Shown one piece after another: positions 1 to 64,000 of a DNA stretch of 64,000 bases. Each line of letters starts with the position of its first letter. Position 1 is the stretch's first letter. Position numbers and translations under genes: made by a program. The stretch is taken from contig NIVC01002250.1 of the NCBI GenBank assembly GCA_002269645.1, positions 1 through 64,000 of the forward strand, given 5' to 3'. The notes beneath the pieces are model-generated. The model was not told where the DNA came from, ran no database searches, and worked only from the letters and a program-made list of their open reading frames with translations. This DNA comes from Macrostomum lignano. Lineage: Eukaryota.

Positions 1-257
1 GTTAAGCTAATATGCTCGTAGTTTTTCTTCACAGATTTTGTTTATCGAAAAAGCGCCACTTCCAAGTTAAAGGAGGTCCAAGCTGGTCGAAGCTTACTCC
101 CAGAACGAATTCCACTTGATAGAGTGATTGACATCGCTTAGCCTTGGTTTAAACTGTTGAGCTGTGATACTGTCTTTCACTTTTTACTTCCGTTTTCATG
201 AGTTTTTGTTCGATGATCTAATGTTTTTCATTTGTTGCCAACCAAAAACATCTGCAG

Positions 258-370
258 AATCCTCGTGCGAGTCCACCAGCGATGCGGGAGCGAAGTTCGA
301 TGCCAGCTGGAGGAGAAGCAGCGTGCAGCTCAACAGGCCGCAGGAGCAGAAGACTGGCAGTAGGATTAAG
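258..370 (+). CDS. RasGAP (SynGAP/DAB2IP/RASAL2 family), first exon identifiable in the window; the 5' exons are probably outside it
   Basis: CTGCAG acceptor and AAG|GTGAGT donor. Reads ESSCESTSDAGAKFDASWRRSSVQLNRPQEQKTGSRIK and ends in phase 0, matching the exon at 897. Confidence 0.65.
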
Positions 371-417
371 GTGAGTTTGGCTAATGTGTCTGTTAGTTTG
401 GCTAATATGTGTGAGTT

Positions 418-722
418 CTGCTAATGCCTCAGTCAGTTTGGCTAATGCCTCAGTCAGTTTGGCTAATGCCTCAGTCAGTTTGGCTAATGCCTCAGTCAGT
501 TTGGCTAATGCCTCAGTCAGTTTGGCTAATGCCTCAGTCAGTTTGGCTAATGCCTCAGTCAGTTTGGCTAATGCCTCAGTCAGTTTGGCTAATGCCTCAG
601 TCAGTTTGGCTAATGCCTCAGTCAGTTTGGCTAATGCCTCAGTCAGTTTGGCTAATGCCTCAGTCAGTTTGGCTAATGCCTCAGTCAGTTTGGCTAATGC
701 CTCAGTCAGTTTGGCTAATGCC
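418..722. repeat. 21-bp intronic minisatellite (CAGTTTGGCTAATGCCTCAGT)n
   Basis: About 14 near-perfect copies, read directly. Confidence 0.95.
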
Positions 723-896
723 TTAATGCAATTTATATAAAACCCAGGGTTAAAATCTTATGTCATTACGCATTAATACATCAGAGTCTACTGCCAGTAG
801 GGTAGTGGGGCTTCGATATCGGGTATTGCTGTACTATAGTCATTTCGCAGCAGCAACAACGCCCTAAACAGAGCTCTGTGCATTTGCACTTTTCAG

Positions 897-1141
897 AACC
901 TGTTTCGCGGCATCAGCATGAAGAGAACAAAGAGTGCAACCAAGCTCAATGAGGCTCGTCACAGGGTTGCTAACCAGCCAATGGCGGTGCAGCAGCAGCA
1001 GCCGCCGCAGGCGCAACCGCAACATCCCGCGATAGTTCCCGGCATGCGTCAGGATTTTTCTGATAGCTTTCTAAGCGGAGGCTATTATGGTTATCAGGGC
1101 TATCCAGTTTCGCAGCAGCAGCTTCATCAGTACCAGCTCAT

Positions 1142-1176
<35 letters not shown>

Positions 1177-1213
1177 CGGCTGCATTCTATCTGGACAATG
1201 GAGTCGACATGTC
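897..1213 (+). CDS. RasGAP exon with KRTKS motif and poly-Q
   Basis: TTTCAG acceptor, GTGAGT donor. NLFRGISMKRTKSATKLN resembles the KRTKSQPKL motif of SynGAP/DAB2IP. Phase 0 to 2. Confidence 0.8.
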
Positions 1214-1486
1214 GTGAGTTTATTTAGCATGCCGAGTGTCCCGTTTTAGTGTTAGCAGATTGATTTGTAATTGCGCGTGTTAGAAACCTGATTGATCAAT
1301 TATTTATTTTCAGTTTGATTATACATTTAAACTAATTAATAACTAATCATTATTTATGGCTGCTTAATAATAATATTTGCATAACCCCGACTGCCCGGCA
1401 TGCTATAATCTGAGGATTAGTATTAGCATTAAAAGTTACCGCATGACTGGGATGCCTGTGCAGCAGTGCAGAATTGCTAATTTCAG

Positions 1487-1855
1487 CGGTGGCAGCAGCA
1501 GCAACAGCAGCAGCAGCAGGCCAGCCCAGCTGCAGATGCGCCGCTCACTCAGTGCAGGCCGGCTGAGTCGCAACCAGGCCCTGATGGCTGAGCACCAGCG
1601 GAGGCTGCAGCAATTGCAGCAGCAGCAGCAGCAGCAGGAGCAGCAAGATCGCAGGCGCTACCCTCAGCCTGGAGCTGGACGCCGCCTCATCAGCAGCTGC
1701 ATGCCAATTGGCGTGGCCAACGCTAACGACGATTCTGACGACGCCGACTCTCAGCGGGAGGACACCGAGAATTTTATTATTAATAATAATATTAATCATA
1801 TGGCGGTTGGCAACCGCTGTTTTGTGGAAATTGCTGCCGGGCAGGCGGCGCAAGA
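1487..1855 (+). CDS. RasGAP exon, low-complexity Ser/Gln-rich linker
   Basis: TTTCAG acceptor, GA|GTGAGT donor, open frame, phase 2 to 2, joining both neighbours in frame. Confidence 0.7.
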
Positions 1856-1989
1856 GTGAGTGCTGATGATGATTGGGCCCGCTGCTTAGCTCTGCTTTCG
1901 CTTGCCTGCTCTAACCTATGCTTGTGTGACCACTTTTTATTTCTAACACTGCCGCTAACTGGATAACTGGTTTGCACTGGACCCTGGTC

Positions 1990-4460
1990 TGTTGCTCTCC
2001 CTTCTCTCCCTTCTCTCTCCCTTCTCTCTCCATTCTCTCTCTTCTCTCTCCCTTCTCTCTCCCTTCTCTCTCCATTCTCTCCCTTCTCTCTCCCTTCTCT
2101 CCCTTCTCTCCTCCCTTCTCTCCATTCTCTCCCTTCTCTCCTTCTCTCCCTTCTTTCCCTTCTCTCTCTTCTCTCTCCCTTCTCTCTCCCTTCTCTCTCC
2201 CTTCTCTCCCTTCTCTCCTCCCTTCTCTCCATTCTCTCCCTTCTCTCCCTTCTCTCCCTTCTTTCCCTTCTCTCTCTTCTCTCTCCCTTCTCTCTCCCTT
2301 CTCTCTCCCTTCTCTCCCTTCTCTCCTCCCTTCTCTCCATTCTCTCCCTTCTCTCCCTTGTCTCCCTTCTCTAAACAGTTAATTAATTTACTCTCTCCTA
2401 AAACTCTATTGTCTGCCTCCCTTATTTCATTCTTCATCAAAACACGTTTTCTTCAAAAGGTTCAATTGTTACTACTTTTCACTAGTAGCCATTAGCAGCT
2501 ATTTTAATTTTAGCATCACCACCCTAAGCAGCACTTGCATCAAAATCGGCCCGCGCCATCGCAATTTGCGCCCATCCGGCTTCTGCCCATCTCCGTTGCA
2601 TCTGCCCCTGCCTTCCCTCATTTCCCCAGCTGTTGTTTTTTAGCACTTCTTTGCTTCTTTGTATTTGTTTTTGCAATTTATTTTTTTCTCTCGCTGACAA
2701 GGGCCGTCCGCATGCCTGTGTCACTGTTGCGTGACCTGCAGCTGCCACTGCATCCCCTGCTCTGACCAGCGCGTCTTGCCTCCTCTCCCCCCCTCTTCCC
2801 CTTCTCCCTGTCACCTTCCTTTGTCTCTCTCTCTCCCCCCTCTCCTTCTCCTTATCTCCCTCTCCCTCTCTTTATCTCCTTCTCCCTCTCTTTATCTCCC
2901 TCTACATCACACCACTACCCTCATACGTACAAAAGCCAACTGTGCAACTCCTTCCAAACATCTCCCTCTCCTTATCTCCCTCTCCCTCTCCTTATCTCCC
3001 TCTTATCTCTCTCATTCTCTGCACCCTCCCTGACCCGTCCCTGTCTCCTCTGTCCCCTCCTTTCATCTGTCTCCACCTTTCCTACTTCGTAATCTCTTCC
3101 GTGATCGCCCATTTTCTGTCTTCAATTTTTTTCTTCTGTCGGTTCTTCAAATTAAAATCTTCTTTTAGGCCGCCTTCACCACCCAGTGGGAGCTGTCCTG
3201 CTGCTCAATCAATCAGTGCTTGTCTTATTTTGATTTATAAATCTCTGCGATTTTGCCTAAAGGCAAGAGAAAAACCAGCTTCTCGAACGTTCGAAGCTTT
3301 CTTCTGGCTGAAGAAAACACAGAGAATCAGCCCTAGCTCTCCCAGTCCCATGGGGAACCAATGAGGGCCCCGGGGCCGGTTAGCAACTGCAAGAGCTGCT
3401 TTCTCTCTTCTCACCCCCTTCCCCTCTAAATCTCTTATTTTCCCTGCTCCAGTTGAATTTCTTATCAGCCGGGCTCGGGCGGGGCAAGTCGTATTTCTCT
3501 GCCAGTGCCAGCAGTCTGTCTCTGTCTGTGTGGGCTTGGGAAGCCGGCATGCATTGTTCCCGCTGTGCCAGCAGGCTTATTCCTGTTAAACACCGCTGCT
3601 TATGCACACCTGGATAGGCCGACTTATTGCCTGGTGAGTGACCGGTCTGCGATAGTCTGTGGTATAGTAACGAAGCTTAGTATTTGGCCTATGTCAGAGT
3701 GCTGTAGTGCTCTCCTTAGTGTCTCTCCTTGGTGCCTCACCTATTCCCCTCTCTCCGTTCCCCTGATCTCCCTCTCTCCTCATCTGTTCCCCCTGATCTC
3801 CCCTATCCCATCTCTTATTTGTTCCCCCTGATCTCCCCTCTCTCCTCTCATCTGTTTCCCCTGATCTCCACTCTCCCCACATCTGTCCCCCCTGATCTCC
3901 CCTATCCCATCTCTCATCTGTTCCCCCTGATCTCCACTCTCTCCTCATCTGTCCCCCCTGATCTCCCCTATCCCATCTCTCATCTGTTCCCCCTGATCTC
4001 CCCTATCCCATCTCTCATCTGTTCCCCCTGATCTCCCGTATCCCATCTCTCATCTGTTCCCCCTGATCTCCCCTCTCTTCTCTCATCTGTTTCCCCTGAT
4101 CTCCACTCTCTCCTCTCATCTGTTTCCCCTGATCTCCCCTCTCTCCTCTCATCTGTTCCCCTGATCTCCCCTCTCTCCTCTCATCTGTTCCCCCTGATCT
4201 CCCCTCTCTCCTCTCATCTGTTCCCCTGATCTCCCCTATCCCATCTCTCATCTGTCCCCCTGATCTCCCCTCTCTCCTCTCATCTGTTTCCCCTGATCTC
4301 CACTCTCCCCACATCTGTCCCCCCTGATCTCCCCTCTCTCCTCTCATCTGTTTCCCCTGATCTCTACTCTCCCCACATCTGTCCCCCCTGATCTCCCTTC
4401 TCCCATTTCTCATCTGTTCCCCCTGATCTCCCCTCTTTCCTCTTTCATCTGTTCCCAACT
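1990..4460. repeat. Three CT-rich low-complexity/minisatellite tracts (~1990-2370, ~2780-3060, ~3730-4460)
   Basis: CCTTCTCTCC-type and CTCATCTGTTCCCCCTGATCTCCC-type units separated by unique sequence. Confidence 0.85.
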
Positions 4461-4951
4461 AACCTCGCATCTTTTCTCTTCAGATCCTTCCACATCTTTA
4501 TTTTAGCCCTTTGTCTCCCCGCTTCTCTCTTCTCATTTACCTTATTAAAAAGTTTTAAACTTTAGCGTGACCCACATTGTATCCTTACGATTTTGCGCAC
4601 TCGTAGATCTGCTGGTCAGCGCCATCTCCGCTTTCGTTACCCACGTTATTTTTTTGGCAATTCGAACCAACTGTAAATAATTTAGCAGCGACAGCAGTGT
4701 CCATTATAAAGTGTTTTATTGCGATATACTCGCATGCTCTTTTCTTTAGCATATTCTGCTCAAGAAGAAGATGTACTTTACTGTACTGAAGGCAGACTGG
4801 CTAAGTTTATGAGCGGGTCTCGGGCGGGGCTGATTATGCCGTGCCAATCTATCATGCCCGCCGCCAAATTAATTTTTGGCTTGGTGGGGTCTGCCGAGTG
4901 CGGCCGTCTGGGCTGGTCTAGGGATGCCTGGATGTCTGAGGCTATGTCTTA

Positions 4952-5460
<509 letters not shown>

Positions 5461-6129
5461 CCTGTCTCACCAATTAGATCTGTCTGTCTCAATCCATCTA
5501 TTATTTATCCCTCAGCTTAATCCCCACTTCAGCACGGGTGGATAGTATTTGGGAACCCACGAGTGTGACGATTCGTGCGAATATTGCCAGCTCAGGTAAT
5601 AATTGCGTGAAGACTCCCGGGGGGAGGGGCAAGCTAGTTCCTCGCCTCAGGGATTAAGGACAGGCTCGGATTAAGAGTAAAAGACGAATAAAATTGCATG
5701 GGTAGGAGAAGAGACGAGAAATCCGCGCTCCTGTTTCTGAATTAATTGACCCGGCCGCAGCTTCTTCGCTGACCTCTATCGGCAGAGTAGAGACGGGCAA
5801 CGAGTCAGGAAAACCACCTTGCTTAAGGGCGGAGTGAGGGACTGAAAGGCAAAGAAAATGATGTTCGTATCAAAGGTTTTCAATGTGGAAATGTTTAATA
5901 TTGTATTTAAATTTGTCGACAAGATCTGTGCCATTATTAAGGCAATGATTATTAAGGAGAATCCCGCCGCCTGTTTCATCCCTTTAATCTGATTGGCTAG
6001 GCGCTCGTCTACTGCTACGTATATGTATTTCCTATCTATCCCTTATCTCGATTTTAATTGGCTAGACGTTTTTCTACTGCTACGTCTCTGTACTTCCTCT
6101 CTACCTCTTATGTCTATTCTAGTTGGATA

Positions 6130-6830
6130 GGCGCTTTTTTACTGCTTCGTCTATGTACTTCCTCTCTACCTCTTATCTCGATTCTAATTGGCTAGGCGCT
6201 TTTCTACCTACTGCTTCGTCTCTGTACTTCCTCTCTACCCCTTATCTCGATTCTAATTGGCTAGGCGCTTTTCTACCTACTGCTTCGTCTCTGTACTTCC
6301 TCTCTACCCCTTATCTCGATTCTAATTGGCTAGGCGCTTTTCTACCTACTGCTTCGTCTCTGTACTTCCTCTCTACCCCTTATCTCGATTCTAATTGGCT
6401 AGGCGCTTTTCTACCTACTGCTTCGTCTCTGTACTTCCTCTCTACCCCTTATCTCGATTCTAATTGGCTAGGCGCTTTTCTACCTACTGCTTCGTCTCTG
6501 TACTTCCTCTCTACCCCTTATCTCGATTCTAATTGGCTAGGCGCTTTTCTACCTACTGCTTCGTCTTTGTACTTCCTCTCTACCCCTTATCTCGATTCTA
6601 ATTGGCTAGGCGCTTTTCTACCTACTGCTTCGTCTCTGTACTTCCTCTCTACCCCTTATCTCGATTCTAATTGGCTAGGCGCTTTTCTACCTACTGCTTC
6701 GTCTCTGTACTTCCTCTCTACCCCTTATCTCGATTCTAATTGGCTAGGCGCTTTTCTACCTACTGCTTCGTCTCTGTACATCCTCTCTACCGCTTGTCTC
6801 GATTCTATTTGGCTAGGCGCTGTTTTACTA
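6130..6830. repeat. 69-bp intronic minisatellite, about 9-10 copies
   Basis: Unit translates as a 23-aa repeat (LYFLSTPYLDSNWLGAFLPTASS) in the ORF track. Confidence 0.93.
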
Positions 6831-6992
6831 TTTCGTCTCAGCTTCTTCTCTATCCCCATCTGAATTTTTATTGGCTTTGAAACCCACCTCTTTATTTCAG
6901 ATTTTCAACGGTTTCTATTTTTAATGTTTCATTACTAAACCTTCCCCAAATAATAATTCACTATTTTATCTTCTTTGTCATTCCAATTCCAG

Positions 6993-7253
6993 CGGCGGCT
7001 TGAGGCCGGCACAGTCGCACGAATCTCTGCTGATGTCACCGGCTGGTCCTCAGCAGCAGCAGCCGCCGCAGTCACAACAGGCGCCGCAGCCGCTGCCAAT
7101 GGGTCCGAGCACTGAAGTGCGCGGCCTGCATCAGTCGCTGATGCCCGGCCTTCCAGTCGGCTCGGCGTCGTTTGCCATCTCCAACAATCCGGACAGGGTC
7201 AACCGGTACTTCGCTGCCCAGTCTCAGGAGGAGGCCAGGCGGTGGCAGGATGG
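6993..7253 (+). CDS. RasGAP exon, PH-domain segment
   Basis: LRPAQSHESLLMSP matches the family SHESLLSP motif. YFAAQSQEEARRW matches the PH C-terminal helix (CFACRSAAERDKW). AG/GT bounded, phase 2 to 2. Confidence 0.88.
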
Positions 7254-7274
7254 GTGAGTGGCGCAGATCCTCCG

Positions 7275-7550
7275 CGATTCATGGACTACGAAATCTAAGT
7301 CCCGTATTGCAGACTGCGAAATACAAATCCCAACTTCATGGACTACGAAATCAAGATGGCCCCAAATTCATGGACTGCGAAATCAAGATGGTCCAAAATT
7401 CATTGACTACGAAATTGAGACGGTCCAAAATTCATGGACTACGAAATCTAGATGGTCCAAAATTCATTGACTACGAAATTGAGACGGTCCTAAATTCATG
7501 GACTACGAAATCTAGATGGTTCTAAATTCATGGACTACGAAATCTAGAAT
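7275..7550. repeat. ~31-bp degenerate minisatellite (AAATTCATGGACTACGAAATCTAGATGGTCC)
   Basis: Read directly; fills most of intron 7254-7659. Confidence 0.85.
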
Positions 7551-7659
7551 TCTATACCCAGGCCCTCTTCTAAAAGCATCCATGCAACTTCTGTAGCTAT
7601 TAAATATGAAGTTTAGTGATTTAACTTTAGAAATGGACACAAAACCCTGCAACACGCAG

Positions 7660-7761
7660 ACTTCGAAAGGTGTCTCGTCCGGATCTGGAGAACACCCGGC
7701 ACCGGGAGAACTCTCTCAAACTGTGGATATTTGAGGCCAAGCGGCTGCAATCGAAGAAAAG
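7660..7761 (+). CDS. RasGAP exon, PH/C2 boundary
   Basis: 102 nt, LRKVSRPDLENTRHRENSLKLWIFEAKRLQSKK, comparable to SynGAP [23 protein letters not shown]. CAG and GTGAGT boundaries. Confidence 0.9.
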
Positions 7762-7842
7762 GTGAGTCAATCTGGACGAAATAACATTTGCGGTCGAGTC
7801 TAGGATGTTTCCTAGAATGCAACTGCCTCTCCAATCATGCAG

Positions 7843-7947
7843 CTATTTCTGCGAGATCAGCCTCAACCAGGTGCTGTACGCTCGGACTAGCAATAAAGAG
7901 AAAACTAGCGACTCGGATCCGTTCTGGGGCGAAGCGTTCGAGTTCAG
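7843..7947 (+). CDS. RasGAP exon, C2 domain
   Basis: 105 nt, YFCEISLNQVLYARTSNKEKTSDSDPFWGEAFEF, comparable to YYCELCLDDMLYARTTSK...FWGEHFEF. Phase 2 to 2. Confidence 0.9.
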
Positions 7948-8169
7948 GTGCGTTTCTCGCTTGAGCTGTAATCACTTCGCGTAAATCCTGATTAGCGATT
8001 TTGTCCTTTTTTATCAGTAGAAAAATGGATAGGATTATCCACGGAGGCATTTCCAATCGATATTCTCCAAATAAATTCCTTATTGAAATTTCCCAAAATA
8101 AGTTCTCAATGAAATTTATTCCCCATGAAGATTCCATACGCGATTAACCGCAAGTGATTTTCTTCAGGA

Positions 8170-9300
8170 ATTCCCCATATAGATTCTCCGCGGGGATTCC
8201 CCATATAGATTTCCGCAGGGATTCCCTAAATAAACTCCACAGGGATTCCCCAAAGAAACTCCACTTGACTTACTGACTTAGCTGCAGGGGGCTCCGTGCG
8301 TCCGGAAACAGCGAGGAGGCGTTGCCGCCCATTTCGCTAACCCCTGGCGACCACGGGCAGTTAGTGCTGCGGTGTCGCGCAGGGAGTTCCGGTGGCGCCG
8401 GCGTCCGCAGCGCGGTCCCCCTCCGGAGAGTCCAGGAGGTGGATTGTCGCTCGCCCGGTAGCCCTTAGGTAGCGGACTAGCTGGCAAAGATTCTCGGGCC
8501 TGAAAACGTCGGAGAGGTCCGGGTTTGGGCCGAGGTAGGTGAGCCTGTCCTGAGTAAAGGCGGGGCATTCACAGATGAAGTGCTCCGCATTCTCGACACC
8601 GGAGAGGCAGAAAGGGCATTCCTCACTGCGGATTTTCTCCTGGAGGTAACGATGTCTGGCAAAGCAGCCATGACCCGAGAGGGCCATGGTAACCGCCCTG
8701 ATGTCCCTGCGGTTGAGTCCAAGCAGGGCCCTGCGTAGGGCGGAGGAGGGACAGGGGACAGCCGCGCGGGATTGCCGGCAGTCGGGGGCGTTAGCCCACC
8801 TCTCCCTGAGCTTAGAAGCCACCCACAAAGAAACTCCACAGGGATTCCCCAAAGAAACTCCGCAGGAATTCCCCAAATAAACTCCACAGGGATTTCCCAA
8901 AAAAAACTCCGCAGGGATTCCCCAAAAAACTCTACAGGGATTCCCCAAATAAACTCCGCAGGGATTCCCCAGATAAACTCCACAGGGATTCCCAAACAAA
9001 CTCCACAGGGATTCCCCAAATAAACTCCGCAGGAATTCCCCAAATAAACTCCACAGGGATTTCCCAAAAAAACTCCGCATGAATTCCGTAAATAAACTCC
9101 ACAAGGATTCCCCAAAGAAACTCCGCAGGAATTCCCCAAATAAACTCCACAGGGATTCCCCAAAGAAACTCAAAAAGGATTTCCAAAGGAACTCCACAGG
9201 GATTCCCATATAGATTATCCACAGGATTCCCCATATAGATTCTCCACAGGGATTCCCCATATAAATTCTCCACAGGGATTCCCCATAGAGGTTCTCCAAC
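8170..9300. repeat. ~24-bp minisatellite (AGGGATTCCCCAAATAAACTCCAC) interrupted by the LINE fragment
   Basis: Read directly. Confidence 0.9.
8265..8825 (-). mobile_element. 5'-truncated LINE fragment (I/R1/LOA-like C-terminus) inserted antisense in a RasGAP intron
   Basis: Minus-strand peptide [21 protein letters not shown]...[21 protein letters not shown] (CCHC knuckle typical of I-group LINEs), stop at 8361-8363, short AAGTCAGT-like repeat tail. Flanked by CAAAGAAACTCCAC at 8251-8264 and 8826-8839. Confidence 0.8.
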
Positions 9301-9320
9301 CTTCCTCTCAACACCCGCAG

Positions 9321-10288
9321 CAACCTACAAGACATCAGTCTGCTCACCGTGCGCGTTTTCAAGACCCAGTCTGAGCGCAAAAAGAAGCACCGTGGCCAGC
9401 AGCAGCCGCAGATTCTGCAACAGCAGCAGCAGCATCGCAAGAACCGCCTAGTTGGCGAGTTGAACATCCCCACTCACGAGATTCTCAGCCCCACGGAGCG
9501 CTGGTTCGATTTGGCGCCGGCGTCATCCTCGGTGTCGTCTAGTGGCAGCGCCGCGTCCTCGGCGCCGGCGGCCATCCGAGTGAAGGCGCGCTACCTCAGC
9601 GTTGACGTCCTGCCGTTGGCCTGGTACTCCGGCCTGCACGACTGCCTGCTGCGCGACCACTGCCTTCTGGCCGCCTGCCTGGAGCCCCGCCTGCACGTCC
9701 GGGTGAAGGAGGACCTGGCCAGCTGCCTGGTGGCGCTGGCGCACCGGCGCGGCCGAGCGCACAGTCTGGTAGCCGATCTGGTGTTGCAGGAGCTCGAACC
9801 CGCGACTGGCCCGGCCGGTGCAATCGCTGGCATAGATTTCCGCGGCAACTCCCTAGCAACTAAGAGTGTTGAGCACTATCTGCGCCTGGTGGGCTCTCGC
9901 TACCTTCGCCAGGTGCTGTCGGAGCCGCTGTCGATGTTGCTACGGTCGGGCGATTGCTGCGAAGTTGACCCGCTGAAGGTGTCCGGCCCTGCCGAGCTGG
10001 CCGCGAACCAGCGCTCCCTTTGCCTGTTCGCCGAGCTGTTCTGGTCCCGGGTGGCCTCCTCGTTGGACCGCCTGCCGTCTGATATTCGCCGCCTGTTTGC
10101 CTACATTCGGCAGCGTCAGCGGCGTCAGCAGATGTGCGACACCTTGGTGAGCGCCGGCTTTTTCCTTCGGTTCGTCTGCCCGGCCATACTCGGCCCATCG
10201 CTGTTCGGCCTGTGCCAGGAGCTGCCCGGGCCCAGGGCTGCCAGGGCGCTGACTCTCATTGCCAAGACTGTGCAGAACCTGGCCAATG
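9321..10288 (+). CDS. RasGAP exon, end of C2 plus catalytic RasGAP domain
   Basis: Contains the arginine-finger motif FRGNSLATK and the signature [15 protein letters not shown]...[13 protein letters not shown]. Donor G|GTGGGT in phase 1 fits the next exon. Confidence 0.92.
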
Positions 10289-10304
10289 GTGGGTTGCCGT
10301 TTTG

Positions 10305-10630
10305 TCTGTCACTCCCAGTGTCTAATTGTTGTCTGTCACTCCAGTGTCTGTTGTCTGTCACTCCAGTGTCTTTGTTGTCTGTCACTCCAGTGTGGTAAGT
10401 GTGTCACTCCAGTGTCTGTTGTCTGTCACTCCAGTGTCTGTTGTCTGTTACTCCAGTGTCTGTTGTCTGTCACTCCAGTGTCTGTTGTCTGTCACTCCAG
10501 TGTCTGTTGTCTGTCACTCCAGTGTCTGTTGTCTGTCACTCCAGTGTGGTAAGTGTGTCACTCCAGTGTCTCCATCTGTCACGCCAACGTCTCCATCTGT
10601 CACTCCAACGTCTCCATCTGTCACTCCAGC
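10305..10630. repeat. ~22-bp minisatellite (GTCTGTTGTCTGTCACTCCAGT)
   Basis: Read directly; lies in intron 10289-10751. Confidence 0.88.
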
Positions 10631-10751
10631 TTCTTCTTGACACTAAGGTATTATTAACAATCTATCTAACGATAAACAATCCCCCTATAATCTAAAGCCT
10701 ATTCCACAATAATAGGATTGCAAGTTAATAAAAGTACACCACGTCCCGCAG

Positions 10752-11229
10752 GCGCCCCGTTCGGCGGCAAGGAGGCCTACATGAGCTTCATGAACCGCTT
10801 CCTGGCAGATCACGCGTCCAGTATGCGCCAGTTCGTGCGCGGGCTCACCGCCCTGCCGCCGCAGTCCCCCACGCCGCCGCCGCCGCCGGCGGCCCCGCCA
10901 CAGGCGTCTCTGTCCTCCTCCTCATCCTCGGTCGCCTCCACTGACGCGGCGTCGGCCGCCTCGGCCGTGCTTGTCGACGCCGGGTTCGAGCTGGCCCAGC
11001 TGCACTGCCTGCTGTCCGCCGCGCTCAACCAGGTGGAGCAGGCCGAGCCGGGACTGCTGGCCAGGGAGCGCTGCTTGGCCAAGGTGGCCGCTCACCTGGC
11101 CGAGGTCACCAGGTGCTTGCGGTTCAACTGCCCTCCCCAGCAGCAGCAGCAGCAGCGACCGCAGAAGCAGCAGCAGCCACCTCCAGAAGACTGGGTCTAC
11201 AGCAACGCTAACGAATACTATTCTGATTT

Positions 11230-11274
<45 letters not shown>

Positions 11275-12352
11275 ACAGGCCAGAACCAATCGAAAAGCCA
11301 ATAGTCGGCATCAACGCCCTCCACCGCCGACTGAGTCTCTGCCGCCGCCGCCTCCGCTTCCTCCGGCTGCAACAGCAGCCCAGGCCGCCGCGGCGGCGAA
11401 ATGCTCTCCAGCCAGCGTCCAGGAGGACTGGCAGCGGGTGCTGGAAGCCGCCAGAGCCGCGGCCACCACAGCTTCAACAACCGGCAGCAGCGGCTATCAG
11501 AGCTGCCGCACCGCGCCGTCCCCGGTGCAGTTTCTCAATCCCACGTATCAGAAGGCCGGCTCCGGCCACCTGCCCACCCTGCAGTCCCGCCCATCCTCGG
11601 CCAGCAGCGAAGCCGCCGCCGCTGCCGCCGCTGATATTGAAACAGCTGAAGGCGCCTACGATATCGAGGCCGACGATGAAGTCGGCATTGACGATAACGA
11701 GGCTGCTGAGGAGGACGAGGAGGAAGTGCCGGTCGCCGCTTCGCCGTCGCCCCGCTGCTCGCCGCTGCCTGCCGATGACGTCGGCGAGGAGGTCGGCGAC
11801 TGCTCCGACGAATTGATCGACGAGCAGCGGGACCGTCAGCTGGCTGTCGAGGTGGCCGCGGCCGCCGCTGCCTACCAGCGCCAGCAGCAGGCGTCGGCTA
11901 CGTCGACTTCGACGTCAACAAAAGCGTCGGCCGCGTCGACAGCCTCGGCGACGTCCTCGACTGCTGCCGGACAGCAGCAGCAGCAGCAGCCGCGAGTTCG
12001 AATGGGCGTCAGCTCCGTGTCCGCCTACCGGGAGCGGAAGCAGCAACAGCAACTGCAGCAGCAGCCTCCGCCATCCGATGACTACGAATCCGAGCTCTCG
12101 CAGCTGCACCTGGAGCTGCTGCACACCAGGCAGAGGCTGGAGGCTACCGAGGCTCGCCTAAGACTTAACGAGCAGGAGAAACTGCAGCTCATCGCCGATG
12201 CCAGACAGCGGGTTGGCGAGAGTCAAGCCGCCGCCGCCGCCTCCGCTGACCCGATAGACAGCCAACTGCAGCATCAGCAGCAGCTGCAGGCCATCCTTGA
12301 CCGGTTGAACAGCCTGGAGTGCGACGTCCGCAATGGTCAGCAGGAGTGCTGA
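10752..12352 (+). CDS. RasGAP probable last coding exon: end of GAP domain, Q/P/A/S-rich region and C-terminal coiled coil
   Basis: CGCAG acceptor in phase 1 gives QNLANGAPFGGKEAYMSFMNRFL (family NLANF..F..KE.YM.FMN.F). Coiled coil YESELSQLHLELLHTRQRLEATEARL. In-frame TGA at 12350-12352, although a donor near 12336 cannot be excluded. Confidence 0.85.
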
Positions 12353-12529
12353 CTGATCAGCATTCTCACCTGTCCTGTTGTTTTTTTTAATCTTCTGCAT
12401 GATTGTGTTTTTAAAGTCCCGAAAACTAGTTGGCGTGCAATTTGATATTTTATGATTGCCTGTTGCTTTCGGTTGCTCTGTGCGACAATTCGACCAAAAT
12501 CTGCTTGGTTGGCCTCAATTTTCCTCAAT

Positions 12530-13060
12530 AACCGACGGGATATCCCCTCAATGACCGATTAAATTCCCACTTAATAATTAATTAAACTTCCCCTCAAAAA
12601 TTAATGGGATTTCCTTCCATAGTCAGTGGGATTTCCTTCAAAATCGATTGGATTTTACCTTAAAAACCGATGGGATTTCCCTCAATAACCGATGGGATTT
12701 CCCTCAATACCCGATGGGATTTCCCTCAATACCCGATGGTATTTCCCTCAATACCCGATGGGATTTCCCTCAATAACCGATGGTATTTCCCTCAATACCC
12801 GATGGGATTTCCCTCAATAACCGATGGGATTTCCCTCAATACCCGATGGTATTTCCCTCAATACCCGATGGGATTTCCCTCAATAACCGATGGGATTTCC
12901 CTCAATACCCGATGGTATTTCCCTCAATACCCGATGGGATTTCCCTCAATAACCGATGGTCCCTTAGTAACCGATGGGATTTCCCTTAGTAACCGATGGG
13001 ATTTCCCTCAATAACCGATAGGATTTCCCTCAATAACGGATGGTATTATTCACGAAAAGG
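12530..13060. repeat. 22-bp minisatellite (CCGATGGGATTTCCCTCAATAA)
   Basis: Read directly. Confidence 0.9.
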
Positions 13061-13624
13061 CTCGCGCACGCAATCCTGGCATTATTCAAACCAAATTCAA
13101 GCCAGCTCGGCCTAGTCCATTATTTCTATGTTTTGTTTTTTAAAAGCGTAGGCATTTTCCTAGGATTGAAACTAATATTAATTAGAATGCTTTATTGTGT
13201 GTCTGTCGCATCACTGTTGCGCCCAGCATATGCCACTGGAGAGGCATAGAGTTTATTTATATCTCTGTCTATGCTTAGTTCAGCTGCGTGAGACTGACTG
13301 CATTATTGTATATCGCTATTTTTCATTTCCAACACGTTTATGCCATGCGGTGTGCAATTCTAATGCATCTCTCGCCCCCCCCCCCTGTCACTCAATGCAG
13401 CAAACTGCCTTATAAGACTATTTACATGTATTGCCTGTCCATCTCTCTCTCGGTTGCTTGTGATAAGCTTCTAATTTTATTAGTTTGGTTTTTTGTTTGT
13501 TTGTTGTGTCTGAAGCTGGATTCTACCTGTGCTTGTGTTTGAGCATCTTAGCTCTTATCGAATATTAGATCGTTATTTTGAAATGCAGAGATCTCATTTC
13601 CAGGGCTTGAGATCTCCCGGGGGT

Positions 13625-13882
13625 TAAGAGAAGAGAGATCCCATGAATGAGATTCTACCGAAGTAGAGAGATCTCATGGGAGAGCTTCTGCCGAAGTAGA
13701 GAGATCTCATGGGAGAGATTCTACCGAAGTAGAGAGATCTCATGGGAGAGATTCTACCGAAGTAGAGAGATCTCATGGGAGAGATTCTACCGAAGTAGAG
13801 AGATCTCATGGGAGAGATTCTGCCGAAGTAGAGAGATCTTATGGGAGAGATTCTTCCTAAGTTTTAGGGAAGATACTTATCA

Positions 13883-13917
<35 letters not shown>
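13625..13917. repeat. 33-bp minisatellite (AGAGATCTCATGGGAGAGATTCTACCGAAGTAG) followed by a short (GA)n
   Basis: About 6 copies; 11-aa repeat in the ORF track. Confidence 0.88.
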
Positions 13918-13918
<1 letters not shown>

Positions 13919-16168
13919 AGGGGTGGATATTCCAAATTGACTTCAACCCCAGAATCCACGGCTGGGTGGGATCTCTGGAGTAGACAAACTATCTTTAGAG
14001 CCTTCAAGTTCTAATTCATCGTAGTATTTTTCGGTTAGTAAAGTAATATTCGATACATATCGTCGCACGAGACATTAATTCTGTTTAATTTTCCAACCCT
14101 ATGCAAGGCTAACAGTCTATTAATTCTGCAGAGCTTTCCGTATGAAGACTTTGTCTCTTCTTTGGCATTGGTATGACATTTGAATTGGGCAAAGTCAGAT
14201 TTACGCTCAAATTGCATAAATACAAATAGTTCAATATGTCAATCGCGTGTGCTGCTTAAATTTGTCTTTACAATCGTTTGTTGCTGGGTGGTATATTATC
14301 ATTGTAATATAAATCGGTCTATTAATAATCCAGTGTTTTAATTCTGTCTGCTTCTGTGTTTTTAATGCTTTCTTATGCTGCTGGTACTTTTTTCTACCAG
14401 AGGAAAACCTATGTCTGCGGTTTTACACGAGTTAAAAAAGGTGACGCAAAAGATTTACCTGCTGATATTTTATGTTTACAATTGAGACTGTTCGAGACTT
14501 TGCACAATGACTGATGCGAATGCCTATATATTATTATCTTATAAATATATTCGCTTATTGAATATATGCTGATTGTGTATTTGTTGCCAGATTGTCGCTT
14601 GCTATGAAAATATGCTGCTTGAACTCAAGCGGCTTGTTTCATTTATTGTTTTAGCTTTACGTGAAGTGCACTACTTAATAAGTAGTAAGTAAGTAGTTGT
14701 ACGTTTCTCCTTGGCATAGATTGGCACGTGGTGCATTGAATTAAAGCCATTAACGACTGAGGCTGTCTATACTACTGACCAACTTCATCAGTAGCAAGTT
14801 GGCTAGCGGTTGTTAAGGCGTCGTTTTTTGTCCAACCACTGTGGGCCGGTCCTCTGCCCCTCCCCAACTTTGGAATTTGTACAGTGGAACCGCTGGGGTA
14901 GGGGGGTCACGCGCGCCCGAGGGGGTGTAAAGTAATAAAATTTGCTCGTGTCTCTCTTGCCTGGCTGCAGTGCAGTGTACTCAGCGTTGCCCTTGGATAC
15001 GGAGGTAAGAAGAGCAGAGATAGTCGGAAGAGGGTGGGAGTTATGCGCTCTGCTGTGCGGCCCAGGAGAGAGCAGTGGGGGGGGGAATTGCCCGGCTCCT
15101 TCGGAGCAGCATGTTTTGTAAGCAAATTCTGCTTCATCCATGGAGACCGGCCAGGGGACTCACGTCACCTGCTCTCACCCAGCCCATCCCCAGCAACCGG
15201 GAATTCCCTTCGGCCTGCCCCCTACCGCATGCTCAGGCATGGCTCCGTCTCTATGGACTATGTGGGTGATTGAAATTAAGGGAAAACTCAATAATATATG
15301 TGTTCTGTCTGGTCCCTCTGAAGTTTCTGAGGGATCACCATAGTAATATGTAATATATTTGTTCCTATAGATTCTGTTAGAAAGTTATCATTTCAACAAA
15401 AAATTTGCGCCTTTTAAATATAGGTCGATAAAGCAGACAGAATTGTATCGGCACACGCAGTTACATTACATGATAGAAAATATCAATGCATTCGAAATTG
15501 TTTTTTTCAAACAAAAGTTTTTTAACATTAGCGGGCACGTATACAGATTTATGCATATAATATACATGCCTATATATATCTCCTGGCTTTAACACTGTCT
15601 GAGCCCGAAAAATCAAATTCACAAGCCAGGTTGAAATATTTGTCCCAACGGTGCCTGTCAGCATAGCAGGTAGTAAAAATGAAGCATGCAATTAGCCAAG
15701 AACTGGACAATTTTATTAAGAAACAATATCAGAGTCAGGTTAATCCTGACAAAGATAAGCCAAGCCACGCTTATGCAGCCAGCTTAAGCGATAATCCTTT
15801 ACGTTCTGAATTACAGGTATAAAAGACAACAGGCCAGAGACAAAGCGGGAGAATGAGGGGACAGGACATTAGAGATATTTTAAACAATAATGTAATTTTG
15901 CATTCCCCTAAGCTTGTTCTGGTTGTTATTGTTTAATTACATTCAGCCATCGAATTCTGCGATCCTAATAAGCTAGACTTTTCTATCATCATAGGTAAAT
16001 TAAGTTACTCTATAAGTTATATTGAAGCATGCCAATAATTGTCATTAATAACAGTAGAATGGCGTGAATGCACGATTAACGAGCTTGGGAGGCGGGGCTG
16101 GGAAGCGGGACAGGGAGGGGAAGTCGGGGGATTCAGAAGGGCATTGGCGGGATGGCGAGGGGCGGGGC

Positions 16169-16321
16169 TCAGACAGCCTGCTGCTGCGTTGCCGCCGGCA
16201 ACTTGTCGCCGGACTTCTGGCCGCCAACAGGCAGGAAGAGCTTGAACTCGGCTGGCAGTTCGTCCTCGGTGTACAGCCGGTCGGAGAAGTACACCCGCCT
16301 GATGCGGCAGTTCGCGTGGAT
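16169..16321 (-). CDS. CFAP20: CFAP20 exon 4 (terminal); total protein 205 aa
   Basis: [32 protein letters not shown] followed by [18 protein letters not shown] and TGA. TTGCAG acceptor. Confidence 0.95.
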
Positions 16322-16416
16322 CTGCAAGTTAATCACCGGCTTAGGGGAATTAACTCTCTGACTAACCGGATGTAGAGTGTTTTCAACAGGCTAAGTCTCA
16401 GATTAGAAGCTCTAAC

Positions 16417-16605
16417 CTGGATTCGTAGAGTCTCGATGTAGTTGGTGCCGTAGGCTCGCCTGGTGAAGTCTGACAGGTTGAACTGGATCTGGTTCCAGCC
16501 CTCGTCCAGCCGCATCGGCATGGTGCAGATGAACGGCTTCACCCGGGTGGTGCTCTGGTAATTGGAGGCTCGGAATCGGCGCCTGACGTTCTTGTCGTCC
16601 AGGAT
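16417..16605 (-). CDS. CFAP20: CFAP20 exon 3
   Basis: [63 protein letters not shown]. 189 nt, AG/GT bounded. Confidence 0.97.
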
Positions 16606-16705
16606 CTGTTGGCAAGTAAACAATCAGTTATTTGTTTGTTCGAATGCGCTAGGCATTTCCTGCTTAACAAAATACGCACCCGAATTCATGGATTAATTTA
16701 ATTAC

Positions 16706-16897
16706 CTGCACTTCGAAGGTGAAGTACTTCTTTAGATTTTTAATGATCATAACGAGGAACGGCAATTTGATTCCCAGAGTCTTATCCGATTCGGCTGGGC
16801 ACGTGATGTAGGTTGTGCTGACGTTGGTGCCAACAATCTCCAACACAAGCGATTGGATGTCGTTGTCTGTGATGCGCTTGATGTGGCCGTTTCTGAC
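16706..16897 (-). CDS. CFAP20: CFAP20 exon 2
   Basis: [64 protein letters not shown]. 192 nt, phase 0 to 0. Confidence 0.97.
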
Positions 16898-17494
16898 CTG
16901 CAGTGTTAGGGAAGGAATTTCAAAGGGCATGTAAGCTTATGAGCCCATTTAAATACTTTATTTTGACAAATTTTGATGCTAGGCCAGCTGACTTTAATTT
17001 TGTTAAATCTTTAAATTATCACAAAATTAAAACCTAATCTGATAGATATACTCATGATCTACTTGTATTTGTTTCAAGTTTCTCCTAATTTTGAATTGAA
17101 AAAATTAAGTTTTTTGCATTTAGTATGTCTGAACTGAACAGATTCAAAAATAGGAGAGTAACTGAAAATTCTAAGCTGTTAGCTTATGCAATATGGTCTT
17201 AAAGTTTACAACAACTTTTAGTACGATTGAAATTTTATGTTTAATGAAGCTATACAGTATTTTCATCAATGTATTGAAATTTACTATATGCAGTTCTCTA
17301 CATATAGGCTATAGCTACATGTAGTTACGTTACATCTTGACCACACCAACTAAAAAATAGAAATTAACTTGCTTCCTTTAGTTTATCATTAGTTAAAAAC
17401 ATTGTTCAATTGAAATTGGCTAAATATAAGGAAGATTGTAATGCAACTACGAGGAAACAGCATAGGATTATTAAAATGAAATATGGAAATTTAC

Positions 17495-17578
17495 CTGCTT
17501 GGTCCAAATCTGCAAAGGTTTGCTTCCAATACTATATAATACTGAAAGAAATCCGCTCTGGAAAGTATCCTTGAACAT
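17495..17578 (-). CDS. CFAP20: CFAP20/Bug22 exon 1
   Basis: [28 protein letters not shown], near-identical to the CFAP20 N-terminus. 84 nt, CAG|GTAAA donor. Confidence 0.96.
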
Positions 17579-19848
17579 TTCGATGCAGGTTTTGTCAGGA
17601 CACTGCTTCAAAAAAACTGGCTGGCTTGGGTGGACTGGACGGAGAAGTGTCGTGCGAGCGTTTTAAAGGTTTAATAAATTCAACTCTTCTTAAGAATTTA
17701 AAAGCCCGCCGTTGTAGTCAATGGTTTCGTTGGTTGCTATTCGGTACAAGAATATGCGTTGCTACATAAAGTAGTTCTAATCGAAGTATCAAAAATTTTA
17801 GCTACACTTTATAGCTTTTATCAACAAATTTGGCATTTTTATATTACATAGTAAGGTGAATTGTTGTCTTGGCGCTTTTACGCTTTAAAAATGTATATAT
17901 ATTTATTTTAATGCACTTAATTAAAACGTTAATTAATCCGGAAATCTTATATCAAGGCAAAAATGCAAAGCAAGGGATCTCCTCATGGCAAAATTTAGAA
18001 TAGAACAGCATGCTGCTTGTAAGAACCAAGAATGACGTAGTTAACTTAGTACTTTTAGTAGTGCACCTAATTCTTCCTAAATGAATTAGGCTTAGAATTA
18101 CAAACTTGGAGGTTGACTTTAACCGCTTTAAAAGTGATTTCAAAAAGGAGTACAAAAGCTGTACATAGGACGACACTCTAAAAGTGTCAGAAAGACTTAT
18201 GTAGGCTACAGTGTATTTCTCTCCTGAAAGTACAGTATATGTATTAGCGACGTCTATAGCTTTTAAGTCTCTTAACAGTTACAGTTCTTATCACTGTTCG
18301 TCCTTGGTTTTTTTTCCCAAATCGCGGCTAATTTTAAATACCAAATGATTACCTGTACATGTACTTTCCATGCACATATTGTCAATATTAAAGTTTAAAG
18401 AAGAATTAAACATAGGATTTTCAAATTACAAGACAAATTACATGTACATGTAGCCTGCCTGAAAACGCAACTCTAGAATTAGAGTTCGCTGATAGATCTC
18501 TGGCATGCACATGTACCTGTATGCAATATTTTTGTGTTTTTGTTGTTTCCAGATCAAGAGCTAGCGTTGTCACCGGGGTGCAGTGAGGGGCATGTCCACC
18601 AAGTTAAAGCTGTGGGGGGGGGGGCACGCAAATGCAGCCCCCCCTATACTTTGTGACAGTCTTAAGGTTTTAACAGCTTAATGACCAAAAACATTTAAAA
18701 CCTTGTACAGATTTATGGAATCCTGAATTTTTCTCAGGTCATCCAACAAAGGACTGCCTACGGTGCTGAAATGAGAGTCTGCGGCGTTAGCGATTGAGCC
18801 GGCGGCGCCAAAATGAGTATTAGATGCTGTTATCTCATGGTCGCTTGTGGCACCAAATTAGTACATGTACATATACTTAACAATTCACTGGTTATTGTGT
18901 CCCCCGCCATAAAACATTTAAATGGATTACATGTAACAGCGCACCTGTTCCACATACGAGCATGAATTGAGATTTTTGTTTCGAGTTTTAGATCGAAAAA
19001 GATATCGAAAAGGGGGAGAAAAGAGCTAAAATTGCTACTGCCATTCCTTGGATGTTGCGTACACAATATGTCGATTGCTAATGGACGTCACACAGGGGAG
19101 AAATGTAATAACATTTACATGTTAAGAGAAAAGCGAAGATTTCGTGTGCAGAATTTACATATATGTACTGCTGGTTTAAAAAATCTGAAAGTTTTAGAGA
19201 AGGTCATAGGCCTGAAAAACAAGGTAACACAAGAGTAAGTTGTGTGTATGTACAAGCGTACTATATACAATGCCGTAAAAAACGCAAATTGTGAAAATTT
19301 CCAAAATTTTAAAGCAAGATGTCTTCCTGCTCCCATGGCCTCAATGTTCAATGCATGCGGCTGGCTGCAGGACCCGGCCCAGTCCTGCCTCTCCGCTCAA
19401 GTACCACTGTATTATGTATACGTCTGTATATACACTGTATATGTGAGACACAGTATATATGAGACACTGTACGTATATACAGTTGTCTTTGTCTCCGCTT
19501 TCCTCCAATCGAAAACTATAGAAAAGAAATTTGTTTACCAGTATAAGTCAATGCAGTACAGCTACTTACAGTAGAGCTATTTGCGCATTTTTTTGCCAAT
19601 CGTTCAATAGTGTAAATAAATTGTTTAAAATTAAAAGTGGATTTGACAAAAATAATATGTTTTACCACTTCATAGTAAAATACAAAACTTTTTGAGTATT
19701 ACCGGTCTGTTTCTGTACGAGATTTACGGATTGTGCAGAATTAATTCAAGTTTAGTGAGCCTGATTGTAGGCGCTACGAAAACGAAGGTTTTTGACTTGT
19801 GTGTGGCCCAGTTATGTAAAAAAATTAGGCTTGATTGACGATTTCTTT

Positions 19849-20040
19849 ATCGCTTCTCGGCCTTATTGGCTAAGATCAAAGTGTAGTTTCTGTTCTTTAG
19901 AGATTAATTCCTCTAACGTAGGCCATTGGTCTACTAAGTAATTAATCCGGTTTTTGATGAGTCGGCCCAGTGCTTCGTGTTCACACGACCTGGTCCACGC
20001 GTAGGCCTTGCGCTGCAGTACAGCAAGGATCTGCGCATCT
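19849..20040 (+). ncRNA. U2: U2 spliceosomal snRNA gene (full length, divergent variant)
   Basis: Begins ATCGCTTCTCGGCCTTATTGGCTAAGATCAAAGTGTAGT. Stem IIa TTAGAG/CTCTAA, stem IIb GTAGGCC/GGTCTAC, stem IIc complement AATTAAT (19940-19946), Sm-like GGTTTTTGA, stems III and IV with a CTGCAGTA loop. The 3' end is approximate. Confidence 0.93.
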
Positions 20041-20389
20041 AATAAATTTAAAATAATTAAGGTCGGACATACAAAGCCATTCATTGAATCAAGGCCAGTA
20101 AATTTGAAGCTTTGCGGAAAGTCGTATTAAAGTTTGAAACTGCACTAGGTCAGTCAGCAAGTCATTCATACAGCTAGCTAGAGAAAGTCAGTTTCTTGCT
20201 CTCGAATTGAGTCTTAGTTATATGGATGGACAATGGCAATTGACAATGTATAGCTTGCTTTTGACCGGGAGAACCTACAATGCATGCATATAAAATCAGA
20301 CACTTTAAACTGCTATTTGATTGCATTTATAGTGAGTATAGTCCGAGAGGTATCAACACTCATGCTTGTTAAACGTCTCTTGAGAATTA

Positions 20390-21461
20390 GAGGGTGAGAC
20401 AGGGGGTGACAGGGATGAGACAGTGGGTGACAGGTGTGAAACAGTGAGTGACAGGGTGAGACAGTGGGTGACAGGTGTGAGACAGTGGGTGACAGGTGTG
20501 AGACAGTGGGTGACAGGGTGAGACAGTGAGTGTCAGGGTGAGACAGTGGGTGTCAGGGTGAGACAGTGGGTGTCAGGGTGAGACAGTGGGTGAGACAGTG
20601 GGTGACAGGGTGAGACAGTGGGTGACAGGTGTGATACAGTGAATGACAGGGAGAGACAGTGAGTGACAGGGTGAGACAGTGGGTGACAGGTGTGATACAG
20701 TGAATGACAGGGTGAGACAGTGAGTGACAGGGAGAGACAGTGAGTGACAGGGTGAGACAGTGAGTGACAGGGTGAGACAGTGAGTGTCAGGGTGAGACAG
20801 TGGGTGACAGGTGTGATACAGTGAGTGACAGGGTGAGACAGTGGGTGACAGGTGTGATACAGTGGGTGACAGGGTGAGACAGTGGGTGACAGGGATGAGA
20901 CAGTGGGTGACAGGGTGAGACAGTGGGTGACAGGGATGAGACAGTGGGTGACAGGGTGAGACAGTGGGTGATAGGGTGAGACAGTGGGTGACAGGGTGAG
21001 ACAGTGGGTGACAGGGATGAGACAGTGGGTGACAGGGTGAGACAGTGGGTGACAGGGATGAGACAGTGAGTGACAGGTGTGATACAGTGGGTGACAGGGT
21101 GAGACAGTGGGTGACAGGGATGAGACAGTGGGTGACAGGGTGAGACAGTGGGTGACAGGGTGAGACAGTGGGTGATAGGGCGAGACAGTGGGTGACAGGG
21201 TGAGACAGTGGGTGACAGGGATGAGACAGTGGGTGACAGGGTGAGACAGTGGGTGACAGGGTGAGACAGGGTGAGACAGTGGGTGACAGGGTGAGACAGT
21301 GGGTGACAGGGTGAGACAGTGGGTGACAGGGTGAGACAGTGAGTGACAGGGTGAGACAGTGGGTGACAGGGTGAGACAGTGGGTGACAGGGTGAGACAGT
21401 GGGTGACAGGATGAGACAGTGGGTGACAGGGTGAGACAGTGGGTGACAGGATGAGACAGTG
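20390..21461. repeat. 20-bp minisatellite (GGGTGACAGGGTGAGACAGT), copy 1
   Basis: Read directly; ends at the retrotransposon 5' junction. Confidence 0.95.
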
Positions 21462-23734
21462 AAACGTCACTGCGGTGTACACCGGCCCTGATCAGGCGAC
21501 TGCCGACATCCCCGTCGAGAGCGGTGTCCGGCAAGGGTGCCCGCTGTCCGGAGTGCTGTTCGCCCTCTGCATGGAGCCGCTACTGCGTGCGCCAAACCAG
21601 GCTGACGGCTACAACCTCCTGGGGCACAGCAGGCAACTCAGCCTCGCCTACGCCGACGACGCTGCGCTCTTAGCCAACAGCGGCGAGGCCCTGCAGCGCA
21701 CGGTGACAGCGATCGACCGCGCCGCAGCCTGGGCCGGCCTAGAGATCAACCCCGACAAGTGTGGCCGCCTCACCATCAACGGCGGGCCCGGGGAGGACTT
21801 CCAGCTGCGCGTACAGGCAGGCGCGATCCGGGCGCTCGCAGAGGACGAATTCTACGAGTACCTGGGCGTGCCGGCCGGCGAACGCCGCTCTGCATCCGTG
21901 GCGGCGCTGCTGGAACGCGCGCTCAACGATCTGACGGCCGTGGCGAACAGCGACCTGCTACCGTGGCAGAAGCTCGACGCCTACAACACCTTCATTGCGT
22001 CGCGCCTGCCATTCCACCTCCGCCTGCGCGACGCCGACTGGACGAAGCTCGGCAACCCAAGGCGCAAACTGCAAGGGCATCAGAGAGCGGAGCTGGGCTA
22101 CGACGAGCGCGCACGTCAAATCCTCCGCCGCATCGTCTACCTTCCGACGCAGTCCTCGACAGACTACCTCTACGCCGACAGATGCCACGGCGGCCTTGGC
22201 CTGTCCCTAGCGAAGGAGGAAGCAGCCGTCCAAAAGGTCACCGAGGCCGTCAGGCGACTCTGCTGCACAGACGCCGCGCTCAGAGAGCTAGCCTGGGCCG
22301 AACTGCGCGGCCTGGTCCAACGCCGCCTACGGCTCCGCGCTGCACCTGTCAGACCTCGCGACGTCGCCGATTTCCTCAATGGCGCAGCACTCCCACCCAG
22401 CGGAGAAACGGCCAGCTGGTGGTTCCAAGTCCGCCACGCCACCCGCGAAGTGCTCCATGCGACCGGGCTGCGCTTCACCATCAGCTACGACTGGACGGCC
22501 AGCCTGGAGTGGCGCGACCCGCTGTCCGGAAACATCCAGCGATGCGACAGAGCGGCAGCAATAACCCGGAGGCTTCACCAGGCGGTCAGGGCAGCGCACA
22601 CGGCGGCCTGGCGCGGGTGCCACTCCCAAGGCCGATTCGCCACGACCGCCACGCACATCGGCAGCCACACCTGGCTGTTCAGCAGCACCGGCATGCGCGC
22701 CTGCGACTGGCGCTTCATCCACCGAGCGCGGCTCAACCTGGTGCCCACCAACGCGCTCCGGAGACTGGCCGACCCGACATCCGACCCGCGATGCCGCCGC
22801 TGCGGAGCCGGCGTCGAGACGCTCGGCCACGTGATCAACAGCTGCCCGGTGCACGCGGCCAGGTGGAGGGACCGCCACGACGGCATCGTCAACGCCGTCG
22901 CCACCGCCATCAGCGAGGCCCGCCCAAACGCGACCATCACCACCGACCAGGAGGTCCTTCCCGGCTCTGATCTGCGACCTGACATCAGCATCATGGATCC
23001 AGACAGAGGCCGCCGTCTCCTGATCGAAGTCAAGTCGCCGTTCGAGGTCAGGCCGGCCACGTTCCCACGCAAGCACCGAGCCGTATGCCAGAAGTACGCC
23101 GGCATCACGCAGCAGCTCAGCGCAGAGGCGCCAACGGCCCTGGCCACTTTCTGCATCGGCTCGCTGGGCGCCTGGTCGCCTTTCAACAACGCCATCCTGC
23201 GCGCTGCAGGCCTGCGCGAGCGCGACATCCGGCACCTCCAACGACGACTGGCGCTGCACTGCATCCACTGGAGCCGCAACACGTGGGTGGAGCACTGCAC
23301 CGGCGCACCTCAAATCCACTGATTTTGTGCCGAACTCTGCCAAACTCTGCTCATCTCAGCCCACCCTGTTACCTTTACTTTTACCTGTTTTATTTATCTT
23401 CCACTCTGCATTTTGTTTTACTTTGTTTTTCTTTAATATTTTACTTTTTACTGTCTCGAAGTTCATGCACTCTGTAAGCATTTTTCGCTGTGATTCCGCC
23501 TCTCGCGCCCATCCCCGCCGCCACCCCGTCTCCTGCGCCTTCACTTTTTCCCACTGTTTTAATTGCATTTACTTCAATGTTTTACTGTTTTACGCATCCT
23601 GCGAACCCGTTTTTAGCTACTTTCAGTAGCATCATCGGCTCTTGGCCAAATATTTCCGCTCATATCGCATCGTTTAAATACTTAAATATATTGCCCGACC
23701 GTCGGATACTCGGCCGACGGGCAGGGCCTTTCGC
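21462..23734 (+). mobile_element. 5'-truncated RLE-type non-LTR retrotransposon of the U2-targeting Utopia (NeSL-related) type
   Basis: Uninterrupted ORF with the RT C-terminal half, CCHC knuckle, RHD and PD-(D/E)xK endonuclease, then a ~410-nt T-rich 3' UTR that joins directly to TCTGTTCTT of U2, the known Utopia target site. Confidence 0.9.
21463..23322 (+). CDS. Utopia-like ORF remnant: partial reverse transcriptase, zinc knuckle and restriction-like endonuclease
   Basis: GVRQGCPLS, LAYADD, YEYLG, CRRCGAGVETLGHVINSC, WRDRHDGIV, RPDISI...LIEVKSP. No internal stops and no N-terminus. Confidence 0.9.
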   Translation, partial: NVTAVYTGPDQATADIPVESGVRQGCPLSGVLFALCMEPLLRAPNQADGYNLLGHSRQLSLAYADDAALLANSGEALQRTVTAIDRAAAWAGLEINPDKCGRLTINGGPGEDFQLRVQAGAIRALAEDEFYEYLGVPAGERRSASVAALLERALNDLTAVANSDLLPWQKLDAYNTFIASRLPFHLRLRDADWTKLGNPRRKLQGHQRAELGYDERARQILRRIVYLPTQSSTDYLYADRCHGGLGLSLAKEEAAVQKVTEAVRRLCCTDAALRELAWAELRGLVQRRLRLRAAPVRPRDVADFLNGAALPPSGETASWWFQVRHATREVLHATGLRFTISYDWTASLEWRDPLSGNIQRCDRAAAITRRLHQAVRAAHTAAWRGCHSQGRFATTATHIGSHTWLFSSTGMRACDWRFIHRARLNLVPTNALRRLADPTSDPRCRRCGAGVETLGHVINSCPVHAARWRDRHDGIVNAVATAISEARPNATITTDQEVLPGSDLRPDISIMDPDRGRRLLIEVKSPFEVRPATFPRKHRAVCQKYAGITQQLSAEAPTALATFCIGSLGAWSPFNNAILRAAGLRERDIRHLQRRLALHCIHWSRNTWVEHCTGAPQIH

Positions 23735-23886
23735 TCTGTTCTTTAGAGATTAATTCCTCTAACGTAGGCCATTGGTCTACTAAGTAATTAATCCGGTTTT
23801 TGATGAGTCGGGCCAGTGCTTCGTGTTCACACGACCTGGTCCACGCGTAGGCCTTGCGCTGCAATACAGCAAGGATCTGCGCATCT
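23735..23886 (+). pseudogene. U2 snRNA 3' fragment lacking the first ~40 nt and promoter, immediately downstream of the retrotransposon
   Basis: Colinear with 19889-20040 (offset 3846), with two substitutions within the RNA portion. Confidence 0.9.
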
Positions 23887-24235
23887 AATAAATTTAAAAT
23901 AATGAAGGTCGGACATACAAAGCCTTTCATTGAATCAAGGCCAGTAAATTTGAAGCTTTGCGGAAAGTCGTATTAAAGTTTGAAACTGCACTAGGTCAGT
24001 CAGCTAGTCATTCATACAGCTAGCTAGAGAAAGTCAGTTTCTTGCTCTCGAATTGAGTCTTAGTTATATGGATGGACAATGGCAATTGACAATGTATAGC
24101 TTGCTTTTGACCGGGAGAACCTACAATGCATGCATATAAAATCAGACACTTTAAACTGCTATTTGATTGCATTTATAGTGAGTATAGTCCGAGAGGTATC
24201 AACACTCATGCTTGTTAAACGTCTCTTGAGAATGA

Positions 24236-26292
24236 GAGGGTGAGACAGTGGGTGACAGGGTGAGACAGTGAGTGACAGGGGTGAGACAGTGAGTGACAGG
24301 GGTGAGACAGTGAGTGACAGGGTGAGACAGTGGGTGACAGGTGTGAGACAGTGGGTGACAGGTGTGAGACAGTGGGTGACAGGGTGAGACAGTGAGTGTC
24401 AGGGTGAGACAGTGGGTGTCAGGGTGAGACAGTGGGTGTCAGGGTGAGACAGTGGGTGAGACAGTGGGTGACAGGGTGAGACAGTGGGTGACAGGTGTGA
24501 TACAGTGAGTGACAGGGTGAGACAGTGAGTGACAGGGTGAGACAGTGAGTGACAGGGAGAGACAGTGAGTGACAGGGTGAGACAGTGAGTGACAGGGTGA
24601 GACAGTGAGTGACAGGGTGAGACAGTGGGTGACAGGTGTGATACAGTGAGTGACAGGGTGAGACAGTGAGTGACAGGGTGAGACAGTGAGTGACAGGGAG
24701 AGACAGTGAGTGACAGGGTGAGACAGTGAGTGACAGGGTGAGACAGTGAGTGACAGGGTGAGACAGTGGGTGACAGGGTGAGACAGTGAGTGACAGGGAG
24801 AGACAGTGAGTGACAGGGTGAGACAGTGAGTGACAGGGTGAGACAGTGGGTGACAGGTGTGATACAGTGAGTGACAGGTGTGATACAGTGAGTGACAGGG
24901 TGAGACAGTGGGTGACAGGTGTGATACAGTGAGTGACAGGGTGAGACAGTGGGTGACAGGTGTGATACAGTGAGTGACAGGGTGAGACAGTGGGTGACAG
25001 GTGTGATACAGTGGGTGACAGAGTGAGACAGTGGGTGACAGGGTGAGACAGTGGGTGACAGGGTGAGACAGTGGGTGACAGGGTGAGACAGTGAGTGACA
25101 GGGTGAGACAGTGGGTGACAGGGTGAGACAGTGGGTGACAGGTGTGATACAGTGAGTGACAGGGTGAGACAGTGGGTGACAGGGTGATACAGTGAGTGAC
25201 AGGGTGAGACAGTGGGTGACAGGGTGAGACAGTGAGTGACAGGGTGAGACAGTGGGTGACAGGGTGAGACAGTGGGTGACAGGTGTGATACAGTGAGTGA
25301 CAGGGTGAGACAGTGGGTGACAGGGTGAGACAGTGGGTGACAGGGTGAGACAGTGGGTGACAGGTGTGATACAGTGAGTGACAGGGTGAGACAGTGGGTG
25401 ACAGGGTGAGACAGTGGGTGACAGGTGTGATACAGTGAGTGACAGGGTGAGACAGTGGGTGACAGGGTGAGACAGTGGGTGACAGGGTGATACAGTGAGT
25501 GACAGGGTGAGACAGTGGGTGACAGGGTGAGACAGTGAGTGACAGGGTGAGACAGTGGGTGACAGGGTGAGACAGTGGGTGACAGGTGTGATACAGTGAG
25601 TGACAGGGTGAGACAGTGGGTGACAGGGTGAGACAGTGGGTGACAGGGTGAGACAGTGGGTGACAGGTGTGAGACAGTGGGTGACAGGGTGAGACAGTGA
25701 GTGTCAGGGTGAGACAGTGGGTGACAGGGTGAGACAGTGGGTGACAGGTGTGAGACAGTGGGTGACAGGGTGAGACAGTGGGTGACAGGTGTGATACAGT
25801 GAGTGACAGGGTGAGACAGTGGGTGACAGGTGTGATACAGTGAGTGACAGGGTGAGACAGTGGGTGACAGGTGTGATACAGTGAGTGACAGGGTGAGACA
25901 GTGGGTGACAGGTGTGATACAGTGGGTGACAGAGTGAGACAGTGGGTGACAGGGTGAGACAGTGGGTGACAGGGTGAGACAGTGGGTGACAGGGTGAGAC
26001 AGTGGGTGACAGGTGTGATACAGTGAGTGACAGGGTGAGACAGTGGGTGACAGGTGTGATACAGTGAGTGACAGGGTGAGACAGTGGGTGACAGGTGTGA
26101 TACAGTGGGTGACAGGGTGAGACAGTGGGTGACAGGGTGAGACAGTGGGTGACAGGGTGAGACAGTGGGTGACAGGGTGAGACAGTGGGTGACAGGGTGA
26201 GACAGTGGGTGACAGGTGTGATACAGTGAGTGACAGGGTGAGACAGTGGGTGACAGGTGTGATACAGTGGGTGACAGGGTGAGACAGTGGGT
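24236..26292. repeat. 20-bp minisatellite (GGGTGACAGGGTGAGACAGT), copy 2
   Basis: Same unit, and shares the diagnostic run of three TGTC-variant units plus a half unit with copy 1. Confidence 0.95.
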
Positions 26293-27051
26293 GGCTAACC
26301 ACAATGGCTCGACAGCAGTATAAAGCTTTCAATGGCATCAATCAATCAGCCTTCTCTTCCTTTCTGCATATTTTGCTACAACAAATATTCACCTCATCAG
26401 CGCTGCGGTCTCCTGGGCCCCCGCGGCCGCCGCCGACTCTCAATGCACGCAGGTCCTCGCTTAATTTGTATGGAAATTCAAATTGGGCCGTGGGACCCCG
26501 CGGGGCCACAGGTCAGCAGCCCCGGCAGCCGCTGACCCCTTGACCCCTGCGACTTCTCAAGCGGGATCTCTGGTGGGGACTCAGCATCCCGGGGTCGGTT
26601 CGTGCGTGTTTTTTCTTCCAACAGTGAAATTCAATTTTCAGGGGCGGGAGCAAAGGGAAGGAGAGTGCTTTTGAAGATTCCCCGCTTCCCTTCTCTGGCT
26701 GATCCCATGGGAGGAGTTCATTCGAGCCAGCGCTGCGGGTTGGGAAAAGCGAAAGTTGGGCTAAAAATGATTTAACAGCAACGAGAGGAGGCTGGCTCTG
26801 CATCGATACAGTAGCGATTGAGGTGGAGGAGAATTGTGTAACTACTCCAGTTCTTAGGGAGAAATATCCCCAAGAGACAAGTTTCCCGCATTAAGTGAGT
26901 GAAGGGGAAAGAATTGGAAACGAAAAATTTGCTTAGGAATTGAAAACATTCCTGCGAGAGCTTCAACTGAGAGTGGATGCCTTCGCAAATGGATTCGTCA
27001 GGGGCGCTTGGGGTGGCCGATCTAGCGATTTGATAGATAGCTCTGAGGCAT

Positions 27052-27535
<484 letters not shown>

Positions 27536-28277
27536 CCTCACCAGCAGGCAAAGCTGTGCAGTAGTTGACAATCAACTGCAGCCATTGGCATTAGTTTTGC
27601 TAGCTATTATATATTTGCACGAACAGCTTACAGTAGCTCAACAAAATTTAATTATTTATAAAATTGGGTCACGTGATGCAGCAGCAGAGCAGATTACTGA
27701 GGGCTAAAATTGTAACCAAATCGGGGGTCAAAAATTGCAACACTTGGATTAGCAAAACGCTGAGAGACAGTTAATTCAGGTTTGTGGCTAGAAAAGATCC
27801 CTGAGGCAAAAATCATGGCTGACAATGATCCTTTGGATTCCAGCATGGATTGCACAGTTGCGCAACCATTGTTTGTCTGCATGGCTAGCAAAATCTGCTC
27901 AGCCCGTGTTTGTGGTCTCAAAGTCAGTTTGGGGAAGAAATTAAGCGACATTTCAATCAAAGGTTGTGTGGATTTACAGGACAGAAGAGTAAAGGAATTC
28001 AACTGTAAAGCAGCTGCAATCAGGTGTGTAAAGGGAGCAACAGCTGACAGACAATGATTATAGCTCGTACAAGAGAGTTCGGTCCTTGAGACGCAAAAGC
28101 CTGAGGACAAGGAAATGTACAAATAAACATTAAAAACAGTTTGTTCAGTAATGAAAAGTAGAAAACATTAGTGGTGGAATTGAACACGGCACCTACGCAA
28201 GTGTTATGCTAATTACTGGTATTATTAAATAGATCGCCAATGCGTGTAACAGCGATAACAGCTCCTGCAATCCGCCG

Positions 28278-30527
28278 CTAGGGCAGAACCGGCCTGCAGA
28301 CTCTGCGCCCGTCGCCAAGGCAGTTGAAGGCGTCGGCGAATCCCGGGAGTCGCGCCAGCAGGCGGCCGACCCGGTCAGGCAGCGGCCCCGCCCGGCCCCA
28401 CCGGTGCCCCGGCACCGCCTTCTGGCAGTACAGCTGGCTGACCGACACGAAGAATTCCCGCCTGGCTGCTGGAGATGCCGGTGATGTCGGAGATGTCATT
28501 CTCAGCGCCGCGGCGGCCGCGGTAAACTCGACGAAGTCTCGACGGACGGCTGCCGTCTCGGCGTCCAGACAGTCGGCAGCTGAGCGGTTGAGCGCGGCTG
28601 GCGGCGCCTGGGCGACGGCCCGGCTGGCCAGCTCGTAGGCCAGCAGGAAGTCGAGCTGGCGCGGCCGCGGCAGCAGCGCCGGCAAGTAGAAGGCCAGCGG
28701 ATACGGGAACCGGCGCCCCTGGTCGTCGAGGGCGTCGCGGAAGAATCGCGGCGGCAAAGGCGGCGCCGGCGTCGGCAGCGGCGGAGCTGCGGAGGCGGCG
28801 TGAAAGGCGAGGCGGTGGGCGGACAGGCGGCGGTGGCGCAGGGCATCCAGCAGGCCGGGCAGGAAGGCCGCATCGGCTGGCAGGCGGAGGTCGCCGTACT
28901 GGTTCAGCAGCCGCTCCTCGCCACCGAGGCCGCCGAAGTCAGTCGGCAGTCCCAGGACGGGAACTTTGGGACGGCCTGCCAGGCGAGGGTCGCCGCCGGT
29001 CTCCGCCAGCAGCGCCGCCCTGGCCGCCTCTGTCCGGTCGGCGGCAAGCCGCAGCGGCCCGGCCCCGGGGCTGAGGTGTCTGGCAGCGAAGGTCGCTAGC
29101 AAAGCGTCGGGGAACAGGCGGTGCAGACTGCGCAGGCACCGCTCCGGCCTGTCGCCATCAGCGAACCTGTCGGGATGCTCGCCAGCCGGCGCCACCTCCG
29201 TCGGCAGAGCGTCGCGCAGCTCGTGGAAGTGCGGCCTGAGCGCCACCAGCGAGTTGACGAACGCGTAGCCAACCAGCGTGTCCGGGTCCTGCCGGGACGC
29301 CAAGTCGAAGAGACGCCGCAGCCGGTCGGGCTGCCTGGCGCAGACCCGGCTGTACTTGCCCTCCGCCCAGGCTGGCAGGATGAGGCTGCGGAAGCTGGCC
29401 CAGCCGGTGGCGCCGTTCGGGAACAAGCCGGCAAGACCGGCGGCGTCCAGCAGATGGTCCTCCGGGGCGGCCCGGCTCTCGCCGTCTAGCAGCTGATGCA
29501 GCGCCACGTGGTAGGCGGCCATCTTCTCCACAATGAGGTAGGGGACCCCGCGCTTGGCCAAGCGGAAGGCCGCCTCGACCAGGCGGACCAGGCGGTCCCG
29601 GCCGACACCCGCCAGGCCGCGGGGTGGCGCCGGCGTCAGGCACAACGGCAGCGAGTCAGCCGGAATCGCTGACCCCGGCACGGGCGATACCAGATCCACC
29701 CCGGCTGGCAAGTCGTGCACCAGGAACTGAGCGAGGACCCGCTCCGGGGAGTGCTCGAAGCCCCAGACCACCGACTCGGCGCCGAACACTGACATGGGGG
29801 TGAAGCGGGTCGGGTCGGAGAAGGCGGAGACCAGCTGGGTGGCGGTGAGGCCGGCCGAGGAGGCGCAGGCGCGCGTCAGGTTGGCCAGCGCCGCCTGCCA
29901 GGCCGGGCGCTGCCCCGGCGCCGGTGTCAGCAGCGTCTCCAGCAGCAAGTCCCTCAGGCGGAGCTGCAGCTGCCTGATGGCGCTGGTCTCTCGCTCGACG
30001 CCCCGCCCGGTCCAGCGCAGGCTGACGGCGGCGTTGAATCTGCCGCAGGCGGCGGCGTAGAGGCCCCCGTCGGGGTCGCAGACGCCAGCCGCTGTCGACG
30101 TTGGGTCGGCGAAATCGGCCGCGTCGCCGCTCGCCGACGCCTGCCGCCAGCCGTCGGACGGCGCGGCCAGCAGCATCGACGAGGACGCGGCAGGGGAGAA
30201 TCGCCGCCTGGCGCTGCCGCCGCGGCCGCAGTCGCCGGAGTTGGCGCCGAAGGCTGTCAGGGCGGTGCGGCCGTCCAAGAAGAAATAGAACAGGCAGAGT
30301 ACGGCGAACCCGGCGGCCAGGAGAGTCAGCAGGCCGGCCAGCACGCAGGTGGTGGCGCGGCAGCGGCCGCCCTGAAGTCGCCGACCGCAGCAGCCGGTGG
30401 ATTTGGTCGCAGCCTCAGCATCCGAAGCCGCAGATGACGAGGCGGCGGAGTTGGCAGCGGCGGCTCCAGACGAGGCGGCGGGGATCAGAGATTCGTCCTT
30501 GCCAGCTGTACCGTTGGACGTTGTCAT
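28278..30527 (-). CDS. Neprilysin/ECE (peptidase M13)-like type II membrane protein, probably catalytically inactive; ORF stays open upstream to 30821
   Basis: TM helix CVLAGLLTLLAAGFAVLCLFYFFL, CDPDGGLYAAACGRF (compare PCEDFYQYACGGW), LAFYLP (compare NAFYSP), C-terminal RVGRLLARLPGFADAFNC. HEXXH is replaced by YELAS. The start codon is uncertain (30527 or 30821). Confidence 0.8.
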   Translation of the reverse strand: MTTSNGTAGKDESLIPAASSGAAAANSAASSSAASDAEAATKSTGCCGRRLQGGRCRATTCVLAGLLTLLAAGFAVLCLFYFFLDGRTALTAFGANSGDCGRGGSARRRFSPAASSSMLLAAPSDGWRQASASGDAADFADPTSTAAGVCDPDGGLYAAACGRFNAAVSLRWTGRGVERETSAIRQLQLRLRDLLLETLLTPAPGQRPAWQAALANLTRACASSAGLTATQLVSAFSDPTRFTPMSVFGAESVVWGFEHSPERVLAQFLVHDLPAGVDLVSPVPGSAIPADSLPLCLTPAPPRGLAGVGRDRLVRLVEAAFRLAKRGVPYLIVEKMAAYHVALHQLLDGESRAAPEDHLLDAAGLAGLFPNGATGWASFRSLILPAWAEGKYSRVCARQPDRLRRLFDLASRQDPDTLVGYAFVNSLVALRPHFHELRDALPTEVAPAGEHPDRFADGDRPERCLRSLHRLFPDALLATFAARHLSPGAGPLRLAADRTEAARAALLAETGGDPRLAGRPKVPVLGLPTDFGGLGGEERLLNQYGDLRLPADAAFLPGLLDALRHRRLSAHRLAFHAASAAPPLPTPAPPLPPRFFRDALDDQGRRFPYPLAFYLPALLPRPRQLDFLLAYELASRAVAQAPPAALNRSAADCLDAETAAVRRDFVEFTAAAAALRMTSPTSPASPAARREFFVSVSQLYCQKAVPGHRWGRAGPLPDRVGRLLARLPGFADAFNCLGDGRRVCRPVLP

Positions 30528-30864
30528 GGTAACGGTGAAGCCAACGGACGCTTCCGAGCGTTTTCTGGCGTGTTTTTGAATCTTTTCTGCAAAAGAAAGT
30601 AGCGGGCGCCGAAAGCAGAAGACTTGCTTTGAAGTGGGAAGGGTAGCTATTGCTGCTTCTAGAGGAAGGCTTGGTTGAGTTTTTATGCAGGGGAATTCAG
30701 TGGCGGAAGGGCAGAGCTGATTGGACTGGGGAATCGCATGGGGTCGGCTGGATTGGCCGAGGTGGTCACGAGTATTAGGCCGGGGAGACCCAGAGCCAGG
30801 GTCTGGAGCGGCATGGGTCATGTTTCCTGGAAAATGTCTCTAAATTAACGCTAAATAAACAGAA

Positions 30865-31206
30865 CTCCTTGACTTCACCGAGGGTGCTAGCGGCAACTCC
30901 AGACTCTGATACTAAATCTCCTTGACTTCACCGAGGGTGCTAGCGGCAACTCCAGACTCTGATACTAGATCTCCTTGATTCCATTGAGGGTGCTTGCGGC
31001 AACTCCAGACTCTGATACTAGATCTCCTTGATTCCATTGAGGGTGCTTGCGGCAACTCCAGACTCTGATACTAGATCCCCTTGATTCCATTGAGGGTGCT
31101 TGCGGCAACTCCAGACTCTGATACTAGATCCCCTTGATTCCATTGAGGGTGCTTGCGGCAACTCCAGACTCTGATACTAGATCTCCTTGATTCCACTGAA
31201 GGTGCT
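30865..31206. repeat. 53-bp tandem repeat, about 6.5 copies, upstream of the M13-like ORF
   Basis: Units start at 30865 and 30918 (period 53) and continue. Confidence 0.92.
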
Positions 31207-31884
31207 GGTTGGTGGGCAAACCAAGTGACAGCAGGGCAACGGACACATGCAAAGCAAAAGTGTTTGTGTTTCTGCCCGCGTCTGCTGTTGGCATTGAGAT
31301 ATAGGTAACGAGGCCAGCGCTAACGGGAAGTGCGCTTCTGCCCTGGGGCTCTGCTTTTTTGCTCCCCTCCTTTTATCCCAGATTCCGGAGACCGGCGGCT
31401 TCAGAACGGGGGTTCGTTCAGAATTATTGACAGCAATGAATTAAAAGACAGGCAGGCATCCTGATAAAACAGCTTAACAAGAAGTTTTTTGTCATAGTTC
31501 ACCCCGTCATCTTTTCTTAATAAATCTCCCCTGTTTGTTGATCCTCATGCTCATGATCACAAAAAAATGAAATTGCGACAGTAATCTGGGGATAAATAGA
31601 GAAGCAGGGGATATAGCACGAGGAAAATGGAGAAATGATATTGAAGCAAGCATAGCTTCCTTCTCACTATAAATCCTAATGTTCCCAATTCCTTTTTTAT
31701 CTTTATCCCAAAAGATCCCCCTCCTACAGACAGACGGTTAGGACTCGGCAATGCCCCAATCCCAGAAAATACAAGAACGTGTCAGCGCATTTCTCGTCTT
31801 TATTTTGTTTGTATCCTCAAATGACCCCAGTCTCCTAGATGTCTGCTTCAGGCATTAAAGTTTCTCGGTCACCAGCAACACAGA

Positions 31885-31917
31885 GAACTGCTTATTTGCT
31901 TTCGCTTTGCTTTTATA
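31885..31917 (-). promoter_or_regulatory. Candidate TATA box plus initiator for the M13-like gene
   Basis: Minus strand CCTATAAAAG (TATAAAA at 31917-31911), with GCAGTT Inr-like sequence about 28 nt downstream. An acceptor TTTTCCAG lies just before ATG 30821. Confidence 0.35.
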
Positions 31918-32223
31918 GGCGGCTGTGTTCGACTCGACTCCCCACCCAACCCGCCTTGATTGCCGATGCGTGATTTGCCGCTGTTCCGATTGTCTGTGCG
32001 ATTACGCAACTCCCGATTGCAGACAGACCGCGGCACAAACACTGCACGGAGATACAGAGAATTACAAGCTGCATACATCTGCACAAAATAATAAAAAGAT
32101 TTACGGCACTGTCAAATCTCCTTTATCTTCTGCGTTTCCTGAAGGATTTTCACTTCAACTACGAGTACCAGGAGAGGAAGTGTACGAATATTGTGCGGGC
32201 TTTGACCAAGGGTTGACAAGATA

Positions 32224-32430
32224 CTCATTTTAGCGCCGCAGGCACTCATTTTAGCGCCGCAGGCACTCATTTTAGCGCCGCAGGCACTCATTTTAGCGCC
32301 ACAGGCACTCGTTTTGGCGCCGCAGGCACTCGTTTTGGCGCCGCAGGCACTCGTTTTGGCGCCGCAGGCACTCATTTTAGCGCCGCAGGCACTTATTTTG
32401 GCGCCAAAGGCGCTATATTTTGGCGCCCTG
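32224..32430. repeat. 21-bp repeat (TTTTAGCGCCGCAGGCACTCA), possibly a MITE/transposon subterminal repeat
   Basis: About 8-9 copies. The transposon link is inference only; no termini were identified. Confidence 0.75.
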
Positions 32431-33567
32431 AAGCAAAATTATTGATTTCAACAACGGGTCACAAGGTGGGATGGGTGGACAAAGCATTGGCATGCCCCCT
32501 CATAGCTTTGGGGGGACATTGGGTTGCCGACACCCCTGGATCGTACTGTTGGTTGTCACGCTGGGCGACTCGAGTCTAGCTGGATGCTGGGATGGGAGCA
32601 GCTGCGTCATCAAGTTGTCAAGGGAAAGAGATGATAGGCATCTCTGAATAGCGGAGTTGAAAATTTCACAAATTGCTTTTTTTCTGTCCAACTTATGCGA
32701 CATAAGAGGCACTTCAGTCATCCCCCTCCCATCTCCTCTCCCTTCTCTCCCGTCTCCCTTCTCTCCCATCTCCCTTCTCTCCCGTCTCCCTTCTCTCCCA
32801 TCTCCCTTCTCTCCCGTCTCCCTTCTCTCCCGTCTCCCTTCTCTCCCGTCTCCCTTCTCTTCCGTCTCCCTTCTCTCCCATCTCCCTTCTCTCCCATCTC
32901 CCCTCTCTTCCTTTCTCCCTCGTCCTTTGACCCTCACCCATTCCCTCCTCACTCTCTCCCGACCCCACTCTCACTCTCATGTCCGCTCTCTCCGCCCCAT
33001 CCAGTGCTGCAGTAGGCTTGCTTCCATGTCTGCTCTGGCAAGCACTTCTCTCCCTCAGCAGAGTGACACAATTTCATCGATTGCAGAGTGAGCTGTGACA
33101 GGCAGAAGCAGCAGCAGCAGCAGGAGGCCTCAGGTGAAAAAATAATATAAAATAATTGCCACTTGACTGACAGGGAGATCACTGCCCGGGCTGAGATGGT
33201 TGAAAAAAGTGCCAGGTGAATAGAGAAACGAGCTGAGCCCTTGGCGCAGGTGTGCTCAGAACAATATGTGCATATTTTAGAAAAAAACTAACTGATAACT
33301 TCTGGTGCGATGAAAAAATTGTTGTCGAATCAAAACCTTCTTGACGTTTCGTCTGAGTGGCTCACAGTGGGATCTCGACGGGGGGGTGGCAGAGAATGGG
33401 ATTAATTATTCATCTAGACTGAGCAGGGTGGATCGCTTGAGCCTTTTAACAGACAGGTGCTGCCTGCTGTGCGACCCGGAGGAACAGCACACAGGGGATC
33501 TGGATCTGAAGCTTAAAAACTTCTTCCTGAAAGTCTGTCGCAATCATAATCATTATTATGCGTCCTG

Positions 33568-33996
33568 AGATGACGCCAAGACATTGAGGGTCTGGCGCCA
33601 AGACATTGAGGGTCTGGCGCAAAGAAATTGAGAGTCTGGCGCCAAGGCATTGAGGGTCTGGCGCCACGACATTGAGGGTCTGGCGCCATAGCATTGAGGG
33701 TCTGGCGCCAAGGCATTGAGGGTCTGGCGCCAAGAAATTGAGAGTCTGGCGCCAAGACATTGAGGGTCTGGCGCCAAGGCATTGAGAGTCTGGCGCCAAG
33801 ACATTGAGGGTCTGGCGCCAAGACATTGAGGGTCTGGCTTAAAGACATTGAGGGTCTGACGCCAAGACATTGAGGGTCTGGCGCCAAGGCATTGAGGGTC
33901 TGGCGCCAAGACATTAAGGGTCTGGCGCCAAGACATTGAGGGTCTGGCTTAAAGACATTGGGGGTCTGACGCCAAGGCATTGAGGGTCTGGCGCCC
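33568..33996. repeat. 22-bp minisatellite (GACATTGAGGGTCTGGCGCCAA)
   Basis: Read directly. Confidence 0.92.
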
Positions 33997-34549
33997 AAAC
34001 GTTCGGAATCAGGCAGCCGCTACTCTCTCACCTACTATCACAATTCCTTAGAATTGCACTCGCGTCCCCAGTTCTGGTCAGAACAAACTAATAACAACCC
34101 CCACCCATTCAGTACCGCATCGTGTCTTAGCGCGCAAACATTTCTTATAGTAACCATGGCGCTATTTATCGCGTGCAAATTGAGTTCTCGCTTTACATGA
34201 GGGATTTCATACTCGTATTTTCCCAAATTAATAATCAAGGGATATCCGAAACATCTGCTTACAGTTCAGCAGTTTCCTTTTTAGGTAATGCAGCTCGTAA
34301 TTGTGAAACATCTGTCACAAAAACTGGTACTATTCTTTGTTTGTTAACCATTATATTCCTAGAAATGGAATGGAAACATTTCGCACTCCATAAAACTGTT
34401 TTTTGAAACTTAGGAGAGAAAAAATCGAGCGGCCAGCAACAGAAAGGCTGAGCAAAAGAGGGGCTTTGAAAGAATGAAAAAGAGAGAAGAATGGAAAGGT
34501 GGAAGAAACACGTGGACTGGAGGAGAGTGGCTGAGGTAGTGACAGAGGA

Positions 34550-35990
34550 GAGTGACTGAGATGAGCGTGACCGAGAGGCGAGTGACCGAGAGGCGAGTGA
34601 CCGAGAGGCGAGTGACCGAGAGGCGAGTGACCGAGAGGCGAGTGACCGAGAGGCGAGTGACCGAGAGGCGAGTGACCGAGAGGCGAGTGACCGAGAGGCG
34701 AGTGACCGAGAGGCGAGTAACCGAGAGGCGAGTGACCGAGAGGCGAGTGACCGAGATGAGAGTGACCGAGATGAGAGTGACCGAGATGAGAGTGACCGAG
34801 ATGAGAGTGACCGAGATGAGAGTGACCGAGATGAGAGTGACCGAGAGGCGAGTGACCGAGAGGCGAGTGACCGAGATGAGAGTGACCGAGATGAGAGTGA
34901 CCGAGATGAGAGTGACCGAGTGAGAGTGACCGAGATGAGAGTGACCGAGATGAGAGTGACCGAGATGAGAGTGACCGAGATGAGAGTGACCGAGATGAGA
35001 GTGACCGAGATGAGAGTGACCGAGATGAGAGTGACCGAGATGAGAGTGACCGAGATGAGAGTGACCGAGATGAGAGTGACCGAGATGAGAGTGACCGAGA
35101 TGAGAGTGACCGAGATGAGAGTGACCGAGATGAGAGTGACCGAGATGAGAGTGACCGAGATGAGAGTGACCGAGATGAGAGTGACCGAGATGAGAGTGAC
35201 CGAGATGAGAGTGACCGAGATGAGAGTGACCGAGATGAGAGTGACCGAGATGAGAGTGACCGAGAAGAGAGTGACCGAGATAAGAGTGACAAAGAGGAGA
35301 GTGACTGAGAGGGGAGTTACAAAGGATAGTGACAGGGAGGCAGACAGTGACAGGAGGCAGACAGTGACAGGGAGGCAGACAGTGACAGGGAGGCAGACAG
35401 TGACAGGGAGGCAGACAGTGACAGGGAGGCAGACAGTGACAGGGAGGCAGACAGTGACAGGAGGCAGACAGTGACAGGCAGAGAGTGAAAAAGAGGCAGA
35501 CAGTGACAGGGAGGCAGACAGTGACAGGGAGACAGACAGTGACAGGGAGGCAGACAGTGACAGGGAGGCAGACAGTGACAGGCAGTGAGTGAAAGAGAGG
35601 CAGACAGTGACAGGGAGGCAGACAGTGACAGGAGGCAGACAGTGACAGGGAGGCAGACAGTGACAGGGAGGCAGACAGTGACAGGGAGGCAGACAGTGAC
35701 AGGAAGGCAGACAGTGACAGGGAGGCAGACAGTGACAGGGAGGCAGACAGTGACAGGGAGGCAGACAGTGACAGGGAGGCAGACAGTGACAGGAGGCAGA
35801 CAGTGACAGGGAGGCAGACAGTGACAGGAGGCAGACAGTGACAGGAGGCAGACAGTGACAGGAGGCAGACAGTGACAGGCAGAGAGTGAAAGAGAGGCAG
35901 ACAGTGACAGGGAGACAGACAGTGACAGGGAGGCAGACAGTGACAGGCAGACAGTGACAGGGAGGCAGACAGTGACAGGGAGACAGACAG
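34550..35990. repeat. Compound minisatellite: 15-bp (GAGTGACCGAGATGA / GAGAGGCGAGTGACC) then ~18-bp (GACAGTGACAGGGAGGCA)
   Basis: Read directly; the unit switches near 35310. Confidence 0.92.
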
Positions 35991-36849
35991 GGAATAACTG
36001 GAACTGGGAGCAAACGCGCCAGCCGCATCCCGGAACCGCTGACTCATGATCTTAATTACGAACACAAAAGCTTTGCTGCCCCTCTCACCTGGAGGCTACG
36101 CAGATGCCAGCCAAGACCCGCTAATGACTGAAGCAGGCAAAAGCAGCTAAATAAAGCGCGCGGAGACCACAACTGCTGGGCCCCTAAGGCGAGAAAAGGC
36201 AGGCACTGAAGGGCGAACGGGGCTCGCGTGCGACCGCCCCCCCCTCCTAGTTTCCGTCTCGAGATGAGATCTCAAAGGTCTCAACTGTGTCAGTGGCTCC
36301 GCCTTGCGCCTGGCAACTGGGACCTGAGAAACCTTACGACTAAAAAACGCCAAAATCTTGGCAACCGCATCGAGCGCCCCCCCCCCCCCCCCAAGACATT
36401 CTGAGTCGCTCTCGCCCACGCCGCCCAGTTATGCCGTGATCTATGGCATTGGCACTGGGAAAAGGGGAGTGAGCTAGGGAGATGAAGATGGATGAAGCTG
36501 GGTAAGCAGAAAATCGCATCCTTCTCTCTTCTATCTGTCTACCCCCCATACTCTGGCGGCTGCATTGAGCCAGCAATCTAATCTAAGCCTGCTTCGCTGG
36601 CCGCGCAGATGGAATCGGGGCTGAGCTGAGGTCTTCTCAACTGACTAGCGGACCGAATTGAGAAATAACAAACGAGTGGCGACCTTGGGGGACTGGCGAC
36701 TTTCACTCGGGTTTTGCCTGCGTCCCGGCTGTCTTACAAGCTTTAAAACTTGTGTCTGTCTTGCACTGGAGGATTCTGGACTGAAGCCGCGACTGTTGGT
36801 TTCTCCGCTACATCATTATCTCTCTGAGTGAGTCATACGCTACCCTACT

Positions 36850-37130
36850 CTCTTATCTCCCTCTCTCTTATCTCCCCTCTCTTATCTCCCTCTCTTTTAT
36901 CTCCCTCTCTCTTATCTCCCTTTCTCTTATCTCCCTCTCTCTTATCTCCCTTTCTCTTATCTCCCTCTCTCTTATCTCCCTCTCTTTTATCTCCCTCTCT
37001 CTTATCTCCCTTTCTCTTATCTCCCTCTCTCTTATCTCCCTTTCTCTTATCTCCCTCTCTCTTATCTCCCTTTCTCTCATCTCCCCTCTCTTATCCCCCT
37101 CTCTTATCTCCCCTCTCTCTCTCCAATCTC
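36850..37130. repeat. 15-bp CT-rich repeat (CTTATCTCCCTCTCT)
   Basis: Read directly. Confidence 0.88.
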
Positions 37131-38004
37131 TCTCCCACTTTCTCTCCCAGTGATTTCAACGTTGTAGCTGATTGGGCAGGGACTGCAGCTGTCTCTCCCT
37201 CTCCATCTCTCTCAAACTCTTGCTCTCCCTTTTGCTCATCAGATGGCCAGAGTCCTCAAGCAATCGACGGTTTCTCTTCTTCATTCTCATTTTCCTTATC
37301 CGACTTTGCTCGCATGCAACCTGGTTGCCGAAACGTTTGTCTCGGCATTTCTATTTTATCAGCAGAATCAAGCTTCATCAAGGTGTAGGAATGAGCTCAT
37401 TATCCGAGACAGACAAAGACCACCAGCTAGAATTTTTTCTAAAAACAAAGACCATGTTCGCTTGGACAATTAGAAAATCCCTTTAGGCGAGAAGTTATAA
37501 CAAAAAACCAAAAGGTTAAGAATGAAACATCTTGCAAGAAAAAACAAGGCAAGGAAATTCGATGAAGCCGAGGAGAGAAACAGGAACAAAGACCAGCCTC
37601 TGTAGGTGACATCGGGTACTTGAGTGTCACTTCTTTATGAAACTTAAGGAGAGAAAAACCGGCTGCATTAGCATGAAGAGGCTGAGATGGGTTCCTCATC
37701 AGTCCTGCCATCTCGCTTTGCAAGGTGACACGTGGCACTCCGACAGGCAGCTCAATGGGGCCGACTCATGAACTGCAGGGCTTGCTAGATTGATAGCTGA
37801 TAGATTAAAGACGATTATTTATTAAGATTTTTGAGCTGCGCTGTACAGGGGGGAGGGGAGGAACAGATTTATTTAATCCGCGGTAGGCATCAAATTTTTA
37901 CTCACTGATTTACGGCAATCGAAGATTGATGCTGGGGGGCTGGCGGCGAGTGAGATTTTGGAAGGTGGAAGTAGCGATTGCAGAGCGGGGGAGATACACG
38001 TCAG

Positions 38005-39130
<1,126 letters not shown>

Positions 39131-39584
39131 GAGTCACCCAGGGAGACGCAGCAGAGATGAAGAGGGCAGCAAAGTGCTCAAACAGGATCATGGGATTAAG
39201 CATCGAGCCAGAGGACACTCCCAGGACTCGCCAGTCTCCATTATTTGCGCTCAATTTCATATTTAGATATTTTCTTAAGGCATCGAATAACTGGGGCCCC
39301 GAGATGATTGCGTCACGATTCAGCCTCGTCCGTCATCTCGACGACCTACCCCCCACCCAGCTGCTTAGCTCGAAGCTGGTTCGAACTCGGGGGTGGGGAC
39401 AAAAATTGTCTGTCAAAATCTCCCGCCCTGGCAAACACAGCTGCGGCCCGGTTTCTGGGACGGAAACGGCTCTGACGTGTGGGGCCGGATGCTAAACTCA
39501 CCGCTGGGCTTATGACTGCCTGCGATTATCTGCCTGTGTCAGCTGCCGAAACTGAAGAGTGTTAAGGTTGCTTAAGTAATTGGT

Positions 39585-40100
<516 letters not shown>

Positions 40101-40759
40101 AAAGCGTGTCAGCCTGTCAAACCTAATGTTATCTAAGCCTTTCCCCACAATTGCACTCGTTGCCACTCATTCGCGTTATTAAGGCAGGAGAGTGACAGCA
40201 GCAGCCCCACAGGATCCTCGGATGCGAAACTTCGCTGTGAGAGCAAAAATAAGCGGCGCTGCTTCAACGGAGAGGGCGAGAGCGCAGTCGAGGGCCCGGC
40301 CAGTCAGGGCCAATGGCGATAATGCACAGCAGCAATGTTTGAGCTGCCAAAACTGACTGAGACAGGCGGGGGGGGGGTCGCCCCACTTACTCGAGTTCCT
40401 TCTTCTTCTAAAATGGCTCCTCCTAATATAAGCTCCCTCCAGCCACTGCCACTACACCTCTGCTCCCATACTTGACGGGTGTCAGCTCAGAGGCCCGCTG
40501 CTGCCTATTCTGCGGCTATTTGGGCTAAAATGGGGAATATTATTTTCGAGTGCGGCCGCGTGCTGGGCGGAACCCCCCCCCCCAACCGGGGTTCCAGTCG
40601 TCGGTAGGCGTGGCTCTTTCCAATTCTCGCCTAGTCAAGGAGATCGTCAACCAGAGTCTGGGGAGAGCCAATTCCCCCCGGACCCTAAAGATGCCAGTTT
40701 GACAGAGCCTTCGGCGGCATTGTGGTCCCGCAGCCAGCGCTAAAGCGCTAAAGACACTA

Positions 40760-40810
<51 letters not shown>

Positions 40811-41294
40811 AAGACTTTCTATCCCAGCAACTTTTTTGCGTCTTGAAATCACGGAGTTCGTGATAGAGCCGATGGCACTCCGGACTCTGGCTGGCGGTCT
40901 CCTTGCACTGGGGGTGGAAGGCCCCAGCCAGAAAATATTCCCCTTCTCAAGTGCTTTCGGGCCTGGGAAGTGAATAAAGCGGGACTGTGGGCGGAGAGAG
41001 GCCTGAGTGCGCCGCTAAATAGGAAGTGGGTCGATCTGAGATGCCTCAGGGGCAGCCTGGATTCGAGGGGAGTGGCCCAAACTATTATGGCACACCTCAA
41101 CCCTTCTAAACACCTTTATGACGTCAACAAACAGTGACACGGTTCCGGCTCCTTCCCTCCGCACCACTCAACACTCAACTCCTCTTTTGCTTCACTATTT
41201 GGCAGCCCCCACTCAGCTGCGTTTGACAGAAAATGAATGAAATCTCCAGGGCGAAAACTGCCTTCCCTCTGAAAGCTGGGGGAAAAGACACCGA

Positions 41295-41650
41295 AGACAG
41301 TAAAAACTTCAGAAGACAGTCAGAGGAACTTAAGAAGACAGTCAGAAGAACTTAAGAAGACAGTCAGAAGAACTTAAGAAGACAGTCAGAAGAACTTAAG
41401 AAGACAGCAAAAACCTCAAAAGACAGTCAGAAGAACGTCAGAACAGTCAGAAGAACTTAAAAAGACAGCAAGAACCTCAGAACAGTTAGAAGAACCTCAG
41501 AAGACAGCAAAAACCTCAGAAGACAGTCAGAAGAACTTCAGAAGACAGCAAGAACCTCAGAAGAAGCCAGAAGAACCTCAGATAAAGAACCTCACATGAA
41601 GAATCTCAGATGAAGAACCTCAGATGAAGAACCTCAGATGAAGAACAAGA
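41295..41650. repeat. Degenerate A/G-rich repeat (AGAAGACAGTCAGAAGAACTT)
   Basis: Read directly. Confidence 0.8.
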
Positions 41651-42368
41651 CAAAGCAAAAGCAGAAGTCAGCAGTCTCCTAGCTATGCTAACCCGAAAAA
41701 CTCCAAAAGACGGCCTGAGTCTCTTTGCTTTCAAAAAAATCTTTAAGGGCTCAACTCAAAATTTGGACCGTCACCCCAGCCTCTGACTCAGCGGCTCGAG
41801 AACTACTCTCTGAGTGGGAGCCTCATCTCTTCACATCTGACAGGGGACTGAATTTGGGCTCTCGCTTCAGTTTGAAATTATTTTTGTTTATCCAGGCCGA
41901 CACTGGGAAAACAAGTTTTGACAGGGCGCGCTGTCGCCCCCCCCCGCTCTTCCGTCTGAGTTTCCTTCTTCTCTGGTGAATCAGTTTCTCAGATCTGATG
42001 CAGCTTAAGTTAGCGAACAGTAGGAATAACCTTGAAGCCTCTAACTACAGCATCAGGTACATTCCAGAGTCAGTGGGTGTTACTAAGGCCTAAGAAGATT
42101 CCACAGGAAATTTGAGTCTGCAAATTGTTTTCCTAATTAAATAATTAATGAGATATCTCCTCCAACAAATTTCTTCCGAAAACTCAGAAAGGACGAATGA
42201 GGTCGTGAATAATGACCTGCGCTTGGGGTTCGTTAGCAGAACAGCTCAAATTACCTGCACGCTAAAACTAACTGTGACCTGCTGGAACCCGACTACTGGG
42301 TATCGAATTCTTCGTGAAATTATGCAAAACGAAGCGTTTTCTCTAATGACCTCTTATTCGATTAAAAT

Positions 42369-43587
<1,219 letters not shown>

Positions 43588-44369
43588 CCCGGAGGCAATA
43601 AATCTCGCAGTCAGATAATTAGCAGGTGATTCAGTCCCACAGACCAGCAATGCAGATAATTAGGCAAGCCAAGTGTTGATTTCTGACTATTCTAAAGAAG
43701 CAGAAACGCATCTGTCTGGGCCGGTCCTTGTCCCCCCCCCTGGTTGGCCATAGCGGAGCCTCGCCAACTGTTGCATCACAGGCTCCGCCATCCAGTCTAG
43801 GAGGAATAATCCAGAGAGTGTGGGAGACAGAAAGTCAGTTGTAAAAAATGCCATTTCTTGTTGCTAAGTCGATCGGGGCTTCCTTTTTTCTCTCGCTTCC
43901 CCAGCTTCAAGCAGGGCGCGGCGACCTCAGCTTGTTAAGCTACAGGCCTGGGCAAAGCTCCGAATTTCGTGGGAAAAGACGCGGGAAGAAAGAAAAGTTT
44001 CAAAGTCTGCTGCTTCAAGCTGGCCAAGAAATGGAATTAAAAGCAGAGAAGCAAAGAGTAATCGGTTATTCCACCTGCCGGTCAGCTGCTGACGGGGTCA
44101 GTTGGTGCATTACCGGCACCGGATTATCGAGTGGAAACTCGAAAGCACAGAGCAAGGTTCAAATGGCGGTTTGGGATTCTTTGAATCCGAAGCAGGGCAT
44201 GCTGGAATGGCTCTCCGGCTGCATGGGTGGCCAGCTTCTTGCCCAAGGACCGCTACAGGTCTGGACGGACAAGGGCTGCGTTTCTTCGAATAATTACATT
44301 TAAAGGCTCGCGTTTGCAGCAAAAATGCGCTAAAATACACTTGTTTTCTGCTAACTTCAAGGCTAAAGC

Positions 44370-46685
44370 TATAGAATCTTCACAAACTATGGAATCTTCA
44401 CAAACTATAGAATCTTCACAAACTATGGAATCTTCACAAACTATAGAATCTTCACAAACTATGGAATCTTCACAAACTATAGAATCTTCACAAACTATGG
44501 AATCTTCACAAACTATGGAATCTTCACAAACTATGGAATCTTCACAGACTATGGAATCTTCACAAACTATAGAATTTTCACAAACTATAGAATCTTCACA
44601 AACTATGGAATCTTCACAAACTATGGAATCTTCACAAACTATGGAATCTTCACAAACTATGGAATCTTCACAAACTATAGAATCTTCACAAACTATGGAA
44701 TCTTCACAAACTATGGAATCTTCACAAACTATAGAATCTTCACAAACTATAGAATCTTCACAAACTATGGAATCTTCACAAACTATGGAATCTTCACAAA
44801 CTATGGAATCTTCACAAACTATGGAATCTTCACAAACTATAGAATCTTCACAAACTATGGAATCTTCACAAACTATGGAATCTTCACAAACTATAGAATC
44901 TTCACAAACTATAGAATTTTCACAAACTATGGAATCTTCACAAACTATGGAATCTTCACAAACTATGGAATCTTCACAAACTATGGAATCTTCACAAACT
45001 ATGGAATCTTCACAAACTATAGAATCTTCACAAACTATGGAATCTTCACAAACTATAGAATCTTCACAAACTATGGAATCTTCACAAACTATAGAATCTT
45101 CACAAACTATGGAATCTTCACAAACTATGGAATCTTCACAAACTATAGAATCTTCACAAACTATAGAATCTTCACAAACTATGGAATCTTCACAAACTAT
45201 GGAATCTTCACAAACTATGGAATCTTCACAAACTATGGAATCTTCACAAACTATAGAATCTTCACAAACTATGGAATCTTCACAAACTATGGAATCTTCA
45301 CAAACTATAGAATCTTCACAAACTATAGAATCTTCACAAACTATGGAATCTTCACAAACTATGGAATCTTCACAAACTATGGAATCTTCACAAACTATAG
45401 AATCTTCACAAACTATGGAATCTTCACAAACTATGGAATCTTCACAAACTATAGAATCTTCACAAACTATAGAATTTCACAAACTATGGAATCTTCACAA
45501 ACTATGGAATCTTCACAAACTATGGAATCTTCACAAACTATAGAATCTTCACAAACTATAGAATCTTCACAAACTATAGAATTTTCACAAACTATGGAAT
45601 CTTCACAAACTATGGAATCTTCACAAACTATAGAATCTTCACAAACTATGGAATCTTCACAAACTATGGAATCTTCACAAACTATGGAATCTTCACAAAC
45701 TATAGAATCTTCACAAACTATGGAATCTTCACAAACTATAGAATCTTCACAAACTATGGAATCTTCACAAACTATGGAATCTTCACAAACTATAGAATCT
45801 TCACAAACTATAGAATCTTCACAAACTATGGAATCTTCACAAACTATGGAATCTTCACAAACTATGGAATCTTCACAAACTATGGAATCTTCACAATCTA
45901 TAGAATCTTCACAAACTATAGAATCTTCACAAACTATAGAATCTTCACAAACTATAGAATCTTCACAAACTATATACAATCTTCACAAACTATAGAATCT
46001 TCACAAACTATAGAATCTTCACAAACTATAGAATTTTCACAAACTATGGAATCTTCACAAACTATATAGAATCTTCACAAACTATAGAATCTTCACAAAC
46101 TATGGAATCTTCACAAACTATATAGAATCTTCACAAACTATAGAATCTTCACAAACTATAGAATCTTCACAAACTATATACAATCTTCACAAACTATAGA
46201 ATCTTCACAAACTATACAATCTTCACAAACTATACAATCTTCACAAACTATACAATCTTCACAAACTATACAATCTTCACAAACTATATAGAATCTTCAC
46301 AAACTATACAATCTTCACAAACTATAGAATCTTCACAAACTATAGAATCTTCACAAACTATACAATCTTCACAAACTATAGAATCTTCACAAACTATATA
46401 GAATCTTCACAAACTATGGAATCTTCACAAACTATAGAATCTTCACAAACTATAGAATCTTCACAAACTATGGAATCTTCACAAACTATGGAATCTTCAC
46501 AAACTATGGAATCTTCACAAACTATACAATCTTCACAAACTATATACAATCTTCACAAACTATGGAATCTTCACAAACTATACAGTCTTCACAAACTATA
46601 TACAATCTTCACAAACTATAGAATCTTCACAAACTATAGAATCTTCACAAACTATAGAATCTTCACAAACTATAGAATCTTCACA
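44370..46685. repeat. 18-bp minisatellite (AATCTTCACAAACTATGG/AG)
   Basis: More than 120 copies; 6-aa ESSQTM repeat in the ORF track. Confidence 0.96.
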
Positions 46686-47114
46686 GGCTTCACAAGAAAT
46701 ACAAGCCAGCTGCAATACAAGAAAGAGAGTCTGGCACGCTATTTCAGCTCCATCTGATCGAAGCGGCACCGAACCGAACCGAAATCGGGGTCTTGGTGTC
46801 GGAAATCCCATCAAGGTTCGGTCTGCCAACCCCCAGGCACTTTCTGTTTCAATAAAAATATATAGGATCTTCTTCCACAATTTCACTATTGACACTTTCG
46901 CTTGTTCGCTCATTCCATTGATTGATTTTCCACAAGGCCTTTCTCTGTTCCCCGAGTTCGCTTGATTGCGTCAAAATCCTGTCCAGGATGAAAGGAGATG
47001 AGCTGCTGGGGACAGAAGGAACACAGACTGAAGTGAGGACTTGCTATTGAACTGGGAGCACATTATGAGATTGGTTCTATGTGGTGACATTATGTTCCAC
47101 CTTACTAGCTCGTG

Positions 47115-50100
47115 CATCAGTATGGTAACACTTTGTCCCACACTGCTACACAAGTATGGTAACACTATCCCACACTGCTGCACCAGTATGGTAGCACTCT
47201 GTCCCACACTGCTACACAAGTATGGTAACACTCTATCCCACACTGCTGCACCAGTATGGTAGCACTCTGTCCCACACTGCTACACCAGTATGGTAGCACT
47301 CTGTCCCACACTGCTACACCAGTATGGTAGCACTCTGTCCCACACTGCTACACCAGTATGGTAGCACTCTGTCCCACACTGCTACACCAGTATGGTAGCA
47401 CTCTGTCCCACACTGCTACACCAGTATGGTAGCACTCTGTCCCACACTGCTACACCAGTATGGTAGCACTCTGTCCCACACTGCTACACCAGTATGGTAG
47501 CACTCTGTCCCACACTGCTACACAAGTATGGTAACACTATCCCACACTGCTGCACCAGTATGGTAGCACTCTGTCCCACACTGCTACACAAGTATGGTAA
47601 CACTCTATCCCACACTGCTGCACCAGTATGGTAGCACTCTGTCCCACACTGCTACACCAGTATGGTAGCACTCTGTCCCACACTGCTACACCAGTATGGT
47701 AGCACTCTGTCCCACACTGCTACACCAGTATGGTAGCACTCTGTCCCACACTGCTACACCAGTATGGTAGCACTCTGTCCCACACTGCTACACCAGTATG
47801 GTAGCACTCTGTCCCACACTGCTACACCAGTATGGTAGCACTCTGTCCCACACTGCTACACCAGTATGGTAGCACTCTGTCCCACACTGCTACACCAGTA
47901 TGGTAACACTCTGTCCCACACTGCTACACCAGTATGGTAGCACTCTGTCCCACACTGCTACACCAGTATGGTAACACTCTGTCCCACACTGCTACACCAG
48001 TATGGTAGCACTCTGTCCCACACTGCTGCACAAGTAAGTAACACTCTATCCCACACTGCTACACCAGTATGGTAACACTCTGTCCCACACTGCTGCACAA
48101 GTATGGTAACACTCTATCCCACACTGCTACACCAGTATGGTAACACTCTGTCCCACACTGCTACACCAGTATGGTAACACTCTGTCCCACACTGCTACAC
48201 CAGTATGGTAGCACTCTGTCCCACACTGCTGCACAAGTATGTAACACTCTATCCCACACTGCTGCACAAGTATGTAACACTCTGTCCCACACTGCTGCAC
48301 AAGTATGTAACACTCTGTCCCACACTGCTACACCAGTATGGTAACACTCTGTCCCACACTGCTACACCAGTATGGTAGCACTCTGTCCCACACTGCTGCA
48401 CAAGTATGTAACACTCTATCCCACACTGCTGCACAAGTATGTAACACTCTGTCCCACACTGCTGCACAAGTATGTAACACTCTGTCCCACACTGCTGCAC
48501 AAGTATGTAACACTCTGTCCCACACTGCTGCACAAGTATGTAACACTCTATCCCACACTGCTGCACAAGTATGTAACACTCTGTCCCACACTGCTGCACA
48601 AGTATGTAACACTCTGTCCCACACTGCTGCACAAGTATGTAACACTCTGTCCCACACTGCTACACCAGTATGTAACACTCTGTCCCACACTGCTGCACAA
48701 GTATGTAACACTCTGTCCCACACTGCTGCACAAGTATGTAACACTCTGTCCCACACTGCTACACCAGTATGTAACACTCTGTCCCACACTGCTGCACAAG
48801 TATGTAACACTCTGTCCCACACTGCTACACCAGTATGTAACACTCTGTCCCACACTGCTGCACAAGTATGTAACACTCTGTCCCACACTGCTGCACAAGT
48901 ATGTAACACTCTGTCCCACACTGCTGCACAAGTATGTAACACTCTGTCCCACACTGCTACACCAGTATGGTAACACTCTGTCCCACACTGCTACACCAGT
49001 ATGGTAGCACTCTGTCCCACACTGCTGCACAAGTATGTAACACTCTATCCCACACTGCTGCACAAGTATGTAACACTCTGTCCCACACTGCTGCACAAGT
49101 ATGTAACACTCTGTCCCACACTGCTGCACAAGTATGTAACACTCTGTCCCACACTGCTGCACAAGTATGTAACACTCTATCCCACACTGCTGCACAAGTA
49201 TGTAACACTCTGTCCCACACTGCTGCACAAGTATGTAACACTCTGTCCCACACTGCTGCACAAGTATGTAACACTCTGTCCCACACTGCTACACCAGTAT
49301 GTAACACTCTGTCCCACACTGCTGCACAAGTATGTAACACTCTGTCCCACACTGCTGCACAAGTATGTAACACTCTGTCCCACACTGCTACACCAGTATG
49401 TAACACTCTGTCCCACACTGCTGCACAAGTATGTAACACTCTGTCCCACACTGCTGCACAAGTATGTAACACTCTGTCCCACACTGCTACACAAGTATGT
49501 AACACTCTGTCCCACACTGCTGCACAAGTATGTAACACTCTGTCCCACACTGCTACACCAGTATGGTAACACTCTGTCCCACACTGCTACACCAGTATGG
49601 TAGCACTCTGTCCCACACTGCTGCACAAGTATGTAACACTCTATCCCACACTGCTGCACAAGTATGTAACACTCTGTCCCACACTGCTGCACAAGTATGT
49701 AACACTCTGTCCCACACTGCTGCACAAGTATGTAACACTCTGTCCCACACTGCTGCACAAGTATGTAACACTCTGTCCCACACTGCTACACCAGTATGTA
49801 ACACTCTGTCCCACACTGCTGCACAAGTATGTAACACTCTGTCCCACACTGCTGCACAAGTATGTAACACTCTGTCCCACACTGCTACACCAGTATGTAA
49901 CACTCTGTCCCACACTGCTGCACAAGTATGTAACACTCTGTCCCACACTGCTGCACAAGTATGTAACACTCTGTCCCACACTGCTACACCAGTATGGTAG
50001 CACTCTGTCCCACACTGCTGCACAAGTATGTAACACTCTGTCCCACACTGCTGCACAAGTATGTAACACTCTGTCCCACACTGCTGCACAAGTATGTAAC

Positions 50101-51185
50101 ACTCTGTCCCACACTGCTGCACAAGTATGTAACACTCTGTCCCACACTGCTGCACAAGTATGTAACACACTATCCCACACTGCTACTCCAGTATGGTAAC
50201 ACTCTATCCCACACTGCTGCACAAGTATGTAACACTCTGTCCCACACTGCTGCACAAGTATGTAACACTCTATCCCACACTGCTACACCAGTATGGTAAC
50301 ACTCTATCCCACACTGCTGCACAAGTATGTAACACTCTATCCCACACTGCTGCACAAGTATGGTAACACTCTGTCCCACACTGCTGCACAAGTATGTAAC
50401 ACTCTGTCCCACACTGCTGCACAAGTATGTAACACTCTATCCCACACTGCTACACCAGTATGGTAACACTCTATCCCACACTGCTGCACAAGTATGTAAC
50501 ACTCTATCCCACACTGCTGCACAAGTATGTAACACTCTATCCCACACTGCTGCACAAGTATGTAACACTCTGTCCCACACTGCTGCACAAGTATGTAACA
50601 CTCTATCCCACACTGCTGCACAAGTATGTAACACTCTGTCCCACACTGCTGCACAAGTATGTAACACTCTATCCCACACTGCTGCACAAGTATGTAACAC
50701 TCTGTCCCACACTGCTGCACAAGTATGTAACACTCTATCCCACACTGCTGCACAAGTATGTAACACTCTGTCCCACACTGCTGCACAAGTATGTAACACT
50801 CTATCCCACACTGCTACACCAGTATGGTAACACTCTATCCCACACTGCTGCACAAGTATGTAACACTCTATCCCACACTGCTGCACAAGTATGTAACACT
50901 CTATCCCACACTGCTGCACAAGTATGTAACACTCTGTCCCACACTGCTGCACAAGTATGTAACACTCTATCCCACACTGCTGCACAAGTATGTAACACTC
51001 TGTCCCACACTGCTGCACAAGTATGTAACACTCTATCCCACACTGCTGCACAAGTATGTAACACTCTGTCCCACACTGCTGCACAAGTATGTAACACTCT
51101 ATCCCACACTGCTGCACAAGTATGTAACACTCTGTCCCACACTGCTGCACAAGTATGTAACACTCTATCCCACACTGCTGCACCA
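47115..51185. repeat. 33/34-bp satellite (GTATGTAACACTCTGTCCCACACTGCTGCACAA) with higher-order blocks
   Basis: About 4 kb; 11-aa repeats in the ORF track. Confidence 0.96.
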
Positions 51186-51969
51186 CTCATCAAACTGATA
51201 ATTCAAAATTATCTCAGAAACCGGAATTGGATGCTGAAAATAAATTTAAAAAATGATGTGGATGTTTTGAAGAAAAAAATCACTGATTTTATCATTTTGC
51301 GACTCACAGAGTTTGAGACTGACTGCTGGCACGCATCATTTATTGAATACAATAAATAAGATACAACAAACAAATCTCATTCAGTCTCATGGTCACTGCG
51401 AATGCATGCCGAGAATCTCTCCAGTCATCATTGTATTCTGAAACTTGTTTCGATACAATCTTTGTTCAGCTTCAATTGTTGGCTCACGCAAAACGTGCAG
51501 TCGGTTGGTTGTTTGGTTCATAAAAAGTTCTACTTTTAATCCACGCAGCTTAATGGGTTTGCGTGCCTAAGCTCCTGATTCACATCCGAGTGGCCTGGCT
51601 GACTCAAATAGGTCTCAGACAAACTCATTATAGAATCCACTGCTCAGGAGGGAGTCTGTCTGCTTAGCGTTTTGATAATGTTACATTTTTCTTATATTGA
51701 TTTGTTAATTAATTTCTACTTGGCACGAACGCTGCAAGTTTTGTTGTATTTTTGCATGCATTCTTTCGCTGCGCAGCACCTGTTGAAATGGGAATAATGA
51801 TAATCAAATAGACATGGGAGCGCTTGGGAGGGAGTGGGTGCTAGGGTTGAGCAACTGGCAAAACAGTTTTAATGACTATGTAAAATAAATTTGTAATTAG
51901 TTAGCCAACCAACCGAAAGGTACCTGATCTAAAATCTCGCCCGGACCTTCGGGACATTCCCGTTCTGGG

Positions 51970-52320
51970 AGGGGGAGGGGGAGAGTGAGGGTGAGAGTGA
52001 GGGTGAGAGTGAGGGGGAGAGTGAGGGTGAGAGTGAGGGTGAGAGTGAGGGTTAGAGTGAGAGTGAGGGTGAGACAAAGGGAAAGTGAAGGTGAGAGTGA
52101 GGGTGAGAGTGATGTTGAGAGTAAGGGAGAGTGAGGGACAGAGTGAGAGTGAGGGTGAGAGCAAGGCTTAGAGTGAGAGTGAGGGTGAGAGTAAGGGAGA
52201 GTGAGGGTGAGAGTGATAAAAGTGATAAAAAGTGAGGTAGAGAGTATGAAGTGAGAGAGAGAGGGAGGGTGAGAGTGAAGTAGAGTGGGAAATGGGGATG
52301 CAGAGAGAGGTGGGAGAGTG
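51970..52320. repeat. GA-rich 12-bp repeat (GAGAGTGAGGGT)
   Basis: Read directly. Confidence 0.8.
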
Positions 52321-52724
52321 CAGTGGCCTATCCCAGGATCCATAGCGCAGTCAACACGGCAATGATTTATTGCATAGTGCCGCTAGTTCGCGCCTGCGCA
52401 GATGACCCGCACTGATAAAGAGGTCGGTCGCAGAAATGACAGCCGAAGCAAGTGCCTGTCACAGGCACAGCCACCCCCCCCCCCCGATGCACTGCTGCAG
52501 CCTGTGCGGCCTCCCACCAAACAGAAACACTGGCCGTGCGGTCTCTGGGACCTGCACGTTCGAGGGATGAAGTCGGCACTCTATTCTCCCGATTGGCAAA
52601 CCCCCCCACCCCCCTGTTTACTCTGCGTGTCAATCTCGCGATTTCCCGTTTCGTTTTCTTATAGTTTCGGTTCTAGTTTGAAAATAAATATATAACTCTC
52701 TGCTGCAGTGAAACTTCTGAGGCG

Positions 52725-53100
52725 CCGCCGCCACTCTGATCCTTCAGTGGGAATCCGCCTCCTCTCTGATCCTTCAGTGGGAATCCGCCCCTCTGATCAT
52801 TCAGTGGGAATCCGCCCCCTCTCTGATCCTTCAGTGGGAATCCGCCCCTCTGATCATTCAGTGGGAATCCGCCCCCTCTCTGATCCTTCAGTGGGAATCC
52901 GCCCCCCTCTGATCATTCAGTGGGAATCCGCCCCCTCTCTGATCCTTCAGTGGGAATCCGCCCCCCTCTGATCATTCAGTGGGAATCCGCCTCCTCTCTG
53001 ATCCTTCAGTGGGAATCCGCCCCCCTCTGATCATTCAGTGGGAATCCGCCCCCTCTGATCATTCAGTGGGAATCCGCACCCCCCCCCCCTGATGCTTCAG
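52725..53100. repeat. ~30-bp minisatellite (CTCTGATCCTTCAGTGGGAATCCGCCCC)
   Basis: About 12 copies, alternating CCTT/CATT variants. Confidence 0.9.
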
Positions 53101-53931
53101 TGAAAGAAGAAATCTCTGACTTCAAAGAAGATGGTACAGGATAAAGTGTGACAAAATTCTTTTTTGCATGGCAACACGGCCTCGGAGATCCCAGATGAGA
53201 TAACTAAAAAAGCCTTGCATTCTTCTGCATCGTAGAGAGACTTCGACCTGGAATATTTTATGTCACCAATATGCTACACTAAGAATTAATTAATACTTTC
53301 CCAAAATGTACCGAAACTCCTACATAAAAGTGCCTTTTCGATGCATATCGGATTATTAGGGAGCCAGGCAAATAACTAACTTGAAAAAAGACACAACGGG
53401 TTTAAAGCCAGGCTTATCTGGACGTCGATCAGATAAACCCTTGCCATTACAAAACGCTGTTACGTCACCCTCCAACTTGACTTGGCAGTCACTAGGCAAT
53501 TTTTTTCACGACTTCGCGCAGATGCATCACCCGCCACTCAGTTTCCTAAAAATATTTTTTTCTCAAGATTTACTACTTATAAACTAAATATAATTAGTAT
53601 GACGCAAATATACAGGGAAATAATATAAATGGATAGGTGTACAAATATTCACAATTTAGCTTATCTAACCGCGGTCAATTCTGCTTAACTTGAATCTCTA
53701 GCCAATTCCCTTACATAAAGCAAGTGTTCATCCACCAATATTACAGTTTATTATAATAAAAAGATCTTTACAATCGAAACAATTATAACAATTGAATACA
53801 GGTACGCGTGCATCGAGCGGACCTGGAGTCAAATCATGTACGATTCTGTCAACCTGTCATTCAAGTTCTGAATTTCGACACTTTGCACAGCTGAATTCAT
53901 TCTCTCTTAAAGTCCTTGCAGCGACCTCAGG

Positions 53932-53991
53932 TCACTCTTCATCGCTGTCCGGCCCAGCGAAGATCGGGTTGGACACCTCGAGACCGCTGGT
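53932..53991 (-). CDS. Unidentified single-pass membrane protein, terminal exon
   Basis: CCCCAG acceptor, TSGLEVSNPIFAGPDSDEE then TGA, phase 0. AATAAA on the minus strand at 53752-53747. Confidence 0.7.
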   Translation of the reverse strand, partial: TSGLEVSNPIFAGPDSDEE

Positions 53992-54258
53992 CTGGGGAGG
54001 GGGGCTGGGTGGCTTATTGAGGCTGCCCTATCTCTCATTTCTCCCCATATCTCCCTTTTCTCCCTCTCTCTCTACATTTTCCCCCCCTCTCTCCCTTTTC
54101 TCCCCCTCTCTCCCTTCTCTCCCTCTCCCTCCCTTTCCTTTCTCTATCTCTCGTCCTCTCTTTTTTTCTTCATCTATCCTCTCTAAACTACCTTTCTTCT
54201 CCCATTCTGTTTGAAATCTCTCCCAGATCTCCACCCTAAAAAATTGGCAGTCACTCAC

Positions 54259-54343
54259 AGACGCGAGTCCGGGACAGCCGTAGATGTTGGAGTCCTCCTG
54301 GTCCGAGTCAGCCTCTTGGATGGGCGACTTAGAGGGGCCGCTT
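54259..54343 (-). CDS. Single-pass membrane protein, cytoplasmic exon
   Basis: Pyrimidine-rich CCAG acceptor and GTGAGT donor. SGPSKSPIQEADSDQEDSNIYGCPGLAS, phase 2 to 0. Confidence 0.72.
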
Positions 54344-54380
54344 CTGGTATGAAAGAGAATGGGAAATATTGCTGCTGGAA

Positions 54381-56650
54381 AATGGGATTGATCAGCTGGG
54401 ATATGGGATTGATCAGCTGGGATATGGGATTGATCAGCTGGGATATGGGATTGATCAGCTGGGATATGGGATTGATCAGCTGGGATATGGGATTGATCAG
54501 CCGGGGGATGGGATTGATCAGCTGGGGGATGGGATTGATCAGCTGGGATATGGGATTGATCAGCTGGGATATGGGATTGATCAGCCGGGGGATGGGATTG
54601 ATCAGCTGGGGGATGGGATTGATCAGCTGGGATATGGGATTGATCACCTGGGATATGGGATTGATCAGCCGGGGGATGGGATTGATCAGCTGGGGGATGG
54701 GATTGATCAGCTGGGATAAGGGATTGATCAGCCGGGGGATGGGATTGATCAGCTGGGGATGGGATTGATCAGCTGGGGGATGGGATTGATCAGCTGGGAT
54801 ATGGGATTGATCAGCTGGGATATGGGATTGATCAGCCGGGGATGGGATTGATCAGCTGGGGGATGGGATTGATCAGCTGGGGGATGGGATTGATCAGCTG
54901 GGGGATGGGATTGATCAGCTGGGGATGGGATTGATCAGCTGGGGGATGGGATTGATCAGCTGGGATATGGGATTGATCAGCTGGGATATGGGATTGATCA
55001 GCCGGGGGATGGGATTGATCAGCTGGGGGATGGGATTGATCAGCTGGGAAATGGGATTGATCAGCTGGGATATGGGATTGATCAGCTGGGATATGGGATT
55101 GATCAGCCGGGGGATGGGATTGATCAGCTGGGGGATGGGATTGATCAGCTGGGATATGGGATTGATCAGCTGGGATATGGGATTGATCAGCCGGGGGATG
55201 GGATTGATCAGCTGGGGGATGGGATTGATCAGCTGGGATATGGGATTGATCAGCTGGGATATGGGATTGATCAGCCGGGGGATGGGATTGATCAGCTGGG
55301 GGATGGGATTGATCAGCTGGGGGATGGGATTGATCAGCTGGGGGATGGGATTGATCAGCTGGGGGATGGGATTGATCAGCTGGGGGATGGGATTGATCAG
55401 CTGGGATATGGGATTGATCAGCTGGGATATGGGATTGATCAGCCGGGGGATGGGATTGATCAGCTGGGGGATGGGATTGATCAGCTGGGATATGGGATTG
55501 ATCAGCTGGGATATGGGATTGATCAGCCGGGGGATGGGATTGATCAGCTGGGGGATGGGATTGATCAGCTGGGATATGGGATTGATCAGCTGGGATATGG
55601 GATTGATCAGCCGGGGGATGGGATTGATCAGCTGGGGGATGGGATTGATCAGCTGGGATATGGGATTGATCAGCTGGGATATGGGATTGATCAGCCGGGG
55701 GATGGGATTGATCAGCTGGGGGATGGGATTGATCAGCTGGGATAAGGGATTGATCAGCCGGGGGATGGGATTGATCAGCTGGGGGATGGGATTGATCAGC
55801 TGGGGGATGGGATTGATCAGCTGGGATATGGGATTGATCAGCTGGGATATGGGATTGATCAGCCGGGGGATGGGATTGATCAGCTGGGGGATGGGATTGA
55901 TCAGCTGGGGGATGGGATTGATCAGCTGGGATATGGGATTGATCAGCTGGGATATGGGATTGATCAGCCGGGGGATGGGATTGATCAGCCGGGGGATGGG
56001 ATTGATCAGCTGGGGGATGGGATTGATCAGCTGGGGGATGGGATTGATCAGCTGGGGGATGGGATTGATCAGCCGGGGGATGGGATTGATCAGCTGGGGG
56101 ATGGGATTGATCAGCTGGGGGATGGGATTGATCAGCTGGGATATGGGATTGATCAGCTGGGATATGGGATTGATCAGCCGGGGGATGGGATTGATCAGCT
56201 GGGATATGGGATTGATCAGCTGGGATATGGGATTGATCAGCCGGGGGATGGGATTGATCAGCTGGGGGATGGGATTGATCAGCTGGGGGATGGGATTGAT
56301 CAGCTGGGATATGGGATTGATCAGCTGGGATATGGGATTGATCAGCCGGGGGATGGGATTGATTAGCTGGGGGATGGGATTGATCAGCTGGGGGATGGGA
56401 TTGATCAGCTGGGATATGGGATTGATCAGCTGGGATATGGGATTGATCAGCCGGGGGATGGGATTGATCAGCTGGGGGATGGGATTGATCAGCTGGGGGA
56501 TGGGATTGATCAGCTGGGGGATGGGATTGATCAGCTGGGGGATGGGATTAATCAGCTGGGGGATGGGATTGATCAGCTGGGGGATGGGATTGATCAGCTG
56601 GGGGATGGGATTGATCAGCTGGGAAATGGGATTGATCAGCTGGGATATGG
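54381..56650. repeat. 21-bp intronic minisatellite (GGGATTGATCAGCTGGGATAT and variants)
   Basis: About 108 copies filling intron 54344-56702. Confidence 0.96.
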
Positions 56651-56702
56651 GATTGCTCACCACGAGCGTTATGGTAAAAAATATCCAAAACAGTAAACTC
56701 AC

Positions 56703-56900
56703 TTTGGTTTAAAAGCGGAAGCAATATTCTGCTTCTGTCGCTGATAGTAGGACTTCTGCGCATGAACGGCTAATTTTGTATCGCCAGCAACCGCGCCGCC
56801 GCCGCTGACTCCACTAAAGGCGCTGCCCTGGCTGCCGAACACGATGGGCTGCCGGCCACCCGGGTCGTTTTCGTCAGCGGCTCGGAGGGCGGCAGAATAT
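56703..56900 (-). CDS. Single-pass membrane protein, juxtamembrane cytoplasmic exon
   Basis: CTGCAG acceptor, GTGAGT donor. YSAALRAADENDPGGRQPIVFGSQG...KSYYQRQKQNIASAFKP, phase 2 to 2. Confidence 0.72.
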
Positions 56901-58025
56901 CTGCAGTTTGGAGTGATTGTCTGCGGTTTGGAGTGATTCTCTAGAGCTTTGAGTGATTCTCTGCGTTGTGTGCGGGATTCTCTGCGGTGTGTGCGGGATT
57001 CTCTGCGGTGTGTGCAGGATTCTCTGCGGTGTGTGTGGGATTCTCTGCGGTGTGTGCGGGATTCTCTGCGGTGCGTGCGGGATTCTCTGCGGTTTGGAGT
57101 GATTCTCTGCGGTTTGGAGTGATTCTCTGCAGCTTGGAGTGATTCTCTGCGGTGTGTGCGGGATTCTCTGTGGAGTGTGCGGGATTCTCTGTGGTGTGTG
57201 CAGGATTCTCTGTGGAGTGTGCGGGATTCTCTGTGGTGTGTGCGGGATTCTCTGCGGTGCGTGCGGGATTCTCTGCGATTTGGAGTGATTCTCTGCGATT
57301 TGGAGTGATTCTCTGCGATTTGGAGTGATTCTCTGCGATTTGGAGTGATTCTCTGCGATTTGGAGTGATTCTCTGCAGCTTGGAGTGATTCTCTGCGATT
57401 TGGAGTGATTCTCTGCAGCTTGGAGTGATTCTCTGCGGTGTGTGCGGGATTCTCTGTGGAGTGTGCGGGATTCTCTGCGGTGCGTGCGGGATTCTATGCG
57501 GTTTGGAGTGATTCTCTGCGGTTTGGAGTGATTCTCTGCAGCTTGGAGTGATTCTCTGCGGTGTGTGCGGGATTCTCTGTGGAGTGTGCGGGATTCTCTG
57601 CGGTGCGTGCGGGATTCTCTGCGGTTTGGAGTGATTCTCTGCAGCTTGGAGTGATTCTCTGCAGCTTGGAGTGATTCTCTGCGGTGTGTGCGGGATTCTC
57701 TGTGGAGTGTGCGGGATTCTCTGTGGTGTGTGCAGGATTCTCTGTGGAGTGTGCGGGATTCTCTGTGGTGTGTGCGGGATTCTCTGCGATTTGGAGTGAT
57801 TCTCTGCGATTTGGAGTGATTCTCTGCAGCTTGGAGTGATTCTCTGCGGTGTGTGCGGGATTCTCTGTGGAGTGTGCGGGATTCTCTGTGGTGTGTGCGG
57901 GATTCTCTGTGGAGTGTGCGGGATTCTCTGTGGTGTGTGCGGGATTCTCTGTGGTGTGTGCGGGATTCTCTGTGGAGTGTGCGGGATTCTCTACAGCTTA
58001 GAGTGACTCTCACAGCTCGGAGTGA
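56901..58025. repeat. ~20-21-bp intronic minisatellite (GATTCTCTGCGGTGTGTGCGG / GATTCTCTGCGATTTGGAGT)
   Basis: Read directly; abuts the acceptor of exon 56703-56900. Confidence 0.93.
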
Positions 58026-58311
58026 TATTTTACATTGATAAGATTCATTTGCTGGAGAGGGGTTATCGACTGGAAAAGATCAATCCTCTAAATACAGATT
58101 GTAAAGTTCAATAAAATATCACAAGCTCAGTAATCCAAGAAGTCATCCTGGGCTGACCAGCTCGGGAATGCGTGAGCTGTGAGACGAGTCAATTTAATTT
58201 TCTAATCTGTCAGTCTCCCCCTCTCCGAAGGGGATCAGAGCGCCGATCGGGTAATCCATTAGCTTGCATGTATGCTCCAATCAAACTGATTAAAGTCCGC
58301 AGTGAGCTTAC

Positions 58312-58424
58312 TTGTAGCAGAACACGGAGCCGACAATGATTAATGTGACAGCAATCAGAGTCAGTACGCCGATGGCCACTGGAATGTTTCGAAGTGACTC
58401 AGAATGATTTGGTTGATGATTTGT
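58312..58424 (-). CDS. Single-pass membrane protein, transmembrane exon
   Basis: TNHQPNHSESLRNIPVAIGVLTLIAVTLIIVGSVFCY with a ~24-aa hydrophobic helix. Branch-like AACTAAC, TAG acceptor, GTAAGC donor, phase 0 to 2. Confidence 0.75.
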
Positions 58425-58583
58425 CTATCAATTTGTTAGTTCGCTTGTGTACACATGCTTGACGATGAGTCAGGCCCGCTGTACACCCTGTGTGAGCGTG
58501 TGCATGCGTACAGTAACCGTGTCATTCAGGGGTCGGCAACTCCGGCCCGCGAGGCCTGTCTATCCGGTCCTCGGGTGCTTTGA

Positions 58584-59305
<722 letters not shown>

Positions 59306-59425
59306 CTGACGCAGTGCTCAGAGCGAACTAACTTGGTGACAGCTTGTATAAAACTTGCTGAACAAGTGAACGAATGTTGTTCTAATTCCAAGAAATAGAG
59401 AAATACACAATGCGTCAGTCCGTAC

Positions 59426-59548
59426 CATAGACAGAAATCTCGGAGCCCGACAGCTCCTGCTGATTCATCATCCTGGACCGCATGGGAACAACGTAGTCAG
59501 TGTCCGTCAGGTACTGCCTGTCGCTGGCTCGGCTGCCCGCTGGCTCGG
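59426..59548 (-). CDS. Single-pass membrane protein, putative extracellular exon
   Basis: TTGCAG acceptor, G|GTACGG donor. EPAGSRASDRQYLTDTDYVVPMRSRMMNQQELSGSEISVY, phase 1 to 1. Confidence 0.5.
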
Positions 59549-59614
59549 CTGCAACATTGGAACTCGCTGCTCAAGAGTCTGCTTGAACATGCTTTATTCA
59601 ATGGATTCTTGCAA

Positions 59615-60210
59615 GCTTGCAACCTTCACATCCCTGCAACCTTCACAACCCTGCAACCTTCACATCCCTGCAATCTTCACAACCCTGCAACCTTCACATC
59701 CCTGCAATCTTCACATTACTGTAAGCTTCACACTCCTGCAACCTTCACACCCCTGCAATCTTCACATCCCTGCAATCTTCACATCCCTGCAACCTTCACA
59801 ACCCTGCAACCTTCACATTCCTGCAACCTTCACATCCCTGCAACCTTCACATCCCTGCAATCTTCACATTACTGTAAGCTTCACATCCCTGCAACCTTCA
59901 CATTCCTGCAACCTTCACATCCCTGCAACCTTCACATCCCTGCAACCTTCACATCCCTGCAATCTTCACATTACTGTAAGCTTCACATCCCTGCAACCTT
60001 CACAACCCTGCAACCTTCACATTCCTGCAACCTTCACATTCCTGCAACCTTCACACCCCTGCAACCTTCACATCCCTGCAACCTTCACATTCCTGCAACC
60101 TTCACATCCCTACAATCTTCACATTCCTGCAACCTTCACATTCCTGCAACCTTCACACCCCTGCAACCTTCACATCCCTACAATAAAATTCCTATCCCTA
60201 CAAATAGATC
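59615..60210. repeat. 17-bp minisatellite (CTGCAACCTTCACATCC)
   Basis: Read directly. Confidence 0.9.
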
Positions 60211-60255
60211 CTGCAACTGATCCCCCTGAACCCCCCAGTCTCCCCTCCTCATCAC

Positions 60256-60408
60256 CAGCCGGCTGTGGCGGGGGCGACAGAGGACCCTCCTTAACGCCGG
60301 TCAGATTCCTGAACTCCGCGGCCGAGTTGGGTGCGCCAGAGGTGGCCAGCTGGTCAACGAGGCCGTCCTCAGCGGATGGCCCGGGGTCGACGGCTACTGC
60401 GGTTGCGA
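60256..60408 (-). CDS. Single-pass membrane protein, putative extracellular exon
   Basis: TTACAG acceptor, weaker G|GTGATG donor. ATAVAVDPGPSAEDGLVDQLATSGAPNSAAEFRNLTGVKEGP, phase 1 to 1. Confidence 0.45.
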
Positions 60409-60499
60409 CTGTAACGTAAGTTCACTGATCCAATTCGCTTAAATTTTTTATGCTTTTGAAAATTACGCCTATCACTAATGCTCCCCACTGAGGCACCGA

Positions 60500-61160
60500 A
60501 ACATTCCCCACACGGCCACTGAAACACCCCCACAGACACTGAAACACTCCCCCCACAGACACTGAAACACTCCCCCCACAGACACTGAAACACCCCCCAC
60601 AGACACTGAAACACTCCCCCCAGAGACACTGAAACACCCCCACAGACCCTGAAACACTCCCCCCAGACACTGAAACACCCCCCCCACAGACACTGAAACA
60701 CCGTACAGACGCTGAAATACCCTACAGACACTGAAACACCCCCACAGACACTGAAACACCCCCCCCCCACAGACACTGAAACACTTCCCCCACAGACACT
60801 GAAACACTCCCCCCAGAGACACTGAAAAACCCCCAGACACTGAAACACCCCCACAGACACTGAAACACACCCCAGACACTGAAACACCCCCACAGACACT
60901 GAAACACCCCCAGACACTGAAACACCCCCACAGACACTGAAACACACCCCAGACACTGAAACACCCCCAGACACACTGAAACACTCCCCCCCCCAAGACA
61001 CTGATTGAAACACCGTACAGACACTGAAGTACCCTACAGACACTGAAACACCCCACAGACGCTAAAACACTCCTCATAGACACTGAAACACCCCACAGAC
61101 GCTAAAACACTCCTCATAGACACTGAAACACCCCAACAGACACTGAAACACCCCCACGGA
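60500..61160. repeat. ~21-bp degenerate repeat (CAGACACTGAAACACCCCCCA)
   Basis: Read directly. Confidence 0.88.
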
Positions 61161-61708
61161 CAAGCACTAGTCAATACTCACAGCCGTGAAGCGCAACCGC
61201 CGCCAAACAGAGCCAGAGGAATATTAGCCGGCCGTAGCAGTCAGTTGCAGACTGCATTGCCGCCATAACCGTATGTGAAATCGCCGATAAACACAAGCCT
61301 GCGTTTCGCATGCAGATAAAGCATGCAGACCAGTGCAGTTTAAGAGCCTATCATCCGTCACTGCTAGTTGCAGCTGCTCTCATTTGATGGTTGGCATGCC
61401 GAGGACGGGAGGGGGCCGGCACGAAAGGGAGGCTGTCAGCTTCCGGACAGTCGGAGACCAACTCCCCCATGGGACCGAGGGAGAAGGGAAAGGCAGGAGG
61501 ACCTGGTCCGATTCTGCAGCCAAAATAAATCGATAGCTCCGTGCATAACACTGCAAATGGCCCACAGCCCAGCTCCAAATAACCGTATGAAAAAATTTCC
61601 AATCTGAACTACATATAGTGTTTTTTAACTAAATAGAGAAATCAATAGCAGCTCAAGCGAAGAGCCGCTCGTATTCCAGTCATTTTTAGGTATTAAATAG
61701 TCGTACTT

Positions 61709-64000
61709 GATACTGAACTGACAAGGCTATGGTAGATACTGAACTGACAAGGCTATGGTAGATACTGAACTGACAAGGCTATGGTAGATACTGAACTGAC
61801 AAGGCTATGGTAGATACTGAACTGACAAGGCTATGGTAGATACTGAACTGACAAGGCTATGGTAGATACTGAACTGACAAGGCTATGGTAGATACTGAAC
61901 TGACAAGGCTATGGTAGATACTGAACTGACAAGGCTATGGTAGATACTGAACTGACAAGGCTATGGTAGATACTGAACTGACAAGGCTATGGTAGATACT
62001 GAACTGACAAGGCTATGGTAGATACTGAACTGACAAGGCTATGGTAGATACTGAACTGACAAGGCTATGGTAGATACTGAACTGACAAGGCTATGGTAGA
62101 TACTGAACTGACAAGGCTATGGTAGATACTGAACTGACAAGGCTATGGTAGATACTGAACTGACAAGGCTATGGTAGATACTGAACTGACAAGGCTATGG
62201 TAGATACTGAACTGACAAGGCTATGGTAGATACTGAACTGACAAGGCTATGGTAGATACTGAACTGACAAGGCTATGGTAGATACTGAACTGACAAGGCT
62301 ATGGTAGATACTGAACTGACAAGGCTATGGTAGATACTGAACTGACAAGGCTATGGTAGATACTGAACTGACAAGGCTATGGTAGATACTGAACTGACAA
62401 GGCTATGGTAGATACTGAACTGACAAGGCTATGGTAGATACTGAACTGACAAGGCTATGGTAGATACTGAACTGACAAGGCTATGGTAGATACTGAACTG
62501 ACAAGGCTGTGGTAGATACTGAACTGACAAGGCTATGGTAGATACTGAACTGAAAAGGCTGTGGTAGATACTGAACTGACAAGGCTATGGTAGATACTGA
62601 ACTGACAAGGCTATGGTAGATACTGAACTGACAAGGCTATGGTAGATACTGAACTGACAAGGCTATGGTAGATACTGAACTGACAAGGCTATGGTAGATA
62701 CTGAACTGACAAGGCTATGGTAGATACTGAACTGACAAGGCTATGGTAGATACGCTCGTACTGAACTGACAAGGCTGTGGTAGATACTGAACTGACAAGG
62801 CTATGGTAGATACTGAACTGACAAGGCTATGGTAGATACGCTCGTACTGAACTGACAAGGCTGTGGTAGATACTGAACTGACAAGGCTGTGGTAGATACT
62901 GAACTGACAAGGCTATGGTAGATACTGAACTGACAAGGCTATGGTAGATACTGAACTGACAAGGCTATGGTAGATACTGAACTGACAAGGCTATGGTAGA
63001 TACTGAACTGACAAGGCTATGGTAGATACTGAACTGACAAGGCTGTGGTAGATACTGAACTGACAAGGCTATGGTAGATACTGAACTGACAAGGCTGTGG
63101 TAGATACTGAACTGACAAGGCTATGGTAGATACTGAACTGACAAGGCTATGGTAGATACTGAACTGACAAGGCTATGGTAGATACTGAACTGACAAGGCT
63201 ATGGTAGATACTGAACTGACAAGGCTATGGTAGATACTGAACTGACAAGGCTATGGTAGATACTGAACTGACAAGGCTATGGTAGATACTGAACTGACAA
63301 GGCTATGGTAGATACTGAACTGACAAGGCTATGGTAGATACTGAACTGACAAGGCTATGGTAGATACTGAACTGACAAGGCTATGGTAGATACTGAACTG
63401 ACAAGGCTATGGTAGATACTGAACTGACAAGGCTGTGGTAGATACTGAACTGACAAGGCTATGGTAGATACTGAACTGACAAGGCTGTGGTAGATACTGA
63501 ACTGACAAGGCTATGGTAGATACTGAACTGACAAGGCTATGGTAGATACTGAACTGACAAGGCTATGGTAGATACTGAACTGACAAGGCTATGGTAGATA
63601 CTGAACTGACAAGGCTATGGTAGATACTGAACTGACAAGGCTATGGTAGATACTGAACTGACAAGGCTATGGTAGATACTGAACTGACAAGGCTATGGTA
63701 GATACTGAACTGACAAGGCTATGGTAGATACTGAACTGACAAGGCTATGGTAGATACTGAACTGACAAGGCTATGGTAGATACTGAACTGACAAGGCTAT
63801 GGTAGATACTGAACTGACAAGGCTGTGGTAGATACTGAACTGACAAGGCTATGGTAGATACTGAACTGACAAGGCTGTGGTAGATACTGAACTGACAAGG
63901 CTATGGTAGATACTGAACTGACAAGGCTATGGTAGATACTGAACTGACAAGGCTATGGTAGATACTGAACTGACAAGGCTATGGTAGATACTGAACTGAC
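61709..64000. repeat. 26-bp homogeneous satellite (GATACTGAACTGACAAGGCTATGGTA) running off the window
   Basis: Period 26, about 88 copies, very few variants. Confidence 0.97.

What the first reader, a model, noticed from the sequence alone, without database searches (positions are those of the whole stretch)
19849..26292. U2-targeting retrotransposon insertion that leaves an intact U2 gene through a kb-scale target duplication
Seen: the order is intact U2, 350-bp flank, 20-bp minisatellite, 5'-truncated RLE element, U2 from TCTGTT onward, the same flank, the same minisatellite, then unique DNA. The element's 5' end joins the minisatellite instead of the U2 5' end and promoter. Established: in target-primed reverse transcription the 3' junction is precise and the 5' junction defines the target-site duplication. 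Inference: the nascent cDNA was joined ~1.57 kb downstream (a giant TSD, or template invasion of a sister/homologous copy inside the minisatellite), so the host kept a functional U2. The alternative is a deletion in a tandem U2 array. The ~6 substitutions between copies favour an older or inter-allelic event.
Basis: partly seen in the sequence, partly recalled or inferred. Interest (0 to 1): 0.75.

Follow-up and report, generated by a model that had tools for sequence, protein, structure and literature searches.

The report
Truncated U2-targeting retrotransposon with duplicated target
A broken copy of a known U2-gene-targeting jumping gene (Utopia type) in a Macrostomum flatworm genome sits between two copies of 1.6 kb of its own target, so a complete U2 gene survives upstream; this probably came from one insertion with a very long target duplication, but a pre-existing tandem U2 pair cannot be ruled out.

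Summary
The order is: a complete U2 gene (19849-20043), a 347-bp flank, a 1,071-bp array of a 20-bp minisatellite, a 2,273-bp 5'-truncated retrotransposon (21462-23734), then U2 from TCTGTT onward, the same flank (6 substitutions in 502 bp) and a 2,061-bp array of the same minisatellite.

The element is a restriction-like-endonuclease (RLE) non-LTR retrotransposon of the already described Utopia kind. It is inserted at the canonical U2 nt 38/39 site. The host is Macrostomum lignano or a close relative.

It would be a 1,573-bp TSD, with the top-strand break downstream in the minisatellite. There is direct experimental precedent: R2 proteins that fail to nick the second strand give target duplications of about 1 kb, and LINE-1 gives 1-10 kb "large TSDs".

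The window alone cannot exclude a pre-existing two-copy tandem U2 duplication with a deletion at the 5' join. That is how Kojima and Jurka (2015) read the same "intact U2 upstream" pattern in Phytophthora.

Whether the retained U2 is functional is unproven: its branch-site box reads GUAGUU, not GUAGUA.

Verdict: a real feature, a new member of a known kind, with a moderately interesting but unproven mechanism.

The parts
19849..20043 (+). Complete U2 snRNA gene copy (195 nt). The branch-site box reads GUAGUU, and there are two 1-nt insertions relative to the Rfam consensus.
   Evidence: Rfam RF00004, 140.6 bits, model 1-192; sequence read.
19889..21461 (+). Left copy of the duplicated target segment (1,573 bp): U2 nt 41-195, the 3' flank and a partial minisatellite array. 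This is the putative giant TSD.
   Evidence: Gap-free match of 19889-20390 to 23735-24236 with 6 mismatches. The variant-repeat maps of the arrays are collinear.
20044..20390 (+). Left copy of the unique 3' flank of U2 (347 bp, 37% GC).
20391..21461 (+). Left minisatellite array (20-bp unit AGGGTGAGACAGTGGGTGAC, about 54 copies). It ends abruptly at the element's 5' end.
   Evidence: TRF; unit map.
21462..23734 (+). 5'-truncated Utopia-type RLE non-LTR retrotransposon (2,273 bp). No poly(A) tail; the 3' end abuts U2 at the canonical site.
21463..23322 (+). Remaining open reading frame (619 codons, 68% GC). It holds RT motifs from GVRQGCPLS onward with YADD (aa 63-66), a CCHC zinc knuckle (aa 444-461) and RLE residues D507/E522/K544. 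About 345 N-terminal residues are missing.
   Evidence: Pfam RVT_1, profile positions 111-203 only. Aligns to residues 350-956 of the 960-aa relative P0006. Conserved columns; residue positions; best PDB matches are R2 proteins.
23323..23734 (+). 3' UTR of the element (412 bp, 44% GC). The terminal hairpin is not significant.
23735..23889 (+). Disrupted U2 copy: nt 41-195 only (Rfam model position 39 onward), starting TCTGTTCTT.
   Evidence: Rfam alignment. Same site as Utopia and Keno (PMC4640811).
23890..24232 (+). Right copy of the 3' flank.
24233..26293 (+). Right minisatellite array, full length (about 102 copies). Its last ~65 half-units have no counterpart in the left array.
   Evidence: TRF; unit maps and alignment.

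Best explanation
A Utopia-type RLE retrotransposon nicked the bottom strand of a single U2 gene at its usual site, between local nt 40 and 41 (canonical 38/39). It then began target-primed reverse transcription. The cDNA stopped or was cut inside the RT coding region.

The element's endonuclease did not make the normal nearby top-strand cut. Instead, the truncated cDNA end was joined by homology-independent repair to a top-strand break 1,573 bp downstream, inside a G-rich 20-bp minisatellite. Fill-in of the two long single-stranded stretches duplicated U2 nt 41-195, the 347-bp flank and about half of the minisatellite.

The result is a structurally complete U2 gene upstream of the dead element and a 5'-decapitated U2 downstream. 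The two copies then diverged: 1.2% in unique DNA and much more in the arrays.

Shown: the anatomy, the element family, the insertion site and the exact boundaries of the duplication. Inferred: that there was one event, where the second break fell, and the repair route. A join to a broken sister chromatid or homologue inside the minisatellite would give the same product and is included here.
For: 1. The right copy of the duplication begins exactly at the Utopia nick site and the left copy ends exactly at the element's 5' end. There is no U2 nt 1-40 stub or promoter DNA at the junction.
2. The left array is a collinear, shorter version of the right array, sharing a run of rare variant units.
3. 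There is no sign of a U2 array: only these two U2 signals in 64 kb, and no homology between DNA upstream of the left U2 and DNA downstream of the right array.
4. Full-length relatives leave a U2 5' part upstream of the element, with a 20-bp TSD in L003 and U2 sequence running a few nt past the nick site in L005. In both, U2 sequence runs past the nick site, so the 5' join, and presumably the top-strand cut, lies on the downstream (duplication) side.
5. [quoted passage not shown] Truncated cDNAs are joined without homology (PMC13486585).
6. L1 gives TSDs over 100 bp and 1-10 kb tandem duplications regarded as large TSDs (PMC5223499; bioRxiv 10.1101/2024.12.14.628481).
7. One event explains everything; the main rival needs two.
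Against: - No empty site, allele or paralogous locus was available, so a single-copy pre-insertion state is assumed, not shown.
- Kojima and Jurka saw intact U2 genes upstream of Utopia copies in genuine Phytophthora U2 arrays and read them as deletions on integration.
- In L1 data, deletions at the insertion site are commoner than duplications.
- Kb-scale TSDs for R2 were seen with engineered nick-deficient proteins in human cells, not in nature.
- Variant units of the left array (GGATGAGACAG x7, GATGAGACAG x2, including the units next to the junction) are absent from the right array. Substantial array turnover after the event must therefore be assumed.
Confidence: 0.5

Rival explanations
1. 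Pre-existing tandem pair plus deletion. The locus already carried two tandem units (promoter-U2-flank-minisatellite). The element inserted into the downstream U2. The 5' join, or a later deletion, removed everything from the middle of the upstream minisatellite through the second promoter and U2 nt 1-40 into the element's 5' part.
For: - It explains every boundary equally well.
- U2 genes are tandemly arrayed in Phytophthora, about 0.87 kb apart in one P. infestans contig. There, intact U2 genes upstream of Utopia copies were interpreted as deletion on integration (PMC4640811).
- Upstream deletions of 1-10 kb are the commonest L1-associated local change.
- L010 shows a U2-inserted relative with no U2 5' part on the same strand within 10 kb upstream.
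Against: - It needs two independent events.
- No third unit or any other U2 occurs in 64 kb.
- No repeat is present that could have mediated the first duplication, and no trace of a second promoter copy remains.
Confidence: 0.3
2. RNA-mediated duplication. One of the two flank copies was reverse-transcribed from a read-through transcript.

(a) An element RNA from an allelic or paralogous canonical insertion read through into U2 nt 41-195, the flank and the minisatellite. It was primed by minisatellite homology at a nick in the array of an intact locus.

(b) Alternatively, the RT jumped from a truncated element RNA onto the 3' end of a U2 read-through transcript and copied it back to the U2 5' part.
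For: - Both routes give exactly the observed order.
- The 1.2% divergence could be allelic or homeologous at the time of the event; M. lignano assemblies hold 180 Mb of blocks at 95% identity or more (PMC5730564).
- From my own knowledge of the R2 literature: R2-type RTs use templates carrying downstream target sequence and can jump between templates.
Against: - Route (a) needs a first-strand nick at a non-target site.
- Route (b) needs a rare 1.5-kb U2 read-through RNA ending in the array.
- There is no direct evidence for either, and nothing in the sequence distinguishes them from the giant TSD.
Confidence: 0.08
3. Assembly artefact. An empty haplotype and a filled haplotype (or a homeologue) of a highly repetitive, partly duplicated genome were joined head to tail.
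For: - The copies differ by about 1%, like haplotypes.
- The host genome is repeat-rich and redundantly assembled.
- The window is packed with minisatellites.
Against: - The minisatellite/RT junction has no homology that could cause a false overlap. It must exist in reads unless a read is chimeric.
- There is no gap of Ns.
- The two arrays have distinct internal structures.
Confidence: 0.05

Closest known systems
Utopia: U2 snRNA gene-targeting RLE non-LTR retrotransposons of the NeSL clade (Kojima and Jurka 2015, PMC4640811)
   Same: - Same insertion site: the 3' flank starts TCTGTTCT at U2 nt 39.
- Same single-ORF plan: RT, then a CCHC knuckle, then a PD..(D/E)xK endonuclease.
- No poly(A) tail in this copy.
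- An intact U2, rather than a nt 1-38 stub, lies upstream, as reported for Phytophthora.
- Homologues include an element from Ladona fulva, a species listed as carrying Utopia.
   Different: - The host is a macrostomid flatworm, which is not in the 2015 host list.
- The best homologues are at most 38% identical.
- This locus preserves a long unique 3' flank and a minisatellite on both sides of the element, so the duplication can be seen. The Phytophthora arrays could not be resolved in this way.
R2 insertions made by second-strand-nicking-deficient R2 protein in human cells (Aderounmu et al. 2026, PMC13486585)
   Same: An RLE element with a precise 3' junction at the first-strand nick. The 5' junction is displaced about 1 kb downstream, giving a kb-scale target-site duplication that uses spontaneous sense-strand breaks.
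   Different: That system is engineered, targets 28S rDNA and uses transgene templates. Here the event is natural and old, lies in a U2 gene, and the duplication restores a complete copy of the small target gene.
R9 of bdelloid rotifers (126-bp TSD; Gladyshev and Arkhipova 2009, as cited)
   Same: An RLE site-specific element with an unusually long target duplication.
   Different: R9's 126 bp is a fixed property of every insertion. Here the duplication is 1,573 bp and apparently a one-off event at a truncated copy.
LINE-1 insertions with large TSDs or 1-10 kb tandem duplications (PMC5223499; bioRxiv 10.1101/2024.12.14.628481)
   Same: The second break lies far from the first nick, which produces a kb-scale direct duplication flanking the insertion.
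   Different: L1 uses an APE-type endonuclease, is poly(A)-tailed and is not site-specific. No target gene is regenerated.
Keno (APE-type U2-targeting non-LTR retrotransposon)
   Same: Identical insertion site in U2.
   Different: Keno has an apurinic-like endonuclease and no C-terminal RLE. The window element has the CCHC plus RLE module, so it is not Keno.

Membership tests
Utopia (NeSL-clade RLE retrotransposons) | The 3' end of the element abuts U2 exactly at nt 38/39, so the flank begins TCTGTTCT. | tested here: met
   ...CCTTTCGC|TCTGTTCTTTAGAG at 23734|23735. The Rfam alignment places 23735 at model position 39. The site definition is from PMC4640811.
Utopia (NeSL-clade RLE retrotransposons) | A single ORF with RT followed by a zinc knuckle and a PD..(D/E)xK restriction-like endonuclease. 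| tested here: met
   Pfam RVT_1 (3.7e-15) and a weak zf-RVT match. CCHC at aa 444-461 and D507/E522/K544 fall in invariant or nearly invariant columns of a 17-sequence alignment. The best PDB matches are R2 proteins.
Utopia (NeSL-clade RLE retrotransposons) | One to three N-terminal zinc fingers upstream of RT. | not testable with these tools
   This copy lacks about 345 N-terminal residues. No full-length copy from the same genome could be retrieved.
Utopia (NeSL-clade RLE retrotransposons) | Phylogenetic placement of the RT within the Utopia/NeSL lineage. | tested here: inconclusive
   Homologues at 30-38% identity include elements flanked by U2 at the same site (L003, L004, L005, L007, L010) and a Ladona fulva element. 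The two closest target 5S rRNA instead. No Repbase reference sequences were available and no tree was built.
Keno (APE-type U2-targeting) | An apurinic/apyrimidinic-like endonuclease and no RLE. | tested here: not met
   A C-terminal CCHC plus RLE module is present.
R2 | Insertion into 28S rDNA. | tested here: not met
   The target is U2. R2 proteins match mainly in the RT/linker region, at E = 2.9e-23 or weaker.
TPRT insertion with a giant target-site duplication | A direct repeat of target DNA that starts at the first-strand nick on the 3' side and ends at the element's 5' end on the 5' side. | tested here: met
   19889-21461 against 23735 onward. The unique part is gap-free with 6 mismatches in 502 bp, and the arrays are collinear.
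TPRT insertion with a giant target-site duplication | The pre-insertion (empty) site carries the duplicated segment only once. | not testable with these tools
   No other sequence from this genome is in the reachable collections. The metagenome pattern scan gave 0 hits, and no protein above 38% identity was found.

The most novel reading that the evidence does not exclude
Kb-scale target duplications may be a recurrent and selectively favoured outcome of Utopia insertion. Whenever the top strand breaks more than about 155 bp downstream, the insertion rebuilds a complete U2 gene, and a fresh target, upstream of the element.

This would explain three things reported in 2015: why Phytophthora shows intact U2 genes rather than nt 1-38 stubs upstream of Utopia copies, why decapitated U2 copies outnumber intact ones, and how a parasite of a low-copy essential gene persists. 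In this reading, U2/Utopia arrays would be built by the element itself.
Probability: 0.15. Interest if true: 0.8.

Novelty: new member of a known kind. Interest (0 to 1): 0.5.

Why it matters
Utopia elements parasitise a low-copy, essential gene. How they persist was left as an open puzzle in 2015 (PMC4640811, section 11).

If this locus is a single-event 1.6-kb TSD, it shows two things. First, the large "downstream-join" duplications just described for engineered R2 systems also occur in nature. Second, for a 195-nt target they regenerate the gene instead of destroying it. That would turn a lethal-looking insertion into a neutral gene duplication and could seed U2 arrays.

It is also relevant to RLE-based gene-insertion tools, where such duplications are an unwanted by-product.

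If the locus was instead a tandem pair with a deletion, this is an ordinary dead Utopia copy in a new host.

Tried and rejected
- **Other loci of the same genome.** The protein search with the element ORF found nothing above 38% identity. An exact-pattern scan of metagenome contigs for the species-specific U2 core gave 0 hits. No empty-site or genome-wide test was therefore possible.
- **Cross-species recurrence test.** Ten loci of relatives were fetched through the look-up of encoding contigs and 80 through the search for related loci. Five relatives are U2-flanked. None shows an intact U2 plus a duplicated flank upstream, and most contigs are too short. The 80 metagenome loci had no detectable U2.
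- **Homologous unequal crossing-over between a filled and an empty allele.** Rejected. It would leave U2 nt 1-40 between the minisatellite and the element, and the junction is direct.
- **Tandem-array signature** (promoter DNA repeated downstream of the right array). Not found.
- **Substitution spectrum between the copies** (5 transversions, 1 transition). Too few sites to mean anything.
- **3'-terminal hairpin of the element.** Not better than shuffled sequence (z = -1.35).
- **Apparent U2-like 5' stem in the second Rfam hit (23709-23734).** This is element sequence that the model stretched over; it is not a U2 5' end.
- **Phytophthora supplement S3.** It gives U2 sequences only, with no flanks, so the TSD idea could not be tested there.
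Full report

Yes, at the stated coordinates.

- Rfam finds one complete U2 snRNA gene at 19849-20043 (140.6 bits, model 1-192).
- It finds a second hit at 23709-23889 (81.7 bits). The alignment shows true U2 homology there only from 23735 (UCUGUUCUU, model position 39). The 26 nt before it are the 3' end of the inserted element.
- From 19889 to 20390 the sequence matches 23735-24236 without gaps. There are exactly six substitutions in 502 bp: two in U2, three in the unique flank and one at the first minisatellite units.
- Both copies run into arrays of the same 20-bp unit: 20391-21461 (1,071 bp) and 24233-26293 (2,061 bp).
- I cut the arrays into about 10-bp half-units. Both contain the same run of rare variants near the 5' end (ABFBFBAHAIAIAJBABD). 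The left array aligns collinearly with about the first 140 of the 205 half-units of the right array, and the last ~65 have no counterpart.
- So the arrays are copies of one another, and the left one is the shorter, cut-off version.

**2. What lies between the copies?**

- 21462-23734 (2,273 bp) carries one open frame (21463-23322, 68% GC against 37% in the flanks) and a 412-bp 3' UTR without a poly(A) tail.
- Pfam sees only the C-terminal half of RVT_1 (profile positions 111-203).
- The frame aligns to residues 350-956 of a 960-residue full-length relative, and homology starts four codons from the junction.
- It keeps the YADD motif, a CCHC knuckle (aa 444-461) and the endonuclease residues D507/E522/K544. 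These fall in invariant or near-invariant columns of a 17-sequence alignment.
- The nearest solved structures are R2 proteins.
- It is therefore a 5'-truncated, dead-on-arrival RLE non-LTR retrotransposon.
- Its 5' end abuts the minisatellite directly (...GATGAGACAGTG|AAACGTCACTGCGG), with no U2 nt 1-40 and no promoter DNA in between.

**3. Family and host**

The 3' junction (|TCTGTTCT at U2 position 39) is the defining site of Utopia, the U2-targeting RLE lineage of the NeSL clade. It is shared with the unrelated APE-type Keno (PMC4640811).

Protein homologues are distant, at most 38% identity. I fetched their loci:
- L004, L007 and L010 end exactly at |TCTGTTCT of U2.
- L003 is full length with U2 on both sides and a 20-bp TSD.
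- L005 shows a 5' junction after U2 nt ~43.
- The Ladona fulva homologue comes from a species listed as carrying Utopia.

So this is a Utopia-type element in a new host.

An 847-codon ORF at 28278-30821 (minus strand) is 96% identical to a Macrostomum lignano UniRef protein. The minisatellite-packed window also fits that genome, in which 15% is tandem or simple repeats. The host is M. lignano or a very close relative, or a paralogous copy.

**4. How did the structure arise?**

The geometry is what target-primed reverse transcription predicts if the bottom strand is nicked at the normal site and the top strand breaks 1,573 bp downstream. The stretch between the two breaks ends up on both sides of the insert. 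A whole U2 is then rebuilt upstream and a decapitated U2 is left downstream.

Three things make this more than a formal possibility:
- In full-length relatives, U2 sequence upstream of the element runs past the nick site, giving a 20-bp TSD in L003. The 5' join, and presumably the top-strand cut, is therefore on the downstream side.
- Truncated cDNAs cannot anneal to the upstream target and are joined by homology-independent repair. [quoted passage not shown]
- LINE-1 shows the same class of event: TSDs over 100 bp, and 1-10 kb tandem duplications "regarded as large TSDs".

A G-rich minisatellite is a plausible place for such a break, but that is inference only.

**5. Why this is not settled**

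A pre-existing pair of tandem units (promoter-U2-flank-minisatellite) would leave the identical sequence. This requires an insertion into the second U2 and a deletion reaching back into the first array.

Kojima and Jurka saw intact U2 genes upstream of Utopia copies in real Phytophthora U2 arrays. They favoured deletion on integration, while admitting they could not resolve it. Their supplementary table gives no flanks, so I could not re-test it.

Against the rival here:
- It needs two events.
- There is no third unit or other U2 in 64 kb.
- No repeat is present that could have mediated the first duplication.

For it: upstream deletions are common outcomes of TPRT, and L010 lacks any same-strand U2 5' part upstream.

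RNA-mediated variants (a read-through element RNA primed in the array, or a template jump onto a U2 read-through RNA) give the same product but need rarer steps. Homologous exchange between filled and empty alleles is excluded by the direct junction. Misassembly is unlikely because nothing at the junction could cause a false overlap.

My weights are: giant TSD about 0.5, tandem pair plus deletion about 0.3, RNA-mediated about 0.08, artefact about 0.05.

**6. Is the retained U2 functional?**

Unknown.
- It is complete and scores well.
- Its branch-site box is GUAGUU rather than the near-invariant GUAGUA. The changed base (19888) is the one immediately 5' of the insertion site.
- At 19966 it has a C-U mismatch in a stem, where the decapitated copy has a G-U pair.
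- Whether the change at 19888 is species-typical, a repair scar at the nick or a target-immunity variant cannot be told from one locus.

**7. Novelty and interest**

These points are all known:
- the element family;
- its site;
- the "intact U2 upstream" pattern;
- kb-scale TSDs (L1, and engineered R2 since 2026).

What is new is the host. If the single-event reading holds, this would also be a natural RLE example in which the long TSD regenerates the small target gene. That bears on the 2015 puzzle of how Utopia survives in about ten U2 copies.

The decisive test is an empty or paralogous site in the same genome. That genome is known to hold 180 Mb of blocks at 95% identity or more, so the test is simple for anyone with the assembly.

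Noticed in passing
window 19883-19888: The complete U2 copy has GUAGUU instead of the near-universal branch-site-binding GUAGUA. The changed base is the one immediately 5' of the Utopia nick site. It could be species-typical, a repair scar or a cleavage-resistant target.
   Followed up: partly
L001 4355-4440 and L002 4029-4115: The two closest protein relatives of the window element (38% and 35% identity, from JGI and TARA metagenome contigs) end exactly at position 77/78 of a 5S rRNA gene (...aaaa|CTTGGATGGGTGACCGCC). This looks like a 5S-rDNA-targeting RLE sister lineage of Utopia. I did not check whether it has been described.
   Followed up: partly
L008 ~12070-12330 and L009 ~12970-13330: Two other relatives end in pentanucleotide microsatellites, (ATTGT)n and (TAGTG)n. 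The latter resembles the GTGTAGTA part of the U2 target. Target specificity in this clade appears to have shifted repeatedly.
   Followed up: no
L005 2095-3130 and L006 13182-14794: 5S rRNA genes lie about 1 kb from the U2 gene or Utopia-like insertion in two unrelated hosts (an unidentified ENA contig and the dragonfly Ladona fulva). This suggests linked 5S/U2 clusters as landing zones.
   Followed up: no
L010 901-1546 (minus strand): A U1 gene lies next to a U2 5' fragment (nt 1-26) that is followed by an ORF with a faint zf-CCHC match. An APE-type RT gene (2340-5822) is close by on the same strand. This may be a second, different snRNA-gene-targeting element in the same snRNA cluster as the Utopia-like copy.
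   Followed up: no
window 1-64000: The window holds about 25-30 different minisatellite arrays (units of 9-69 bp, up to 4 kb, for example 47119-51183, 44369-46685, 54382-56659 and 61709-64000). It also holds (GACA/CTGT)n tracts at 4953-5458, 27053-27535 and 39585-40100, with mixed (ATAG)n/(AGAC)n runs at 42369-43587. Strand composition skews are strong.
   Followed up: no
window 28278-30821 (minus strand): An 847-codon intronless, 68% GC ORF with a weak Peptidase_M13_N match. It is 96% identical to M. lignano UniRef A0A1I8I7E6, which is annotated there as a DUF667 protein of 981 aa. That is probably a fused gene model.
   Followed up: partly
window 9349-10398: An ORF with a RasGAP domain (Pfam 3.8e-26), probably an exon of a host gene. 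It runs into a 22-bp minisatellite at 10302-10571.
   Followed up: no
window 23709-23734: Rfam stretches the U2 model over the last 26 nt of the element (CUCGGCCGACGGGCAGGGCCUUUCGC), which loosely resembles the U2 5' stem-loop. This is probably chance. Automated annotation would call this decapitated copy a full U2 gene.
   Followed up: partly

What the first reader, a model, noticed from the sequence alone, without database searches (positions are those of the whole stretch)
19881..19960. Divergent U2 snRNA with altered branch-point recognition sequence (GUAGUU) and Sm site, yet compensated stems
Seen: GTGTAGTTTCTG where canonical U2 has GTGTAGTATCTG (T at 19888), and Sm-like GGTTTTTGA rather than A(U)5G. 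Stems IIa and IIb and the IIc pairing (loop ATTAATT with AATTAAT at 19940-19946) are all rewritten but still pair. Established: GUAGUA is near-invariant and pairs with the intron branch site. Inference: this is a selected, functional variant or lineage-specific U2. The changed base is the one immediately 5' of the retroelement insertion site, so it could also reflect escape from endonuclease targeting.
Basis: partly seen in the sequence, partly recalled or inferred. Interest (0 to 1): 0.72.

Follow-up and report, generated by a model that had tools for sequence, protein, structure and literature searches.

The report
Flatworm U2 snRNA gene reading GUAGUU
This is a real, well-folded U2 spliceosomal RNA gene, very probably from the flatworm Macrostomum lignano, with a rare one-base change in its branch-site reader. 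It lies next to a copy broken by a U2-targeting retrotransposon, and nothing here shows that the change is adaptive or a defence against that element.

Summary
Window 19849-20043 (+) is a full-length U2 snRNA gene (Rfam RF00004, 140.6 bits). It reads GUAGUU, with T at 19888, where U2 normally reads GUAGUA. It also has an extra A upstream, the Sm-like site GGUUUUUGA, and fully paired but rewritten stems IIa, IIb and IIc.

The rewritten stems and the Sm site are identical in a second, truncated U2 copy at 23735-23889, so they are traits of the lineage. That copy starts exactly at the canonical Utopia insertion site and follows a 5'-truncated Utopia-type retrotransposon (about 21462-23734). A roughly 1.57 kb direct duplication flanks the element, and the intact gene sits at its left edge.

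GUAGUU is rare but not unique. I found it in full-length U2 genes of at least five other sequence types, several inside snRNA, 5S or rDNA clusters. In an unbiased scan it made up 1 of 24 U2 types. It is therefore compatible with function.

The changed base pairs with intron position -5, outside the metazoan branch-site core. I could not test whether GUAGUU is this genome's main U2, because no other Macrostomum U2 was reachable. The idea of escape from the endonuclease has no support; this gene or its twin was probably itself a target.

The finding is of modest interest.

The parts
19849..20043 (+). Full-length U2 snRNA gene
   Evidence: cmscan RF00004: 140.6 bits, E = 1.1e-28, model 1-192. The thermodynamic fold recovers stems I, IIb, III and IV, z = -2.5.
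19883..19888 (+). Branch-point recognition sequence reading GUAGUU (T at 19888 instead of A; human U2 position 38)
   Evidence: Sequence and alignment to the U2 consensus.
19879..19880 (+). Run AAA (19878-19880) where the consensus has AA: one extra A between helix Ia and the branch-point recognition sequence
   Evidence: Insert column in the cmscan alignment. The same extra A occurs in 6 of 23 canonical-GUAGUA U2 types.
19897..19916 (+). Stem-loop IIa (UUAGAG / loop AUUAAUUC / CUCUAA). The loop segment ATTAATT at 19903-19909 pairs with 19940-19946 (stem IIc).
   Evidence: cmscan structure line with no non-standard pairs; direct reverse-complement check on the sequence.
19918..19934 (+). Stem-loop IIb (GUAGGCC AUU GGUCUAC)
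19949..19957 (+). Sm-like site GGUUUUUGA (G where the consensus has A)
   Evidence: Sequence. It is identical in the disrupted copy at 23795-23803.
19889..21461 (+). Left copy of the duplicated block: U2 nt 41-195, 350 bp of 3' flank, and the first ~1.07 kb of a 20-21 bp minisatellite
   Evidence: the repeat finder family D10, 98%. 6 substitutions in 506 nt of the unique part. The minisatellite is collinear with the first 1.1 kb of the right copy.
21462..23734 (+). 5'-truncated Utopia-type non-LTR retrotransposon: the C-terminal part of the reverse transcriptase from motif B, YADD, a CCHC finger, a restriction-like endonuclease, and a ~410 nt 3' UTR
   Evidence: Open frame 21463-23322. Pfam RVT_1, E = 4.7e-15. 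R2 proteins are the best PDB hits. The 3' end abuts U2 at TCTG.
23735..23889 (+). U2 3' fragment lacking the first 40 nt (a disrupted copy), starting at the canonical Utopia/Keno site
   Evidence: The site is described in PMC4640811.
23735..25355 (+). Right copy of the duplicated block. Its minisatellite continues to about 26295, followed by unique sequence with no U2 promoter-like repeat.

Best explanation
The feature is a genuine U2 snRNA gene of Macrostomum lignano or a very close relative. It probably works as an ordinary U2.

Its rewritten but paired stems IIa, IIb and IIc and its G-for-A Sm site are lineage-typical. The A-to-U change that makes GUAGUU is a rare, recurrently tolerated substitution at the outermost position of the branch-point recognition sequence.

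From the established U2/branch-site pairing, that base (human A38) faces intron position -5 from the branch adenosine. This is the first U of yeast UACUAAC and lies outside the metazoan yUnAy core, so its loss costs little in an animal with degenerate branch sites (inference).

In the free snRNP, A38 normally closes the branchpoint-interacting stem-loop by pairing with U32. Here the extra A and the new U allow a shifted register (A-U39, G.U38) of equal predicted stability (inference from energy evaluation only).

The gene is the intact copy left at the left edge of a Utopia retrotransposon insertion at the canonical site. The insertion is flanked by a ~1.57 kb direct duplication that begins exactly at the nick site. 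This is most simply read as target-primed reverse transcription with the second-strand break or repair far downstream in the minisatellite, which regenerated an intact U2 (inferred, not shown).
For: - U2 identity and intact structure: (140.6 bits, within the 120-173 bit range of the other full-length U2 genes).
- Lineage features are shared with the disrupted copy.
- The intact copy keeps the canonical loop IV UGCAGUAC, while the dead copy has UGCAAUAC.
- GUAGUU occurs in other full-length U2 genes. The L001/L004/L005/L010/L015/L020 group (135-151 bits for the five full-length copies; L010 is cut by its contig end) sits beside U1, U4, U5, 5S and 18S rRNA. L013 (120 bits) is in a U2-U1-U5 cluster. 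L064 (148 bits) is in a 5S-U6-U2 cluster. L018 scores 87 bits.
- Close relatives of the first group (L052, L084, L095) read GUAGUA, so the change is derived and recurrent.
- Pairs of the branchpoint-interacting stem-loop come from PMC13019295. Energies: canonical +1.2, A38U alone +2.2, extra A alone +1.5 to +3.0, both +1.0 kcal/mol.
- Utopia identity: reverse transcriptase, CCHC finger and restriction-like endonuclease motifs. The 3' junction is at TCTG, as in PMC4640811. Six of eight related elements also abut U2 at TCTG.
- Duplication. There is no other U2 unit, promoter repeat or upstream minisatellite.
- Organism: 60/60 aa identity to a M. lignano UniRef protein.
Against: - Only one U2 5' half is available, so the T could be private to this copy.
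- No expression data or reads were available.
- The intact copy carries a C.U mismatch in stem III that the dead copy lacks.
- The compensation in the stem-loop is small (about 1 kcal/mol), and that stem-loop is not thermodynamically favoured anyway.
- The extra A is not significantly associated with U38 across U2 types (3/6 against 6/23; Fisher p = 0.26).
- The long-duplication model cannot be separated from a two-unit tandem array that lost its spacer on insertion.
- The species assignment rests on one 60-aa exact match.
Confidence: 0.55

Rival explanations
1. Minor or decaying paralog. The T at 19888 is a private, mildly deleterious or neutral mutation in a copy that is weakly expressed or silent. 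The animal's working U2 genes elsewhere are canonical GUAGUA.
For: - There is a single 5' half in the window.
- Stem III has one more mismatch than in the dead neighbour.
- The locus is repeat-ridden and has been invaded by a retroelement.
- In Utopia-bearing genomes U2 genes are few and many are damaged (PMC4640811).
- GUAGUU accounts for only 1 of 24 U2 sequence types in the unbiased scan.
Against: - All other functional elements are intact, including the 5' end, stem I, the U6-pairing bases and canonical loop IV.
- GUAGUU is evidently fixed in other lineages.
- The bit score is in the range of presumably functional genes.
Confidence: 0.3
2. Host-element conflict. The base next to the Utopia (and Keno) nick site changed because it lowers recognition or cleavage by the element's endonuclease. 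The recurrence of A38U in several lineages reflects repeated escape.
For: - The changed base is exactly the one 5' of the junction.
- A38U recurs in at least four or five lineages.
- One of these looks stramenopile-like, a group in which Utopia is known. That assignment is an inference.
Against: - The T-bearing 5' half lies directly at the boundary of the duplication flanking a Utopia copy, and the two repeats differ by only about 1.2%. The T most likely predates the insertion, in which case the site was cut despite it.
- No Utopia was seen near the other GUAGUU genes, and no comparison of insertion rates was possible.
- Position 38 is also the branch-point recognition base expected to be least constrained, which explains the recurrence without any element.
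- From my own knowledge, not tested here: R2-type proteins read target DNA mainly through N-terminal domains over tens of base pairs.
Confidence: 0.07
3. Assembly or base-call artefact. The true base at 19888 is A, and the extra A's are homopolymer length errors.
For: - The extra A's lie in short homopolymer runs.
- The locus is duplicated and rich in minisatellites, which complicates polishing.
Against: - A-to-T is a substitution, not the usual long-read indel error.
- The same two features occur together in independent assemblies from other organisms (L013, L064).
- The rest of the gene shows no sign of sequencing noise.
Confidence: 0.05

Closest known systems
U2 spliceosomal snRNA (Rfam RF00004)
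   Same: It matches the model at full length. It has the 5' end and stem I, the U6-pairing GAUC, stems IIa, IIb and IIc, an Sm-type U-run, and stem-loops III and IV with the UGCAGUAC loop.
   Different: The branch-point recognition sequence reads GUAGUU instead of GUAGUA. There is one extra A before it, the stem I loop has 5 nt, and the Sm site starts with G instead of A.
Utopia, the U2-gene-specific non-LTR retrotransposons with a restriction-like endonuclease (Kojima and Jurka 2015, PMC4640811)
   Same: - It has a reverse transcriptase followed by a CCHC finger and a PD-(D/E)xK-type endonuclease.
- Its 3' end is joined precisely to U2 at the U of UCUG (human nt 39).
- The disrupted copy lacks the U2 5' end, and an intact U2 lies upstream instead of a 5' fragment, as described for Phytophthora.
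   Different: - It is only up to 37% identical to the nearest proteins found.
- It is 5'-truncated, so the N-terminal zinc fingers cannot be seen.
- The host is a flatworm, a phylum not in the host lists of the two papers read.
- It is flanked by a clean ~1.57 kb direct duplication.
Keno, U2-targeting non-LTR retrotransposons with an apurinic-type endonuclease
   Same: It uses the same insertion site in U2 (PMC4640811).
   Different: The element here carries a C-terminal restriction-like endonuclease, which APE-type elements lack.
GUAGUU U2 genes of uncultured eukaryotes (loci L001/L004/L005/L010/L015/L020, L013, L018, L064)
   Same: They have the same A-to-U change at the last branch-point recognition base in otherwise intact U2 genes. 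L013 and L064 also share the extra A.
   Different: Their stems are unrelated, so they are different lineages. They sit in snRNA, 5S or rDNA clusters with no retroelement nearby.

Membership tests
U2 snRNA (RF00004) | Covariance-model score above the curated gathering score over the full model | tested here: met
   140.6 bits against 46, model positions 1-192
U2 snRNA (RF00004) | Branch-point recognition sequence GUAGUA | tested here: not met
   It reads GUAGUU at 19883-19888. Five of six bases are kept, including those facing the yUnAy core.
U2 snRNA (RF00004) | Stems I, IIa, IIb, III and IV, and the IIa-loop/downstream (IIc) complementarity | tested here: met
   In the cmscan structure line only stem III has two non-standard pairs. 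The IIc arms are exact reverse complements.
U2 snRNA (RF00004) | Sm site of the form R-A-U(4-6)-G-R | tested here: inconclusive
   The site is GGUUUUUGA, with G in place of A. It is identical in the second copy, so it is lineage-typical. Binding was not testable.
U2 snRNA (RF00004) | Expressed, capped and assembled into an snRNP; the main U2 of the genome | not testable with these tools
   No reads, RNA data or other Macrostomum U2 loci could be reached.
Utopia retrotransposons | Reverse transcriptase followed by a CCHC finger and a restriction-like (PD-(D/E)xK) endonuclease | tested here: met
   Pfam RVT_1. YADD, CRRC...H...C, RHD, RPD, EVK and PFE motifs align with relatives. R2 proteins are the best PDB hits.
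Utopia retrotransposons | 3' end joined to U2 at human nt 38|39 (before UCUG) | tested here: met
   The junction is at 23734|23735. Six of eight related elements show the same junction.
Utopia retrotransposons | N-terminal zinc fingers and no Myb domain | not testable with these tools
   The copy is 5'-truncated by about 450 aa.
Utopia retrotransposons | Placement inside the Utopia clade in a reverse transcriptase phylogeny with named reference families | not tested
   No Repbase reference sequences were available. Only unnamed relatives and one bee protein were compared.
Keno (APE-type U2-specific elements) | Apurinic/apyrimidinic-type endonuclease and no restriction-like endonuclease | tested here: not met
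   A C-terminal restriction-like endonuclease is present.

The most novel reading that the evidence does not exclude
GUAGUU, together with the extra A, is the principal U2 of Macrostomum. Its repeated appearance in unrelated eukaryotes at exactly the base beside the Utopia/Keno nick reflects a conflict between U2 genes and their site-specific retrotransposons.

In parallel, Utopia integrates with a kilobase-scale target duplication that regenerates an intact U2. This would explain why disrupted 3' fragments outnumber intact genes and why 5' fragments are never found.
Probability: 0.1. Interest if true: 0.7.

Novelty: new member of a known kind. Interest (0 to 1): 0.33.

Why it matters
GUAGUA is treated as invariant. 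A set of natural U2 genes reading GUAGUU, one in a laboratory flatworm with transgenesis and others fixed in snRNA/rDNA clusters, would give natural test cases. They would show how much the outermost branch-helix pair and the closing pair of the branchpoint-interacting stem-loop matter when branch sites are degenerate.

The locus is also a clean example of a Utopia insertion flanked by a long duplication that leaves the target gene intact. This bears on how a retrotransposon can persist in a low-copy essential gene. If the base is only a private mutation of one copy, the finding is ordinary.

Tried and rejected
- Other Macrostomum U2 or Utopia copies. The protein search with the element's reading frame gave nothing above 37% identity, so this genome is not in the searchable protein and contig collections. 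A genome-wide census was impossible.
- Viral-contig scans for canonical and variant U2 strings found no U2 at all and were uninformative.
- A literature search for GUAGUU together with U2 snRNA returned one unrelated paper. A search for Macrostomum plus snRNA returned nothing useful.
- Compensation between the extra A and U38 in the branchpoint-interacting stem-loop. The energies fit, but the extra A is common with canonical GUAGUA (6 of 23 types) and the association is not significant (p = 0.26). I keep it only as a weak inference.
- The idea that Utopia 3' ends mimic the U2 sequence upstream of the nick. This is clear only in L025; the other 3' ends are merely A-rich. I dropped it as a general claim.
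- A repair scar at the nick as the source of the T. Under the duplication model the top strand was never broken at this position, so templated repair would restore the original base. I rejected this as unlikely.
- A read-through retrocopy as the origin of the duplication. The observed order (5' half, block, element, block) does not fit.
- A long-duplication pattern in the loci of eight related elements. It was not seen; they show tandem element arrays or microsatellite targets instead.

Full report
**What is in the sequence.** GTGTAGTTTCTG occupies 19881-19892, and the hexamer that reads the intron branch site is 19883-19888, GTAGTT, with T at 19888. cmscan against Rfam finds a complete U2 snRNA at 19849-20043 on the + strand (140.6 bits, gathering score 46, E = 1.1e-28, model 1-192).

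Against the consensus, stem IIa is UUAGAG/CUCUAA instead of uauCAG/CUGaua, and stem IIb is GUAGGCC/GGUCUAC. Both are fully paired. The loop segment ATTAATT (19903-19909) is the exact reverse complement of AATTAAT (19940-19946), so the alternative IIc pairing is kept through changes on both sides. The Sm-like site is GGUUUUUGA (19949-19957).

- One extra A in GAUCAAaGUG.
- A 5-nt stem I loop.
- Two non-standard pairs in stem III.

A plain thermodynamic fold recovers stems I, IIb, III and IV (z = -2.5).

**Organism.** An open frame at 9349-10398 encodes part of a RasGAP domain. It matches a UniRef protein of Macrostomum lignano at 60 of 60 residues. This species is a free-living flatworm (Platyhelminthes, Macrostomorpha). 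The assignment rests on this single exact match, but no other hit came close.

**Surroundings.** The window has one U2 5' half but two U2 3' parts. The string TCTGTTCTTTAGAG... occurs at 19889 and at 23735, and cmscan reports the second as U2 at 81.7 bits with its 5' part unmatched. The second copy therefore lacks its first 40 nt.

Immediately upstream of it lies a GC-rich stretch, about 21462-23734. Its frame 21463-23322 is open and encodes the following:
- The C-terminal part of a reverse transcriptase, from the QGCPLS motif and YADD onward.
- A CCHC finger (CRRC...H...C).
- Restriction-like endonuclease motifs (RHD, RPD, EVK, PFE, KY).

The best matches among solved structures are R2 retrotransposon proteins. 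Alignment with relatives shows that about 450 N-terminal residues are missing, so the copy is 5'-truncated.

The junction lies before the U of UCUG, which is human U2 nt 38|39. This is the site described for Utopia, the U2-specific non-LTR retrotransposons with a restriction-like endonuclease, and for the unrelated Keno elements (PMC4640811). Of eight related elements whose contigs I fetched, six are followed by U2 starting at the same UCUG. The other two sit in simple repeats. The element meets the testable defining features of Utopia. Flatworms are not among the hosts listed in the two papers I read.

**The duplication.** Homology between the two U2 copies begins exactly at 19889/23735. It runs through the rest of U2, 350 bp of 3' flank, and into a 20-21 bp minisatellite. 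The unique part differs at 6 of 506 positions. The left minisatellite (20391-21461) is collinear with the first 1.1 kb of the right one (24257-25355).

The truncated element starts where the left minisatellite stops. The right minisatellite continues to about 26295 and is followed by unrelated sequence. No U2 promoter-like repeat follows the right minisatellite, and no such minisatellite lies upstream of the intact gene. The order is therefore: U2 nt 1-40, block, truncated Utopia, the same block again.

The simplest reading is one U2 gene hit by target-primed reverse transcription at the canonical nick. The second-strand break or repair would have occurred about 1.57 kb downstream, producing a long target duplication that leaves an intact U2. 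The alternative is a two-unit tandem array in which the insertion deleted the spacer, the promoter and the first 40 nt of the second unit. I cannot separate the two and lean about 60:40 to the first. Kojima and Jurka saw the same picture in Phytophthora, with intact U2 genes rather than 5' fragments upstream of Utopia, and left both options open.

**Lineage traits and private changes.** The disrupted copy has the same stems IIa, IIb and IIc and the same Sm site, base for base. These traits belong to the lineage. They are the ordinary covariation by which these helices were originally recognised.

The two copies differ at two U2 positions. At 19966 the intact copy has C, giving a C.U mismatch in stem III, where the dead copy has G, giving a G.U pair. 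At 20018 the intact copy has G, giving the canonical loop IV UGCAGUAC, where the dead copy has A. This fits loosely with constraint on the intact copy but has no statistical weight. Position 19888 cannot be compared, because the dead copy lacks it.

**How unusual GUAGUU is.** A scan of JGI metagenome contigs for AAGTGTAGTTTCTGTTCTT gave 22 loci, of which eight hold true U2 genes.
- Six (L001, L004, L005, L010, L015, L020) come from different samples and form one group. In it U2 lies beside U1, U4, U5, 5S and the 18S rRNA gene, and all six read GUAGUU.
- L013 is a U2-U1-U5 cluster.
- L018 is a weaker U2.

A scan of the bacterial and archaeal genome collection with either base allowed picked up eukaryotic contamination. 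In U2 context there were 100 copies with A and one with T. The T copy, L064, is a full-length U2 (148 bits) in a 5S-U6-U2 cluster.

Clustering the variable part gives 29 U2 types: 6 with U, including the window, and 23 with A. In the unbiased scan the ratio is 1 of 24. Close relatives of the first group (L052, L084, L095, which share the same stem IIa loop) read GUAGUA, so the change is derived there.

GUAGUU is therefore rare, recurrent, and apparently fixed in at least one lineage, which makes it compatible with function. I found no paper that describes it.

**Why it may be tolerated.** In the established U2/branch-site duplex, the last A of GUAGUA faces the first U of yeast UACUAAC, five positions upstream of the branch adenosine. 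The human consensus yUnAy does not include that position (title of PMC2367711, listed). The mapping is my derivation from textbook pairing.

In the 17S snRNP the same A pairs with U32 to close the branchpoint-interacting stem-loop. Its pairs are G25-C45, A26-U44, U27.U43, C28-G42, A29-U41, A30xC40, G31.U39 and U32-A38 (read from PMC13019295). Evaluating this hairpin gives the following energies:

| Variant | Energy (kcal/mol) |
|---|---|
| Canonical sequence | +1.2 |
| A38U alone | +2.2 |
| Extra A alone | +1.5 to +3.0 |
| Window sequence (both changes) | +1.0 |

In the window sequence the extra A pairs with U39 and G31 pairs with the new U. The two changes could therefore offset each other. 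However, the effect is small and the hairpin depends on proteins. The extra A also occurs with canonical GUAGUA in 6 of 23 types, and the association with U38 is not significant (p = 0.26).

**The escape idea.** The changed base is indeed the one next to the nick. However, the T-bearing 5' half sits at the boundary of the duplication that flanks a Utopia copy, and the two repeats differ by only about 1.2%. Under neutral change, the chance that this particular base mutated after the insertion is well below 1% (my estimate). On this reading the element cut beside the T.

No retroelement lies near the other GUAGUU genes. Position 38 is also the branch-point recognition base one would expect to be freest. 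Escape is not excluded, but nothing here supports it.

**Verdict.** This is a real U2 gene with a rare natural variant of the branch-site reader, next to a textbook Utopia insertion in a new host phylum. Whether the variant is the animal's main U2 is the open question, and a genome-wide search plus RNA reads would answer it directly. Interest is modest. The adaptive story is unproven, and the compensated stems are ordinary.

Noticed in passing
window 19889-21461 and 23735-25355, around the element at 21462-23734: A 5'-truncated Utopia copy is flanked by a ~1.57 kb direct duplication that starts exactly at the nick site and ends at the element's 5' end, leaving an intact U2 upstream. This may be a kilobase-scale target-site duplication. 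It would explain why Utopia-bearing genomes show intact genes rather than 5' fragments upstream of insertions.
   Followed up: partly
window 21462-23734: This is a Utopia-type element in a flatworm. Platyhelminthes are not among the Utopia hosts listed in PMC4640811 or PMC13188248. The nearest proteins found are only up to 37% identical.
   Followed up: partly
L025 3740-3765: The 3' end of a related element reads AAGATTAAAGCATAGTT just before TCTGTTC. This looks like U2 nt 23-38 with the same extra A and final T as the window, plus three transitions. It is either a captured or mimicked piece of U2, or an insertion further upstream in a decayed U2. The other elements do not show it clearly.
   Followed up: partly
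L001, L004, L005, L010, L015, L020 (metagenome contigs): An uncultured marine eukaryote group carries U2 (GUAGUU), U1, U4, U5 and 5S genes clustered next to the 18S rRNA gene. Its stem IIa loop GUGUGACAAC resembles the Phytophthora U2 fragment quoted by Kojima and Jurka, so the group may be stramenopile. Relatives L052, L084 and L095 read GUAGUA.
   Followed up: partly
L031-L095 (bacterial and archaeal genome collection): Dozens of MAG contigs labelled as bacteria carry eukaryotic U2 genes, some in long tandem arrays (for example the 'Hormoscilla' contig with a 1378-bp repeat). This is eukaryotic contamination of the bins.
   Followed up: no
L076 and L023: L076 holds the intact U2 of the organism whose Utopia (P0001, the closest relative of the window's element) disrupts the identical U2 in L023. 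That U2 has two extra A's before a canonical GUAGUA.
   Followed up: no
L029 9770-12258; L030 9219-18629: Two relatives of the element are flanked by short-period simple repeats rather than U2. This suggests a switch of target to microsatellites within this group.
   Followed up: no
window 20391-21461 and 24257-26295: A G-rich minisatellite with a unit of about 20-21 bp (GTGAGACAGTGGGTGACAGG and variants) lies 350 bp downstream of U2. The element's 5' junction lies inside it.
   Followed up: partly
window 27040-27536: A long (TCTG)n microsatellite of about 500 bp.
   Followed up: no
window 28278-30821 (-): An 847-aa ATG-started open frame lies in very GC-rich sequence (up to 72%). It has only a weak, sub-threshold Pfam hit (Peptidase_M13_N). 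It was not identified and could be a gene or another mobile element.
   Followed up: no
window 13596-13895, 30808-31231, 32202-32456, 32689-32943, 33505-33995: Several further tandem repeat arrays (units of 33, 53, 21, 16 and 22 bp). The window is very repeat-rich overall, with strong local strand-composition skews.
   Followed up: no
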